From Ylistrum balloti (Eukaryota), in assembly GCF_031769215.1 (NCBI RefSeq), contig NW_026782137.1, positions 434,001 through 498,000 of the forward strand: DNA of 64,000 bases, read 5' to 3'. The notes under the pieces were generated by a model, which made no database searches, was not told the origin of the DNA, and saw nothing but the letters and a program-made list of their open reading frames with translations. This document shows, one piece after another, positions 1-64,000 of this stretch (within the stretch, counting starts at the first letter, position 1; each line of letters opens with the position of its first letter). Made by a program: the position numbers and the translations under genes.

Positions 1-2480
1 AGGCCAAAGAAAGAAGTCCATCTCTGTAGTGCACCCCAGCACATCCTGAAATTCAGTTTCAAGTGGAGGTATTCTCTGACCTCACAACAACCATCATTCA
101 ATCATACTTACACTATGTTGTTGACATTTTGTATTTATTTATTTTTGTGTCCATTTACAAAAATCAGATCAAAATATAATCAGAATATTATATTTTCAAA
201 AACTGAAGTCTTCAGTACATAATAGTGTCACCAGTAAAACTGTAAAAAGCAGCATGACACAATATCACTATATGCAAAAGTGACTGGTTGGGTGTTCAAT
301 AGTCTTGTGATGCATTTTGAGGTGTTGCAACTATAAAATCTTTGAACTCACAAAATGGTTATACCTATCCTTCACAATGTGAAATTTTATCATTTTAACT
401 AAAAACTTGACCTGTTTTACATAAAAATTACCACCAAAACAAAACTTTACCCTTCTCATGGACTGCCACCTTGGTGCATGTAATTGTACAACATCTTTCT
501 CTAAAAGCTCTTTGGAACTCTCATATGTGTAGGCTTCTTCCTAAAAAGAATTTTTACACTTGGTATATATGTGAATATAATGAAAGTCAGAATGTAAGAA
601 ATATGACTTGGCAAATTTTTAATCCATTAGATTAACTACAATAATTACTTTAATATGCCACTTTAATGCTTCTCCACTTAGAGGCATACCCCTCAAAATG
701 TTCATTGTTTTATTGATCATTTATCTTTGCAACTCCGCAAAAAGATGTGCTGAATTTCAGGTATGGACTATGGACATCATATACACAAGAATCCTTATAA
801 ATGACAACTGTTATAGATAATCCAAACAGAATAAACATTTAAAGCCTTTCCCTTTATTTCCACCTACAACTTGACCAGAATCTATCAGCAACTACTGGAG
901 ATTAGATTGATTTTTTTTTGTTTTGACACTTGACTTTGTCTCATGCTAAAAACAAGAAAACACAGAGTGTGACATTATACACTGCGCCATGCTGTTTAAA
1001 AGACACAGAATCATAATATATATATTTAATATCATAGTTACAGGAATATAACTCTATCCCACCACTGTTACTGATATTTCCATGTAGATCATCTTTTATT
1101 GATGTATGGTTTGGCATCACTAGCATATAAAAATTTTGTGATTTGGCCTGTTGTCATGATAATAAAAAAAGTAAGAAGTCATTAAATGTAGAACTTTCCT
1201 ATATCAAAAGGCATCACTATAGTACTCGTTTAATAATTGTACAAAGTTTCTGAGTAATTGTCTGAAATGATTTCAGAGCACTGGCCCAGAAATTTGTGAT
1301 TCCACCTTCATGTTAGCATGATAACAGAAAAAGTATCTAAATAGAGAACTTCTCCATAGCAAATGGCGCCATTACATCACTAGCATGATACCTGTACAAA
1401 GTTTCGAGTAATTATCTTGAACAGTTTCTGAGCAATGGTCTGGAAAACAACCTTGTACAGCAGATGCAGCCAAATTAAAAATACCCCAAAAACAGGCTTT
1501 GCAGGGATATTAAATTTGGTATGCATCTGCTGTACATTTTTCGATATATAAATGTAGATCTTAATACACTGGTGTAGAACTTTACAACAGTGAACCACTG
1601 CCATACCTTCACTCCTTTGAGAATACTATCTTCATAGTTATTTGTCATAACTGGTACCACTTCAGCTACTTCAAACAAGGCACAGTTCTTTTTCTGTGGA
1701 AGAAGGAAAGAGAGATATTACAAATTAATAACAACAAAGTGAAAGAGTATAACAAAACACAACTTATTTTCCAACTTAACTGCAATACATAATGCAATTA
1801 ACTTAAATCAATGAGAAGCAAAAACAAAACAAATCTTCTAAATAACATATTCTTTACTGTGAGAACTTTATTTTTTCAATTTAATTTTGTTATATAGATA
1901 CATTGCAATTGCTTATACCTGTTAGCAGCTAACTAACTGTGAATATCAATCTAAAACAAATCCTAATACCTAATTAAATACAGTACAGTTGTTTATGTCA
2001 ATTTCTGATAAGACATTTGTAATACTTTGTATGTGAATAAATTTTTCATAGATCAATCCAATCCAAATTAGTGTGTTGTATGTATGACTACACTCAGAGA
2101 TTACTGTGAAGCTTATGTGCTCTTATGCTTATGTGGTGGAGAAAAGCCAGGGCTCTCAAAGAAAAACCTGTGGCCTGTGCCTGCTCCACATATAGGTCCC
2201 TAATCAAGGGAGTTTCCAACCTGATGTATGTGCTATTGGCAAAAATTGGGAGCTTGATATAACAAGACTGGCAATAAATTTTCCAAAGCCAATCATTTTC
2301 TGTCAGTCTGTATGCACATTTTTGGGAAAACTACTGCAAAACTACAATCACCTTTTCCTTGAAGTGAAAGGCAATATACATCTTGAATTCAAAATGATCT
2401 GCCAAAGATTCCCTCTTCTTTCTCAGTTGATGCCGCAAACGGCTAACAGCTAGGTTTTTCCTGTTGTGTGGATCGCCCAT
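1..2480 (-). CDS. C6orf62: C6orf62-like uncharacterized conserved protein, coding exons 1-4 (gene continues past the left edge)
   Basis: Exons 2480-2352 ([43 protein letters not shown]), 1693-1607 ([29 protein letters not shown]), 540-451 ([30 protein letters not shown]) and 45-1 ([15 protein letters not shown]). All introns are GT-AG, phase 0. The spliced peptide follows the human C6orf62 N-terminus as I recall it ([38 protein letters not shown]...[22 protein letters not shown]). Confidence 0.93.
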
Positions 2481-3298
2481 TTTGAAATAAGTGTTGTTAG
2501 ATTTTAAATTGAGTTCTATCTGATTCACTTTTTCTTTGATAATGATCATGAACATACACCGATCCAGTACAAGAGTTTTTTATGCCATTTGGTCACTTTC
2601 TAAATACGTTTTAACATTAACATCTGGTTCAAAATAGGCTCTCTTAATTATTGAGTATTAATTTACATGAAATTATCGACCACATCTTTGCATTTGACTA
2701 GCAAGTCATTCTAAACATTACCACCTTACAAATCACCATATTTCAAAATTTTTGGCGATAGTTTGCATTATCATATCACCCAAGAAATTGACATATCTAT
2801 CTGGGTCTCGATGATATTGAATAACTACATTATTTCAAAACTACAATCTTTCCCAAGAAGCCTCCGGGGCTGTATTTGCTATCATACAAGGAAGTATGCG
2901 AATTATTCTCGACAAGTGGCAGCTGTCACATCCATATCGGGCGTTCAAAGTGGCATCGCGATTCGTTATGTGTATACAGAAGACAGAGAAGCAAATAGCT
3001 TTGAGTGTCCATCATGAGTCAATAGGATGATTGGCGAAGCCATTTTGATTCTCCTTTTGCACAGCACTGCAGTGAAAGCACCAAATACAGGCAGCAGCTT
3101 TCAGATGCATCTGTTGCACAGACTCCAAAATGGCGATATGATTTTCAGTCACATTTCTTACCTCAAACACGCAAGAGTTCCAATAAAAAAATAATGCGAG
3201 TCTGGGATTATTTCATTGAAGACTTTCAACGACCAAAATTTGTGAACGATTTTGAACATAATAGTACTACCACGGACTTATATACACCATATATATAT

Positions 3299-3754
3299 AT
3301 TCCATATGAAAATCCTCAAGATGAAAGATTGGACTGGCTGAAAAATGACTTCTTGGGCTACCTGAACCAGTGGAAAAACAATGTGAATGGAAGACCAAAT
3401 CTGACCACTTCGGAGAAAGCTAGCATGTTACTGAGTCATCAGACTGTTACTGGCCTTGAAACATCAGTTAGATCAATCACAGAATGTGTAAAATATATCC
3501 TGAACCTCGGAGCAAGTTTTGTGTTGACTCATGCTTTTAATCAAGATCCTCTTGAGGAACATTTTAGTCACCACAGGCACAAAGGAGGAGCCAACAATAA
3601 CCCCTCTGTTTATGAAGTGAGAAATGCACTTACACAAATCCGTGCAATAAATGCTCAGGCACTGGTTCCCAAAAGAGGAAATACATTAACTGTTGACAAT
3701 AACATGCAAATTGACAATACCAGATTGCCACGCAGAAATGTTATGAGACTGTAA
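3299..3754 (+). pseudogene. P-element/THAP9-like transposase, C-terminal fragment of the catalytic domain (5' part deleted)
   Basis: Open frame PYENPQDERLDWLKNDFLGYLNQW...MLLSHQTVTGLETSVRSITECVKYIL...FVLTHAFNQDPLEEHFSHHRHKGGANNNPS. The VLT-x-x-FNQDPLE-x-x-F-x-x-x-R-x-x-GG-x-x-x-NP motif is characteristic of P transposases. Homology starts about 12 bp after the left TIR, behind a (TA)n run; the THAP domain and the rest of the core are absent. Confidence 0.85.
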
Positions 3755-3936
3755 TGGTTGTCTTGTTGTTGAATGTACATCATGTAAAATGTAGATTTGT
3801 ACAGCTTGCTTATTACTTTAGCACCAGAATGTCAATTTTACTTTTTGTAGATTTTGTTAAAAGATTGAATTTGTAACTGCTTTGAAGCAGTTCTTTTCTT
3901 TAAAGTGTGCTGTCAGAAGTTTCTTTAAAAGTACAT

Positions 3937-4327
3937 TGTATAATATTCAAGGATGTATGAAAGTGTGTATAATATGTAAGGATGTATGAAAGTGTGTATA
4001 ATATGTAAGGATGTATGAAAGTGTGTATAATATGTAAGAATGTATGAAAGTGTGTATAATATGTAAGGATGTATGAAAGTGTGTATAATATGTAAGGATG
4101 TATGAAAGTGTGTATAATATGTAAGGATGTATGAAAGTGTGTATAATATGTAAGGATGTATGAAAGTGTGTATAATATGTAAGGATGTAAGAAATGGTGA
4201 ATAATATCACAGTATGGATGAAAGTGTGTATAATATGTAAGGATGTATGAAAGTGTGTATAATATGTAAGGATGTATGAAAGTGTGTATAATATGTAAGG
4301 ATGTATGAAAGTGTGTATAATATGTAT
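3937..4327. repeat. 29-bp minisatellite, about 13 copies
   Basis: Unit AAGGATGTATGAAAGTGTGTATAATATGT repeated head to tail, with one diverged unit near 4190-4215. No spacers. Confidence 0.95.
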
Positions 4328-4989
4328 ATATATCCAATAAAAACAAAAATTTCATTTATGACATTTTGTGTAATGCTTTAATTAATTACATTTCAATGGT
4401 TTTGAAGTACCAACATAAATTATATATACATTGTATGTGAACACAGACTTTATTGCAGTTTATAATGGTTGCACATGAAACACCATCAAGTCTTAAATAA
4501 ATCAAATCATACAATTATATACAACCTTGCAGGAGTAGTGATGAACTTTTAATAACAAAAAATGCAAACTTTAGTTATTTGAACAAAAATGAAATAAAAA
4601 GTTGATGTGGACTTGTAACAAGATAGTGCCTTATCAATATGAATACTATTTACATTGTTGTCTTAAAGAAATATTTTCAACTCCCATGAACAAAGGCAGG
4701 TCATGCATTTACTTAACTTGGGCTTATTGCTGAGAAACAGTAAATATTGTGTGATCATATATCTAGAAGGCTGAAGTTTCAATGAATGTCAAACTTTTGT
4801 AATTTCTCAGATTAGCAGAAGTGATACTATGCCAGCAACAGTTCTGTTGTTTCTATCAATTTAGTAAATCATGGACTGAAATTCTTAGAATAAATAGTAT
4901 AAACAAATCAGCTGAAGCTATTTCCCCACTAATATAAATGAATGAGTCGACAGTAACTTAGAATGTATCCCACATGAATGAAATTTACA

Positions 4990-7900
4990 TCACTGTTTTA
5001 AATTTCCACGTAGACTTTTTGAAGGTTGGCACTTGAGATTGACTTTTGCCAATTTGTTTTTTTGTATTCTCACCATGGCATTTCCTCTTATGGTAAGAAA
5101 TAGATGGACAACATCTTCTAAAATCTTGGTTGGTGTTTCTGGGCATTCCTCAAGCTCACAACTGAATATCTTTGAACTGTAGTGTTTCACCATAAACTCT
5201 TCCATCAGGCACTCTTTCAATGGCTCCAGGTTGAGTGAACTTGACGTTAGGCAGTTTTCCTCAATAGTGTTTCTCACAACAATTTCTAACTCGCGTATCA
5301 AAAGGAAAAAATCGTCACAGGGAAATCTCAGACCACCTCTGTCCTTCTTCCTCGTCCAAGTTTGAAATTTTGTAACGAAAGTTGTTGGCTGATGAACACA
5401 GTCTACTTGCAATGAATTCACTACAGTTAACCTGTCTTTGAAACTTTCACACTTGGAATACTTTTGATTCAATGATTTCAAAATATAACCAGAAATGTAA
5501 AACAGAATCTGCTGGTCTCCATCAGATATTTGCAGTTGGCGCTCTTTAGAAATGGCAGTCTTGACTGATATTTGGGTGGACAAAATTTTCTCTAATAATG
5601 TCAGTAGAAGTATTTGTACAAAGTTATGAACTGATGATATTTCAAAACCTAAACTGGTGTATAGATTGATGTATTTTGTCCTGAGATCCTTGTTAATGCG
5701 AGCAGTGTGTAATTTTCTTAACAAAGACTCCCTTTGCAGAGCTGAGGAAATTTCAATACCTGATGAAAATAAGTCTGTGAATAAACTGAAGTAAAAATCT
5801 TCTAAACAACAGTTCCCTAGAGTGAAATCACATAACACTGAAAAATTAGGACCCCCAAGAAGTTGTTGCAGCTCGTCAGCCTTCAGTGAATGTACTGCTA
5901 CCCGGAAACTCTCCTTGAAACTGTCTGGTGACAACTCACATGTATCCTGTTTGACTGGAACCTGCACTACTGGATAGTTGCTGGTAGTGTCACTGGGGAT
6001 TTTACTGGCTCTGGCACTCTGGCTTTTATTGTCATTAGCTGAAAAATATATGAGAACATCAGGGGGTGATCTTAGTGTAAACATTGAATTTTTGCAAAAT
6101 CACAATAGTTTCATTTTTAAATTTTTTAAATGATTTTAAATAATGTTCAATTGTCACTTTTGTCAGTGTTTATTTGACAGAGTTATTGCCCCATTGTTAA
6201 CAAAACATCACACTTTGTTTCCATGCAATAAGTTTAACAAATGTTGACAGATTTTCTTCATATTTGATAACAAGGTTTAAGGAATAAAGTGCTTGACTGA
6301 ATTTGATTGCCACTTTTTTCATAGTTGTTTACCACCAATATGCCGGGAATGTACGTGAAATAAATTCCACGAATTTGCTCGTTAATTTGTAAATCAATAG
6401 TAACTCAAATTCATTAAAATTGAACCCCCACAAATATGGATGATTATACAGTAACCATACTAAATGATTTTACATTAAACTATCTTTGTGACAAAACAAG
6501 AACTGAGAGTTCAAAATACAAATATACATTTTGTGGTGTAAGTACCCATACCAACAGAATATATGATTAATCTGCTTTAAACCATTAGAGTGCAAGTAAA
6601 TGTTGAATTAAACTCGAGTTAATTTGTAATTCACTACAAAATAAAATGGCTTGGGATATTACAGTTAAAACAGAACTTTGTAAAAGAATGTGCATAATTA
6701 GTCATTCATAGCAAGCCAAACAAAAGTAAATAAGATTCTGTGATTGTCCATAATGTCATTGAAGTATTTGTTTTGAATTAAGTCACAAAATATTTACTGT
6801 CTTACAGTTAACTTGTTACAGTTGAAATCCAGTCTTACTGTTGAATTATGAATACAGCTTTAATCAATCATCATCATTATTATAAACAAATTCATCATCC
6901 TCCCTTTGATTATATTATCATTCTCATGATAACACCATTATCATCATCATCATGCTATTAATCATCATCTTAACCATCATCATAAAAATCATCTACCTTG
7001 TTATAATCTTGATAGTCAATCAAAATCAGCAAAAGACAATATCCAGACAGCAGAGAAGAATTTGTCATTTTCCTCATGCACATTTTCACACGCAGACAAC
7101 ACTCACACATTTTTCATAGAATGAAGAAAGAAAATGTATTGATGAATAGAGAGTGTGAGATGGAGAAAGAGGTCATCAGATAATAAATAGAGAGAGCAAG
7201 ATGGAGAAAGAGGCCATCAGATAATAAATAGAGAGAGCAAGATGGAGAAAGAGGCCATCAGATAATAAACAGAGAGAGCAAGATGGAGAAAGAGGCCATC
7301 AGATAATAAATTGATAAAAAAAAAAAAAAGAAAATCATCAGTCGACACAAAAAATCAAGTTTGACAAGGTTTTCCCATTTTTCCATTTGTTAATAAAATT
7401 TAATTTAAAGGTGTCATTTCTGCTGTTTGAGACATATAATTGAACAGAAAAGACTTTGTGCAAGGGCATTGATAATTAAAGAACTACAGGTATGCAGACA
7501 TCTTGTCTTTATAATGCAGTTTTTGATCATTGAAATTATGTCATTGTCATCTCATAAACTAGAGCTATTTGTAACTTTCAATTACAAATAGAAAACATTT
7601 TCTGTTAAAAGATGATGATATAAACAATGCACCAGTAAGCAGCTCTTGTATGGGTACTTTCTGGAACCAAGGAAGTTTCATATTTATCATTACCTGGAAT
7701 AGCATTTTATAGATATCCTTTCATATTTTAGAATAATTCATTAATATAACATTAATGTATCATATACTATAGCTGCAGGTGATAATTTAAGAAAATCATG
7801 CACTTTTCCCTTTTGTTAGATGATTACCACATCTCAAAAATGTTTTCTCTTTGACAAAGAATCTGACATTTATCATCAAACTAAATGACAACGGAATATG

Positions 7901-8497
7901 GTTATTACTTCCTGAAGATTTATAATTACATTTTTATCTACACTTAAAAGGTAAAGTTCCACTCAATATAACTGTGTGTTTCTTTTCTTCTTTTTTTTTC
8001 TTTGCTGAGATGAGGTCAGGAAAATAATACCAAGTCTACTGTTAATTTAATGTATTATAATAAAATTATTTATTTTCTTCACTCAATAATGATTATTAAA
8101 TTTAAAGTGCTGCAGGAGAGTTTAAGTAAATATATACTTATCAAATATTTGACCTGAATCAAAGAAAAATAAAAAGAAGTTTGCATCTTCTGAAACAGAA
8201 AATACTACTAATGTATGTAGGCCTACCTTTTAAATCGTTTCTCCCGTGTTTTCTAGAGGTGTGACCACGAAATCCAGCTATAGTCTTTAGCTGTTTACTA
8301 CATACAGGGCAAGTATAAATAGTTCTTGTAGTTGGTGGTAGGTTTTCTTGATCTAATTTTCGTTTTTTCACCACAACACACTCCTCAACATCACTTTCCA
8401 AATCGTTCTCTACATTGTCATAGTCGGTATATTCTTCCAGTAAGAAATCTAAGTCTATATCGCTATCCCAGGAAAGAAAATCAGACTCTTTTGACAT
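4990..8497 (-). CDS. Transposon-borne two-exon gene: acidic N-terminus, KKRK, one C2H2 zinc finger, C-terminal domain resembling the P-transposase C-terminal module (439 aa)
   Basis: Exon 1 is 8497-8227 (90 codons + G, donor G|gtaggc). Exon 2 is 6038-4990 (acceptor ttttcag|CT). The phase-1 junction gives ...RNDLK-A-NDNKSQ..., 1320 nt with no internal stop. Zinc finger CPVC-x12-H-x4-H. C-terminal motifs ILFYISGYILK...C...KKDRGGLRFPCDDFF. Confidence 0.82.
7158..7310. repeat. 41-bp minisatellite, about 3.7 copies, in the intron of the transposon-borne gene
   Basis: Unit AGATGGAGAAAGAGGCCATCAGATAATAAATAGAGAGAGCA starting at 7158, 7199, 7240 and 7281. Confidence 0.93.
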
Positions 8498-8503
8498 TAA
8501 CTC

Positions 8504-8554
8504 TTGAAGCTCCGATAACTTTTTTTTTTTTTTTTTTTTGAAGCTCCGATAACT
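8504..8554 (-). mobile_element. Poly(A)-only insertion flanked by a 15-17 bp target-site duplication
   Basis: TTGAAGCTCCGATAACT (8504-8520), then 17 T, then TTGAAGCTCCGATAACT (8538-8554). Confidence 0.75.
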
Positions 8555-9016
8555 GTAGTCTTCCTTCGATTAAAACGAAATGACTGTTTTAGACTTACCT
8601 CACTCTTCCCTTACGATTGCGTCGGGCTGGCGCCATCAGCACATATTATGGTTTCATTTAACGCATTATTTGGGCTGTGTATCGAGCTGTCAAATCAATG
8701 TCACATCATCGGTCGCTGATGTAAACAAAATGCCGGAAATCGAAAGAAGCGGTCCGCGCAGGCGCGATAGGAAGGATTAAAGGTAAATTGAGAGGCAGAC
8801 AGTCGTTACGCTCCGCTGCGCAAATATAAAAGGTGGACAATACACATGCGGAGCTGAAGACAAGTTGCCTATCCCTGTGTATATAAGTCCGTGGTACTAC
8901 CGTTGACTACAAATGTCATCAAACAAGTAACCACAAATTAAAAGTTTCTATGTTATTTGATAGCATCAACAAAGGGGGATAACTCTCAGTATTTATGGAC
9001 CAAAGCACTGGGAAGG

Positions 9017-12000
9017 ATGGTGGTAAGCGAGTAGCCAGTTATTTCAATGGCCATTTTATTGTTGTTAACCTTTAATTGTGTCAGTCATCATACAAATGAT
9101 CTGTATTGGTTATTCCATTTTGTATTTATAACTAGATAATGTTACAAATTAATGACAGAGATTAGGCTCACCAGTCACTCTTCTTCTATATCAGTTGCTA
9201 TGTACAGAACTACATATATGGGCAACTTCTTCTGACTGAAGACAATGTCTTCTTCGTAGAAGTAGCACTTGGGGCCTTCAATTCTCACGATTAGTCCCAA
9301 GGTGTTGAACTATTTTTGTTTTTTTTTAAAGATAAAAAAGATTTTAATGATAGGTAATCATGGGTGTCAACAGTGTCAGCAGAAATAGAAAACTAAGGGA
9401 GTGAGTTCCATTGTGTGATAGATTTTGAATGGAAGGAGTGTTTATAGCAGTCTGTAGAAGTTTGAAAGTGCCTAAAAACATATGGGTTGTGATGGCTTGA
9501 AGTCGACAGGGAGAAATTTTTCAGGATGAGATGCAACAAGGCCATGTACTATTTTGTAGACCATAATAAGTCTGTTTTGCAAGTGGTGAATGTGAAGTGG
9601 TGCCCAGTGTAGAGATTCAATCATGTTAGTGATGGAGCTTATATCGTGGTAATTGTTACACATGTATCTGGCGGTTCGATGTTGCACTTTTTCTAGCTAG
9701 TTTATCTGTGATGTAGTGTGTGGATCCTAGAATGTTGCTCTCTATTCTGGCATAGGACATACTAGCGTTTAATAAACATGATCTTTAACATGTGGAGAAT
9801 TTACTTTTAATGGAGTTGATGCAGATTCTTCGAGTATTTGTCTATGGATTTTGTCAGAACCAGAGGTTAATGTTTTTTAAGAGCTTGATGACTATATTGA
9901 CAGAAATAGAGATAATTTGGTAAGGACAAGGGCCTTTATCAGGTATAGAGATACAGACTGAGGAAGTCACGGCTTCTTGGAATTAATTGTTTAAGATGTT
10001 GGCTTTGGATATTGGATCCTCCACTAAGAGTTTCTAATTTTTTTTGTACTTCTCTTTTCATTTTCCACTTTTTTTTTTCACTTGAGCATATAGCTTTTCA
10101 TCTGTGTTAACTTTTCTTAGTTGGCCTTTGATCCAGGGAAGGTTTTTGTGTTTGAGGGTTTTTATGGGATGTTCTGTTCTAATGGTTTTGAATATGGTCC
10201 TTAATGTTTCTATGTTTGTGTCATTATTTTTCACTTAAAGGGTATGGTTTATGTCTTTTTTGGTCGTTATTAATTTTGTCCCAGTTAGCTTTCTGAAAGA
10301 GATGTATTTTTCATGGTAGGAATTTATTTCTTGTAAGGGAAACCTGAAAATCTGCCAAGATGATGTCATGCTCTGACGTGTCAAATGGTGGTGTGTATGT
10401 TGTCTGTAATGATTGGGGTATTTGTGAGGATGAGATTTGGTTAGGTGAAGGGTGAAGTCGGGTTTCCCTGGAATTGTACCGTGAAAAGTCGAGTGTATGT
10501 TACTGAGATTGAACCTCCAAGGATCAGGGAGGATGTTGGTGCCAGAGCGGAATCTATGAAGAGATTAGCATAGTTGGCGAAGTGATTCAGAAGGCAATGA
10601 AAGGAGCTAGTTAATATTTTCTCACAGTTGTTGATAGATATTTCTGCTCAAGAGTAGAGGAAAAAGGAAGAGGAATGTACGATTTATCCTTTACATATTT
10701 AGTTTGGACTGGAATAAGCATTATAGTGGGCAGTTTTGAAAGAAACTTTTGTGGAGCGGGAGAACATATCTAGTGGAAGTTTTGCACCTGCATACACCCA
10801 TGTTCTCGATCCGTGTTCTAATTTAGTTTAGTCCATCATTATCAATTCGATGAAACATTCAAAGGCCTCCCTGAAAGTGGCATGCCATACGAATATGAAT
10901 TTTGGATGATACCTTTTACATCAATAACGTTTCATGAAAATGAATCAGAGTTTTTTTTATTTAGTTTGACTTGAAAAATAGGTCAATAGGACAAATGTAA
11001 TCCAAGATGCCAAAAAAGGGACCTAACTCCTCTTAAACATCGATTACAAAAGAATTTGCAAAATGTAAAACTCTGTATCAAGCACTTACAAGTGTTTCAT
11101 CACAAAAATAATTTGAAAAGTAGCTTGCAGTGAAAAGACTAACTGGACAGATAATAAATGCTTCCAATGGTTTATGATACAAGCAGTGTATACACCCTAA
11201 ACTTCATTGATGATATTGAAGTAGAAATTCCTGCAATTTAGTACATTTATGTACTAGCAGAGTATCAGAGGTCCATGACACAGTGAGTCAACATAGTGTT
11301 GGTTAATTAATTGGAATGGTTCTGACTATCAATCTGTGATTGTATTTTGTCTTGCATGGTCATGGATAGATAGACAGAGATGTACATGTATATATCACAA
11401 TGGTAGTGATATAATATTCACAATATTGGTATGTTTAAAACTGATGACTTATCAGTAAATAGGTCACATAATATATATATAATATTTTTTTATTCTGCTA
11501 TAATTATCTATTTTTTTTTGCTAAAACTTTGCATTTTATAATTACTGCCACACTGATTAAACACTTAGTATGGTACATGTATATCTTCAGGGTTACTGAA
11601 TGATATCTTATTCTGAGTTTTTTTTATTTCATGAGAAATTTGGCGTGTCTCTAACTTACCATGGCCGTCAATTTGAGACAACATGATGCTGTTCCCAATG
11701 ACAGTATTTTAACTTGTCGATGTTATATATATACGTCAGGAAACTATGGGAACAAACATTTTTCTAGATAAAATGGCATATTTATTTATCTTACAGAAAA
11801 TTGGTCTCCAGTTCAAAGCTGATTTAGAATTTTTAACAAATTTAAGACCAGATGGAGAAGATTTTAGGTGGTATGTGAAGGTAAGTAGATCAGGCTATGA
11901 TTTTTAATTGTCTATTTATCAAATTGGTGTTTGGACAAATTGATGATACATGTATAAGGTTAAGTGTAAAACTCAATGTGAACATTATGTAAAGTATATT

Positions 12001-15000
12001 AAGTGACAGATATAATCTGTGTCTCCATATACTATTGAAGTTTGGCATCATTTGTGTTTATGTTATCTTCTGCAGCTGAAATGTCACAGTTGTGGTGAAG
12101 CTACGACAGAGTTTCAATATCTAACACTGATAGTAAGTACCATTTTCTTACATCATCTTTTTATATATGTCAAATTAAAGGTGTTGATGTTCACTGCTGA
12201 AACAATGGCTCATTCACAGGATATTTCACAGATTTCAAGCTTTCAAGTTTATAGGAACTTTTGTCAATAAAGCAACCACTTTCTGATTCAGTTCACCTAT
12301 TTAGTGACTGCTGGTGTGTTCAGCTCATTTTTTTTTTATACTTTTTTGAAAACATGTCGTAAGTTTCCAATAAACATATTGTAATTGTCCAGATTTAAAC
12401 CCATTCATTTATTTTAACAAATCTTTGATATAAAGTTTTCATAGAGATTCCAACAGTGTTATATTATTGTTCTGAAATAAGCTCACTTTCCTTTTAGTAG
12501 AGCAGGTAATATATTGGTCTCCGGTGATTATTGCAGGATAAATATGATATGGAGACATCATCATCTGCTGGTGTATGTCACTTCCTGATAATTATATCCT
12601 CTGTTGGTGAAAGATGATGATATTTATCAACTAAATAAACTTTCTACAGTTGAGTGTTGCAAATGGTCAAATCTGTAAAAAAAAAAAAAAAATAGAAAAG
12701 GTATGAAATGACAAGTTTGAGTGAGGATCTTTGCTTCCTAGATTGTTCTGATACAGGTCTGTTCAAGTAAACTACCGTGAATGATCTTGATCTAAAGCTG
12801 GTTCAGGTCATAAGGTGTCAAAAATTACAGGAAACCTCATTTGTTAGGAAAGAAAGCTATCAGAGTGGTCAAATTTAATGAATACATGGAAAAGAATAAG
12901 GTGTTCAAAATTACACGTAAAAGAAAATTCTCCGTAATAATGATAGCAATGCCATAAAGAGCAGTTCTATCAATTCTTAAGGAAGTTAAGTACTAATAAC
13001 AAATATTCTGCTAATGTATCCTGCCTGGTATTGGAAATACATGATTCTAGGGTTGTCTGAGGACCGGATTTACCTATAACAGTACCCCTAATTGTATTTT
13101 TTGGTAGCACTTTGGTTCATATTCATTTGTAGTTTTAATTTCTTTTGAACACTAAATTAAAATATATGGCATGCAAATTAAAACACAAAACACAATAGGT
13201 AGGTTTGGTTAAACTCTTGTGGAAGGAAAATGACGAAATGATCGATTAGTTTTCACAGAATTTTGAGAGTTGAAAAAACAATTTATTAGTATGTGTACAT
13301 GTAATTACATATTTTTATTTTTACATTTTGTAGGACAGTTCTCCATTAAAAGGTGGCCGAGGCTCAGCTAGTTTGGTGATGAGATGTAAACTGTGTTCCA
13401 GAGAAAATTCTATAGGTAAACTGGCTCAAGTTTATGCTGTTGAACTGTTATACAGTATGTTTAATGGAATAAGCTTTAGATAGATATTTTTTTATTTTAA
13501 CTTACTGTTAGAGTTTAAACCTGCAAACAACTTTATTCTATCAACATTATACTTGTAAGGCCATTTCTCTTTGGTGAATGAAATCATTGAGAATGTAATC
13601 AAATACATGCATAATGAACATCATGTATTGGTGAAGTGGTTTATTTTACAGTATGTGCTCCCATCATCTCAGTCTTATATACTTTAAATGATTTCTCGAT
13701 TTTTTATACGCCCGTCAAAAGACCAACGTATTATGGTATGGCGCTGTCCGTCTGTCCGTCCGGCATCCGACGTAAACTTTTATTTGTCCGGAGATCTCCT
13801 CCAACATTTTTCAGCTGATCTTTATGAAACTTGGTAGGCTTAATCACCATGATATGAAAATGTGTTTTCCTGAATGGGGTTTTGATAAGACGATTTGAAT
13901 AAGAGTTATGCCCCTTTGTTTATTTCACTATAAATCTTGTCCGGAGATCTCCTCCTACATTTTTCAGTCGATCTTTATGAAACTTGGTAGGCTTAATCAC
14001 CATGATATGAAATTGTGTTTTCCTGGATTTGATTAGACGATTTGAATAAGAGTTATGCCCCTTTGCTGTTTTGGATATTCAGGGGTGTATTTTGTTCCGC
14101 TTTGCAGTACTCTTGTTCTTTAACAGAAAAGGGAGCTGCTAAATCTTATTACTTTTGTTTAATAAAATGGGAATGTGAAAATAGTGAATTATTCATGCAT
14201 TTACTGCTGTAAAATGAAAATAAAAGATACATTTTTATGCTCCCAAAAAAATTCGAAAAAGCATAAAGTTGCTGCTTTGTTTGTCCATCTCTCTGTCCAT
14301 CATTTTGTGTCCAGAGCACAACTTTGCACAAAGTTGAGCAAGGATAATGAAACTTGGTGTATACACTTTGGTAATACTACAGCAATGTACCAAATTCAGG
14401 GCCTATGACCCTTCAGTTACAGAGTTATTACCCTTTGTTGAAATTTGTGTCTGGAGCATAACTTTGCATTAAAACTATGATAATGAAACTTGGTGTATAC
14501 ACTTTGGTAATACTACGGCAATGTGTAGTGTACCAAATTCAGGGCATATGACCCTTCAGTTACAGAGTTATTGCCCTTTGTTGAAATTTGTGTCTGGAGC
14601 ATAACTTTGCATTTAAACTAAGATAATGAAACTTGGTGTATACATTTGTCATACTAAGAGGATTTACACTCTCCCAAATTTAATGCCTGAAATCCCATAA
14701 TTACAGAATTATTGCCCTTTATTAAAATTTGGTGTTAAATAAGTTGTCTTTGGGGATCATTCATCAGTTTCACTGATAATCTTGTTATCTAATTACAACT
14801 TAGACAGGATTCTGTCACTGTGAAGAGTCCTTTACAATGTTCCTTACAAGGATAAGTAGAATGCCTTATGGCACTTCTCAAAAGCCCTGGTTTTCTTGCT
14901 ATAGACACAGCTTGAGATATAAAAGAAGGCAACATCTTTTTACTGTTTCAGACATAATTAAAGATTCAATAAAACCTTATAACATAGATGACAGTGGAAA

Positions 15001-18000
15001 ATTCAAGACAGTTGTGGTGTTTGATTGTCGAGGCATGGAACCTGTCGACTTTTCCCCGAGAGTAAGTGTAGCCAACTCAGTTACAGGTTGATGGTTAATT
15101 TTGTTCTCATTTAACATGTCTCTGTGTGGTTGATTTTTCCTGCTATAAAAGGATCATTTTGAAGACGAAACTGGCAATGTTTGATTCTGCTTAGTAAATT
15201 TAGGGCCCTTCATGAAGGTGCAAATACCCTATAGTAATCATGGTGTCTGTCTGTCTGTCTGTCTATCAACACTTTTGTTGCCTTGTGATGATTTGAGTTT
15301 CCTTATTGAAAGTGCTTGCATGGGATTGCTTTTCAGCTTAAAGGGTCAAAGGTCAAGGTCACTTACTATAAATAGAAAATCAGATTCGCTGCAATAACTC
15401 AAATTTGCTTTAGCCAATCAAACTAAAACCTCATACAATGTCCCAGATTGCTTTTCAGCTTCGAAAGTCAAAAGTCAATGTCACTACTACTATAACTAGA
15501 AAAATCAGTTTCCTTGCAATAACTCAAGTTTGCTTTTGACCAATCAAACTCAAACCTCATACACTGCTTCCTTACTAAAATTACTGGCTTTGGATCGCTT
15601 TTCAGGTTTCAGGGTCAATGGTCCAGATTACTGTTACTCTAAGTAGAGAATTGGTTTCCATGACATAACTTGAGTTCCCTTGGACCAAACAAACTCAAAC
15701 TTCATGCACTGCTTTCTTACTGAAAGTGCTTACTTTTCAGACTCAGAAGTTAAAGGTTGAGGTTATTGTTGCTACAATGGAATATCCATTTTGTGGAATA
15801 ACTCAAGTTTGCTGTAGCCAATCTAAATCAAACTTCACACAATGCTTCCTTCCCAAAAGTGCTTGCTTTGAATATTGCTCTTTATATCCCAAGTTCTAAG
15901 GTGAAGGTCACTGTTGTTAAAATATTTAAATGAAAAATCAGATTGTTGAATGTATTTTTTATTATTTTTTTTTTTTCGCAACAGTCTTTCTTCAATTTTG
16001 TGGCAAGGAGTTTTTCATTGTGTTGTATTATGTGTGTAAGCAAAGAAAACATTTTGTTGTGTTGTAGGTTGGATTTATGGCTGAGGGATCAGAAACAGGT
16101 ACAAAGTTTCCTGAAGTGGAATTAACAGAAGGTGTAAGTATATAGATAAATTTGTGTCTATTACATCACATGACTTTTTACTTCCATTTTGACAACAACA
16201 GCAACATAATGGATAATTCATACACAATCCATATAAACAAATAGCGATATTTACTATTTATCTGGGAATCTGGTCGGGATCTTTCCTTGATCTCCGACAG
16301 ATTCCCGCGCATAGCTTCTTGGTAACTGCGGACGTGTCTTCGCTATATACATCGATTCCACATAGGGATGGCATTCTTGCGGCCAAACGCGCTTTGGATA
16401 CTAGAGGTGATAATTCTCCACCTACATGGATCCTCCTGCGGTTTCTACATTTTGTCTTGACTTGTAATTGTTTTAGATTTAACAACCAACATTACCTTCA
16501 AATTCAAGGCACTAGCATGGGTACCAAATGTGCGCCGAACTATGCCGTTTTATTCATGGACCAACTTGAAACCAATTTTCTAACATCTCAACCTCTGAAA
16601 CCTCTAGTATGGTGGAGGTTCATCGATGATATTTTCTTTATTTGGACCTTCCGTCGCGAGGACCTTTGTGCCTTCATGGAGAGTCTCAACCGATTTCATC
16701 CCAAAATTAAATTCACCTATGAGGTAAGCTCTACCAGTATGAATTTCCTAGACACCACGGTAATCAAAGAGGAAGACGGCACATTGCAAACCACATTGTA
16801 TACCAAACCCACGGACGCACATCTTTACCTTCACTATCATTCATGCCACCCTCGTCAGCAAATCCGGAACATCCCGTTTGGACAACTCCTCAGGGTACGC
16901 CGTATATGTTCTACGTTGGACGAGTTTGAAAAACATAGCCGAGTCATGTGTGACCACTTCCGACTACGGGGATATCCACGGAATCTTTTAGAGTCGGCCA
17001 CAGTTAAAGCGAGGAACACCGATAGATTAACTTTACTTCGGAAGGCGGATACAAATGCCAAAACCATTGTTCCATTCATAACTAAATACGATCCTCATCG
17101 TCAACATATAGGATCAATCCTGAAAAACCATAGAGGCATCCTCAACCGTATTGGCCCCCAAATGGACCACTCGGTTATCACTCTAGCTTACAAGAGAGCC
17201 AACAATATTAGGAATCTTCTAGTTAGAGCGGACATTGATCCACCAAACCGTACTAAGGGTAGTCAACCTTGTCGCCGACCATGCAATTTGTGTCCGTTCA
17301 TGGAAAACTGCTCCTCCGTTACGAGCAAATCAAACAAACAAACGTTTACCATCCGACACAGTATTAACTGTAACTCTACTAGCGTAGTTTATATGATACA
17401 ATGTCAGAAATGCGGTACTCAATATATTCGACAAACCGGTAACTCCATCAGAGAACGATTCCATGGTCATTTTGCTGATATCAGGAATAAAAACATGCAC
17501 AAACCAGTCTCGCGTCACTTCACCTCTACGGAACACGACACAGAGAATGTGAAAATTATCGGTCTCCAAATCACCCCAGGGAATGTTAATACACGCCTAC
17601 GTACAGAAGAAGCCTTTATCACATACTTGAACACCGCAGAACCACAGGGACTTAATATCAGACACGGATAATCTGGATAACGTCTGGATAACGGTGGATG
17701 TAAACTATTATTATCACTGTGAATCTACTATGTAACATTCATTGTCATACTAGTGACCAATCTTGCGACTTGATATGTATATAGGTGTATATACACACAC
17801 ATTGTGTTTTCATTGGATTTATTTTTGCAAGCATTGGAACTGTAACTCAGCGAACATTCACATAGAACAGCCTTTTATTACTTACCGATAGTGTACAAAT
17901 TGTACATAAATCTTCATCTACAATATTACGCGGCTTAGATTATCATACATATCGGATATATCATCTGTAGTCCTTATGTATTAATAACTCTACTAAGAAT

Positions 18001-19149
18001 CAAATTTGTACATTATTCAGCAGTAACTTGTTACTATATTGCGGTGTTCCGCCCATACCAATTCTCTAGTATTATGACGTCACTAACTTTCCACGTCATT
18101 GTAACCAGTGTACTATCTATGATGTCATATAAATAACATGTGTAGTTGCTATGCTTAGATGATATATATAGTCCTGTATTTTGAATTTACTCTGTTCTGA
18201 GGATGACACACCTAGTGTGTCGAAACATGTCAACCATTAAACTTGACCTAATCTACCGAAGGTGTTGTCTGGCTGTCTGTTCCTGGTGTTTCACTATCTG
18301 GGAATCTGTTAACTTTTCTAGAAGATTACACCTTAATCCAATGACCTCTAAAACTTGGTAGGATTTAAAAAATTTCTTTTATTAATACATTAATTTAGAT
18401 ATCATGTGTTGGTTTGGTATCTAATTATCAAAACATTGAGTACACACAACTGCTATCGGAGAACAACACTCAGAGTTTAGATCATCACTTTAAATGACTG
18501 TTTTAAAGGATTAACATGTCAAAAGCACTTTCAATGTAAATTTAAAATAAGGTAGAGTGGAGCAGAGTTAGGAATGAAACTGTATTACACAGCTGTTTTG
18601 TCCTCCTAGGACTTGTCAGTGATGCTATGGGCCAAACATAGGAGGTGACTGTAGACGATAAAAATGTAGACTGGGAGGTGCACTAATCCCATAATGCAAT
18701 CAATTTGGTTTCCTTTCATATCTCTAATGATTAAAAAAGTCAAGTACATGTGTATTTTCTGAATTGTGCCACTATTCAAATGAATTGAAATGTGGCATGC
18801 AGATTGAAAGATAAAAATTATTCAAAGTTTCATGCGTGACAGTTAACCTGATAGAAAAGTGAAATCCTTCAGAGCCTAGCTGCTCATTGATCTATCATGT
18901 AGTGGTATGATATCGAACTTAACTTTGATGATGCACAAAATTATTTTGAAATTCTGTAAAGAGGTAGCAGCTGTGCTGTTATGTATAAGATGGGGAGTTG
19001 ATTATTAGAATGTCAAATACAGTATGTACATGGTGTCTTTTCTTTTATTGATTATTTCTCTCCTTTTTCAGGATTGGGTTGACTATGATGAAAAGCAAGG
19101 CGAATCAGTGGGAGTGTATGATATTGAACACAAGTTTGTCAAGTGCTAA
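9017..19149 (+). CDS. CZIB: CXXC motif containing zinc binding protein (UPF0587, C1orf123), 160 aa, 7 coding exons
   Basis: Exons 9017-9022 (MV, least certain), 11797-11880 (KIGLQFKADLEFLTNLRPDGEDFRWYVK), 12076-12132 (LKCHSCGE...), 13334-13415 (DSSPLKGGRGSASLVMRCKLCSRENSI), 14952-15061 (...VFDCRGMEPVDFSPR), 16068-16133 and 19072-19149 (DWVDYDEKQGESVGVYDIEHKFVKC*). Phases are consistent, both CxxC pairs are present, and the total of 160 aa matches the human protein length as I recall it. Confidence 0.93.
9340..10650 (-). mobile_element. Decayed non-LTR retrotransposon (APE-type LINE, CR1/L2-like) with most of the RT core deleted, in CZIB intron 1
   Basis: Broken minus-strand frames: DTSEHDIILAD (APE end), PWIKGQLRK, KANILN, PDKGPCPY, KLLKNIN. 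These jump directly to TLVCP...DPHT...LEKVQHRTARY...SITNMIESLHW...RLIMVYKI and ...TQWNSLP. Many stops and frameshifts; boundaries approximate. Confidence 0.75.
13700..14121. mobile_element. Helentron-associated non-autonomous element (HINE/DINE-like) 1
   Basis: Starts TTTTTATACGCCCGTC, followed by a GTCC microsatellite and two diverged internal repeats (TTGTCCGGAGATCTCC...GAGTTATGCCCCTTT). A 3' sub-terminal inverted motif GGGTGTAT precedes a T-rich end. Confidence 0.72.
14232..14786. mobile_element. HINE-like element 2
   Basis: 5' TTTTTATGCTCCC; about three ~135-bp internal repeats (GATAATGAAACTTGGTGTATAC...GAGTTATTGCCCTTTG); 3' GGGGATCAT followed by the perfect hairpin ATCAGT-TTC-ACTGAT and CTTGTT. 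Confidence 0.72.
15199..15930. mobile_element. HINE-like element 3 (3' end unclear)
   Basis: 5' TAGGG...CCCTA inverted motif, a (GTCT)n microsatellite, then about five diverged ~120-bp repeats containing CAATAACTC...GCCAATCAAACTCAAACCTCAT. Confidence 0.6.
16319..17671 (+). CDS. PLE polyprotein remnant: RT domains 3-7, thumb and C-terminal GIY-YIG endonuclease
   Basis: DVSSLYTSIP, GTSMGTKCAPNYAVLFM, WWRFIDDIFFIW, FLD, LYTKPTD, IPFGQLLRVRRICS, CxxxCxxC linker, VVYMIQCQKCGTQYIRQTG...ERF, and LNTAEPQGLN. Confidence 0.9.
   Translation: MVTADVSSLYTSIPHRDGILAAKRALDTRGDNSPPTWILLRFLHFVLTCNCFRFNNQHYLQIQGTSMGTKCAPNYAVLFMDQLETNFLTSQPLKPLVWWRFIDDIFFIWTFRREDLCAFMESLNRFHPKIKFTYEVSSTSMNFLDTTVIKEEDGTLQTTLYTKPTDAHLYLHYHSCHPRQQIRNIPFGQLLRVRRICSTLDEFEKHSRVMCDHFRLRGYPRNLLESATVKARNTDRLTLLRKADTNAKTIVPFITKYDPHRQHIGSILKNHRGILNRIGPQMDHSVITLAYKRANNIRNLLVRADIDPPNRTKGSQPCRRPCNLCPFMENCSSVTSKSNKQTFTIRHSINCNSTSVVYMIQCQKCGTQYIRQTGNSIRERFHGHFADIRNKNMHKPVSRHFTSTEHDTENVKIIGLQITPGNVNTRLRTEEAFITYLNTAEPQGLNIRHG
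18194..18234 (+). ncRNA. Minimal type I hammerhead ribozyme in the PLE 3' region
   Basis: GTT-CTGAGGA-T-GACACAC-CTA-GTGTGTC-GAAA-CAT-GTC-AAC: catalytic core CUGANGA and GAAA, perfect 7-bp stem II, palindromic ACATGT stem III, GUC cleavage triplet (cut after 18231) and 3-bp stem I. Confidence 0.85.
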
Positions 19150-21849
19150 CAGACATATTTAAGATCTCTTCAGCGTTATACAGGAGACGTCCTTTAGAGG
19201 AGAGGTTTCTTCAATGAGGCTATTCATAGATGACGCAATTTTCAAGAAATGGTGCAAAATAAAATTTCTCAATTTGATATTTCATGTATCACTGCTTTCG
19301 GATTTTTACTTCATATTTTATGTTTACGACAGAAAAATCATGATAATTTTTTTTTGTGATTTCATTATCTTGAAAATAAAATACAATTTTTTTTCTGAAA
19401 AATACCTTATTTGGTCCTTTCAAAATAAGCTTTTATTGAAGTTGATACAATCTGAAAATCAACTGTCATAATGTGAAGGTTTGTTGTAAGCGACTCATTA
19501 CCATATGTAACTATTGATGGCCTGGTAATGAGGAAAACTGTGGTAGTTTTAAGAGAAACATATCTACCTATACATGCTGGGCATGGAAAAGGATGGACTT
19601 CATAACTCCCGGACATTTTATGGAAGTGTTCCTATTCAGGTAGAAGCAAGACCTTAAGTTTACTTGATGTATTCAGATATTATGGACCACTGTTTACCAT
19701 GAAGTGACAAGTTTACTCATGTATATCAATATTTGTACTGATGTTTCATTATCGTCAGTGAAATGTCATAATTTTTTACTTTGATAAAAGCTATCAAAAA
19801 TCTTCACATGGAATTCATTGTTACAGATTATCTGTAGAACAGCATGTGAAAAGTGAGTAGAATTGTTCTGGTAAATCTTTGTTAAATACACCAAGATATT
19901 AAGAATATTTACCCTGAATAGCCCAAATATAGCGATTAGTGCACCCATACATATTGCCTATACACACCAGTACTGTTTCACTGTCCAGTATTTCACTATC
20001 ATCAAACAAGATGATGCATAGTAGAAAACAGTAAAATGATGATATTATGATGATAATTTTACATTTCTGGATGGAAACATCCTTGCTTCCCAAACCTATG
20101 ACGTTTACATATCTTTTGTTCATATGTTGGCATAGTTTTATTGAATATGAGTTTGGATTATGATTATGTTGATTTGCTACTTTGTTGTTATTTTATTGTT
20201 GTGAATTAAAGCATTTTGCAGACATATCATCATTAAAGATTACACCTCTAAAGATTATTCCATTAATTACTCATTATCAAAGGAATGTTAATATTTTGTC
20301 ACTGAATAACTTTATTTCACTGGTATTAACAATATTCTGATCATTTTGCTTTGATTCATAGTTACAGAATGTAGATACAGTGTAATATTTCAGTAGGTTT
20401 ACTTGTGAAATATATCCAACTTTATTGGGAAACAGATCATCTGTGTCAAGACATTTCTTAGATACATGTTTGTTTGGGTATGAACACCACAGCATTCACT
20501 TGCCTAATTAACTAATAAAAGAACCAAATTAAGAAAGTCTGTAAAAATTTAATTACAAGTTATTTTTTCATTCTTCGGAATATGAAAGGTGGAACCATAA
20601 ACTTAAAAATTATACATTGAGATACTACATCATCTGTGTACATGAATACATTTTCAACATTCTGTGAAAGAAATGCATTTTTGGGAAAATGACTTGTTTA
20701 AAATGGCTTCTTCATTCAGTCTTCAAAATATATGAAGTGCAATTAGCCCAAGATTTTGCCTCAATACCACTGAAAAACTGCAAAGCACATTTAAGGGATA
20801 TTAATTGAGCTACCTTCAGTGTTAAGTTGGATGATAGTGGACTTTGAAGACACCTGATGTGAGCTCTTTGGGTGAAACAATAAATCACACCTTCTTTACA
20901 TTATCTTTAACAATATGGACATATGATCCCTAAAATCTATAATCCAAGTGAACGGTTCATGCTAAAATATTCATATTAAAAAAAAGAGAACTTGGCTGAT
21001 GGATTTGTTTTTAGTGTCCTATTAATAGCTAAGATCTTTTAAAGACATACTGTGTAGTTGCTTTATATGTGTAGTGCGACATGTAGACCTGTTGTATCAA
21101 AAGAGACATGGGATGTATTTATCATTCTTGTTACTAGATAAAGTAGTTCCATCCCACAATAATTCCAAGATATTTATAGGTGTAAAATGTTTCCCAATAT
21201 GAATACATTACATTAAGGATTTCCTTTTCCTTGGGAAACTCTAATTATGCTTTTAAAACTGAGGCTAGGGGATGGGTGATAGATACACAAGCATTGATAT
21301 AGACTGATTCCACAGTTTTTAGTTTGACATCTTAGTACATCAGTGTTGTTACAATGAAAGCCAAGTGTGAAGGTAGCAGCTGTAAAAATATTTATAGAGG
21401 GACCTTAAGGTCAATAACCAGAAACTTTCTGAATACAAACGGTTGTCTCGGCTTTTAGAGGCAGATACTTTTACTGATGAGTAAGAGAGTTCTCCGAAAC
21501 CTGCCGGAAAAAGTAATGATCTGTATTGGGGAACTTTTACATGCAAAATGCACTTTATACTTGAAGACATTTGATCAAAATTCATCTGCCTTGCCAAAGT
21601 GGGCAAAACATCAACCCATTTACCATCACAAACGTGTGTCTTCTCTCCTGTTGTATTTGTTAAGATCATTTCATTGGAAAGGACCTAAACAATGATGTAG
21701 AAATTTTCAAACTAATGTAAGAGAAAGCTTAATTTCTCAGATCACAGGAAATAAATGATCTTTTAGAGATATCACAAATATCATGAAAACAAGAATCTCA
21801 CTTTACTAAACTTCTCCTCTTTCGATAAGTAAAGAGAACACTTCCTTAT

Positions 21850-22400
21850 TTGTACTGTTCCTCTCTTGACACAGATACAAACAAAGATGATGCAACGATT
21901 CTGTTCCATGTCAAACTAAAGACCGATATATCATGGAAACAGCATGAAACACAATTTACTGTGTCAAAATCAAGTGCTTTAAAAACATTCCATTCTGTGA
22001 TACAATCACTAGAAAAAGGAGTTGTGATGGTTTTTCTTGGTCATGATTGCTTCTCAAGAGAAAAGCTTCTGAAAACAAAACATTGTGTTTTCACCAGAAT
22101 GCCACTGTCATCCTTGATAGCACAGCATATAGAAGTGGTCATTGGCACCTGGCAAGATAAGTGAGCACTTCAACAGTTATGGTAACTGTGAAACCAGAGT
22201 CTATCAACACTCCTGAAGAACATTACGGCCTATTTGTGACACAATATTAAAGTGAAGTACATTGTGTAGATACTACATGGCAGCTCTGATACTGTCAATC
22301 CATACAGGATTATTACAGTCAGTGTCCTATGGAACAGATAACCATGGGGTTGTGTGCTCAAATAGCCAGTGTCCTATATCATTTAGGATACCATACAGAC
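21850..22400 (+). mobile_element. Decayed ISL2EU/Harbinger-related (DDE_Tnp_4-type) transposase remnant
   Basis: ILFHVKLKTDISWKQHETQFTVSKSSA resembles the HTH preceding DDE_Tnp_4 domains. VFLGHDCFSREKLL resembles LGFxHxxRExxI. A downstream frame YYSQCPMEQITMGLCAQIASVLYHLGY resembles the SWIM-like WYCxCxxGxRTVGxCAHIASVLWYLG tail. The catalytic core appears to be missing. Confidence 0.5.
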
Positions 22401-22769
22401 TTAGCATTGTACCTAAAAGATTGTACAAATCACACACCTTAAAATAACACCTTTTATTATAGAACAGCAAAACAAAAAATCTGATTGCATTATACAACTG
22501 TTTTGTCCTTTTGTCAGTGATGCTAACGGCAAAATTTCTTAAAAATCTACCTTTTTGGCATGGTGTCATTACATGTAACAGAACTGGTATTGTGCACTAC
22601 TCTCTTAAGATAAACACATTGCTAACTGTTAAAACTGCTCTGGTGATCTTTGGAATATGACTTGAAGACTTCAGGAAATTACTGATGATATGACACAGGC
22701 TGTTTAAACCTGTCTGTACAGATAACGGCTACCCTTCAGTTCTCCAGTCACTCACCAATCTATGAAGGT

Positions 22770-22930
22770 TGAGTTAGCAATCGAGGGAGAGGTTACTATT
22801 AACATCAGTAACATTTTACATCAGAAATCTGTCCAAGCTAACATCCCACCTTACTACCAATACAGAAATACAGCTATCATTTGCTACGGTTACTCAAAGC
22901 ACACTGCATCCAAATAAACGTTTCAATAGC
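22770..22930 (+). mobile_element. Naiad-type Penelope-like remnant (pre-RT region)
   Basis: INISNILHQKSVQANIPPYYQYRNTAIICYGYSKHTASK matches the recurring INIxNILHxKxVxxxIPxYFxxxxxPIISYxYTxxIASK motif of RT-bearing PLEs in bivalves (recognised from memory). Confidence 0.55.
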
Positions 22931-23749
22931 AACCAAACGCTGCATAGTAACGTTCAGTTTTGAGAGTTATTCCTGAACGATCTAAGATATCATCTACACA
23001 TATGCAAATTGTGATGTGATGTGAATCATAGTGGCACGGTTCAGAATTACTACACAAAGGTCACTGATGTCTCTGACAAAAACATCTCCACCAAGGTTTT
23101 AAGGTGTTAAGGGGGTATGGTGCTATTCACATGTATCGTATCGTATGTACTATCTTTGAAATGCAGGTGGTAGCCTGGATGTTAGTAGACTTCCAGTCCC
23201 CAAGGTTTACCATAACCTGCGAGTCGCTATTTCCATCATTTGAATTTTGGCACAGTTGAGAGTATGTCGCATACTTCTACATAATCATTATCGTCAGATT
23301 TATGGAAATTACAAACTTTACAGAATTATGGGGCTAGCGCACCTCCCGATCTTTATTTTGAATCTCTTCTATTCCCTACAATTATGTTCAGCATTGCAGT
23401 GGTATAACGGCTTCCTTGCCTGTTGCCAGTACAATGTAAATAGGTGGGATGCCGTTTGACCGTATACTTCAGTGTGTTAACACTATGATAATTTACAAAT
23501 GACACACAGGTGAATAGCATCGATTAATACAAATCTAGATTTGATTTAAACAAGTTTCTGATACATTTACATGGAAACAATTACCATCATGTAAACATGC
23601 ATATATCTACAATGATTATTATCATTAAGATTTAAATTAAAATCTGTTACTAGGCTTAATAAAAGACTGCATATGTCTGAAGATATTTGAACTCATTTAG
23701 AAATGATACAATAGCGCCAAACAATGAATTAAACTTCATCACACCGCTT

Positions 23750-24066
23750 TTTTGTCCTTCTGGGACTCGTCAGTGATGTCAAGAGCCGAAATATGAAGCC
23801 AGGAGGCGACTGAAGAAAATCCAATATGTCGAAATCTAGATGGAGGGCTTCAGTTCCGCACAATCAGGAAAGATTGTGCACTTACATTGCATAAACGCGG
23901 AGTCTGTCCTTAATTGACTGTATTATTGTCGACTGCTTTGCCCATTGTTAGCATTATATGTCCCGGTGGAGGTGTGACCTTTATTTTTTGCAGGATATGT
24001 CGGTGAGGCAGTGTACTTCTTTAAAGTAGACTCTAAGTATCACTGAAAAGTCCTAGGAGGACAAAA
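23750..24066. mobile_element. MITE-like element with 28-bp imperfect terminal inverted repeats; the same terminus recurs elsewhere
   Basis: TTTTGTCCTTCTGGGACTCGTCAGTGAT at 23750-23777 versus the reverse complement of 24039-24066, TTTTGTCCTCCTAGGACTTTTCAGTGAT (24/28). Related single copies near 18597, 22500 and 39268. Confidence 0.55.
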
Positions 24067-26202
24067 CTATTATACGATGCTTCATCGTTTGGTTCTCCTG
24101 TATCTAACTCTAAATTTGTATCAAAACGTATCATTCACCGGTGTATTATCTGTACTATTTACAAAATAGAATTTCGGTTGACACAGCTAGTTTACTATTA
24201 GTCCGCGAGGTTTGTCGTAATCCGCATGACACTTGTTGATTAATTCGTAAAATAGCGCCATTCAGATTATGAAATTATCAGGTTTATATAAATTACGAAA
24301 TTTATAGGATTATAGGGCTAGTGCACCCTCTCCCTCCCCATCTCGATGTTGACGTTTCTTTCGATGCCACCCAGGCATCAAAATTTAGACCTTTAATTCT
24401 AGATAGAGGAAACAGCTGTATGATTCTGTTTACTTCATTGTTTGACTCTACTATATCTAACTCTATTGAAAAAATTAATAGGAATTCCATTGCCAAGTAT
24501 GGGAAATCCGCTTGCGTTTTGAATTCTTTTGATTAATCGTATCGTAAGCAGGTGAATATACCCTGTTCAGTTGCGGGTATTTGGTCAAGTGAAGGACAGA
24601 GAAACTTCCCGCAAGGGGGAATCGTTGTGTAACCTGAGGTGACTTCATCTGAGGACAGAACTAAACCATTTGTATATATAGCCGTTAATGAACATTTTTC
24701 TATGCGCAAATTAATCCGTTTTTAATGAATGTTAAGACAAAGTTTGTGTGTAGACGCCTTGCTGATTAATCGGCTGTTACACCCAATTTCTTGTATTAGG
24801 CTGTATTTAAGTCAGTTTATTAGTTTACAAAATATCTATACACACAGCCAATGACCAGTCCTTCTTCTTCACGGGGTGATGACCATCAGACATATATACA
24901 ATGCATGCGATGCATGGTTGTTTCGGTTTCTCGGCATGTTTATAATTAACGTTTTCTTTTAGCCAAAGATTATTGTTACCTTGGCTGAACATATAATACA
25001 ATGGTTAAATACTTCAGCGCTTGTAGATATATACGTTAAAACGCTTGTGTATTGTAACGGAAAACCCAACCCTGAAGGACGTGAACGTGCACAGAACCGT
25101 ACTACATAATGTTATTGTATGCTAAAGACAAAACATTCATGTATGACTCAATAGGCACAGTATCCGTGTAGCCTTGTAGTTTGGGTATTTCGATAATGGA
25201 GGTAAGTGTTGTTAAATCTATGATATTATATCAATACGATATAGCCAAATGAAATAACTATCATGTTTGATTTTTTGAAATGGTATGACATGAATTCAAA
25301 CTTAACGACATTCAGGTGTTAAGTTAAAACATGTATAATGTATATGAAGTGTACATTGATTCATAACCCTAGCTTGTGATATACTAATGCGTATGGAGAT
25401 TTACAAATAAGACGATAACAGCAATATTACAAGTATTGTTTTGTTTACATTTGTTTAGAACAACATGATTAGAGCCCCTGTCCGGTGTCCAGTTTAAACA
25501 GTTATATTTTAAAAGAAATACGACTATGTTAGTTATATATATAATGAAAATATCAACAGCTCAGTGCCCGGTATATATATGTATATACTTATATCACGAG
25601 AGTCTTTTATTCAAACCTTTTATTCAACGCTTAAAGCGACTTTATTTAAAGTGACTGCCGTAATCCCGTACACCACGATTCAAATCAATCGAATAGTGTC
25701 ACGATTAAGAGTTAGCACAATATACAATATTTTGTGTTATAATCATCCAATAATTAAAAAGTACGAAATTTACAGAATTATTATGTTAGTGTTCAACTTC
25801 CGATGTATGTTGATAGATTTTTCCGTATCGCATCCCAGATTTTAATTCTTCAGACGTTAACTGAAGAAAGATAAAAGTTTTGTTGATCATTTGGCACGAA
25901 TACCTTTTACTAGTTATACTCAATTTTATTAACGTTTATCTATGGCAATAAGCTTGTAATGAACATCGGAAATGGGTCTACCTTAATTGTTATATAAATA
26001 CAGTAATGATTGATCGGACAAGTTTTCCCAAATGACGTTAGATGTCAATGGAAAGTTAAGAAAAACGGGTTTTTACCCAGTGTAATTTTTACGTAAACAT
26101 GAATGTGAATGGATATCAGGTGGTAACAAGGAATTTAACATTATCATACGTGTACCTAATTATTGTTATATCGTTGCTGGACATGTAGATGCAGTGCCAG
26201 AG

Positions 26203-29200
26203 ATGAAGAAAACAGGGAAGAAAAGCAGGGTTCGACCCTCTGAATTTGATGGGGTGATGGCTGTCCGATCTGCAAAGACGGAAAACCATAATGAAATGAG
26301 GTACAATGAGATGATCTTTTTTTGTCCTTTTATGTGTGTGTGTGTGTGTGTATGTGTGTGTGTGTGTATATACATATATACATACATCTAATGACTTTTT
26401 ATCTCCCATGAAATAGTAAAATATCATTGTTTTCTATAAATTTTTTTTCTGTTGACATTCAGAATATCTCTGACGACGAGAGTACTGTAATTAATCGTTA
26501 TAAATTGATAACTTTTAAACAAAATACGGCTTTGTTTTGAATACTAGTAATCTTCCGAAAATAAAAAAATAAATAGACAAATAAAAATCACGACAAAAAC
26601 ATATATTAATCCTATGACATAATTTCGTGACCTTTATACAACACTGATTAATGATAACAACACAAGTTAGTTCATATGTTACTCTATAACGAATATCTAT
26701 TTTAGTGGTGCTATTTTGACTTATCGCTGATTGACAATGAGATAATGGTTATATTCCTATTGTTATTCTATATCTGTCTTATCTCGTTCTACTTTGTAGT
26801 GGTACCAGCGGGGACCAGTGGGGCGACACCCTCAAACAGCCACTTTGTGACCTCAGCATGTATTGTGGAAAACGTTGGGAAGGATTCAGTGAGTAAACAA
26901 CGAGATACCACGTATATCCTTGTGTTTGAGCTCAAATGAACAAATAAACTAAAACGCTTATAAATTATAGCGCGGTCTGAAAGGCACAGGAATTCATTTT
27001 AATTTGAATGAAAATCTGAGTATCGGATAAGTCTTTCTTAAATTTTTCACGTGCAATAGAGGACCATCTGTACACGAGACAAGTTTATCCTATCTATTGC
27101 GTCACCGACCAGCCATCCATACCACTGTATATTGATCATATTACTTTCCGAAATTTTATCTGTCGAAACGTGACATAAATTCCTTATCCCTTAATTTATA
27201 AATACCGTATGTTAGGTTGATTTTTGTGGAAGTGATTTCAAGATTCTAATTAATTAATATTTACTCTATTGTCATACTTGAAATCGTTTTTGATGCAATT
27301 AAACATAACTTTATACTTTGAACAATCTATGTTTAGAAGATACACTTTCATGGTTTTATTGCATTACTTACATCAGCTTTATCTGATTTTGATTTTAAAA
27401 TAATTTTATCTAAATGTTACTGAAAATGTGATAAGAATAAAAGACAAATCTTAACGATGCACATTTCTATATGTTTGAAAATCGCATGTTTTGTCTCAAT
27501 TACAAACACGTGGCAATAGCTACCAGAACGAAAGATCATTGACAATCTTGGTACATTCATTTAAAATTAAGTTAGTTATAATGTAAACATTCATAACAAG
27601 ACTGATTTTCATATTTATCCCTACTTTTGCACATGACGGTATAGAACATAAGCATACATAATTTATTTTTATCACCAATTTACATAATACTGTAGAGATA
27701 AAAAAAAATCCATTTAGATACTTTCATCTTGTCATTTCTCTCAGATCAAGAGAGCCAATCCAAGTTCTACAAGGACATCAACGAATGTTCAGATTGTTTA
27801 AGTTGTTGTCTTCCAAACAGAAATAATCGGTAAGTCAGGTTTCCCTTATTCCAATCTATATCTAACTGTACATGACGCATTGTTTTATCCATTTTTAGAT
27901 AAGGTGCAGAATATTAAAATCGGTTTGATATTCTTTGAGAGTTGTTCAATATCCAAATCATAAAATTGTCTGTTGAGTTATTGCAACTCTCTCATTTGTT
28001 TTCTTCATTTGGATTATCCGATATTCAAGGACATGTTTTCAGTATAAGGATATTTGTCTCTTTAAGAAATATTCTGTATTCTTGTGCAATATGAGAATGG
28101 ATGTGTTTTTATGTTAGTTAGTATACCTGTCGGTCACATTGCTGTTTACCGTGTCCTCGCAGATGCTTACTCTTCCGGAACACATGGTCTTATCATTCTT
28201 GTACTTTTTCCTGATTCTCCGTTAAAATATTTTTTGTTACTATTTTGCCCTAGGCTATTGAATTTAAGTCTGGATTATGCTTCTGATGATATGTTGTTTT
28301 TGCTGTCTGTCACAGAAAACATGATGAATCAACAGAAAACCCGATTGATGATCTGCGTTACGATGTCGCTGGTAAATCACAATTACATCAACTATTTCAA
28401 AGATCGGAAAATTCCGATCAAAATGCTGAACTAGACTTACAACAAGCAGATGAATTAATTCATTCTGTTGAAAACGTGAATATTCGGGATCCGTATGGAG
28501 AAACAGTCCTCCACAAGGTACGTATGTTAAATGTATCTGGTGCTATGGTAACACCTGCCTACATAGTATCATGTTTAAAAACATTGAAAAAGTGCTTGGC
28601 ACTAATTGGTCACAGGGATTTAGAAATACAATTTTCTTAAATATTGCTACTAACTTCATAAGCTGCGATTAAATAACAATTTCTTTATCTTTCAGGCTGC
28701 AAGGATGTGGCATGTTGACGTAGCGTTATTCCTGGTTAAGCATAAAGCTGACGTAAATGCTGCCAATGAGAGTGGCTGCACACCTCTTCATGTCGCTGCT
28801 GCAATGAACTACACAGAAATGGTGTCCCTACTCATTAAATATGGAGGTTAGGCATTCATTTGACTCATTCCGTCTTTTCGAAATGCAAAGTCACCTGCTT
28901 TTGTGAACAGATATTGATTATAACGTTATCAGTTTGCGATAGAAAATAACGTCGTTTTTTCATGACGTTACTCTCGCAAACCACTGATGTAACAACCAAC
29001 ACCTGCTCATAAGAGCAGATAACATGATTTTATATGAGTGTTCATTTCATATTTCATTTACAAAATGAATATATGAATAGTTTTTACGAATACAAATGAA
29101 AATAAATAATCTTAAATCACAATGTTGAAGCCGTCAGGTCTGACCAGAAATACTTAACTTCTTGAGGGCTTGATTAATGGTACTAAAAACATAGGATAAT

Positions 29201-32200
29201 TTGATAGTCATACAAATAACTCTTTTTGGTTCGGATGGAAACGTCCGGAGCGTATAACTATGGGGGTAATCCTGAGTACCCACAGAAAATCCACACGGGC
29301 GGGCAGTGTGAACTCCAGCCTTTATTCACGTTCGGGTAATGGAACTCCAGTCGCCTTGATGAATGGCGGGTGCGTTACCACTTTACCACTTGGTCACTCT
29401 CGATTGAAATATATATACTATGTAGTCCGAATTCATTTTAATATGTCTATATAACAACATTGGACTTGTTACTTGGGAAAGTAGGTTTACCTGCAGGCAT
29501 GTGTGCTTGTTACATTGTATGAGACATACCTCCTATGTCTTCGTACCAAACCTTTCATGCGCTGATAAAAGTATGATGGGTCTGATATTGCGTATATTGG
29601 ATTTTGATCATAAGCGAGATGTTCTATATTGCTTGCAATACCTCGTAATTTGACTGTTTGTGAAATATGTAATAATAGTATATGACATCTAAATTGATAT
29701 ACAAGATTTAATTCCTCTACATTACAGCAAACAAAGAGGCGATAACAACGGGAGATAAACAGACACCCCTTTTCTTTGCTGCAAGATACAACTGTTCTGA
29801 TGCGCTAGATCGTCTAATAGATGAGGGCTGTTTATTTGACGCAATACAAGATTACAAAGGCAGATACCCTATACAGTTAGCCGCCGAACAAGGTATTACC
29901 ATCAAAATATGCGGGTTGATTAAAATCATCGGGAAGTTTTATGGTCGCCATAGTGATCTCATTGAGAAGTATTCGACCTCTTTGTGTGACATGAAGCTGG
30001 ACGTATATGATGTTCTTCGTTAATTTGCCTGTTGGTTCCGTTGTTGTATACCTTGTTCTCATTTTAGAACGTGACGTTACTTACTTAGATTGACCAAGGT
30101 TTACATGGCGAGTGTCGTCGATGAAGTAGAAGACGATTTCTCTTCCGGAATACCTGGTCTTATTCTCTTTTGTACTTTTTTCAGGAGTCTCCGTGTAAAT
30201 CTTTCTTTCGTTCATATTTTGCCCCAGGTTTTATTGGATTTTAATTTGAATCGTGATTATGTTTCCATGTTGGTATTTTCTTATTTTTTTTTCATAAGGC
30301 AACAATTGACATATAGAAGGATAACATACGCAATCTTGATTTTTGAACGCATCATAAAAATATCTGCACTGGTTATCTTGTTTTTAAGGCATCTGTCCAT
30401 AATTTTGCAAGACTCTTTATTTCTTGAGTTGATATCTAAAGTTATATTTGTACAAAGTTGATTAAACGCAGAATATTAACAAATCCAATATTTACACATT
30501 GAAAGAATACTAGGACAATAAGATTAGTTGATTAGTTGTTCCAAAAGGGTAAGGATTGTTTGCTTCAACGACAAGCCTGCCATGCATGTCTTGGTCCAAA
30601 TAAATGATGTCACTTCTCAAATGAGGACCAGTTTTGAATCAGCATATGAACTTCTATCATGCTATCGAACTATGAAAACATTTACCTTCAACAACTTGCT
30701 GCTCTCGAAAACCTGTTGAGTGAATTTGAATTAATAATTTGTTCTCATTTGGGTATTTGTTTTCCTCTTGTGGAATGAAACCTCAGGCATGTAGTCTTCC
30801 ACGACAATCATTCCTTAAACAGAAGGCGCAAGTTCTAGATATTGCATGGTGCTCTAAATCCATAAACGTATTTGTATGAGTTATGTAGGTGCAATGATAA
30901 TGATTAATGCTACCTTTGATACATGTTGTAGTTTTAAGTTTTACGATTTGGATTCCAGATAGAAGCATTACTACGCATTTATTACTGAGGAGAGGTGCAC
31001 GGGCGTGGATGAACCGGGACAACGTGCCAGGATGCGGTACAATTGATTGGATGATAATCAACATGCCTGCCGTGGTAAACTTTTCATTCTTTCACAATAT
31101 ACCTTGACTGCTGGTCGTAGTGATATAAATCATTTTTCTTCTTTCAGTCGTTACCAATTATTAATTTCGGTAATTCTTATATACACTGTAGTCATTTTCG
31201 TAATTGTACATTGAAAAAAAAATTGCCCCGGCGTTTTTCGACCTCAAACTTACATGTTCGTTTTTGCCAAGTGCAAATTTCGCCCCAATATAATTAAAAC
31301 TTTAACGTTTGTTTTCGTCCTACTGGCGAAAAGGCAAAACTAGTATGAAATACCACGCGGTATTCTTTTTGTTAGCGCCACTTTACGGGTCAATTATGTT
31401 TTATGAAAATTAATAATAGGATCTTGTACTAGCATTAGGACAGGATAGGATAGAGAAAGTCCTACCCTAAAGTTAGGAAATTTTCCTATGACATTTATTT
31501 GGTCATTACAAGTAATATGTGTCTGTATAACCAAGATATGTCGTCGTTTATTTTCTCCTTTGTATATGAAGCCCGGATGGCGATTATTAATGACGTCAAT
31601 AAACCGAACTGATCTTGAAATGTCATGAAAATGACGTCATAAATAATACCATGAACCCAAAAATTTCTACTTATATGAAAAACTACAAGAGTTAATAAGA
31701 TCATGAACTCAGTATTTAACTTGCAAACTTTAGTCGAAACGAAAATAAGAGATAGAAATGGAAAAAACGAAATGTGTTAAAACTCAATCCTGTAAATTTG
31801 GAAGTATAATCTGATATTCAAGAAGCTATTTCTGCACTATTTGCTTTCAAAGGCACAATGTAGCTACTATATACTTAAGAACAGGAAGCAATTGTTATTT
31901 TTTGTGATGGATGTCGTTGTTTTCGTTTATGATACTGTAATTACCCAATTTAGGCATTTGACGCACTAGATTTATTCCATACCACTGACCGTACAAGCCG
32001 GCGCCAGAGCTTCTATCTGTATCAGCTAATGGCAGGTAAGCTAGCTATAATTATGAGAGTAAGTTATAACGTTTTGGTATCTCTTGATTAATGCGTTTGC
32101 TGAATGTTTATATGGCGTTTATTGCATATTTGATTCCATACAGATATATATTCTCCGTCAATGTTGTTTTTGTTAACGAAATACATTTAATAAATTCAAT

Positions 32201-35200
32201 GATTAAAAAAGTAAATTCAAACCAAAGGCTGCTACAGTTCGCATTTATTGAATATATGTCAATGGTATTTCCCTTTTTTCCAGATGATAATAAAGAATCA
32301 TTTATTGAATTGCCTGTAAGTTTGAATACTTCTGATTTATTATTGCATAAATGAAATGTTACATAATAGTCTTTGCATAGATTATTTCTAAATATCAGGC
32401 TTCAAGTTTCAATGAACTTTAAATGATCGTTAACATGACCCGGGAAGTAAGGGGTAGGCTGAAATGATCATCATTGATAAATTGACACGGCTGATATAGA
32501 TAGATCAAATTAAGGCAATATTTTGGAATCCTTTAAGAAGAAATGCTAATTATGTACAGTTTTCAATACGAAAAGTAGTTTTGCTGAGAGTCATTTATAA
32601 CTCCATGTATCAACGATTTAAATAAAATTTTGAGATATACTACATTTTCGAATACGTTGACGTGATGCTGCACTCAACAATGTACTATTATGTTCACATG
32701 AGCACAAAGGCCGATCCACTTGACGGGTTCAGGATTAAGAAAGTTTGAAAATGAATATGATGATGTCATTGTAGGTAATGATAAAAGAAATAATTTTTCA
32801 ATATCTATATCGTATGATTTTTTTGATGATTATTTGCAGCATAGTTAATAATTTATATAATTTTTTCCTTCTATCTTAGTTACAAGTTGCTGTCAACAAA
32901 CACCACTACAATCTTCTTTCTCACCGTGTCTTCTCTACCCTTATCAATTACATGTGGGACCAATACGCAAGGCAAGACGTATATCATATGGTTTATTGCG
33001 GCATGTGATGTCATAGTTCTGGTTCTATGATTAACAATAAAAATGGTTATATAATATCAGAAAATGTTATTTCGTTCACAATAAATAGAAATTAACAACA
33101 CGTCTTATAAATAGCTGCTGTATGACACCTAACAATATGTTCATGGTTATGGTTCGTTTTTGAAGTATGTTGGAGTAATGTACTGGTTACTTATAATTGT
33201 AATGAAATATAACGATAAAAATAGAGACATGATAATAATGTCTTCTACTTAGTTCACTTAAATAGGATTCCGTAAATGTACACTGAGTTTCGTTCATTGA
33301 TTATTTTTCACATATTTTCAGGTTCTTTTATCAATAGCATACATAGTATATCAAAAATGTAATTTATACATTTTTTGATAAGATTCATATCAAAAGATAT
33401 CAACAGTTTCTTTTTACGATATTAAGACGTACATTTTACCTACTTTGACATACCCTGTACTTCTAATTGGATGTCTATAGTATGATAAACATACAGTTTT
33501 ATCAATATTGTTGTATTACACAGGCTACGTGCTATACGATGGTTCCTATTTAACATTTTTTATGTTCTTGTCTGGTCACTGATTGGGGTACTTGTTCCTT
33601 ATGACCAGAAACACTACTACAACCTGCCAGACCAATCATGGAGGATCGTGCTCGAAGTACGTACTTACAACAAAGCATTAAGCTTTTAAATACGTGGCTA
33701 CATGCAAGTCAGATTTTATATTGTGAGTGTGGTATTGAGGCAGGAAGTTGTTTTATAGTTTTTTAATAATATTAAGTTACCTTTGAAATGAAGTCCTAAA
33801 ACTGGTAATATCAAATAGTATGTTACATATAAAGCTCATCAATGCGATTAAAGTTCATAACGAATATTGTACATTTCTACTATAATAAAGAATGAATTTT
33901 CAAAAGAATGTATTTCATTGTTTAAGGTTATTGGCATTGGTATCACACTGTGGGAGATGGTAGAGGAAGTCCGAGAATATCGCCACTCGATTAAGAAAAG
34001 TGACGTAAGTAAATATCAACATCCCTAGACACAGTGTTCAGTAATAATGACTTATAAGAACAGTCAATAGCTGTGATAAGTTTTCAGAATCTTGTCTTTC
34101 ATCTTATAGACCTAGGCTTATATCAACTTTAATCACATGATCGACTATAGTATCGTAAAAATGACATCTAAGTTATTTACTCAACAATAACCCTTTGAAA
34201 TATCTATTGTAAAACACAAGTAAAACTCGTGCTTAATTTCCTGTCAGCGAAACGAACTACGTATTTATTGCAATAAAGTATATTTTTTTCTTATAATGAT
34301 GAGTTGAATATTAACGTAATCAGTTTTTCTACAGATGAACTTCAGAGTATATCAAATCTGTTTTTACCTTGTCATCATATTGATTCGTAATAAGAGATTT
34401 GTTGAACCACACGAATTGAAAATGAATTGCACGACAGAATTTTCAGTAGTTCATCTCGATCTTTTCCTACAGCGAGCTGTATGATAAGCTTGGAAATTTC
34501 AAGTTTCCGATTATGAATTTTCCATCTCTGGATAACAACATCCCTGTATCCCCAACCTGTCGTGTTTATATATCTCAGTTGATTCGATATTCAAGGGCCT
34601 CTTCCCAATCACAAGATTTTCGTGCATGATGTCGTCAACTGACAGCCAAACTTATAACAGTTTTTCAAAAGATGCAGTTTAAAGACAATTATGGGGAAGT
34701 TTTACGGTCGTCATAGTTATCTTATTGAGAAATATTCGTCGTCTTTGTATACGAAGCTGGGGGTGTTTGATGCTCGTTAGTTTGCCTGTTGGTTCCGTTA
34801 CTGCATACCTTGTTCTCATTTGGGAATGTGTTGTTACTTACTTGCATTCATATTTGCCTTAGTTTTATATTGAATTTCAGGTTTGATTATGACCATGTTC
34901 ATATGTTCAGGTGTTTTCTTGGTGTATATACCGATAATATGCTGAGAGTTCCAATTTAACCATGTACCAACCTCAAAAGGTATAACGTTGTTACAGCAAC
35001 ACAAACAACTTATAAGTGATATTTTAGACTGTACTTACTATAAAACTGGAATTTCTAGTACTTTCTTTTCTTGTTGGTGATGATGAATATGAATTCCTGC
35101 CATCTTTAGTTCAAATTATAAGTTGGCTGCAATCTATCGCGCTTGAATTCGCGGACAGTTTGTCAAGTGTTTTCATTGCCGTGTTTAATTAAAATTCCTA

Positions 35201-38200
35201 GAGTCTTGAAAACAATAAAAGGGACACATGCACAAAGGTAGCAACTCTTCTGTCGGTCCTTTTAATATAGTGAGAGATCAGATGGCGTTATTTCTTGCCA
35301 TAATTGAATTGATGTCTTGTCACGCGGTTACATACATAATGCTCTAATAGAGGATGCTTTTATATGTTCAGCATTTGGTTTTATCATTATTTCAGGAATG
35401 GAAGGAATTCAGAAAGGACGAACTGCAAGCAGACATGAAATACTGCATTAGTGGTTCAGACAGACAGTTTTTAAGTGATGAGTTACACGAGCTTGATAAA
35501 CACATCCCAAGATACTTCAAAGATTTTTGGTACGTATCATTTCAGAAATTTAATAAACGGAATATTTAAAGAAATGGGATTTCGTGATCTTCATATTCTT
35601 ACGCTTAAATATGTTTGAAATTTGTCGTTTCTGATTTACCAGGTCATGCAGTCTTAAAGTAGTTCAATAATGAATAACCCAATTGATAGAGTATCTATTT
35701 TTGTGGGAGTAACATTATATCTTTCTCACAGGAATGTATTTGACTGGGTTTGTTACGCGTGTCTTGGTGTATGCATTGTTTCCCATATTGTTGACGTTAT
35801 AAAACATTCGGAGGAAGCAGCTAGATTCCATATCAACTTCATGGCTCTCACCCTTGTTCTGCTCTGGTTACGACTGGCAAAATGCGCAAGGCCCTTCAAG
35901 CAGCTCGGTAAGTAGTTCCTTGAAACAGCGCCGTAAATATTTTAAGGAAAAATAAACACAATTCGAAATTCGTTTCATATTATATTTATATATTGTTCTT
36001 CATGAAAGGAAACATTAATCCTCAACATTTTTTTTTTTTGAGATTATAAACATCTTTTGCCAGAGGACCCAATCAGTATTATCATAGAAAAAAATGGAAA
36101 CCAAATTTATTGAATAATCGATTGTATGTAATTACTTCAATTTGTCAATAAAATGCTTTCTTTGCTCAGAAATGAACGACAAATCTGTTTTGTAGGACCA
36201 TTGATCGTAATCCTTGGGGAGATGTTTGAAGATGTTATCCTGTTTGCCTGTCTTTATCTACAGTTTTATCTCCCATTCGGTGATATATCGTTAAATTCAT
36301 AGACGTGAGCGATGTAATATATTTTTTGTATAAACAATCTTGCTAGGGGAAGACGAGATTAAGACTTTCGTCAAACGGATGAAAAATGTTTATTAAAAGG
36401 ATTTAAAGAAACATCATTATGTCAGTGATTAAAATTTGGAGATTGAATGATATTTTTAAAACAGAAATGATAGTATACAATGTTCTTAAACGATGATAAT
36501 CTTAGGGATGTAATGTAAGCTGAGAATTATGACTATTTCAGACATGAAGTAAGTTGTGGATGAGGGTTTATAATGTCACGTATTAGGGTGATAAAAATGT
36601 GATAATAAATGTAGGTTCAATCTCGTTTCAGTGTGTGCCTATTGGATGGTATTTGGTGGCGAGAAAGTGACATATGACACACGGTACCGCGACAACAATA
36701 CTGCCGAGTATGTCACCGTCGATGGTTACGAAAGCGTCGGGGGTGTCTTCTTCAGTCTATTTAGGATAACTCTGGTCGACGACTTTGACTATGACGTAAG
36801 TATAATCTTAACTTTACAAGTAGAAATATATGGATCTAAACAATGATAATGTGGTATCGGCTACATATAAAAAATCAACGTTGCAATTTCATTATCAGTG
36901 AACATTGATGTCGTTATGTGTAGTGAATAATATATTTTTTGATTGCACAGACAATGAAGTCAGTGGATCCTATTATGGCGGACATTTTAGTGGGGACATG
37001 GTTAGCAGTATCAGCCATTGTTTGTTTGAACCTTTTCATTGCTCTTCTCTCGGATTCTTTTCAAAGGTAACCAGTATAAGTGAAATGTACAATGAAATAT
37101 TAGGTAGTTAAACCTTTAAAATTACTTGATGGCTTGGTATGTTGAGAAAGTGGGAAAGACGAACTAATGAAGAACCTTTTAGCAAGTCGATACAGGAAAA
37201 ATGCAATGGGTTTTACACCATGTGACCATTTATTCAAAATGCCTAATATTTCTAAAGAATTTTCACACGAAAACGTTTATTGAAAGTTAAAAATAGTCAC
37301 AAATGTGAAAGAAGTAGGATGTTGCTTGATTAATGTATCAAATGTTTTATCAATGTTATTATTCATTTTAAACTCTGTATTGTTCATTATTGAACTACAG
37401 AGTGTATGAAAACGCCCACAGCATAGCCCGGATGCAGAAGGCCATTGTGTGTTTAGTTTATTGGGATCTCCTCAACAACAAGAGTCGGAAACAGTTTTTA
37501 GAGGACATGAAAAAGTACTGTAATCCTCTCCAACAGGCCTACGATGACGACGATGGTGTGGAAGAAACGGATGGAAATGAAATGCAGAAAGCCGTTGTAC
37601 AGCTGCGGGTAATATACACAGGACGAAACGGTTTAATTGATTTTCAACCGAAATAAAAAAATAGTTAGTCATGTGAGACATGGATTCAGATGTTTCAGTC
37701 TAGAAAGGGTTAATATAATAAAGTGTTTACTACAAAGAAAAATAAAGGTGAAAAACGGAAAATCAGGACCGGGCAGTATTATATAAAACAAGCAAGAAAA
37801 GTATATCCTACCCACTTATGAATGTGGTTCTGATATACATTTTAAATTGTCAAAATAAGATAAAAGTCAAATAAACAAACCATTTTTATTGTTAAGTACG
37901 ATATTTTCTTTTTAAAAACATATTAACCAAAAGTTACCTTTGTTTGAAGTTGTGTATGAATATTAAATGATCTTTAATTGTAGGATATAACCAGAATCCA
38001 GAGACAAAACCAGGATAATCTTGTGGCTAAGCTGGATAGTGATTTAACAAAGATTGACAAAGAAATTGCCACAATCAAGGAATTAATCTTTACGTTACAG
38101 TCCTCTCAGCGACCGCCTGAACATCCTGGCTACGGAGGTAATAACGTTACGTATTGCAGTCATGACATCCAATGCTTAATTCATAATTAAATTACTTGTA

Positions 38201-40471
38201 ATAAAACCAATCATAACCTTTCCATTATCACGAAGGAATGTGTATGAATTTTGACTTCTGAAATGCTCTTTCCCTTTTTCTACCAAACAATAGAATATCA
38301 AAAAGTATTTCACAAAAATATGTTAGGTTTTAATTAGATGAACGTGAAACAACTTTATTTTGATACAATTTATTAAAATGTTCTCTACCATAGATATGTT
38401 GTTGACATTCCATTTACGCGACGCCACGAACAGGTTCATTCCATTGGATGTCATACTGGCTGAATTATTGTTAATCATGTTGACAAGGTTACATTACAAA
38501 AAGTATGTTTATATCAAGAACATTTATATACACTTGTAGTCTTTTAAAATGCGACTGCAAATTGAAATCAGCTTTGATTGTTTTAAAACAGAAATACTAC
38601 GTTGAACTTTCTTTCTTTGTTTTTTTGTTTTTTGTTTTTAAGTTTGCCTCAGAAAATATCATGTGGATACAAAGCGTTGCGTCAGTGATTTGACTACAAA
38701 TTTGTTTAGGGTTACATATTAAGATTAAATCAATAGTGATTCGTTTACAATCAATAACAATCTTATTTATTTCTCTATTCTTTTTTGTGTGCACAGTGCT
38801 GTTTTAAATAGACATTTTTCAACAACGGAATTTTTCATTGCAATACATAAATATTGTATTTTGTATAGATTTAAGCAGCGTCACAGCTGAAATAAGTAGC
38901 TCTTCTTGTTTTCCTTTTCAGGAACTGACGATTTGCCTACAGCTATGAGGTATTTATATTTCCACTTCTTTTTAACTACGGAATAAATTTACACAAAAGA
39001 AACAAAAGTATTCGCCATTAATCATTCGAACTTTTTGTGAGATACAATATGCACTAAATACTAAATTAAACTGATTCATGAATCTTTTTTTTCCCTATGT
39101 GGAATATAAAAAAAAGTTAAAGGTCAAATCTTTATTGTGTATCACAATATTTTCTATAAATATGACAGTCAAATCAATATTGTACAAAACACACACACGG
39201 GAATGTAAGATGAAAAATTTCAATATGAATTGGGCTAGATAATGAAGTAAACTACATCATATAACTGTTGCGTCCTTCTAGGACTCATCCATGATGCTAA
39301 GGGCTAACATTTAAAAGTTTGGAGGTGATTGAGGCAAATCTAATTTGATCGATGTCAGAATATTGCTGGGAGACTGCAATAGCTCCATCGTTTAATGCTT
39401 TTCTGTATTTTTCCTGTCTTTGATAATTTTATAAGAACATTAAGCACATGTGTATATTCTGATCCTTGCCTCTAATCGAGTTACTTAAAACGTGACATGT
39501 AGGTAACGGCAAAAGTGCACAATTTCATTGGTTGCAAATCTACAAAACTTTCAACCGATATGTGCCTTCGCCTTTTGTTTCATTAGTGTTCAACTAGTCT
39601 CAGGTCTAACGCTTTAAATTTGTTTCATTCATATTAACCTCTATCTCATAGCAGTTTAAACAATTATTCAATCACCGTGCTCGTTTATCCTTATTCAAAC
39701 TATAAATTTGATTGCAAAATTACATTATATTGAACTTCACTTAGGCAGGTAAACGTGACTTTAGAAGAAACGCCCATGTTACTGGTAGAAATAAATCTGA
39801 ATGGACGTTTTCTTGATTTTCAAAATTTAAAATGTACCTTTTTTCGATGTGGGTAGATCTATAATAAGTTCCTTGGAATTAGGGCGAACTGCTGCACTTT
39901 AAGGAGAAATATGTGAATGTAAAATCTCATCCTTGAAGATTTCAGAGATAGCGATCAAAACTGATTAACTGATCCTTACCCCTGTAGTTTCGAGGATGGT
40001 AAAATCTATTAACACTTTTTCTTTCTCGTTTTCTAAGGTCGTCCTCAAAAAAGAAGAAGAAAAAGCGAAAGACCTCTTCAAAAGAAAAAGATGACGATTC
40101 CATAGGTATCAAAGATTTGTGTCACCTATGAAATATTTTTTTGAAAATATTTATCATAACATAAACAAATAGTCATATTTCATTTTCCAGTTCAAACGAC
40201 ACAATAAAAATGTCTAATGAAATGTACTGCATGATATTTGATCTTATAATATATCTATCTCTTGTATGTGGTTCCATTTGCAAAGGTATATAGCCGACCT
40301 TTAAAATAGTTTTTTTCGTACACGCAGACATTCTTGTGATACTAATTTATTCGTCTTTTGATATTCACAGCTAGTGGTGAGACCAGTCAGACGTTACAAT
40401 CAATACCAACTACATCTCAAATGAAAATAACGGAGATTTCTTCCATAAATATGGACGACGATGAAAACTAA
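26203..40471 (+). CDS. Ankyrin-repeat transient receptor potential (TRP) cation channel, TRPA/TRPV-like, subfamily uncertain (~851 aa, 22 coding exons)
   Basis: Exons 26203-26300, 26800-26888, 27745-27829, 28316-28517, 28696-28846, 29728-29892, 30959-31074, 31954-32035, 32284-32315, 32880-32971, 33524-33656, 33927-34004, 35396-35529, 35732-35907, 36196-36279, 36632-36795, 36951-37066, 37401-37608, 37984-38137, 38922-38949, 40038-40105 and 40371-40471 join in phase to 2556 nt. Ankyrin motifs GETVLHKAA, GCTPLHVAA, KQTPLFFAA, GRYPIQLAA; six TM segments; WNVFDW; pore FSLFRITLVDDFDY; S6 LNLFIALLSDSFQRV; C-terminal coiled coil. The start codon is uncertain. Confidence 0.88.
26333..26367. repeat. 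(TG)n microsatellite
   Basis: Directly visible, with one TA interruption. Confidence 0.95.
29225..29400 (-). mobile_element. Degenerate tRNA-derived SINE
   Basis: Minus strand: A-box-like TGGTAAAGTGG, B-box-like GAGTTCCATT, then GTGGGTACTCAGGATTACCCCCA, which resembles the CCGGGTACTCCGGTTTCCTCCCA core of V/Meta-type SINEs. Confidence 0.55.
29935..30160 (+). mobile_element. Naiad-type PLE 3' end remnant
   Basis: GKFYGRHSDLIEKY (GGGAAGTTTTATGGTCGCCATAGTGATCTCATTGAGAAGTAT), then a 3' non-coding segment also seen at 34700-34830 and, inverted, at 51535-51660. Confidence 0.65.
34370..34830 (+). mobile_element. Naiad-type PLE remnant (RT C-terminal half and 3' UTR)
   Basis: Broken frames PHELKMNCTTE...HLDL...LYDK...FPIMNFPSLDNNIP...VYISQLIRYSRA...LTAKL...KFYGRH...IEKY. 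Confidence 0.75.
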
Positions 40472-42091
40472 ACCGTAGCAGGTTTGTCTAACATGCATGT
40501 ACGAAGGTATATATTGAACAGTGTAGCTTAATTGAAAGGTTGCCAAAATATGTTATGTTGCTTTTAATAATTTTGTTATTTTATTAAAGAGCTGAAGTAC
40601 CTATGTACCTACCCAATCAGATATTTCGTCTTCGAAAAGCAAATCCAAGGTTCCTGTGTGATATTGAAAGGTACAATGAATCAAACTGGTATACAATGGT
40701 GTACATGTGATCTTAGTATGCATCAGGTCAAATTTCAACTGAATCAGTTCCAGCTTTCTTTTTCTCTCTCTTTTTAAAAACAAATTGTACTTGTTTGACA
40801 TATTTCAGAAAAATAAGTGAAAATTCCCGAATAAATGTTGTTAAAAGACCTTGATGGTACTTTTTTTACTTCCGATACAATGATGTAACATCATAGATAC
40901 GTAACTTATTCATTACATTACAATAGTGTTATTGCCTATGTGTATGTGAGACATGGTCGTAAGGCATGACAAAACATGACAATAATTATTTTTCATTCGT
41001 AAATGTAATTATTTTTCCCAGATGAGTGGTTTATATATGAACTATTGAAATGTTTTGCTCATTTGAATTTATGAAACAATGTGAGAAACTTTGTCAATTT
41101 GATTAATTGCAATTTCGTTTCTGATGCGTAATGTAAAATGGATATGTTTTCAGTATTAAGATCCTATATATTTTATGTTTAATGATTTTAAAATATGTAC
41201 ATTACCTGAAATCGCAATGTATACAGATATGTATATAAAATTGATCATTTTCAGCTTTTATCCAACAAAACACAGTCTTGTTTGTCTATAGACATACATA
41301 AAGAAGGGAATGAATGACGGAAAAATGATTCTACGTTGATGTAGAAGACAATTATTGAATAGGTAGATGAACCAGTAAATCCCCGTACTTATCGCTGTTA
41401 TAAACAATAAATAGTTCAACACCTTATGAGATTCCATATTGATAGATATATCGTCATTCTTGACTGAAGCATCCTTCACGTTATGTTTTATGTGTGTGTA
41501 CGTTATGTGAAAATCAGGCATTGGTTAACACAAGCTTTTTAGCCAAAATTTTGATATTGAAATGTTGAATTTTGATATATATGATTAAATTTTAAGGTAT
41601 ATTTTACGCAATCATAGACGTTTCAATGAAAGTGTATCAATAAATGCGAGAATGTATTATACGAAAGATTAAAGATTTACTTGAATGCATCTCTTTTATG
41701 TTATTTACCTTTTAAAAGTATATTTCTAAATAAGAATATATGACATACAATTGTGATATGACCACAGAAAACGCCTTCCAACATGTGTAATAAAGCAACA
41801 GGTGGAGAACCAAGTAAATAAACAGAATATTGCAATTGTGAAGATGTTTTACAGTTACCTTTATTTCATTTACAAGTGTAGCCACTGTTGACGTTTCATG
41901 AGTTGTGAGTTGTTGATTTTGCTGTTTCATTCGTTGGAAATAAACGAAAGCAAGATACAAAATCATAGCATAATAAAATAAGAAAGGAAACCCCACCTAT
42001 ACATTATGCAATATTTCTAAAGACGAAATATTGGCTAATTATGCCTCGGTATTACAATTATTTAGATTACCTATTCATGATAAGGAACGGA

Positions 42092-42495
42092 CCTCCCCCG
42101 TTTACACTGGATCCCTGAACTTCAAAAAAATCCATGTAAAAATGTTTCATAGCTGGCTCGTCTAACTGTTCAACCAAGCATACCTACGAACCTTCATTCT
42201 AAATACTGTCAAAGCTGGGTTAGAGTTTTATTGTGGCACTGTTTACTCAAGATGTGGATTAATAGTTTGTGGATTTTGAAAAACTCTCCAATATTCACCA
42301 ATATCAATCCTGTACACCACTGTATAAATATATGGTTGCGAACTGTACTGAAGTGTAATTCGTTAAAATTACGTCAATAGCATAGAAGAAATATATGGAG
42401 GACGATGTCATAATACTGATCGAGTATCTGGTTGACAACATCCTCGTCAAGTTTGATGGTAAGATCTTCAAACAGACTGTTGGTATACCTATTGG
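42092..42495 (+). mobile_element. Naiad-type PLE remnant (RT N-terminal half)
   Basis: LHWIPELQKNP...IAGSSNCSTK...YSR...LWILKNS...EDDVIILIEYLVDNILVKFDGKIFKQTVGIPIG, with stops and frameshifts. Confidence 0.75.
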
Positions 42496-43990
42496 AAATA
42501 AGAAATAAGAAAACTCGACGCTGTTAATAATTGCTATCATTTTTTAATCTTCAGAAACCACTAATACAATTATTTTGAAAACAGACAACATGCAACTAAC
42601 ACGCATCAACAAAGACTTCCTCTATATGTTCAATCCGTTCAATTATTTACACATGTTCAAACAAACAAAAAAAAAAAAAACCCCATCAAGTGCAGTGAAA
42701 TTGAGTGAGAAATAATTATCTCCTTATGTAAATATAAATACCCATATTTGAAGAAAGATAGAAATAATGGTATCAAAGTATATAGCTGGTTAAGCATGAC
42801 ACTTCCATTATCATCACCATTATTATTGTTTGCAAAGAAATCGACATGTGAAAAACCTGAACGGTATCACACGACGATACCTGGGTCTTGAATTATTGAA
42901 AGACATCAATCAGCATAAACCGTATTGAAAGCATCAAACAATTTTATTGGGTGAAACTTTTCTTAAACACTATGTGATCACGTACTTCATATAGAATCAT
43001 ATTGACATAGCTATAATTAAGCGGATGTACTATTCATTTATAACAACTTCAGTATGATTTGATATCGGAATACCTTACGTTCCCATGCAATTATCAGATA
43101 ATTAAGGTATTGATAACACAGTTACAGCTTTATATTGCTATCGTACTAAGAGTATATGTTCTCGGTATACAATAGCGAATTCCGGTAATTACAGGTCTTT
43201 GTATGAATTAGTCAATACAGTTAAATGTCTCACGAGTATCACTTTTAAGTGATACTGATCGAAATGATATACCATTTAAGGAAATAATTGTCAGTTTAGC
43301 ACATAATCTGTTTGTACTGATTTTCAGTTTTCTAGTTACACTTCGGGACAAAAAATGAGGTAACAGGAATCCGTCCTTAAACAACAAAATCATCAATTTC
43401 TGTACAATTGTAAGACTGATAAACATTGAGAAGTGTAACCATCTAATTGAGTCACACGTGTGATTGCTTACCGCTTAACTGTGTAGAATTTGTTTTAAAT
43501 GTGCGGTTATTTACTTCACAAAACGATGATGAGCTTATTGACAAAGTAAAGGAAAAAACAAATACAATGAAATGTGAAGACATAGCAACAGCTTGCATTA
43601 CAAAATACATAAGAATACAAATGGGATAGCGATTCAGATGACAATACTGTCGTCAGGACATAAACATTAATGTAATAATGAAAAATATACAAATGCAGCA
43701 ATGCCATAACGTGTGTTTTTAATTTTTGTTCAATGTATTGACTGATATGCAGCGTATCTTTCAAAATGTAATCAAACGGTATATATTTTCAAATTGAATA
43801 TACATTAAAATACCAAGAAAAAATTCTATATAGGTAACAGTGTTATTTAGCTTAGAGAGAAAGAGACTTATATATATATATATATAAATTTTTGTATGCC
43901 GTGTTATGTGCGTACATATTTAACAGACCTAATAGAATTTTCTGTTGTAGAACTCTGCTATTCAAACGTTAAACTGTGAAGTTTGGCTTT

Positions 43991-46900
43991 TTACATTGAA
44001 CTTGCCACAGTCTCTTGAGATCGCGATGAATACTTTGTAGAAGGCCTTTGTTTATGTTTAGTCTTACAGAAAAGTGATCGATAGAGGCGAAACACTCTTT
44101 GATTCCAAACAAAACTGAAAAATATTAGCAAACCTTGACAACCAGTCAGGATCGTTACAATGAAGCTAAAAACTGACAATGGGAGGAACGTGTCTATGAT
44201 GACGAGGATCCAGGTTAGGCCAGTGATTGTAAATAATTTGATGTAAATCACAAAATCGAGCCTGTGGTCCTTAGTGCTCTCTACTTTTGGTGTGTTTTTT
44301 ATTTTTATAGCCACTCTAACAAACATAAACATGTTAATGATGCAAATCAATACAACTGGTGCAAGGAACGTGGCGTAAAATGAAATGTTGTTAGAAATGA
44401 AACAAACGCCACCGCCATATCCTATATCTGTCACACCGGAAATTACGTCATCAGAAAAGGAAACACAATACGAAGTGATAATGTTACCGGCAACAACTAC
44501 CAGCGGTATCCCATATGAGTATGATAGGTATAGCGCTATCTGTTTTCGGGTGTTGCTGGATCTTCCCGTCAATGTATTTACAGCAAACACACTGTACATA
44601 TGAAAGGAACAAACATTCATGCATGTGAACGTGGCTAGCCAGAAATAGTGAGTAATTACTCCTATAGACAAACATAAGGACGGAACAGACGTTTCCTCGA
44701 AACCAAATTGGAATAGTCCCTGCGAGAAAAACATCGCAAAAACAAGACTCATGTTGTTAACTCCTGGGACAGAGCGCATGGCCCGAAATAACAAATACGT
44801 GCCAAATGTTAGAAACAGACAGGTGAGAGAGACTGAGGTACAGACTAACGTTGTAACAGACAGGGCATTTCTAACAGGGTCGTTCTCGGTATTGGCCATG
44901 TATTCGTTTATGAAGCCGAGATAGTCATCTAAGCAAAGCTGTGCGTTACTGTCGGGCATGCGCAGATAACGGTCTCGAGTGAACTTCCTGGAACTGTATT
45001 TCACAGAGAGTTCGAGTGTGTCATGTTTTATACTGTATTCGTGATTACGTAGTACCACCTGGCGGCAAAGCATAACATCAGACACGAGGGCTGTCCGGAC
45101 GGAGGGCAAAGTTGTCCACACCTTATTAAGGAAGATGAAATTTTTAACACAGTAATCGTCAAAGTTGGAACTAGGAGCAGACGGTAGAAAATACGCCTCA
45201 TTTGCAGGTCTAGATCTAAACGTAACATTCGATATAACCAAATTTTCTCTTGTCATGTTTAACAATATTTGTTCTGTAGCTAACCTCTCGACAACTTCCA
45301 ATATAGAGAAAGTTGTCTGAATCAGTAGATGGTGAGTTATAGGTGTTGTTACGTTACCAATTTCACATGATACATTAGACGTGATATGGAATGACTGTAT
45401 AAATAACATCCTTATTGCTAATTTGGTTTTCATTTCAGACAAAATTTTCTTTTTGATGATAGTTAGCAATTTTACAGTCTGTTCGAAATAATCAAGGGTT
45501 CCTTCCAGTGATAGCGTCATAATATACTTCAGATTGGTAGTAGTACGTAAAAGGGGAACGCACTGAGTCCCATCGATGATCTTACCTGGGTAGCAAGTCA
45601 GCAGACGAGGTCGAGTCTGTAATACAGAATACGAAGAATTGCACCTGATCAAAAACCGTGCTCTAAAACATCAAGTGCTGAATAGATATAACTTTAATCC
45701 TCTACAGTCTTACCAAAACGTCAAGCCAAAAACCTTCGAATTGTTATAGATAAATAAATGAACATGTTTCAAAATTGATCATCCAAAACGGGAGTGAATA
45801 AAAAATAACCAAGACCCCAAATATACATGATATGTGTGGAAAAGGCCATGCCCCCTCTAATATAAATAAAGAAAATCATTTACATTGTTTAGGTACTTAC
45901 TGTTATTGGATCAAACACGTGGGTCCCGTTTGTATCTGGCTCGCTCCTTCTTAATTTGTTTACAAATGGACGGAACAGGTCCTGTAAAACGGGCGAAGAC
46001 ACCTCAGGTTTAAAGTTTACGTCTTTGCTGAAGTAGGTATGCATTTGAAACATGATAGGCCACGGCAGCGGGATCTTTGTGTCATTTATGTTACAATATT
46101 GACAGAAAATGTTCTTTGCAGGGAACATGCTGCTAACTTCCGGTGCTTCTCGGCATGCACGGACTATTGCAGCACCATAAAATTTATTATCAGTGCTCTG
46201 ACAGTTTTGGATTAAAGTTGTTGTATTAGTTTCTGACGATGGATTGCATATAAAGCAAAACGTATTTCGGTGGAAATCGTACTGATTTTCAAGGGAGGAA
46301 TTCTCGCACGCCCATCTGATATCTTGGTCGAATTCTTCCCAGTAGCCTGTACTGTTACATTGTTTGTTATGGATTTTAATTGGTGAGAAAAATCCGAATG
46401 CATCCTGCTTACACGATTGACCTTGTTTAACCTTTGTAGATAATACCCTCGTAATGCATCTGTTTCGTTTCGTAGCATCAATAACGCCGTTAAACGTGGC
46501 GTGAAACAGTAAATTCAGGTCTCCCTCGCACTGCATGTCAATGGACCAAGGAAGATAATTGTCATATGACATGATTTTTGATAAGTTTAGTTGAGGAATT
46601 AATATGTCTTGATTACACAGAAAGCAGTCAAAATTTTTATAAAGCATGTTGTTTTCTCCTACAATTGGCATGGAAGAAAATATATCGTTATCAGAAAATC
46701 GGCATCTAGATTGAATGGCCTCAGGCCATGAAGACTGAAAACAGCCATCAATTAAATAATTACTTGGTCCTTCTGTTGACAGCGAAGGTCTCTGGCAGGA
46801 TATCGGATATTCAAGAACCAGGTCAAGACAACATTCCAAGGCATCATCGAAAAAGCAAAGGGGGTTGCACGAACATGGGTATTTCCCAACAGCGTACGGC

Positions 46901-48156
46901 ACCAAGTGTTTGCGACAGTATCTGTAGTACCCTGTCACGCTGAAGTCGTAAAGTAATAGCTTAGATATATTCACAGACCGAGCCTTATCCCAAATAGGGT
47001 CCTCCCTCTTGAATATTTCCTGTTTTGTAGATTCGATAATTGTGTTGTAAAATTCGAGATTGTATGACTTCAATGAAAATGAATATACAAACGTCAATTT
47101 CTGATCTTGTGCGAACATGTTTTCTGACATCCAGTCTATATACACATCGAAGTACTGGGATGAGTGACTGTTATTTCTATTGCAAAGCAAACAAAATACA
47201 TTTTTGTATGGAGCAGCATTGTGTGACATGGCATGCAACTCGCATGCTCGTTTCAAGCGTTCCACGTGAATATCCCATAAACCAGTGACGTTGCATGTTG
47301 ATATGACGTCATTGTTTTTATCAGGAGGATTACACATAAAACAAAAAATATTTTTGTATACACCATAGCGAACTGTGTAGGCAGAGTTACAGGCAAGGTC
47401 GATGTCTTGATCATATGTAGCCCAGGTTCCAGTCTCATTACATCTCGAGGTTCCCATGACATTAATGTAGTCAGCATAGCAATCATGTATATCTTCATCG
47501 ACAGTACTAAATCCCACAGTACAATTCAGGGATTCAGCCTTGTCAACAATTTCGTCAAAATTGGAGATAAAATTGAAATCGGTAAACTCTTGACAATCCA
47601 TTGACATACTCCAGACGTTGTAATCAAGCACACTGTTACATTCGGCACAGAATTTATTTTTAAATATTTGTCTGTAGCGTTTTGATGTAACTGGTGGAAA
47701 TTCGACATTACCCGTTTTAAAAACAACGTCTGTAGTCATACATTGCCTCCTCAGATTGTTGTCAGTGCTGTTTGAACACGAATTAATCATAAACACATTA
47801 TCAGGAGATCGGTTTGGATTGCCAACTTTGATAACAGGACTGACACAAATTGGGAGTGGTATAGAAAAAATCACATCAGCACAACAATTTTCCCTCTTAG
47901 TACAATCTCGGTCACATTTACAATCCTCACAAATGTCAATATGACGTGTGCTGATATTTCGAAATTCAAAGCCTAGTTTATGAGGGTGGCAAAAATAGTC
48001 TGACCCACACAGAAGAAAATATTCATACAATAGCTTTGTAGCATTGGAGATGGTCTGAACTTTCGGATCAGGCTGAAGTCTGTCCGTTAATAACACTGAC
48101 TTAGTTGAAGAAAATATCAGGTAAACCTGAATTACCCTCCAGTGTACGAGCGACAT
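43991..48156 (-). CDS. Family-B (secretin/adhesion/Methuselah-like) 7TM receptor with a large Cys-rich ectodomain (~1293 aa)
   Basis: Exon A is 48156-45901 (donor ACA|gtaagt) and exon B is 45616-43991 (acceptor tattacag|ACT), phase 0, giving FDPIT-TRPRLLTCYPGK. 7TM motifs: CTSVSLTCLFLTF, VPGVNNMSL, CLSIGVITHYFWLATFTCMNVCSFHMY, YGIPL, GYGGGVCFI, FLAPVVL, KLFTITGLTWI, QGLLIFFSF. The open frame extends upstream to 48207, but a strong acceptor (ttttctatgttacag) just before Met 48156 favours that start. Confidence 0.88.
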
Positions 48157-50238
48157 GTCGTTCAATCTGTAACATAGAAAACTTATCCATAAGATTTTAT
48201 AAATCATGCAATCTTATATTTAATGAATGATATGTTCCTTGATAATGTTAGTATTAAATGCACGTACTTTTGACTAAAAAACATTAAGAGCATGAGGCAT
48301 GTCGATAGATATAAGGTTCTTTATAAAAGCTATGTTACATTTTTTTTTCTGTATGTCTTACCTTTGTCTTGAAGATCTATCACATATTGGTATACTTCAC
48401 TTAGCATTGTACTGTAGCTGTTTTCGAAGACTCTTTTAACTCTGATAGTGATGCAGGGTTCCTTTAAGTATAGGTGATGTGTAATTAATCATTTATACCT
48501 TAATCAATACAGACTGTTGACATTCCATTACCATAAACAATTCCACAGAACCGGTAACGCAAATACGAAACCATTCAAAGGATATCAAGTTTGTCTAATT
48601 TGTAATGAAGGATCGACAGGAATTTAATATTTCTATATATAACTGTGTCAAGCATTGACGTAAAGTGATAAGAAAACTATGACAGGCAGCCCGTGTTATG
48701 ATGTTGGGGGAAATTGAGTTTTGTCGACAGGTTAATACATAAGAAGAGAGTATATAAATACTGCGAAAAACTTGCTTTTTCAATATCGTATTTACAAGAG
48801 TTTCTTCATGCACACCACATGACACTCCAAATATATCATTCCTTGAAAGATACACTCGGAAATGTAAGTTATTTAAATTCGTTTGTACATGAAAATTTTA
48901 GTTTACTGGATCTTAGACTGCTTCAATCAGAACGTATAAATTACTATCGTTCTTCCCACTTTTCTCTATCTCCCAAACAAATTTTCCCTTTGTATGAGAT
49001 TTTTTACTTTCTCATATTTGTAAACTCTCCTCATCCTCTATTAATATTGAAATATCGACAAAATGTGTATTTTTATTGATTTTTAAGCCAGAAATGAAAT
49101 CTCACCTTCATAAGAAATTATTCATTGAGTCTAAATAGTGTATCATACTATCTATCCTGATGAAGAGTTTCTCAGTACCTAGAACTACTTTTTCATACAG
49201 GTACTTGAAACTTACACAGGAAACAAATGGATAGTTTAATTGGACAAGGCGAGATTATTTTCATTCACGCTTTTTGTTTGCTTTAATTTACGGAGGGTGA
49301 AATCATGAAATTGATATAATTCCAGATCGTCGAGTTTGGTGGTAAGACCTTGTTATGGATTATTGACATCCATATGACTGTAAAAACGGTCTACATAATT
49401 TCCTGAGCGACGATGTTCTCATGATCCTGTGCGTGACCGTTTCCATTAAGGATGTTATGGCTGGTATTCTAGATAGCTTGACAGTGGTGATGGTAAATCT
49501 CCAATATAAATGTTCACTTCTGTTCTCTACGCACTAGATACAACCGTTGTAAGCAATGTCATGTCTTCAAAAATTGTTGCGAAAAAAACATTACTTGAAT
49601 TTGTTTTTGCTTTCATGTTGGTGGTTGATGGGGTTGATATGTGATGGACGTTACCATCTGACTTATATATATACCAAAAAAATCTACAGTTAAACCTATT
49701 TTCATCATTATATTATCAATTATGTACGTTGATTTTAAACACAAATAAAATTAAGGTTAGTGTTTTCGGAGTAAAAGAACTGATTTTATATGCCTTTTAA
49801 AAAAGAATATTTGCAATATTTTGTTCTCTGGAAGTAATCCTTCCAACCATCTCCGCCTATTTGTACATTATCATTATATTGTTGTGAATGTCATATTTTA
49901 GTTTTCTATATTCCAATCTAATGAAATGGTATATTATATGAACAAATATGTACGGATTGAGGAATATTTGAGTATATGTAGTTTGTGTAAATAAATAACA
50001 TCGGCGAGTATAATCCAGGAAACGTAGAAGGATTTTACCACAATAGAAGTCCAAAGGTTTTGCTATCTTGCTGGTTGGTTTTTCATCAATGGTCTAGATA
50101 TCAGTCTGCTGTGCAGGTCCGCTATCGGGTTCGATCTCCCAACCTGATGTTTGCCTAATTACATAATAATCCTATCAAAATTCTCTGTAAGGGTTTGTCG
50201 CACCTAAATCTATTTTAAAATCTATATGGAATATTATG

Positions 50239-50970
50239 AGTCAGACCTAACTTGTATAAACGCTATGTTACATAACACAGGAAGACAGGTGGAAAAACAA
50301 CACATGTAAAACAGCAGTAGACTATAAATACTGTCACACATTACTGCATTCATATTCATATTCATATGAGAGCAAACTATTTAGGAATTGGACATAATCA
50401 CACTTTGGTAACACGAAAAGATTGTAGTACACTGTGCGTTATTATCACGTGTTTCGTGCACAGATTGACGCAGGAAAAGTGGGTCTACAGTAACATGGAT
50501 AACAAATATCTGGAAAAAACACATTTTAGTGGACTGTTTTATTTGATCTGTACGAATCCTAAAGTCTATGTAAGTATACTTATAATTCTACAGAAACGTC
50601 TCTAATATAATGACAACTGTACATAAACCTCAGGTAAAACAATTTAAATATCTAAATATGCATGTTATACTTCATTAAATTGAATAGATGCACTGTTCTG
50701 AACATACACATGTACTTGACATTCTTTTGAAAACATTAGATATTTAATAATTAAGTTCTAGCGCACTTTCCTATCTAGATTTTGACATATCAATCGGCGT
50801 CTACGTTTAGCACTATCGGTCTTCATTTTTAAACTAGGAATTATTCAAAAACTGTTTGATGCAGTTTCAATCTGTGTTCTTTGCGAAATGTTTTCATCAT
50901 ATTATGTAATGCGCTGTGAATGTATCGAAGCATGCATTATTATCATCCGACAAGCATGTAGAAAACAGTT
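50239..50970. repeat. Unclassified ~500-700 bp repeat, copy 1 of 3
   Basis: Aligns by eye with 56358-57020 and 57264-57762 (GACAGGTGGA...CAGTAGACT...GGAATTGGACATAATC...GTCTATGTAAGTATACT...CCATCTAGATTTTGACAT). Confidence 0.85.
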
Positions 50971-51534
50971 GAAGTGAATCCTTACCTTTATCACTAATGA
51001 ATATATTTTTATATAATATTCAGAAATGTGCACAATTTAATTAAATCTAGCAAACGATTTGAAAATACGATAAGGTTTATTTGTTATCTTACAACGGAGA
51101 TCAGTGTAACTTTTCAGTATGATTATTGATTCATTACCTCTTTGTTTCCATAATGGGGAATGTCAAAAATCGTGTTATATGTGGTATCAATCCGCTTCCT
51201 GATAATTGACAACTGAAAAAAAGCAAACATAAAAACAGAGAACTGTCGACCCATTGAATGGATTAAAAGACATTATGACCAACATAATTTTTTTCACGCT
51301 TTCATGAAATCATATCAAAAATAGTAAATAATTTGAATGAACTTAACAAACATATACGTTTATATTTTGAAATAAATGTAATAAATAACTCGGAGAAAGA
51401 TCAATGTTTCTCTAGTATAACTGATTTCATATTTATAATGCAAACTAATATCCGATAAAACAAGAGCAAAATATGAACAAAAGGAAAATGTTCACAGAGG
51501 ATCCTGAAGAAGTACAGTATAAGATAAATTATTA

Positions 51535-52010
51535 AGGAGGAGTAAGCGTCTTCTGATTCATCATCGACACCCGACACGTAAAACTTGGTCAATCCAAGTA
51601 AGTAATGTCACGTGCTCAAATGTGAACAAGACATACAACAACAGAATCAACCGGCAAAGTAGTATACAAAGAAATATAATTTTTCTAATTTGGGTCGATG
51701 TGGCGACCATTAAACTTCGACATAATTTTCAGCAATCATTCATGAACCCCTTTGTTACGGGATTGTTCGTCAGCTGCCGACTTCTTGCACAGAAATCGTG
51801 ATAATTGGAAAAGGCCCTTGAGTGTCGAATTAACTGCGACATGTAAACACCATAGGTTGTGGAGGCAAGACGTTGCTATCCAGTAAAAGGAAAATTCACA
51901 TTAGGAAAATTGAAATTATCGCGTTTATCAAACAGCTTGGTGGAAAGCTGTCCATCTTGCTTTCGTTGTAGACACGATCGAGATAAGCGGCTGTTGGGTT
52001 ATCAAATAAT
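51535..52010 (-). mobile_element. Naiad-type PLE remnant (RT C-terminus and 3' UTR)
   Basis: Minus strand AAYLD...DGQLSTKLFDKRDNFNFPNVNFP...YGVYMSQLIRHSRA...KFNGRH. Confidence 0.75.
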
Positions 52011-52956
52011 ATAATATGATAATTATTGATGGAGTTTTAGACAAATTTATTGAAAGATACAAACTTGATGCTGAATTTCCGAATTACAATATCTAACATT
52101 CTCAGCAGTGTTGACAAAATCATGATATCGAGGAGCATAAACTTTGTCCTTTCTGTTCTACTACGGAACTTAGGTTCTACTATTTGCAGTCAACATTGCT
52201 TTATTTAAAAGCTAAAGGTTCAATAGCAATTTAAATCTATAATGTGTTAAACAGAAACAGCAAAGACAACGATGGTTGGGGATTTTTCTACTTTTTATGA
52301 TCAAATTAGGTTAAACATATGAGCACCGCCTTTACAAATCATTAAAACAATATGAAGTCTTCCACCATATTTTAACTACAAACTCATTTTAATGCTTTTT
52401 AAAAGCAAAACTAATAAATGATAGTCATCTCTGCAACCTCTGTAACTTTGAAAGGGAAGCTGTTGAATATTTAATTTGAAATGTGATCAACTCGAAAGCA
52501 TACATTTTTCACAAAATAAACAAACATCACTTTTTGGTAAGATCAGAAATAATAACATTCCAAATATAAAGTGGACTTCATTTATTCATTTATTTTACCG
52601 TCCGCTATAGTGACCTTTCGGCCTTTCTTCAAGTAGACGAGATAAAGTGGACAATAAAACGATGCTGCATTTAAAACAGTGTCTGTAAACAACTAACACA
52701 AGTTAATAGATATCAATTCTTTGATCTAGATGTTCTACTCTTGCTCAAGTTAAAGTTAAAACTCGTGAAGGGGAGACGCTTTCCAATCAATGTGTGACTG
52801 AATAGAAGAAATTGGGTATAGTGATTAAACTACGAGAATAATGCATCCTTTTCAAATAAATAGTTATATATTTTGCTTACATTATGTAATGATAAAGTAA
52901 AGCATAAATCATATAGTTTTCATCGTATCTGTTTCCAGTCTCTGACACAGTCGTCA

Positions 52957-53170
52957 TTTTTGTGTCTCCGAAAAAGGCGACATATAGATATTGCTATGTC
53001 AGCGTCGGCATCGTCGTCGGCGGTGGCGCCATCGTCTGCACAAAGAAAATTGGTTTTGTATCATTAGTTGAGTTTTCTTCTTCGGATAATTAGACTCAAA
53101 CTTCATACAATTCTTCTTTCATATTATTTGAGTGTCTGACGTATCGCATTTTTAGATACTTCAGAGACTA
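52957..53170. mobile_element. Possible HINE-like remnant
   Basis: TTTTTGTGTCTCC...GGCGACATATAG start, followed by a GCGTCGGCATCGTCGTCGGCGG low-complexity block typical of these elements. 3' end unclear. Confidence 0.4.
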
Positions 53171-54917
53171 ATGAAAATGTCTGATACAATAAAATAACAT
53201 AATAATCGTATTACATGCAAACAGTAAATGAAATACCAGACTACCACCCTAACTCAAAATTTAATTGTGATTTTGCCAGATCACTTTACCTCACCTGTCC
53301 TGACCATACATAATTAAAAAACATTAAAAAACATAATTAGCTGCTCCCTGTCTATATATCAACCAATGTATACTATGTGTTAATATTTTTGTATGTAAGA
53401 GATATATGTAAAATCATATGACATTTATATCATAAAATACTATTCGATGTATTTTAATTCGACTCTGTATTGTGCTTTGTTATTAACTTAATCTAAGACA
53501 AATCGTTTATAGCATCTGGTATAATATCTCTTTAAACAGATATAAAAGAGAAAAACACGTGTAAACGAACTAGTGTGAAATATATGGTTGGTATGGAAAT
53601 GACTATAAGTGGTTTGCTTATATCGTCGTAAAAAAAAAAAATCTTTTTAAAAGTGGGCAAATCGGGAACCCCCTATCCTATTCTAATTCCCTGCCCTGGG
53701 GGCTAAATACTTCACCAGTGTTAGGGTCTGTAAATTTCACACCTTCATGGTTCATAATAGGTAAAAGGCCGATGTCGGTATGTCATTTCGTTTTACCGTC
53801 CGTGAAAAGGCGCCAGGCGAAAAAACGAAATGACGATAAAACTAAATTAAAAGAAGTACTTGCTGGACCGAAAGAGTAATATCAACAAAATCACATCACA
53901 ATAAACATGGATATATTTACCCATGAATACCAAGACTGCGGAATTAACAACGCGAGATATCGCATAATTTGAGCAGAAAAACATGTAGAGAAAGGACACT
54001 TTTGGCTAAAACGCAAATAAAACAAAAACTGCGTCTGATATGTTAAAAAGCAAGGACGATATTGAGATATTTATCTGTTTGCCTGTGTTTTCGTTCATTT
54101 GCGTGTGGAATAGTTTTACATTTGCTTCTGTTGGCATTTGTATATTGTATTCGACATATTGTAATCAATACGCATGTGCAAGAACTTCTAAATACGACCC
54201 GCAGTTTATTAAAAACCTCATTTATAACTGAATCATTACTATAACAGGACAGGAAATTATCAATATTACCAAATGATGCATACTATGTGCTTGTATTGTA
54301 GAAGTGACTCACAAGTGAATAGCACCTTTGAAAAATTGAATTAAACTATATCATACAGTTGATTCGTCCTAAAGTCATATTTTCTCGCCAATTGGTATGC
54401 TTGTCTTAAAAACTGCAACCCCTTCAACAGTGTTACCCCCATACCTGTATTTTTTCCTACATCAGGAGTAGCTGACGATCACATTATCTTAAACTGAAAA
54501 AAAAATCAGTTTAGTTAGTGACTCTGGTGTACCTTCAGAAAAATCTATCAGAATGCAGCTTTTTAGATTATAAAGTCGTAAAGGTCATATGAAAGTAGTA
54601 CGATTGAAACGTAAAGTGATTGAAGATGTCTTGTGATTGATTTCTATAATTTGATCTCCCCTCGGCCACAGATTGATAATCGAGTAGATAAACAAAAAAG
54701 TCAGCCAACAGAGGGCACAATAGTTTGTTGAAGATCTAATTACCAAACTCAACCAAGATATTGACAACCAGAAACTCGATGTTTTTTTGTACCATTAAGA
54801 AAAACAAACGGAGAAAGTAACATGATTTAATTTTCTTTAATTCAATATGCATTCAATTTTCCCTTTTTCAATACCACAGTGAAGACAACAGTGGGAGATA
54901 TTCTGTCGTTACTTGAA

Positions 54918-56056
54918 ATGGAATTCATAAAGAAGACGGACAGCGAAGGAAATCATATTCAAGCGTTACCAGGGCCGACCATTTCACAAGGAAATTCCTG
55001 GTAATGTTGGTGACCAACTTAAGAAGGTGGCGTCTCTACCGTTGTTCAGATGATGTGTTGATATGCACTTTTCCGAAATCAGGTAAAAGAAAACCACTAT
55101 TCAATCAAAAACAAGTATGGAACAATTCATATCACATAATTTTTTCATTTATCGCTATAGTTAGGTCTTACAGTAGAAAACATCGATAATTTTTTCCCCA
55201 ATAAAATTATCATTGTTGATTTGTTGAGTGAGTTTTGGTGATAAAATAGCGAAGTTTGATAATTAAAAGCAAACATATTTGTCTTAAAGTCTTTGTGTAT
55301 GGAACGCAAATTTAAGGAATTGACAGAAGAGAGCAATATTGACCAATGTTTGAAAATGCATGTTATATTTAAGGTACACATTGGGTGTTCAACATTGTCA
55401 ACATGATACAAACCGGAAGTCTTCGATACAAAGCCAATCCAGTGACGATAGAATTTCAGGACCTCGGAATATTAGATGAGATGAAGTCTCCAAAGATTTT
55501 GACTACACATCTTACTTACCCATTCATCCCTAAGGCTGCAAAGGAAGGACAAATGAAACTGATTTACGTGCTTCGGAATCCAAAGGATGTCGTTTGTTCA
55601 TTCTACACATACATGAGTCAAATTCAAAGTACAAGTTACATTGGCAGTTTCGGGGGATTTTTCGAAGCTTTCCTCTCGCACGAATGTAATTTTATGATTT
55701 TATTATTTTGAATAAGCATTTCTGACTTTAATTATGACGTAACAATAAACGTAGTTCTTTAATTATGATATAATACGTACGATATATTTTAAGCTATCAT
55801 GTGTCTCGCTTAATACTTGTGAATTCTTTATAAAGAAAAGTTGAAAAAAGACACTGCTAATAGCATTTCTTAGTTCATTTGTACTTCTTATTTTCAAAGC
55901 TTTTGTTTACATTAATTTAATTATTTTTCAATTCTATTTAATGAAGTCATATCAAGTGGTGGATCCTGGTTCACACATACCAAAGAATGGAATACAGCGT
56001 TACGTGAGAATAAGGATTTGAATATTCTATTTCTCACTTATGAAGGTTTAAAAAAG
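54918..56056 (+). pseudogene. Cytosolic sulfotransferase (SULT) pseudogene, 3' half missing
   Basis: Exon 1 (54918-55082) needs two frameshifts to read MEFIKKTDSEGNH...RYQGRPF...DDVLICTFPKSG. Exon 2 (55374-55685) reads GTHW...THL...IYVLRNPKDVVCSFY. Exon 3 (55947-56056) reads GGSWFTHTKEW...LFLTYEGLKK and ends at AAG|atagaa, a destroyed donor. No downstream RKGxxGDW exon was found. Confidence 0.85.
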
Positions 56057-56357
56057 ATAGAAAATTGTTTCTGATTCCTGTCTGACCCACTCCCAAACCC
56101 GTTTTAATAATCGGATTGATCAGTAGTAGATCATGTGACATTTTAACATTGGTTGAAGATCCCATCTCGGAAGGTTTATTTTTATCAGGAAGCTGATATC
56201 ACGATCGTTATATCCTTTCTTGGTTGCTTCCTTTGTAAATACGCTTGCTTCGATTAATTATTATTATTTTCTTTAGAGATCGCGAGCATTATATTCCCAT
56301 CAATCATACTTCATGAATTTACATTTTTACAATACGACTGCATTTCTGATTTTACAA

Positions 56358-57020
56358 AGAACACTGGTAGACAGGTGGAAAGACAATACAGATGAAACAG
56401 CTGTAGACTATAACTACTGTCACACATTGCTGCATTCATATTTATATGAAAGATGTGTGCATCCCATACAGGAATTGGACATAATCACGCTTTGGTAACA
56501 CGAGAAGAGAGTAGCACACTTTGCTTCGTTGTCGCTTGTGTTGTGCACAGCTCGACGCGTATGAAGGTGAGTCTACAGTAACACGAGTAACACGGATAGC
56601 AAATATGTGGTGAAAAAAATTTCAGTCGACTGTTATATTTCATCTGTACGAATCCAAAAGTCTATGTAAGTATACTGATGATTCTACAGAAATGTCTCGT
56701 CTCTAATTTCATGATGTTAAATATGTATGCCACGTTTCATTCAATTGAATAGATGACCTGTACTTGATATTCTTTTGAAAACTTTCGATTATTGAAAATA
56801 ACGTTATAGCGGACATACCCATCTAGATTTTGACATTTTATGCAGCAAATTTCATTTTCTCGATAACTGTTTACGTTTCAGCACTATAGGTCTTTATTTT
56901 AAAACTGTTTGAAGCAGTCTCAATCTGTGTTCTTTGTGCATTGTTTTCATCGTATTTTATAATGCGCTCTAACTGTATCGAGGCATGCATTCTGGTAATG
57001 CGACAGGCATTTGGAAAACA
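56358..57020. repeat. Unclassified repeat, copy 2 of 3
   Basis: See 50239-50970. Confidence 0.85.
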
Positions 57021-57263
57021 CTAGAAATAAATCCTTGCCTTTATCCCTGATGAATATGTTTTTACATCCCAATATATTATATGATGACATAGGGATGGTG
57101 TGGTTGGGTTGGGTATGGGATAGGGGTTATGATTGGGGGTTGCTAACCACCCCCTAATTAATTGTGCCTTTACGAAGGATGACCATTTAGCATGAAGTAT
57201 GATTTTAAATTCCCAAAGGAACATTGTGGGTTGTAACTGTTAATTCCTTTTAGTAAGACAGTC

Positions 57264-57762
57264 AAGTCAGACCTAAGATGTGTAAATACTCTGTAACATA
57301 ACACTGGTAGACAGGTGGAAGGACAACACAGGTAAAACAGCAGTAGACTGCATTCATATTCATATTAGGAATTGGACATAATCGCGTTTGGTAACACTAG
57401 AAGAGATTACACTGTGCGTTATGACCACGTTTCGTGTGCAGACAGACGCAGCAGGGTGATGTGAAAATGGGTCGATAGTTATACGGATAACAAATATCTT
57501 GTGAAACACTTTTCAGAGGACTGTTTTATTTTATCGGTACAAATCCAAACGTCTATGTAAGTATACTTATGATTCTAAAGAAATGTCTCTAATATAATGA
57601 CAACTGTACATAAACCTCAGGTAAAACAATTTACTTATGTTAAATATGTATCCCAAGTTTCATTCAATTGAATAAATGCCTTGTCCTTAATATGCTTTTG
57701 AAAACATTCGATATTTGAAAATAATAATATAGCGCACTTCCCATCTAGATTTTGACATTTCA
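57264..57762. repeat. Unclassified repeat, copy 3 of 3
   Basis: See 50239-50970. Confidence 0.85.
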
Positions 57763-58310
57763 ATCTCCACAGTATCCCTATATCATATATCATCACAGGA
57801 GTGTGTTACGTCATCAACATGATCATTTCCTTTTCTTCAGTGAGGTTTTGGGCTTTGGTAGATTATGTAATTCGACTAATATATTGGTTTCATGACGTCG
57901 TTTATGTTTTTTGGGCTGTAAAGAACCCATATTAAATAGGGTTTCATCGCTGGCTGCCCGCTGCATTTTTCTGGTCTATTAGAGCAAATGTTTTGTTCTT
58001 TATTTTTTGTTTTACATAGTCACTCCCTTTTACCTTGTTGACCACTCTTCAATGAAACTATCTACTTAAAAACTGTTTGCATCGAATATTTTCTAAAACT
58101 TTCTGTCGAGTCAGATATCGCCATTCCTCTTTCTCTGTGTACAAAATAAAATATACAATGCTTACTACTCACCAGAGAGTTAAATTGCTGTATAATACAT
58201 TGTTTAAAACCTTAACGACAGCGGCGTGAAGAGGGAGTTATTCTAAACGGCAAACGGATCGTAATACTCTCCAAGTACTGTCCACTCCTTTCTTCGAATA
58301 CATGCATATA

Positions 58311-58510
58311 CAGTGAAACCTCACCTAACGACCACCTCAAAATTAAGACCATCCCGCTATTACGGGCACTTTTTTTCAGTTCCGTTTTTTTCACTATCTT
58401 TGTATTGGTCGATTCAGTTTTACGACCACCCTACTATTCCGTATTACGACCACTTCTTACAGTCCCAACGACCACATATTAACGATAATTGACCTCATAA
58501 TTACGACCAA
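58311..58510. mobile_element. Tc1/pogo-type MITE fragment (one end only)
   Basis: TA followed by CAGTGAAACCTC, a pogo/Tigger-like terminus, then several ACGACCAC sub-terminal repeats. No matching opposite end seen. Confidence 0.55.
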
Positions 58511-58681
58511 GTTCTGACCAGTGATTAAAGAATACCTGGTGGGCAGTGAACCGCGAGCATGTGTGTCGTTCTCGACCATTGTTTTCGTCACGGGTTACCG
58601 ACCCTGTCATCAGGTGGCGTTACACGAAGTAAACATCATTATCGGATTAACTTGGCCTACCCGTGTGAAACTGTATGCCAA

Positions 58682-58935
58682 TGTAACAGAGGTCATTTTT
58701 CATCTCAATGCCTCCGCTAGGAATCGAACCCGGGACCCCTGGCTTACTAGTCTCACGCTCAACTAATCGAGCTAAAGAGAAGTTCTCTCTAGCTGAGAGG
58801 TATATTGCGGCTAGTATTTTACCAGGGTTACATACTCCCCCTCCAGGAAATAACTCGTCCTTGAGTTTCCAGGGGTTACAGCGATGCTGGTGGGGCATGG
58901 CTAAGTATTATTCCCGGGTCCCTACATGGGCGCCA
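58682..58935 (-). mobile_element. TRIM-like miniature LTR element: PBS, ~100-bp internal region, PPT and one 151-bp LTR
   Basis: Minus strand: TGGCGCCCATGTAGGGA (PBS resembling the complement of a tRNA-Lys 3' end, 58935-58919); GGAGGGGGAGTA (PPT, 58844-58833); then an LTR with inverted termini TGTAAC...GTTACA (58832-58682). The upstream LTR is absent. Confidence 0.65.
58709..58781 (-). pseudogene. tRNA-Thr(AGT)-derived sequence with Pol III A and B boxes, inside the LTR
   Basis: 73 nt with tRNA spacing: perfect D stem GCTC/GAGC, loop CT-AGT-AA, T loop TTCGATT, T stem 4/5, acceptor stem 5/7 including G-U pairs. The anticodon stem is broken, so this is not a functional tRNA. Confidence 0.7.
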
Positions 58936-60129
58936 ACGCTAGCAAATCCACTCATTGCTGCTTGCTGCATTTTTCTAGTCTATCAGAGCAAATGTTTGTT
59001 TTTGTTTTACCTAGTCATTCCCCCTAACCTTGTTGACCACTTAACATATCTTAAATAAAACTTCTTAATAACTCTTTGCATCGAATCTTTTCTAAGAACT
59101 TCCGTCAGAAAGTCAGACATCGCCATTCCTCTTTCTTGACCACACACTAGAGAGTTCAGTTGCTGTAATATACATTGTTAAAAAAAGTTAACGAAAACAT
59201 TGTGAAGAGGAAGGGGCTATTCAAAACGGGAAACGGATCGTTATACTCGCCATGTACTGTCCACTTCTTTCTTCGAATACATGTATACGTTAATCTAATG
59301 CTGACCTTGCTTCGTATCCGTATCCGATATTTAGTATTAACATGGCGTCGCTAATGCACGAGGCATCTCTTCCACCTTAAAATATTGGTGAAATATTTTT
59401 AAAGATTATCTTTATCTACAAACTTTCCATTTTTGAAATAAAAAAAGGCTTGTTGATTCCCGTCAATTTCTATGACGTTGTCAAATTCGGTATAGGCGAT
59501 CACATTGATAATTTAAGACAAACTTCCCGAAATGAATATCAAGATACACATTTCCTCTCTTTATCAGGCAAAAAATGCCTAATTCGGAAAGATCGGGCGT
59601 CAGGTCGAATCCAAATAAAGTTGGCCGTTGCCGTATTCTTCTCTCGAGATGTTGTTTCCCTCGTAGTGGAAAATTTTGACGCAGGTCCGAGACTTTACAA
59701 GGCCTTGAGTTTGAGTCGATGTTTTCCTTCTAAAACTTATTTTCTAATCGACTTTTTATAAATCTTCTCCAAATTCATGCCAATTCTAAATGCCTGTTTT
59801 CCTAAACACTTAACACCAGTCTATGATACGGAAGTCACGGCTTTCATTCTTAATTTTACCAGAGGGGCGGCCGATTTCTTGAAATAGTTTTTGATGGAGA
59901 GCTACGTAATAAATGGGTTGAAATTCCTTACGACGTGTACGGGTTTATCTTTGATGGAAATTTTCCTAATATCGTGGCTCTGGTGTCTCCTACCGTTTGT
60001 TCCACTAACGGACATTATACGGAGGTGAAATATAATCCTTGTCTGTCGTCTGCTATGCAATATCCTTTTCTCGAAACCTTAAAATTTCGCTAACCTTTTA
60101 CTTTCGGCGATACTTTTGCCAGACGATAT

Positions 60130-63100
60130 TGTTAACGTAACTCTAGTGTCGACGTCGACGACATTAATTCTGAACATGTAACCGAGCGATACAATTCTTG
60201 AGGTGTTTAGTATTGGTCAAAAGATGTTAACTGAAAAATGCAACTCCTCGAACAGTGTCACTCCGACAATTGTATGTATAATGAAAGGATAAAGAAACGC
60301 AACTTATTTAAATGTAAAATAAACATATTAAATAAACATAGATGTATAGGAATTCGAGGGCACTGTTGAGTTATTTTTCATTCCGTATGGATCTCAATCC
60401 GCTATATTGTTATAATAATAAAAATGTAGACAGCATTTAGGCCCACAAACTCATCATCGTCAACATGGTGGCAGTAGTGACGGTGTCATACAGTGAATTG
60501 TGAACTGGGACTATGTAAGTGTTGATACATTCAGTGACTGATTCCTTCTAATAGTAATCATAGGTGAAGAAGGTCAAGCTATGAATCTTCCCGCGGCCGC
60601 ATCGACAGTTCAGCCATTGCCGGCACCCGTACAACACATAAACACTAATTTACGTCTACCCCCAGAATTAAACATTCACTCAGGTAATGTTTCTGAGAGA
60701 ACTTTAAAACGTGGAAACGTCACGTTGAAGTGTACCTCACTGCAAGCGGAATTGCACAGATGAGCGGCGAGATTCAAACCGCGACAATAATAAACTGTGG
60801 TGGCGAGGCCCTGCTCAAATCGTATGACCATTTCATACGAGAAGAGGGATTAGATAGAAACAATCCTGTCGACGTATTCAATAAAATAAAGGATTACTGT
60901 CATCCTAGACAGAATGAAGTTGCTGAGTCACATAAATTTTGGACAGTTCAATACTTTGAGCCCTTTGATCAATTCTTGACAGAATTAAGGTCACGTGCAG
61001 CAACCTGTAACTTCGGTGACCAGGACGACGACCTCACACTGAAGCGAGCAATTAAAATATGTCAGTCGTACGAACAAGCAAATAGACAGGCGAGTCAAAT
61101 GAAAGAACCTAATTATAGTAACAAGGACTCCAAGGTGAATAAAATCAAGGCCGCTAACAAGCCAACAGGAAAAGGGAAACCAAAACAACACATGAACAAT
61201 AGACAGAAAGAGTCAACACCAGGAAATAGTGCAAGCATTAGAGAGTGAAGATTTTGTGGACGAACGCATAGTATGAAAAAGGAGGCATGCCCAGCCTGGG
61301 GAAAGACCTGTTCGCAATGTAATGGCCGGAATCACTTCAAAGTAAAATGTAAAAAGAAGAATCTGCGTGTTGTTGGTGTTGAAGGGAGAAACTCCGAGTT
61401 TGATGATGATGAAACCGACCAGTCGTTAAACGCCGTCTCAAAAACACAGAGTAAAACTTTGGTCACAGCGTCAATGATTGTGAATGACAATACCATAAAA
61501 TTTCAACTGGATTGTGGAGCAGATGTCAACACCATCAATCAAAGATACGTTCGGAAGGAACAAGTTCTCCCTACAAATCTGACCCTACACATGTTCAACG
61601 AATGTATACAAACCATTTTTCAATAACAGATTACAGAACATTTCAGGTTTAAGATCAATACAAGGATTAGGTCTTGTAACTGTCAACAATGAACGTTTCA
61701 TTGGAAAAGTAGAGTCAACGTCTGTGACTAAATTGGGTGATCTAGGGGAGGCAACTCTTACACTCGACCCCAACATAAAACCTAAAGCTCTACCATGTCG
61801 AAAACTTCCACTCGCACTCCAGGATCAGGTTAAGGCTGAGTTAGACAGTCTAGTGGAGAGACAGATTTTAGTACATATAACTAAACCTACTCCATGGGTG
61901 AGTCAAATGGCTGTGGCCCACAAGGCCAATGGAAAACTGAGGAATTGTTTGGACCCCCAGATCCTAAATACAGCATTGCAAAGAGAACATTTCAAACTAC
62001 CAACTTTGGATGATGTGTTACCAAAGCTGAAAAATGCCCGTGTATTCAGTAAGCTGGATGTTAAGGAAGCATTTTGGCACATACCTCTCGATGAACAGTC
62101 TAGTGAGTATACCACAATGATCACACCATTTGGGAGGTACAGATGGGCTAAATGAAGCTCTGGAGGGGCTAGATGGTATATTCGCGATAGCCGATGACAT
62201 TATAGTAGTGGACAAAGGCTCGTCAGATACGATTGCCCTAGGGGACAACGAGAACAAACTAAAGGTTCTTTATCAACGATGCAAAGAGAGAAATATAGTC
62301 CTGAATGAGGAAAAGAAAGTCACAGGTCTTAAGGAAATACTCTTTCATGGGCATGCCATTACAGCTGATGGTATTAAAGCAGACCCATTGAAAGTTGAGG
62401 CCATTCTCAAAATGGTTAGTCCTACTGATGCTCATGGAGTCCGGAGATTCTGTGGTATGGTCCAATATATGGCCCGTTTCTTACCCTCACTCTCAAATAT
62501 AATGGAACCACTACGTGAGCTAACACGGAAAGATATAAATTTCAAGTGGTCAAAGGAACACGAGGAATGTTTTAAGAGTGTAAAACAGGCACTTACATCT
62601 ACACCAATCTTGGCATACTACGACCCAAACAAGGAGTTGGTAATTCAAGTAGACAGCAGTAAAGACGGTATTGGTGCAGTCATGTTACAAAACGGGAAAC
62701 CAGTTGAATATGCGTCCAGAGCTCTAACCTCCTCTGAAAGGAAGTGTGCACAGATAGAAAAGGAAACACTTGCTATCCTATACGGAGCTGAGCGTTTTGA
62801 CCAATACACATATGGACGAAAAATAGTGATTGAAAATGATCACAAACCACTAGAATCAATTTTGAAGAAACCCCTTAGGTATGATGTTGAATTCCATTTC
62901 ATCAAGGGGAAATCACTCGTGATTGCTGACACTCTCAGCAGAGCATTTCTCGATAGTGCTAGACCTCGTATCATGAATATCAAAGTACATGAGGACATTT
63001 CTGATACACGACTATAGGAAATACGTGTAGCGACTTTGGCCGACCCCGGTCTACAAATGCTAATGGACACCATAAAGAATGGATGGCCAGATACAAGGGA

Positions 63101-64000
63101 GACCATTCCAAACCCTTGTAAACCCTACTTAGATGTAAGAGACATTCTAGCAATTATAGATAGTTTAGTAGTGAAAGGAGAAGCTGTCATCATTCCTAAC
63201 TCTCTCAGAGCCGATAACAAAACTAGATTACACAAATCACATGTTGGACTAGATGCTACAATGAGGAGAGCAAGAGGTACAGTATAATGGCCTGCCATGA
63301 AAAGTGAAATCAAGCAGATGGTGGAAACTTGTGAGGCATGTCAGGAAATGGCAGCTCGATCCACAAAACTACCCATCAAACAAAATGATGATGGAGACAA
63401 GCCATGGAGCAAGATAGGCATGGATTTATTTGATATCAAAGGACGACAATATCTAGTAACTGTAGACTACTACAGCAACTACATAGAGGTTGATTACCTC
63501 TCGAACGTAATCTCGGCTGCTGTTGTGAACATACTGAAGAAGCAATTTGCTCGTTTTGGAATTCCAGTCACGATAATATCTGATGGAGGTCCACAAATTA
63601 CGGCAAGAGAATTCCAACAATTTACCAAAACATGGGGTATAAACCATGTGACGTCATCTCCTCAACATCAGCGTGCAAATGACAAGGCAGCTGTTAAAGT
63701 GATCTAATGTTGAAATGTCACAGAAACAGAGAGGACCGATATGAGGCATTGATGGAACTAAGGAAAGTGCCTAGACAAGATTCAGGACTCGGGCCAAATG
63801 AAATGATATTAGGTCGGCGAACACGCACACTTCTTCCAGACATAAGCCAGGCTCCTGAGGGAAATGACAAAGTAAAGGAGAAACGCGAGAGTCGAAAGAA
63901 AAGTTTCAAACGTTACTATGACAAGACTGCTCGTGATCTCCCATATATCTCTGAAAGACAGAATGTATACTTTCAGTACAAGGAACAAGTACGATGGATA
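60130..64000 (+). mobile_element. Degenerate Ty3/Gypsy LTR retrotransposon (gag-PR-RT-RH-INT), runs off the right edge
   Basis: Putative 5' LTR ends TCAACA at 60465 (start near 60130 uncertain), followed by PBS TGGTGGCAG (tRNA-Leu-like). Gag with zinc knuckles (CPAWGKTCSQCNGRNHF); protease FQLDCGADVNTI; RT KLDVKEAFWHIPL...IADDII; RNase H DSSKDGIGAV...YASRALT...NDHKPL; integrase H..H..CEAC, WSKIGMDLF, DYYSNY, SDGGPQ. Many stops, frameshifts and short deletions. Confidence 0.93.

What the first reader, a model, noticed from the sequence alone, without database searches (positions are those of the whole stretch)
3271..8893. P-superfamily transposon that lost its transposase but keeps an intact spliced zinc-finger passenger gene
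Seen: exact 17-bp TIRs and a 7-bp GTACTAC TSD define a 5623-bp element. The transposase is reduced to its last ~150 codons, directly behind the left TIR. On the opposite strand a two-exon gene (8497-8227 + 6038-4990) splices in phase into 439 stop-free codons encoding an acidic N-terminus, KKRK, a C2H2 finger and a large C-terminal domain. The ORF track shows only two unrelated pieces. Established: canonical P elements encode a single THAP-DDE transposase. Inference: this is a two-gene P lineage whose accessory protein (a regulator, cofactor or targeting factor) is either recent or retained under selection, possibly on the way to domestication.
Basis: partly seen in the sequence, partly recalled or inferred. 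Interest (0 to 1): 0.82.

Follow-up and report, generated by a model that had tools for sequence, protein, structure and literature searches.

The report
Two-gene P transposon, split transposase
This is a recently inserted, transposase-deleted copy of a scallop jumping gene of the P-element kind whose second gene is not a passenger: it encodes the tail domain that ordinary P transposases carry themselves, joined to a zinc finger. This two-gene layout recurs in molluscs, an acorn worm and amphioxus, and I found no paper describing it.

Summary
Exact 17-bp inverted ends lie at 3271-3287 and 8877-8893, flanked by a GTACTAC duplication. Only the last 150 codons of a P-type transposase remain. On the minus strand, two exons (8497-8227 and 6038-4990) join in phase into 439 codons.

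The genome is the scallop Ylistrum balloti. Contig L004 of the same species holds a longer copy, 98-99.6% identical, with an intact 927-aa transposase and the same second gene. Three DNA runs carry the exact empty site, so the insertion is polymorphic and young.

The second gene is an integral part of the element. A convergent transposase/second-gene pair is present at every locus examined in six genomes, including Mytilus, Ptychodera and Branchiostoma. Transposases of this clade stop about 45 residues after the RNase H domain and have no THAP domain and no C-terminal domain (CTD). The second protein's C-terminal half superposes on the whole CTD of the Drosophila P transposase (6p5a: Z 11.4, rmsd 2.4 Å, 118 of 118 residues; next hit Z 7.0).

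I read this as a P lineage with a split, probably two-subunit, transposase. That function is inferred, not shown. Nothing points to domestication: other scallop copies carry stop codons, and dN/dS among copies is about 0.8. No RNA run was available.

The parts
3264..3270 (.). Left copy of the target-site duplication GTACTAC
   Evidence: The empty-site contigs in X1, X3 and X5 hold a single copy (joint 3263->8894 skipping 5630 = 5623+7).
3271..3287 (+). Left terminal inverted repeat, 17 bp, CACGGACTTATATACAC
   Evidence: two exact matches in the window, 0.13 expected by chance.
3288..3300 (.). Deletion junction: 13 AT-rich bases (CATATATATATAT) between the left end and the point where homology to the full-length copy resumes
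   Evidence: The alignment to L004 starts at window 3301 = L004 5526. Contigs of X1, X3 and X5 diverge before 3301 into a 30-mer that is L004 5496-5525 exactly.
3301..3754 (+). Remnant of the P-type transposase gene: last 150 codons (residues 778-927 of 927) plus the stop. It holds the RNase H C-terminal motif and the natural C-terminus, with no CTD.
   Evidence: PF21789 E 8e-7. 100% identical to P0166 residues 778-927. 55% identical to the C-terminus of the Mytilus coruscus transposase.
3937..4326 (.). 29-bp tandem array (13.4 copies) between the 3' ends of the two genes. The array is shorter in the full-length copy L004.
4990..6038 (-). Second gene, exon 2 (349 codons plus stop): linker, N-terminal helical domain, CTD-like domain and basic tail
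   Evidence: Homologues found (E 4e-47; 1534 clusters at E <= 1e-3).
5041..5541 (-). Part of exon 2 (its residues 166-332) that matches the C-terminal domain of the Drosophila P element transposase
   Evidence: 6p5a_B residues 617-734: Z 11.4, rmsd 2.4 Å, 118 of 118 aligned, 21% identity. It is the only hit with Z >= 8 among 48,161 chains, and the next hit has Z 7.0. An earlier, shallower model gave Z 7.7, also at rank 1. Weak PF12596 hits fall on the same stretch. Precomputed PF22824 THAP9_C hits appear.
5542..5946 (-). Helical domain of exon 2 (its residues 31-165) with no recognised fold or family
   Evidence: Model pLDDT is above 90 here. The best structural matches have Z of 7 or less and are heterogeneous. 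No Pfam hit.
6039..8226 (-). Intron of the second gene (2188 bp, GT..AG, phase 1). It contains a 41-bp tandem repeat and a poly-A stretch at 7145-7340 that is itself repeated elsewhere in the genome.
   Evidence: Same position and phase in L002 and in the RefSeq model of Ptychodera flava. Genomic contigs run through it. Present in L004 at 2185 bp.
8227..8497 (-). Second gene, exon 1: acidic N-terminus, KKRK (8357-8368), and one C2H2 zinc finger (8246-8317)
   Evidence: 58% identical to Mytilus P0001 residues 2-80. Identical in L004.
8877..8893 (-). Right terminal inverted repeat, 17 bp
   Evidence: The same end is present exactly in L004 at 10843-10859, next to a different flank.
8894..8900 (.). 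Right copy of the target-site duplication GTACTAC

Best explanation
The stretch 3271-8893 is a young, non-autonomous, internally deleted copy of a two-gene P-superfamily DNA transposon of the scallop Ylistrum balloti.

In this lineage the transposase is split between two convergent genes.
- Gene 1 is 927 aa in the full-length copy. It encodes an unknown N-terminal region, a coiled coil, and an RNase H domain interrupted by the GTP-binding insertion. It ends about 45 residues after the RNase H domain, with no THAP domain and no CTD.
- Gene 2 is 439 aa in two exons. It encodes an acidic N-terminus, a KKRK motif, one C2H2 finger, a helical domain of unknown fold, and the all-helical CTD that canonical P transposases carry at their own C-terminus.

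Inferred mechanism: the gene-2 protein joins the transposase as a separate subunit. It would supply the CTD in trans, in the position the CTD holds in the Drosophila complex, between the RNase H domain of one subunit and the GTP-binding domain of the other, touching transposon and target DNA. Its finger and KKRK motif may provide end recognition and nuclear import, in place of the missing THAP domain.

The window copy lost transposase codons 1-777 and everything upstream of them. The deletion runs from exactly base 17 of the left end, bridged by a 13-base AT-rich filler. This is the shape expected from interrupted gap repair after a P-type cut with a 17-nt stagger. The copy can still encode the second subunit but needs transposase from full-length copies.

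Shown: the anatomy, the full-length relative, the polymorphic insertion, the conserved gene pairing, the CTD fold match, and the lack of a CTD in cis.
Inferred: the physical complex, the need for gene 2, the roles of the finger and KKRK, and how the deletion arose.
For: Ends, duplication and splice.

Full-length copy: L004 (Y. balloti GCA_031769215.1, contig JAUZWB010000028.1) has an intact 927-aa transposase at 3196-5979 (+). Gene 2 lies at 6965-8013 and 10199-10469 (-), with exon 1 identical and exon 2 differing by one synonymous base. The exact right end is at 10843-10859.

Longer copies in the reads: contigs of X1, X3 and X5 carry the upstream transposase sequence at the 3301 breakpoint.

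Empty site: 6.5-6.7-kb contigs of X1, X3 and X5 hold it with 0 mismatches.

Convergent pairing of gene 2 with a P transposase was seen in:
- L001, Mytilus coruscus
- L002
- L003
- L004
- L005, Ptychodera flava, and L006, Branchiostoma belcheri

No CTD in cis: all 94 transposase homologues that reach the remnant's end stop a median of 4 residues (at most 23) after it. RNaseH_C lies 46-48 aa from the C-terminus in all those scanned. There is no THAP hit at E <= 1 in P0166.

CTD match: Z 11.4, 118 of 118 residues. Supporting sequence hits to PF12596 and PF22824 appear.

Intron position and phase are conserved in the scallop, L002 and the Ptychodera RefSeq model.

Selection between lineages: dN/dS about 0.07.
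Against: - No transcript evidence in the scallop, because no RNA run holds the stretch.
- One contig of run X6 leaves the window exactly at the acceptor 6038 but continues into a sequence that is not exon 1.
- Sequence similarity to the P CTD families is below Pfam's thresholds in my own scans (best E 2.3e-4, 5 of 96 members).
- Foldseek ranked 6p5a_B only 25th (E 1.3).
- The left end of the full-length copy was not found. TIRs could not be located in the Mytilus or L002 loci.
- Transposase and gene-2 divergences do not track each other across five loci (Spearman -0.1, n = 5). The Ptychodera pair is 8.5 kb apart and may belong to two different elements.
- Nothing here shows that the two proteins bind each other or that gene 2 is required.
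Confidence: 0.75

Rival explanations
1. Gene 2 is an element-encoded regulator rather than a required subunit. A CTD-plus-finger protein could bind the ends or the transposase and damp or time transposition. It would then resemble the truncated 66-kDa and KP repressors of Drosophila P elements, while the catalytic protein would be active alone.
For: Truncated P proteins act as repressors (PMC7776569). A deleted copy that keeps only gene 2, as here, would then be a repressor-producing element like KP. Transposase and gene-2 divergences are not correlated.
Against: The clade's transposases all lack the CTD. In Drosophila the CTD contacts both transposon and target DNA in the strand-transfer complex. 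In Drosophila only the full-length 87-kDa protein catalyses transposition; the 66-kDa form, which lacks the C-terminal third including the CTD, does not. The pairing has been kept across phyla with strong purifying selection. That fits a needed part better than a brake, although a brake could also be conserved.
Confidence: 0.18
2. Gene 2 is a captured host gene, or a host gene in the process of domestication from the element.
For: The ORF is intact in a copy that has lost its transposase. Databases annotate the homologues as ordinary uncharacterised C2H2 proteins.
Against: A P transposase lies convergent to it at every locus examined, in six genomes of three phyla. It carries the transposase's own missing domain. 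The insertion is polymorphic. Other scallop copies have the stops S299* and L238* and frameshifts. Among copies there are 9 nonsynonymous and 3 synonymous changes over 1040 and 277 sites.
Confidence: 0.04
3. The two-exon join is a chance in-phase reading. On this view the 2.2-kb interruption is an insertion that broke an originally intronless gene, as in Mytilus, and no full-length protein is made in the scallop.
For: The Mytilus homologue is one uninterrupted ORF. The interruption contains other repeats. No RNA data exist. The X6 contig joins exon 2 to something else.
Against: GT..AG boundaries with a pyrimidine tract. The interruption sits at the same place and phase, six codons after the finger's last His with a split Ala codon, in L002 and in the RefSeq gene model of Ptychodera flava. 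The same intron is present in the full-length copy L004. The X6 break falls exactly at the predicted acceptor.
Confidence: 0.03

Closest known systems
Drosophila P element and vertebrate THAP9 / zebrafish Pdre transposons (P superfamily)
   Same: [quoted passage not shown] There are short terminal inverted repeats and a 7-8-bp target duplication. Internally deleted non-autonomous copies occur. Breakpoints recur 17 nt from the ends, the stagger of the P cut. An all-helical CTD of the same fold is present.
   Different: The canonical elements encode one protein running THAP, zipper, HTH, RNase H with insertion, then CTD. Here the CTD sits on a separate, convergently transcribed gene, fused to a C2H2 finger and a further helical domain. 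The catalytic protein has neither THAP nor CTD. The duplication reads as 7 bp, with 8 possible.
PIF/Harbinger transposons (transposase plus a Myb-like DNA-binding protein)
   Same: It works like this system. A cut-and-paste element needs two proteins, and the second carries a DNA-binding motif and a nuclear-localisation-like motif. In Harbinger3_DR the second protein recruits the transposase to the ends (from my own knowledge; not checked here).
   Different: The transposase superfamily is unrelated. The Harbinger partner is not a detached piece of the transposase, whereas here it is.
RAG-like (ProtoRAG) transposons with convergent RAG1-like and RAG2-like genes
   Same: Two convergently oriented genes lie between inverted ends and are thought to act as one recombinase (abstract of PMC7204232).
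   Different: The proteins are unrelated, and RAG2 is not a fragment of RAG1.
Drosophila 66-kDa and KP repressors
   Same: These are P proteins lacking the C-terminal third, including the CTD, and they are inactive in transposition. This shows that the presence or absence of that part decides activity.
   Different: They arise by intron retention or deletion within one gene, not from a separate gene.

Membership tests
P superfamily (P element / THAP9-type transposons) | [quoted passage not shown] | tested here: met
   Full-length copy P0166: PF21787 E 3e-24, PF21788 E 5e-21, PF21789 E 6e-6. The window copy keeps only PF21789.
P superfamily (P element / THAP9-type transposons) | [quoted passage not shown] | tested here: not met
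   No PF05485 hit at E <= 1 in P0166 or in its first 450 residues. None in the Mytilus or L002 transposases. THAP appears only in relatives at about 41% identity, such as Stylophora P0271.
P superfamily (P element / THAP9-type transposons) | C-terminal helical domain (CTD; PF12596 / PF22824) at the end of the transposase | tested here: not met
   Not present in cis: the transposases end a median of 4 residues after the remnant's end. It is present in trans on gene 2: 6p5a_B residues 617-734, Z 11.4, 118 of 118 residues.
P superfamily (P element / THAP9-type transposons) | Terminal inverted repeats and an 8-bp target-site duplication | tested here: inconclusive
   TIRs are met (17 bp exact). 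The duplication reads as 7 bp GTACTAC, or as 8 bp if the shared C is counted. An 8-bp duplication is the rule in Drosophila and zebrafish.
P superfamily (P element / THAP9-type transposons) | Donor cleavage with a 17-nt stagger inside the inverted repeat | tested here: inconclusive
   Indirect only. The window's deletion starts right after base 17 of the left end. Several contigs join bases 14-17 of the left end to the last 16-18 bases of the right end through short AT-rich fillers (tables 5 and 5c). The sides are only 21-22 letters long, and the data are contigs, not reads.
P superfamily (P element / THAP9-type transposons) | GTP as cofactor | not testable with these tools
   Needs biochemistry.
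Domesticated THAP9-like host gene | Fixed single-copy locus without ends, under purifying selection in the host | tested here: not met
   TIRs and TSD are present. The empty site occurs in three runs. There are several copies with different flanks. Other copies carry stops and frameshifts. dN/dS among copies is about 0.8.
PIF/Harbinger two-protein transposons | PIF-type DDE transposase, Myb/SANT partner and a 3-bp TSD | tested here: not met
   The transposase is P-type, the partner has a C2H2 finger plus the P CTD, and the TSD is 7-8 bp. This is a functional analogy only.

The most novel reading that the evidence does not exclude
P transposases exist in nature as a two-subunit enzyme. A large, old clade in molluscs, annelids, echinoderms, hemichordates and amphioxus keeps the catalytic core and the DNA-contacting CTD on separate, convergent genes. 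The CTD subunit also carries the element's zinc-finger DNA reader in place of THAP. The split could even be the older state, with the single-chain Drosophila and THAP9 enzymes arising by fusion. Control over supply of the CTD subunit would then be a two-gene counterpart of the splicing switch (IVS3) that decides between transposase and repressor in Drosophila.
Probability: 0.5. Interest if true: 0.75.

Novelty: new variant of a known kind. Interest (0 to 1): 0.62.

Why it matters
P elements are a textbook transposon, and their transposase has been treated as a single multi-domain chain. The cryo-EM structure showed the CTD on a floppy linker, docked on the neighbouring subunit and touching both DNAs.

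A natural lineage that makes this domain from a separate gene would support the idea that the CTD is an autonomous module acting in trans. It gives a ready two-component system for testing what the CTD does. It also adds P to the short list of cut-and-paste superfamilies with an obligatory second protein, alongside PIF/Harbinger and RAG-like elements.

There are practical consequences for annotation. More than 1500 protein clusters labelled 'uncharacterised' or 'C2H2-type domain-containing' in marine invertebrate genomes can be read as transposon genes. Deleted copies that keep only gene 2, like this one, should not be mistaken for host genes.

The scallop element is recently active, so it could be tested directly.

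Tried and rejected
- Foldseek against the PDB gave no significant hit with either model. 6p5a_B appeared only at rank 25 (E 1.3) with the better model.
- The ESM Atlas search by features and by shape gave nothing usable.
- A profile of seven homologues against PDB sequences gave no hit at E <= 10.
- Pfam on the window's own exon 2 gave nothing at E <= 10. The link to the P CTD by sequence rests on weak hits in relatives and on precomputed PF22824 hits.
- The scallop TIR is absent from the Mytilus and L002 loci. Neither repeat finder on the Mytilus locus nor a TIR+TSD scan of the Mytilus and L002 loci found convincing ends there, so the boundaries of those copies are unknown.
- The left end of the full-length scallop copy is not within the 3195 bp upstream of the transposase start in L004.
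- The 5' part of the X6 contig matches nothing I hold.
- A co-divergence test of the two genes across five loci was uninformative.
- Seven literature searches and a word search inside a 2026 THAP9 preprint found no description of a second gene or a split CTD in P elements. Repbase and Dfam could not be consulted, so prior curation there is not excluded.
- I considered and rejected a captured host gene, a domesticated gene and a chance splice, for the reasons given under the rival explanations.
Full report
**1. What is in the sequence**

The 17-mer CACGGACTTATATACAC occurs exactly twice in the window, at 3271-3287 (+) and 8877-8893 (-). Only 0.13 matches are expected by chance, even allowing three mismatches. 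GTACTAC flanks both ends, at 3264-3270 and 8894-8900. The base after the right copy is C, as is the first base of the left end. An 8-bp duplication with a one-base asymmetry therefore cannot be excluded.

Behind the left end come 13 AT-rich bases. After them an open frame matches PF21789, the RNase H C-terminal piece of P-type transposases (E 8e-7).

On the minus strand, exon 1 (8497-8227) ends in AAG|GTAGGC. Exon 2 (6038-4990) follows ttttcAG. Both boundaries are phase 1. The join gives 1320 nt, or 439 codons, with one terminal stop.

**2. Host and full-length copy**

The transposase remnant is 100% identical over 150 residues to residues 778-927 of P0166, 'uncharacterized protein LOC132556865 [Ylistrum balloti]', which is 927 aa long. 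The genome is therefore this scallop. Earlier notes of the scan also call it a scallop.

The contig encoding P0166 is L004 (GCA_031769215.1, JAUZWB010000028.1, 14,172 bp). It aligns to the window as follows:

| Window | L004 | Identity |
|---|---|---|
| 3301-4065 | 5526-6300 | 98.2% |
| 4211-8893 | 6184-10859 | 99.6% |

L004 carries these features:
- an intact transposase gene at 3196-5979 (+);
- the second gene on the opposite strand, with exon 1 identical and exon 2 differing by one synonymous base;
- the same intron, 2185 bp long;
- the exact right end at 10843-10859, next to a different flank.

Its left end is not within the 3195 bp upstream of the transposase start. An acceptor-like sequence just before the ATG suggests a 5' exon further upstream.

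The window copy is thus an internal-deletion derivative. It lacks transposase codons 1-777 and everything upstream, with the breakpoint at 3300/3301.

**3. Evidence from public sequencing runs (contigs only, none on record as RNA)**

- Contigs of 6.5-6.7 kb in X1, X3 and X5 (two studies) join 3263 to 8894. They skip 5630 bases, which is the element plus one GTACTAC, with no mismatch in the 164 and 157 flanking bases. This is the empty site, so the insertion is polymorphic and recent.
- Contigs in X1, X3 and X5 match the window from 3301 rightwards. Before 3301 they continue into a 30-mer that is exactly L004 5496-5525. In frame it reads GRNKRNPNLA|PYENP, as in P0166. Full-length-type copies are therefore present in those animals too.
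- Loose ends at both termini show further copies with other flanks.
- Several contigs join bases 14-17 of the left end (window 3284-3287) to window 8876-8878, 16-18 bases from the right tip. The joins run through short AT-rich fillers: TA, TAA, TTATA, ATATATA, ATGTGTA and TATATGTATA.

The window's own deletion also begins right after base 17 and is bridged by an AT-rich filler. Together these make base 17 a recurrent breakpoint. Drosophila P transposase cuts the 5' strand 17 bp inside the repeat and leaves 17-nt 3' extensions (PMC7776569).

I infer that this clade cuts the same way. On that reading the mini-joints are excision footprints or minimal derivatives, and the window copy arose by interrupted gap repair. 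This is inference from short contig sides (21-22 letters), not a demonstration.

**4. The second gene is part of the element**

Homologues of exon 2 include 411-aa 'C2H2-type domain-containing' proteins of Mytilus coruscus and M. edulis (E 4e-47 and 8e-45). They share the same architecture:
- an acidic N-terminus with the motif DFLSWDxDIDLD;
- a basic patch;
- one C2H2 finger;
- a long helical C-terminal part with the motifs YIxGY, RGGL, FxLIRExE, MVKHY and LFLTIRG.

Exon 1 of the window is 58% identical to residues 2-80 of the Mytilus protein. The two exons are therefore collinear with one gene.

A profile search of 1.84 billion representatives found 1534 clusters at E <= 1e-3 and 559 at E <= 1e-10. 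The best 150 are all stand-alone proteins of 97-480 aa, and none is a long fused transposase.

Named members come from these species, all labelled uncharacterised:
- Pecten maximus
- Tegillarca granosa
- Mya arenaria
- Haliotis
- Patella caerulea
- Ptychodera flava
- Owenia fusiformis
- Branchiostoma belcheri

At every locus I could read, a P-type transposase lies downstream on the opposite strand:

| Locus | Organism | Gap between the two genes |
|---|---|---|
| L004 | Ylistrum balloti | 1 kb |
| L001 | Mytilus coruscus | 2.6 kb |
| L002 | unnamed ENA assembly | 4.6 kb |
| L003 | unnamed ENA assembly | 2.2 kb (transposase broken by a retroelement) |
| L005 | Ptychodera flava | 8.5 kb |
| L006 | Branchiostoma belcheri | 0.6 kb |

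**5. The intron**

L002 carries the finger exon at 3720-3972. Its donor, AGAG|GTACTG, is phase 1 and lies six codons after the finger's last His.

The RefSeq model of Ptychodera flava has its intron at the same place, also phase 1. It splits an Ala codon, as in the scallop. Branchiostoma has a phase-1 intron three codons after the His. Mytilus has none.

This conserved position is the best available support for the splice, given that no scallop RNA run holds the stretch.

One item remains unexplained. A 1784-nt contig of run X6 covers 4375-6038 and leaves the window exactly at the acceptor. It then continues into 113 nt that match neither exon 1 nor anything else I hold. X6 has no depth over the intron or exon 1. 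It may therefore be an RNA-derived assembly of another copy with another first exon.

**6. What the second protein is**

The clade's transposases end shortly after the RNase H domain:
- PF21789 lies 46-48 residues from the C-terminus in every protein scanned.
- In 94 homologues the chain ends a median of 4 residues (at most 23) after the point where the window's remnant ends.
- None has a THAP hit until identity falls to about 41%, as in Stylophora. P0166 has none at E <= 1.

Canonical P transposase continues from there through a flexible linker into an all-helical CTD. [quoted passage not shown]

An AlphaFold model of exon 2 built from 96 family members (pLDDT 89.5, pTM 0.83) was aligned to 48,161 representative PDB chains. 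The top match is 6p5a_B, residues 617-734 of the Drosophila P element transposase. It scores Z 11.4 at rmsd 2.4 Å, with 118 of 118 residues aligned and 21% identity, over model residues 166-332. It is the only hit with Z >= 8, and the next hit scores Z 7.0. A shallower model had already put the same chain first, at Z 7.7.

The tool warns that helical models can reach such Z values by chance. Four things make homology the reasonable reading here:
- the match covers the whole target domain;
- it is isolated at the top of the list;
- weak sequence hits to PF12596 fall on the same stretch, as do precomputed PF22824 THAP9_C hits;
- that very domain is missing from the partner gene.

The other helical domain (exon 2 residues 31-165) has no recognisable relative.

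**7. Selection**

Within the scallop, the differences between the window and contigs of four runs amount to 9 nonsynonymous and 3 synonymous changes over 1040 and 277 sites. These include two premature stops, S299* in X1 and X3 and L238* in X1. There are also single-base deletions at 5254 (X3) and 5057 (X6). This is neutral decay of copies, not host selection.

Between two element lineages (L002 against L003), dN/dS is about 0.07, with dS saturated. The protein matters to the element. This is the usual pattern for transposon genes and argues against domestication here.

**8. Mechanism proposed**

I propose that the gene-2 protein is a second subunit of the transposase. It would supply the CTD in trans. 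Through its finger and KKRK motif it may also give end recognition and nuclear import, in place of THAP.

In Drosophila, the 66-kDa protein lacks the C-terminal third and is a repressor, not a transposase. Supply of the CTD subunit could therefore gate activity in this clade.

The rival reading, that gene 2 is a regulator and the catalytic protein works alone, cannot be excluded without an assay. I give it about 0.18.

**9. Novelty**

The superfamily, the deletion derivative and the polymorphic insertion are ordinary. The split of the P transposase, with the CTD fused to a C2H2 finger on a convergent gene and conserved across phyla, is not described in any paper I could find. Repbase and Dfam were not available to me.

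I tested that idea here and it holds.

I class the finding as a new variant of a known kind.

Noticed in passing
window 4375-6038 (run X6): A 1784-nt contig covers exon 2 and 615 nt past its stop. It breaks exactly at the predicted acceptor (6038) and continues into 113 nt that match nothing in the window or in L001-L004. X6 has no depth over the intron or exon 1. It may be a transcript of another copy with a different first exon.
   Followed up: partly
window 3284-3287 joined to 8876-8878 (tables 5 and 5c): Many contigs consist of about 17 nt of the left end, a 2-10-nt AT-rich filler and about 17 nt of the right end. They look like excision footprints or minimal derivatives, and they fit a 17-nt staggered cut.
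   Followed up: partly
window 3937-4326; L004 6168-6300: The 29-bp tandem array between the two genes has 13.4 units in the window copy but only about 4-5 in the full-length copy.
   Followed up: partly
window 7145-7340: A 41-bp tandem repeat followed by a poly-A stretch lies inside the intron. Read depth there is about four times that of its surroundings, and many contigs join onto it. It is probably another repeat family nested in the element, and it is also present in L004.
   Followed up: no
L004 1-3195: Upstream of the transposase start there are about 100-bp tandem units (640-1366) and an acceptor-like sequence just before the ATG. No left TIR is present. The full-length element seems to exceed 10.8 kb and to have a 5' intron.
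   Followed up: partly
P0166 residues about 180-310; L001 and L002 transposases: A conserved N-terminal region has the motif C-x8-C-x2-C followed by a basic stretch and a coiled coil. It has no Pfam family and could be this clade's own DNA-binding domain in place of THAP.
   Followed up: no
L001 10001-11236: The Mytilus copy of gene 2 is intronless. The scallop, L002 and Ptychodera share one intron position, and Branchiostoma has an intron three codons earlier. This suggests intron loss in the Mytilus lineage.
   Followed up: partly
window 43991-45652 (-) and 45889-48207 (-): A long uninterrupted ORF holds a secretin-family 7-TM domain (PF00002, E 3e-18). Directly upstream of it on the same strand is a 772-aa ORF with no Pfam hit. 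Together they may be an adhesion-type GPCR gene with very large exons.
   Followed up: no
window 16319-17671 (+) and 62130-63017 (+): Retroelement fragments: a weak RVT_1 hit, and an RT-associated RNase H domain (PF17919, E 3e-29).
   Followed up: no
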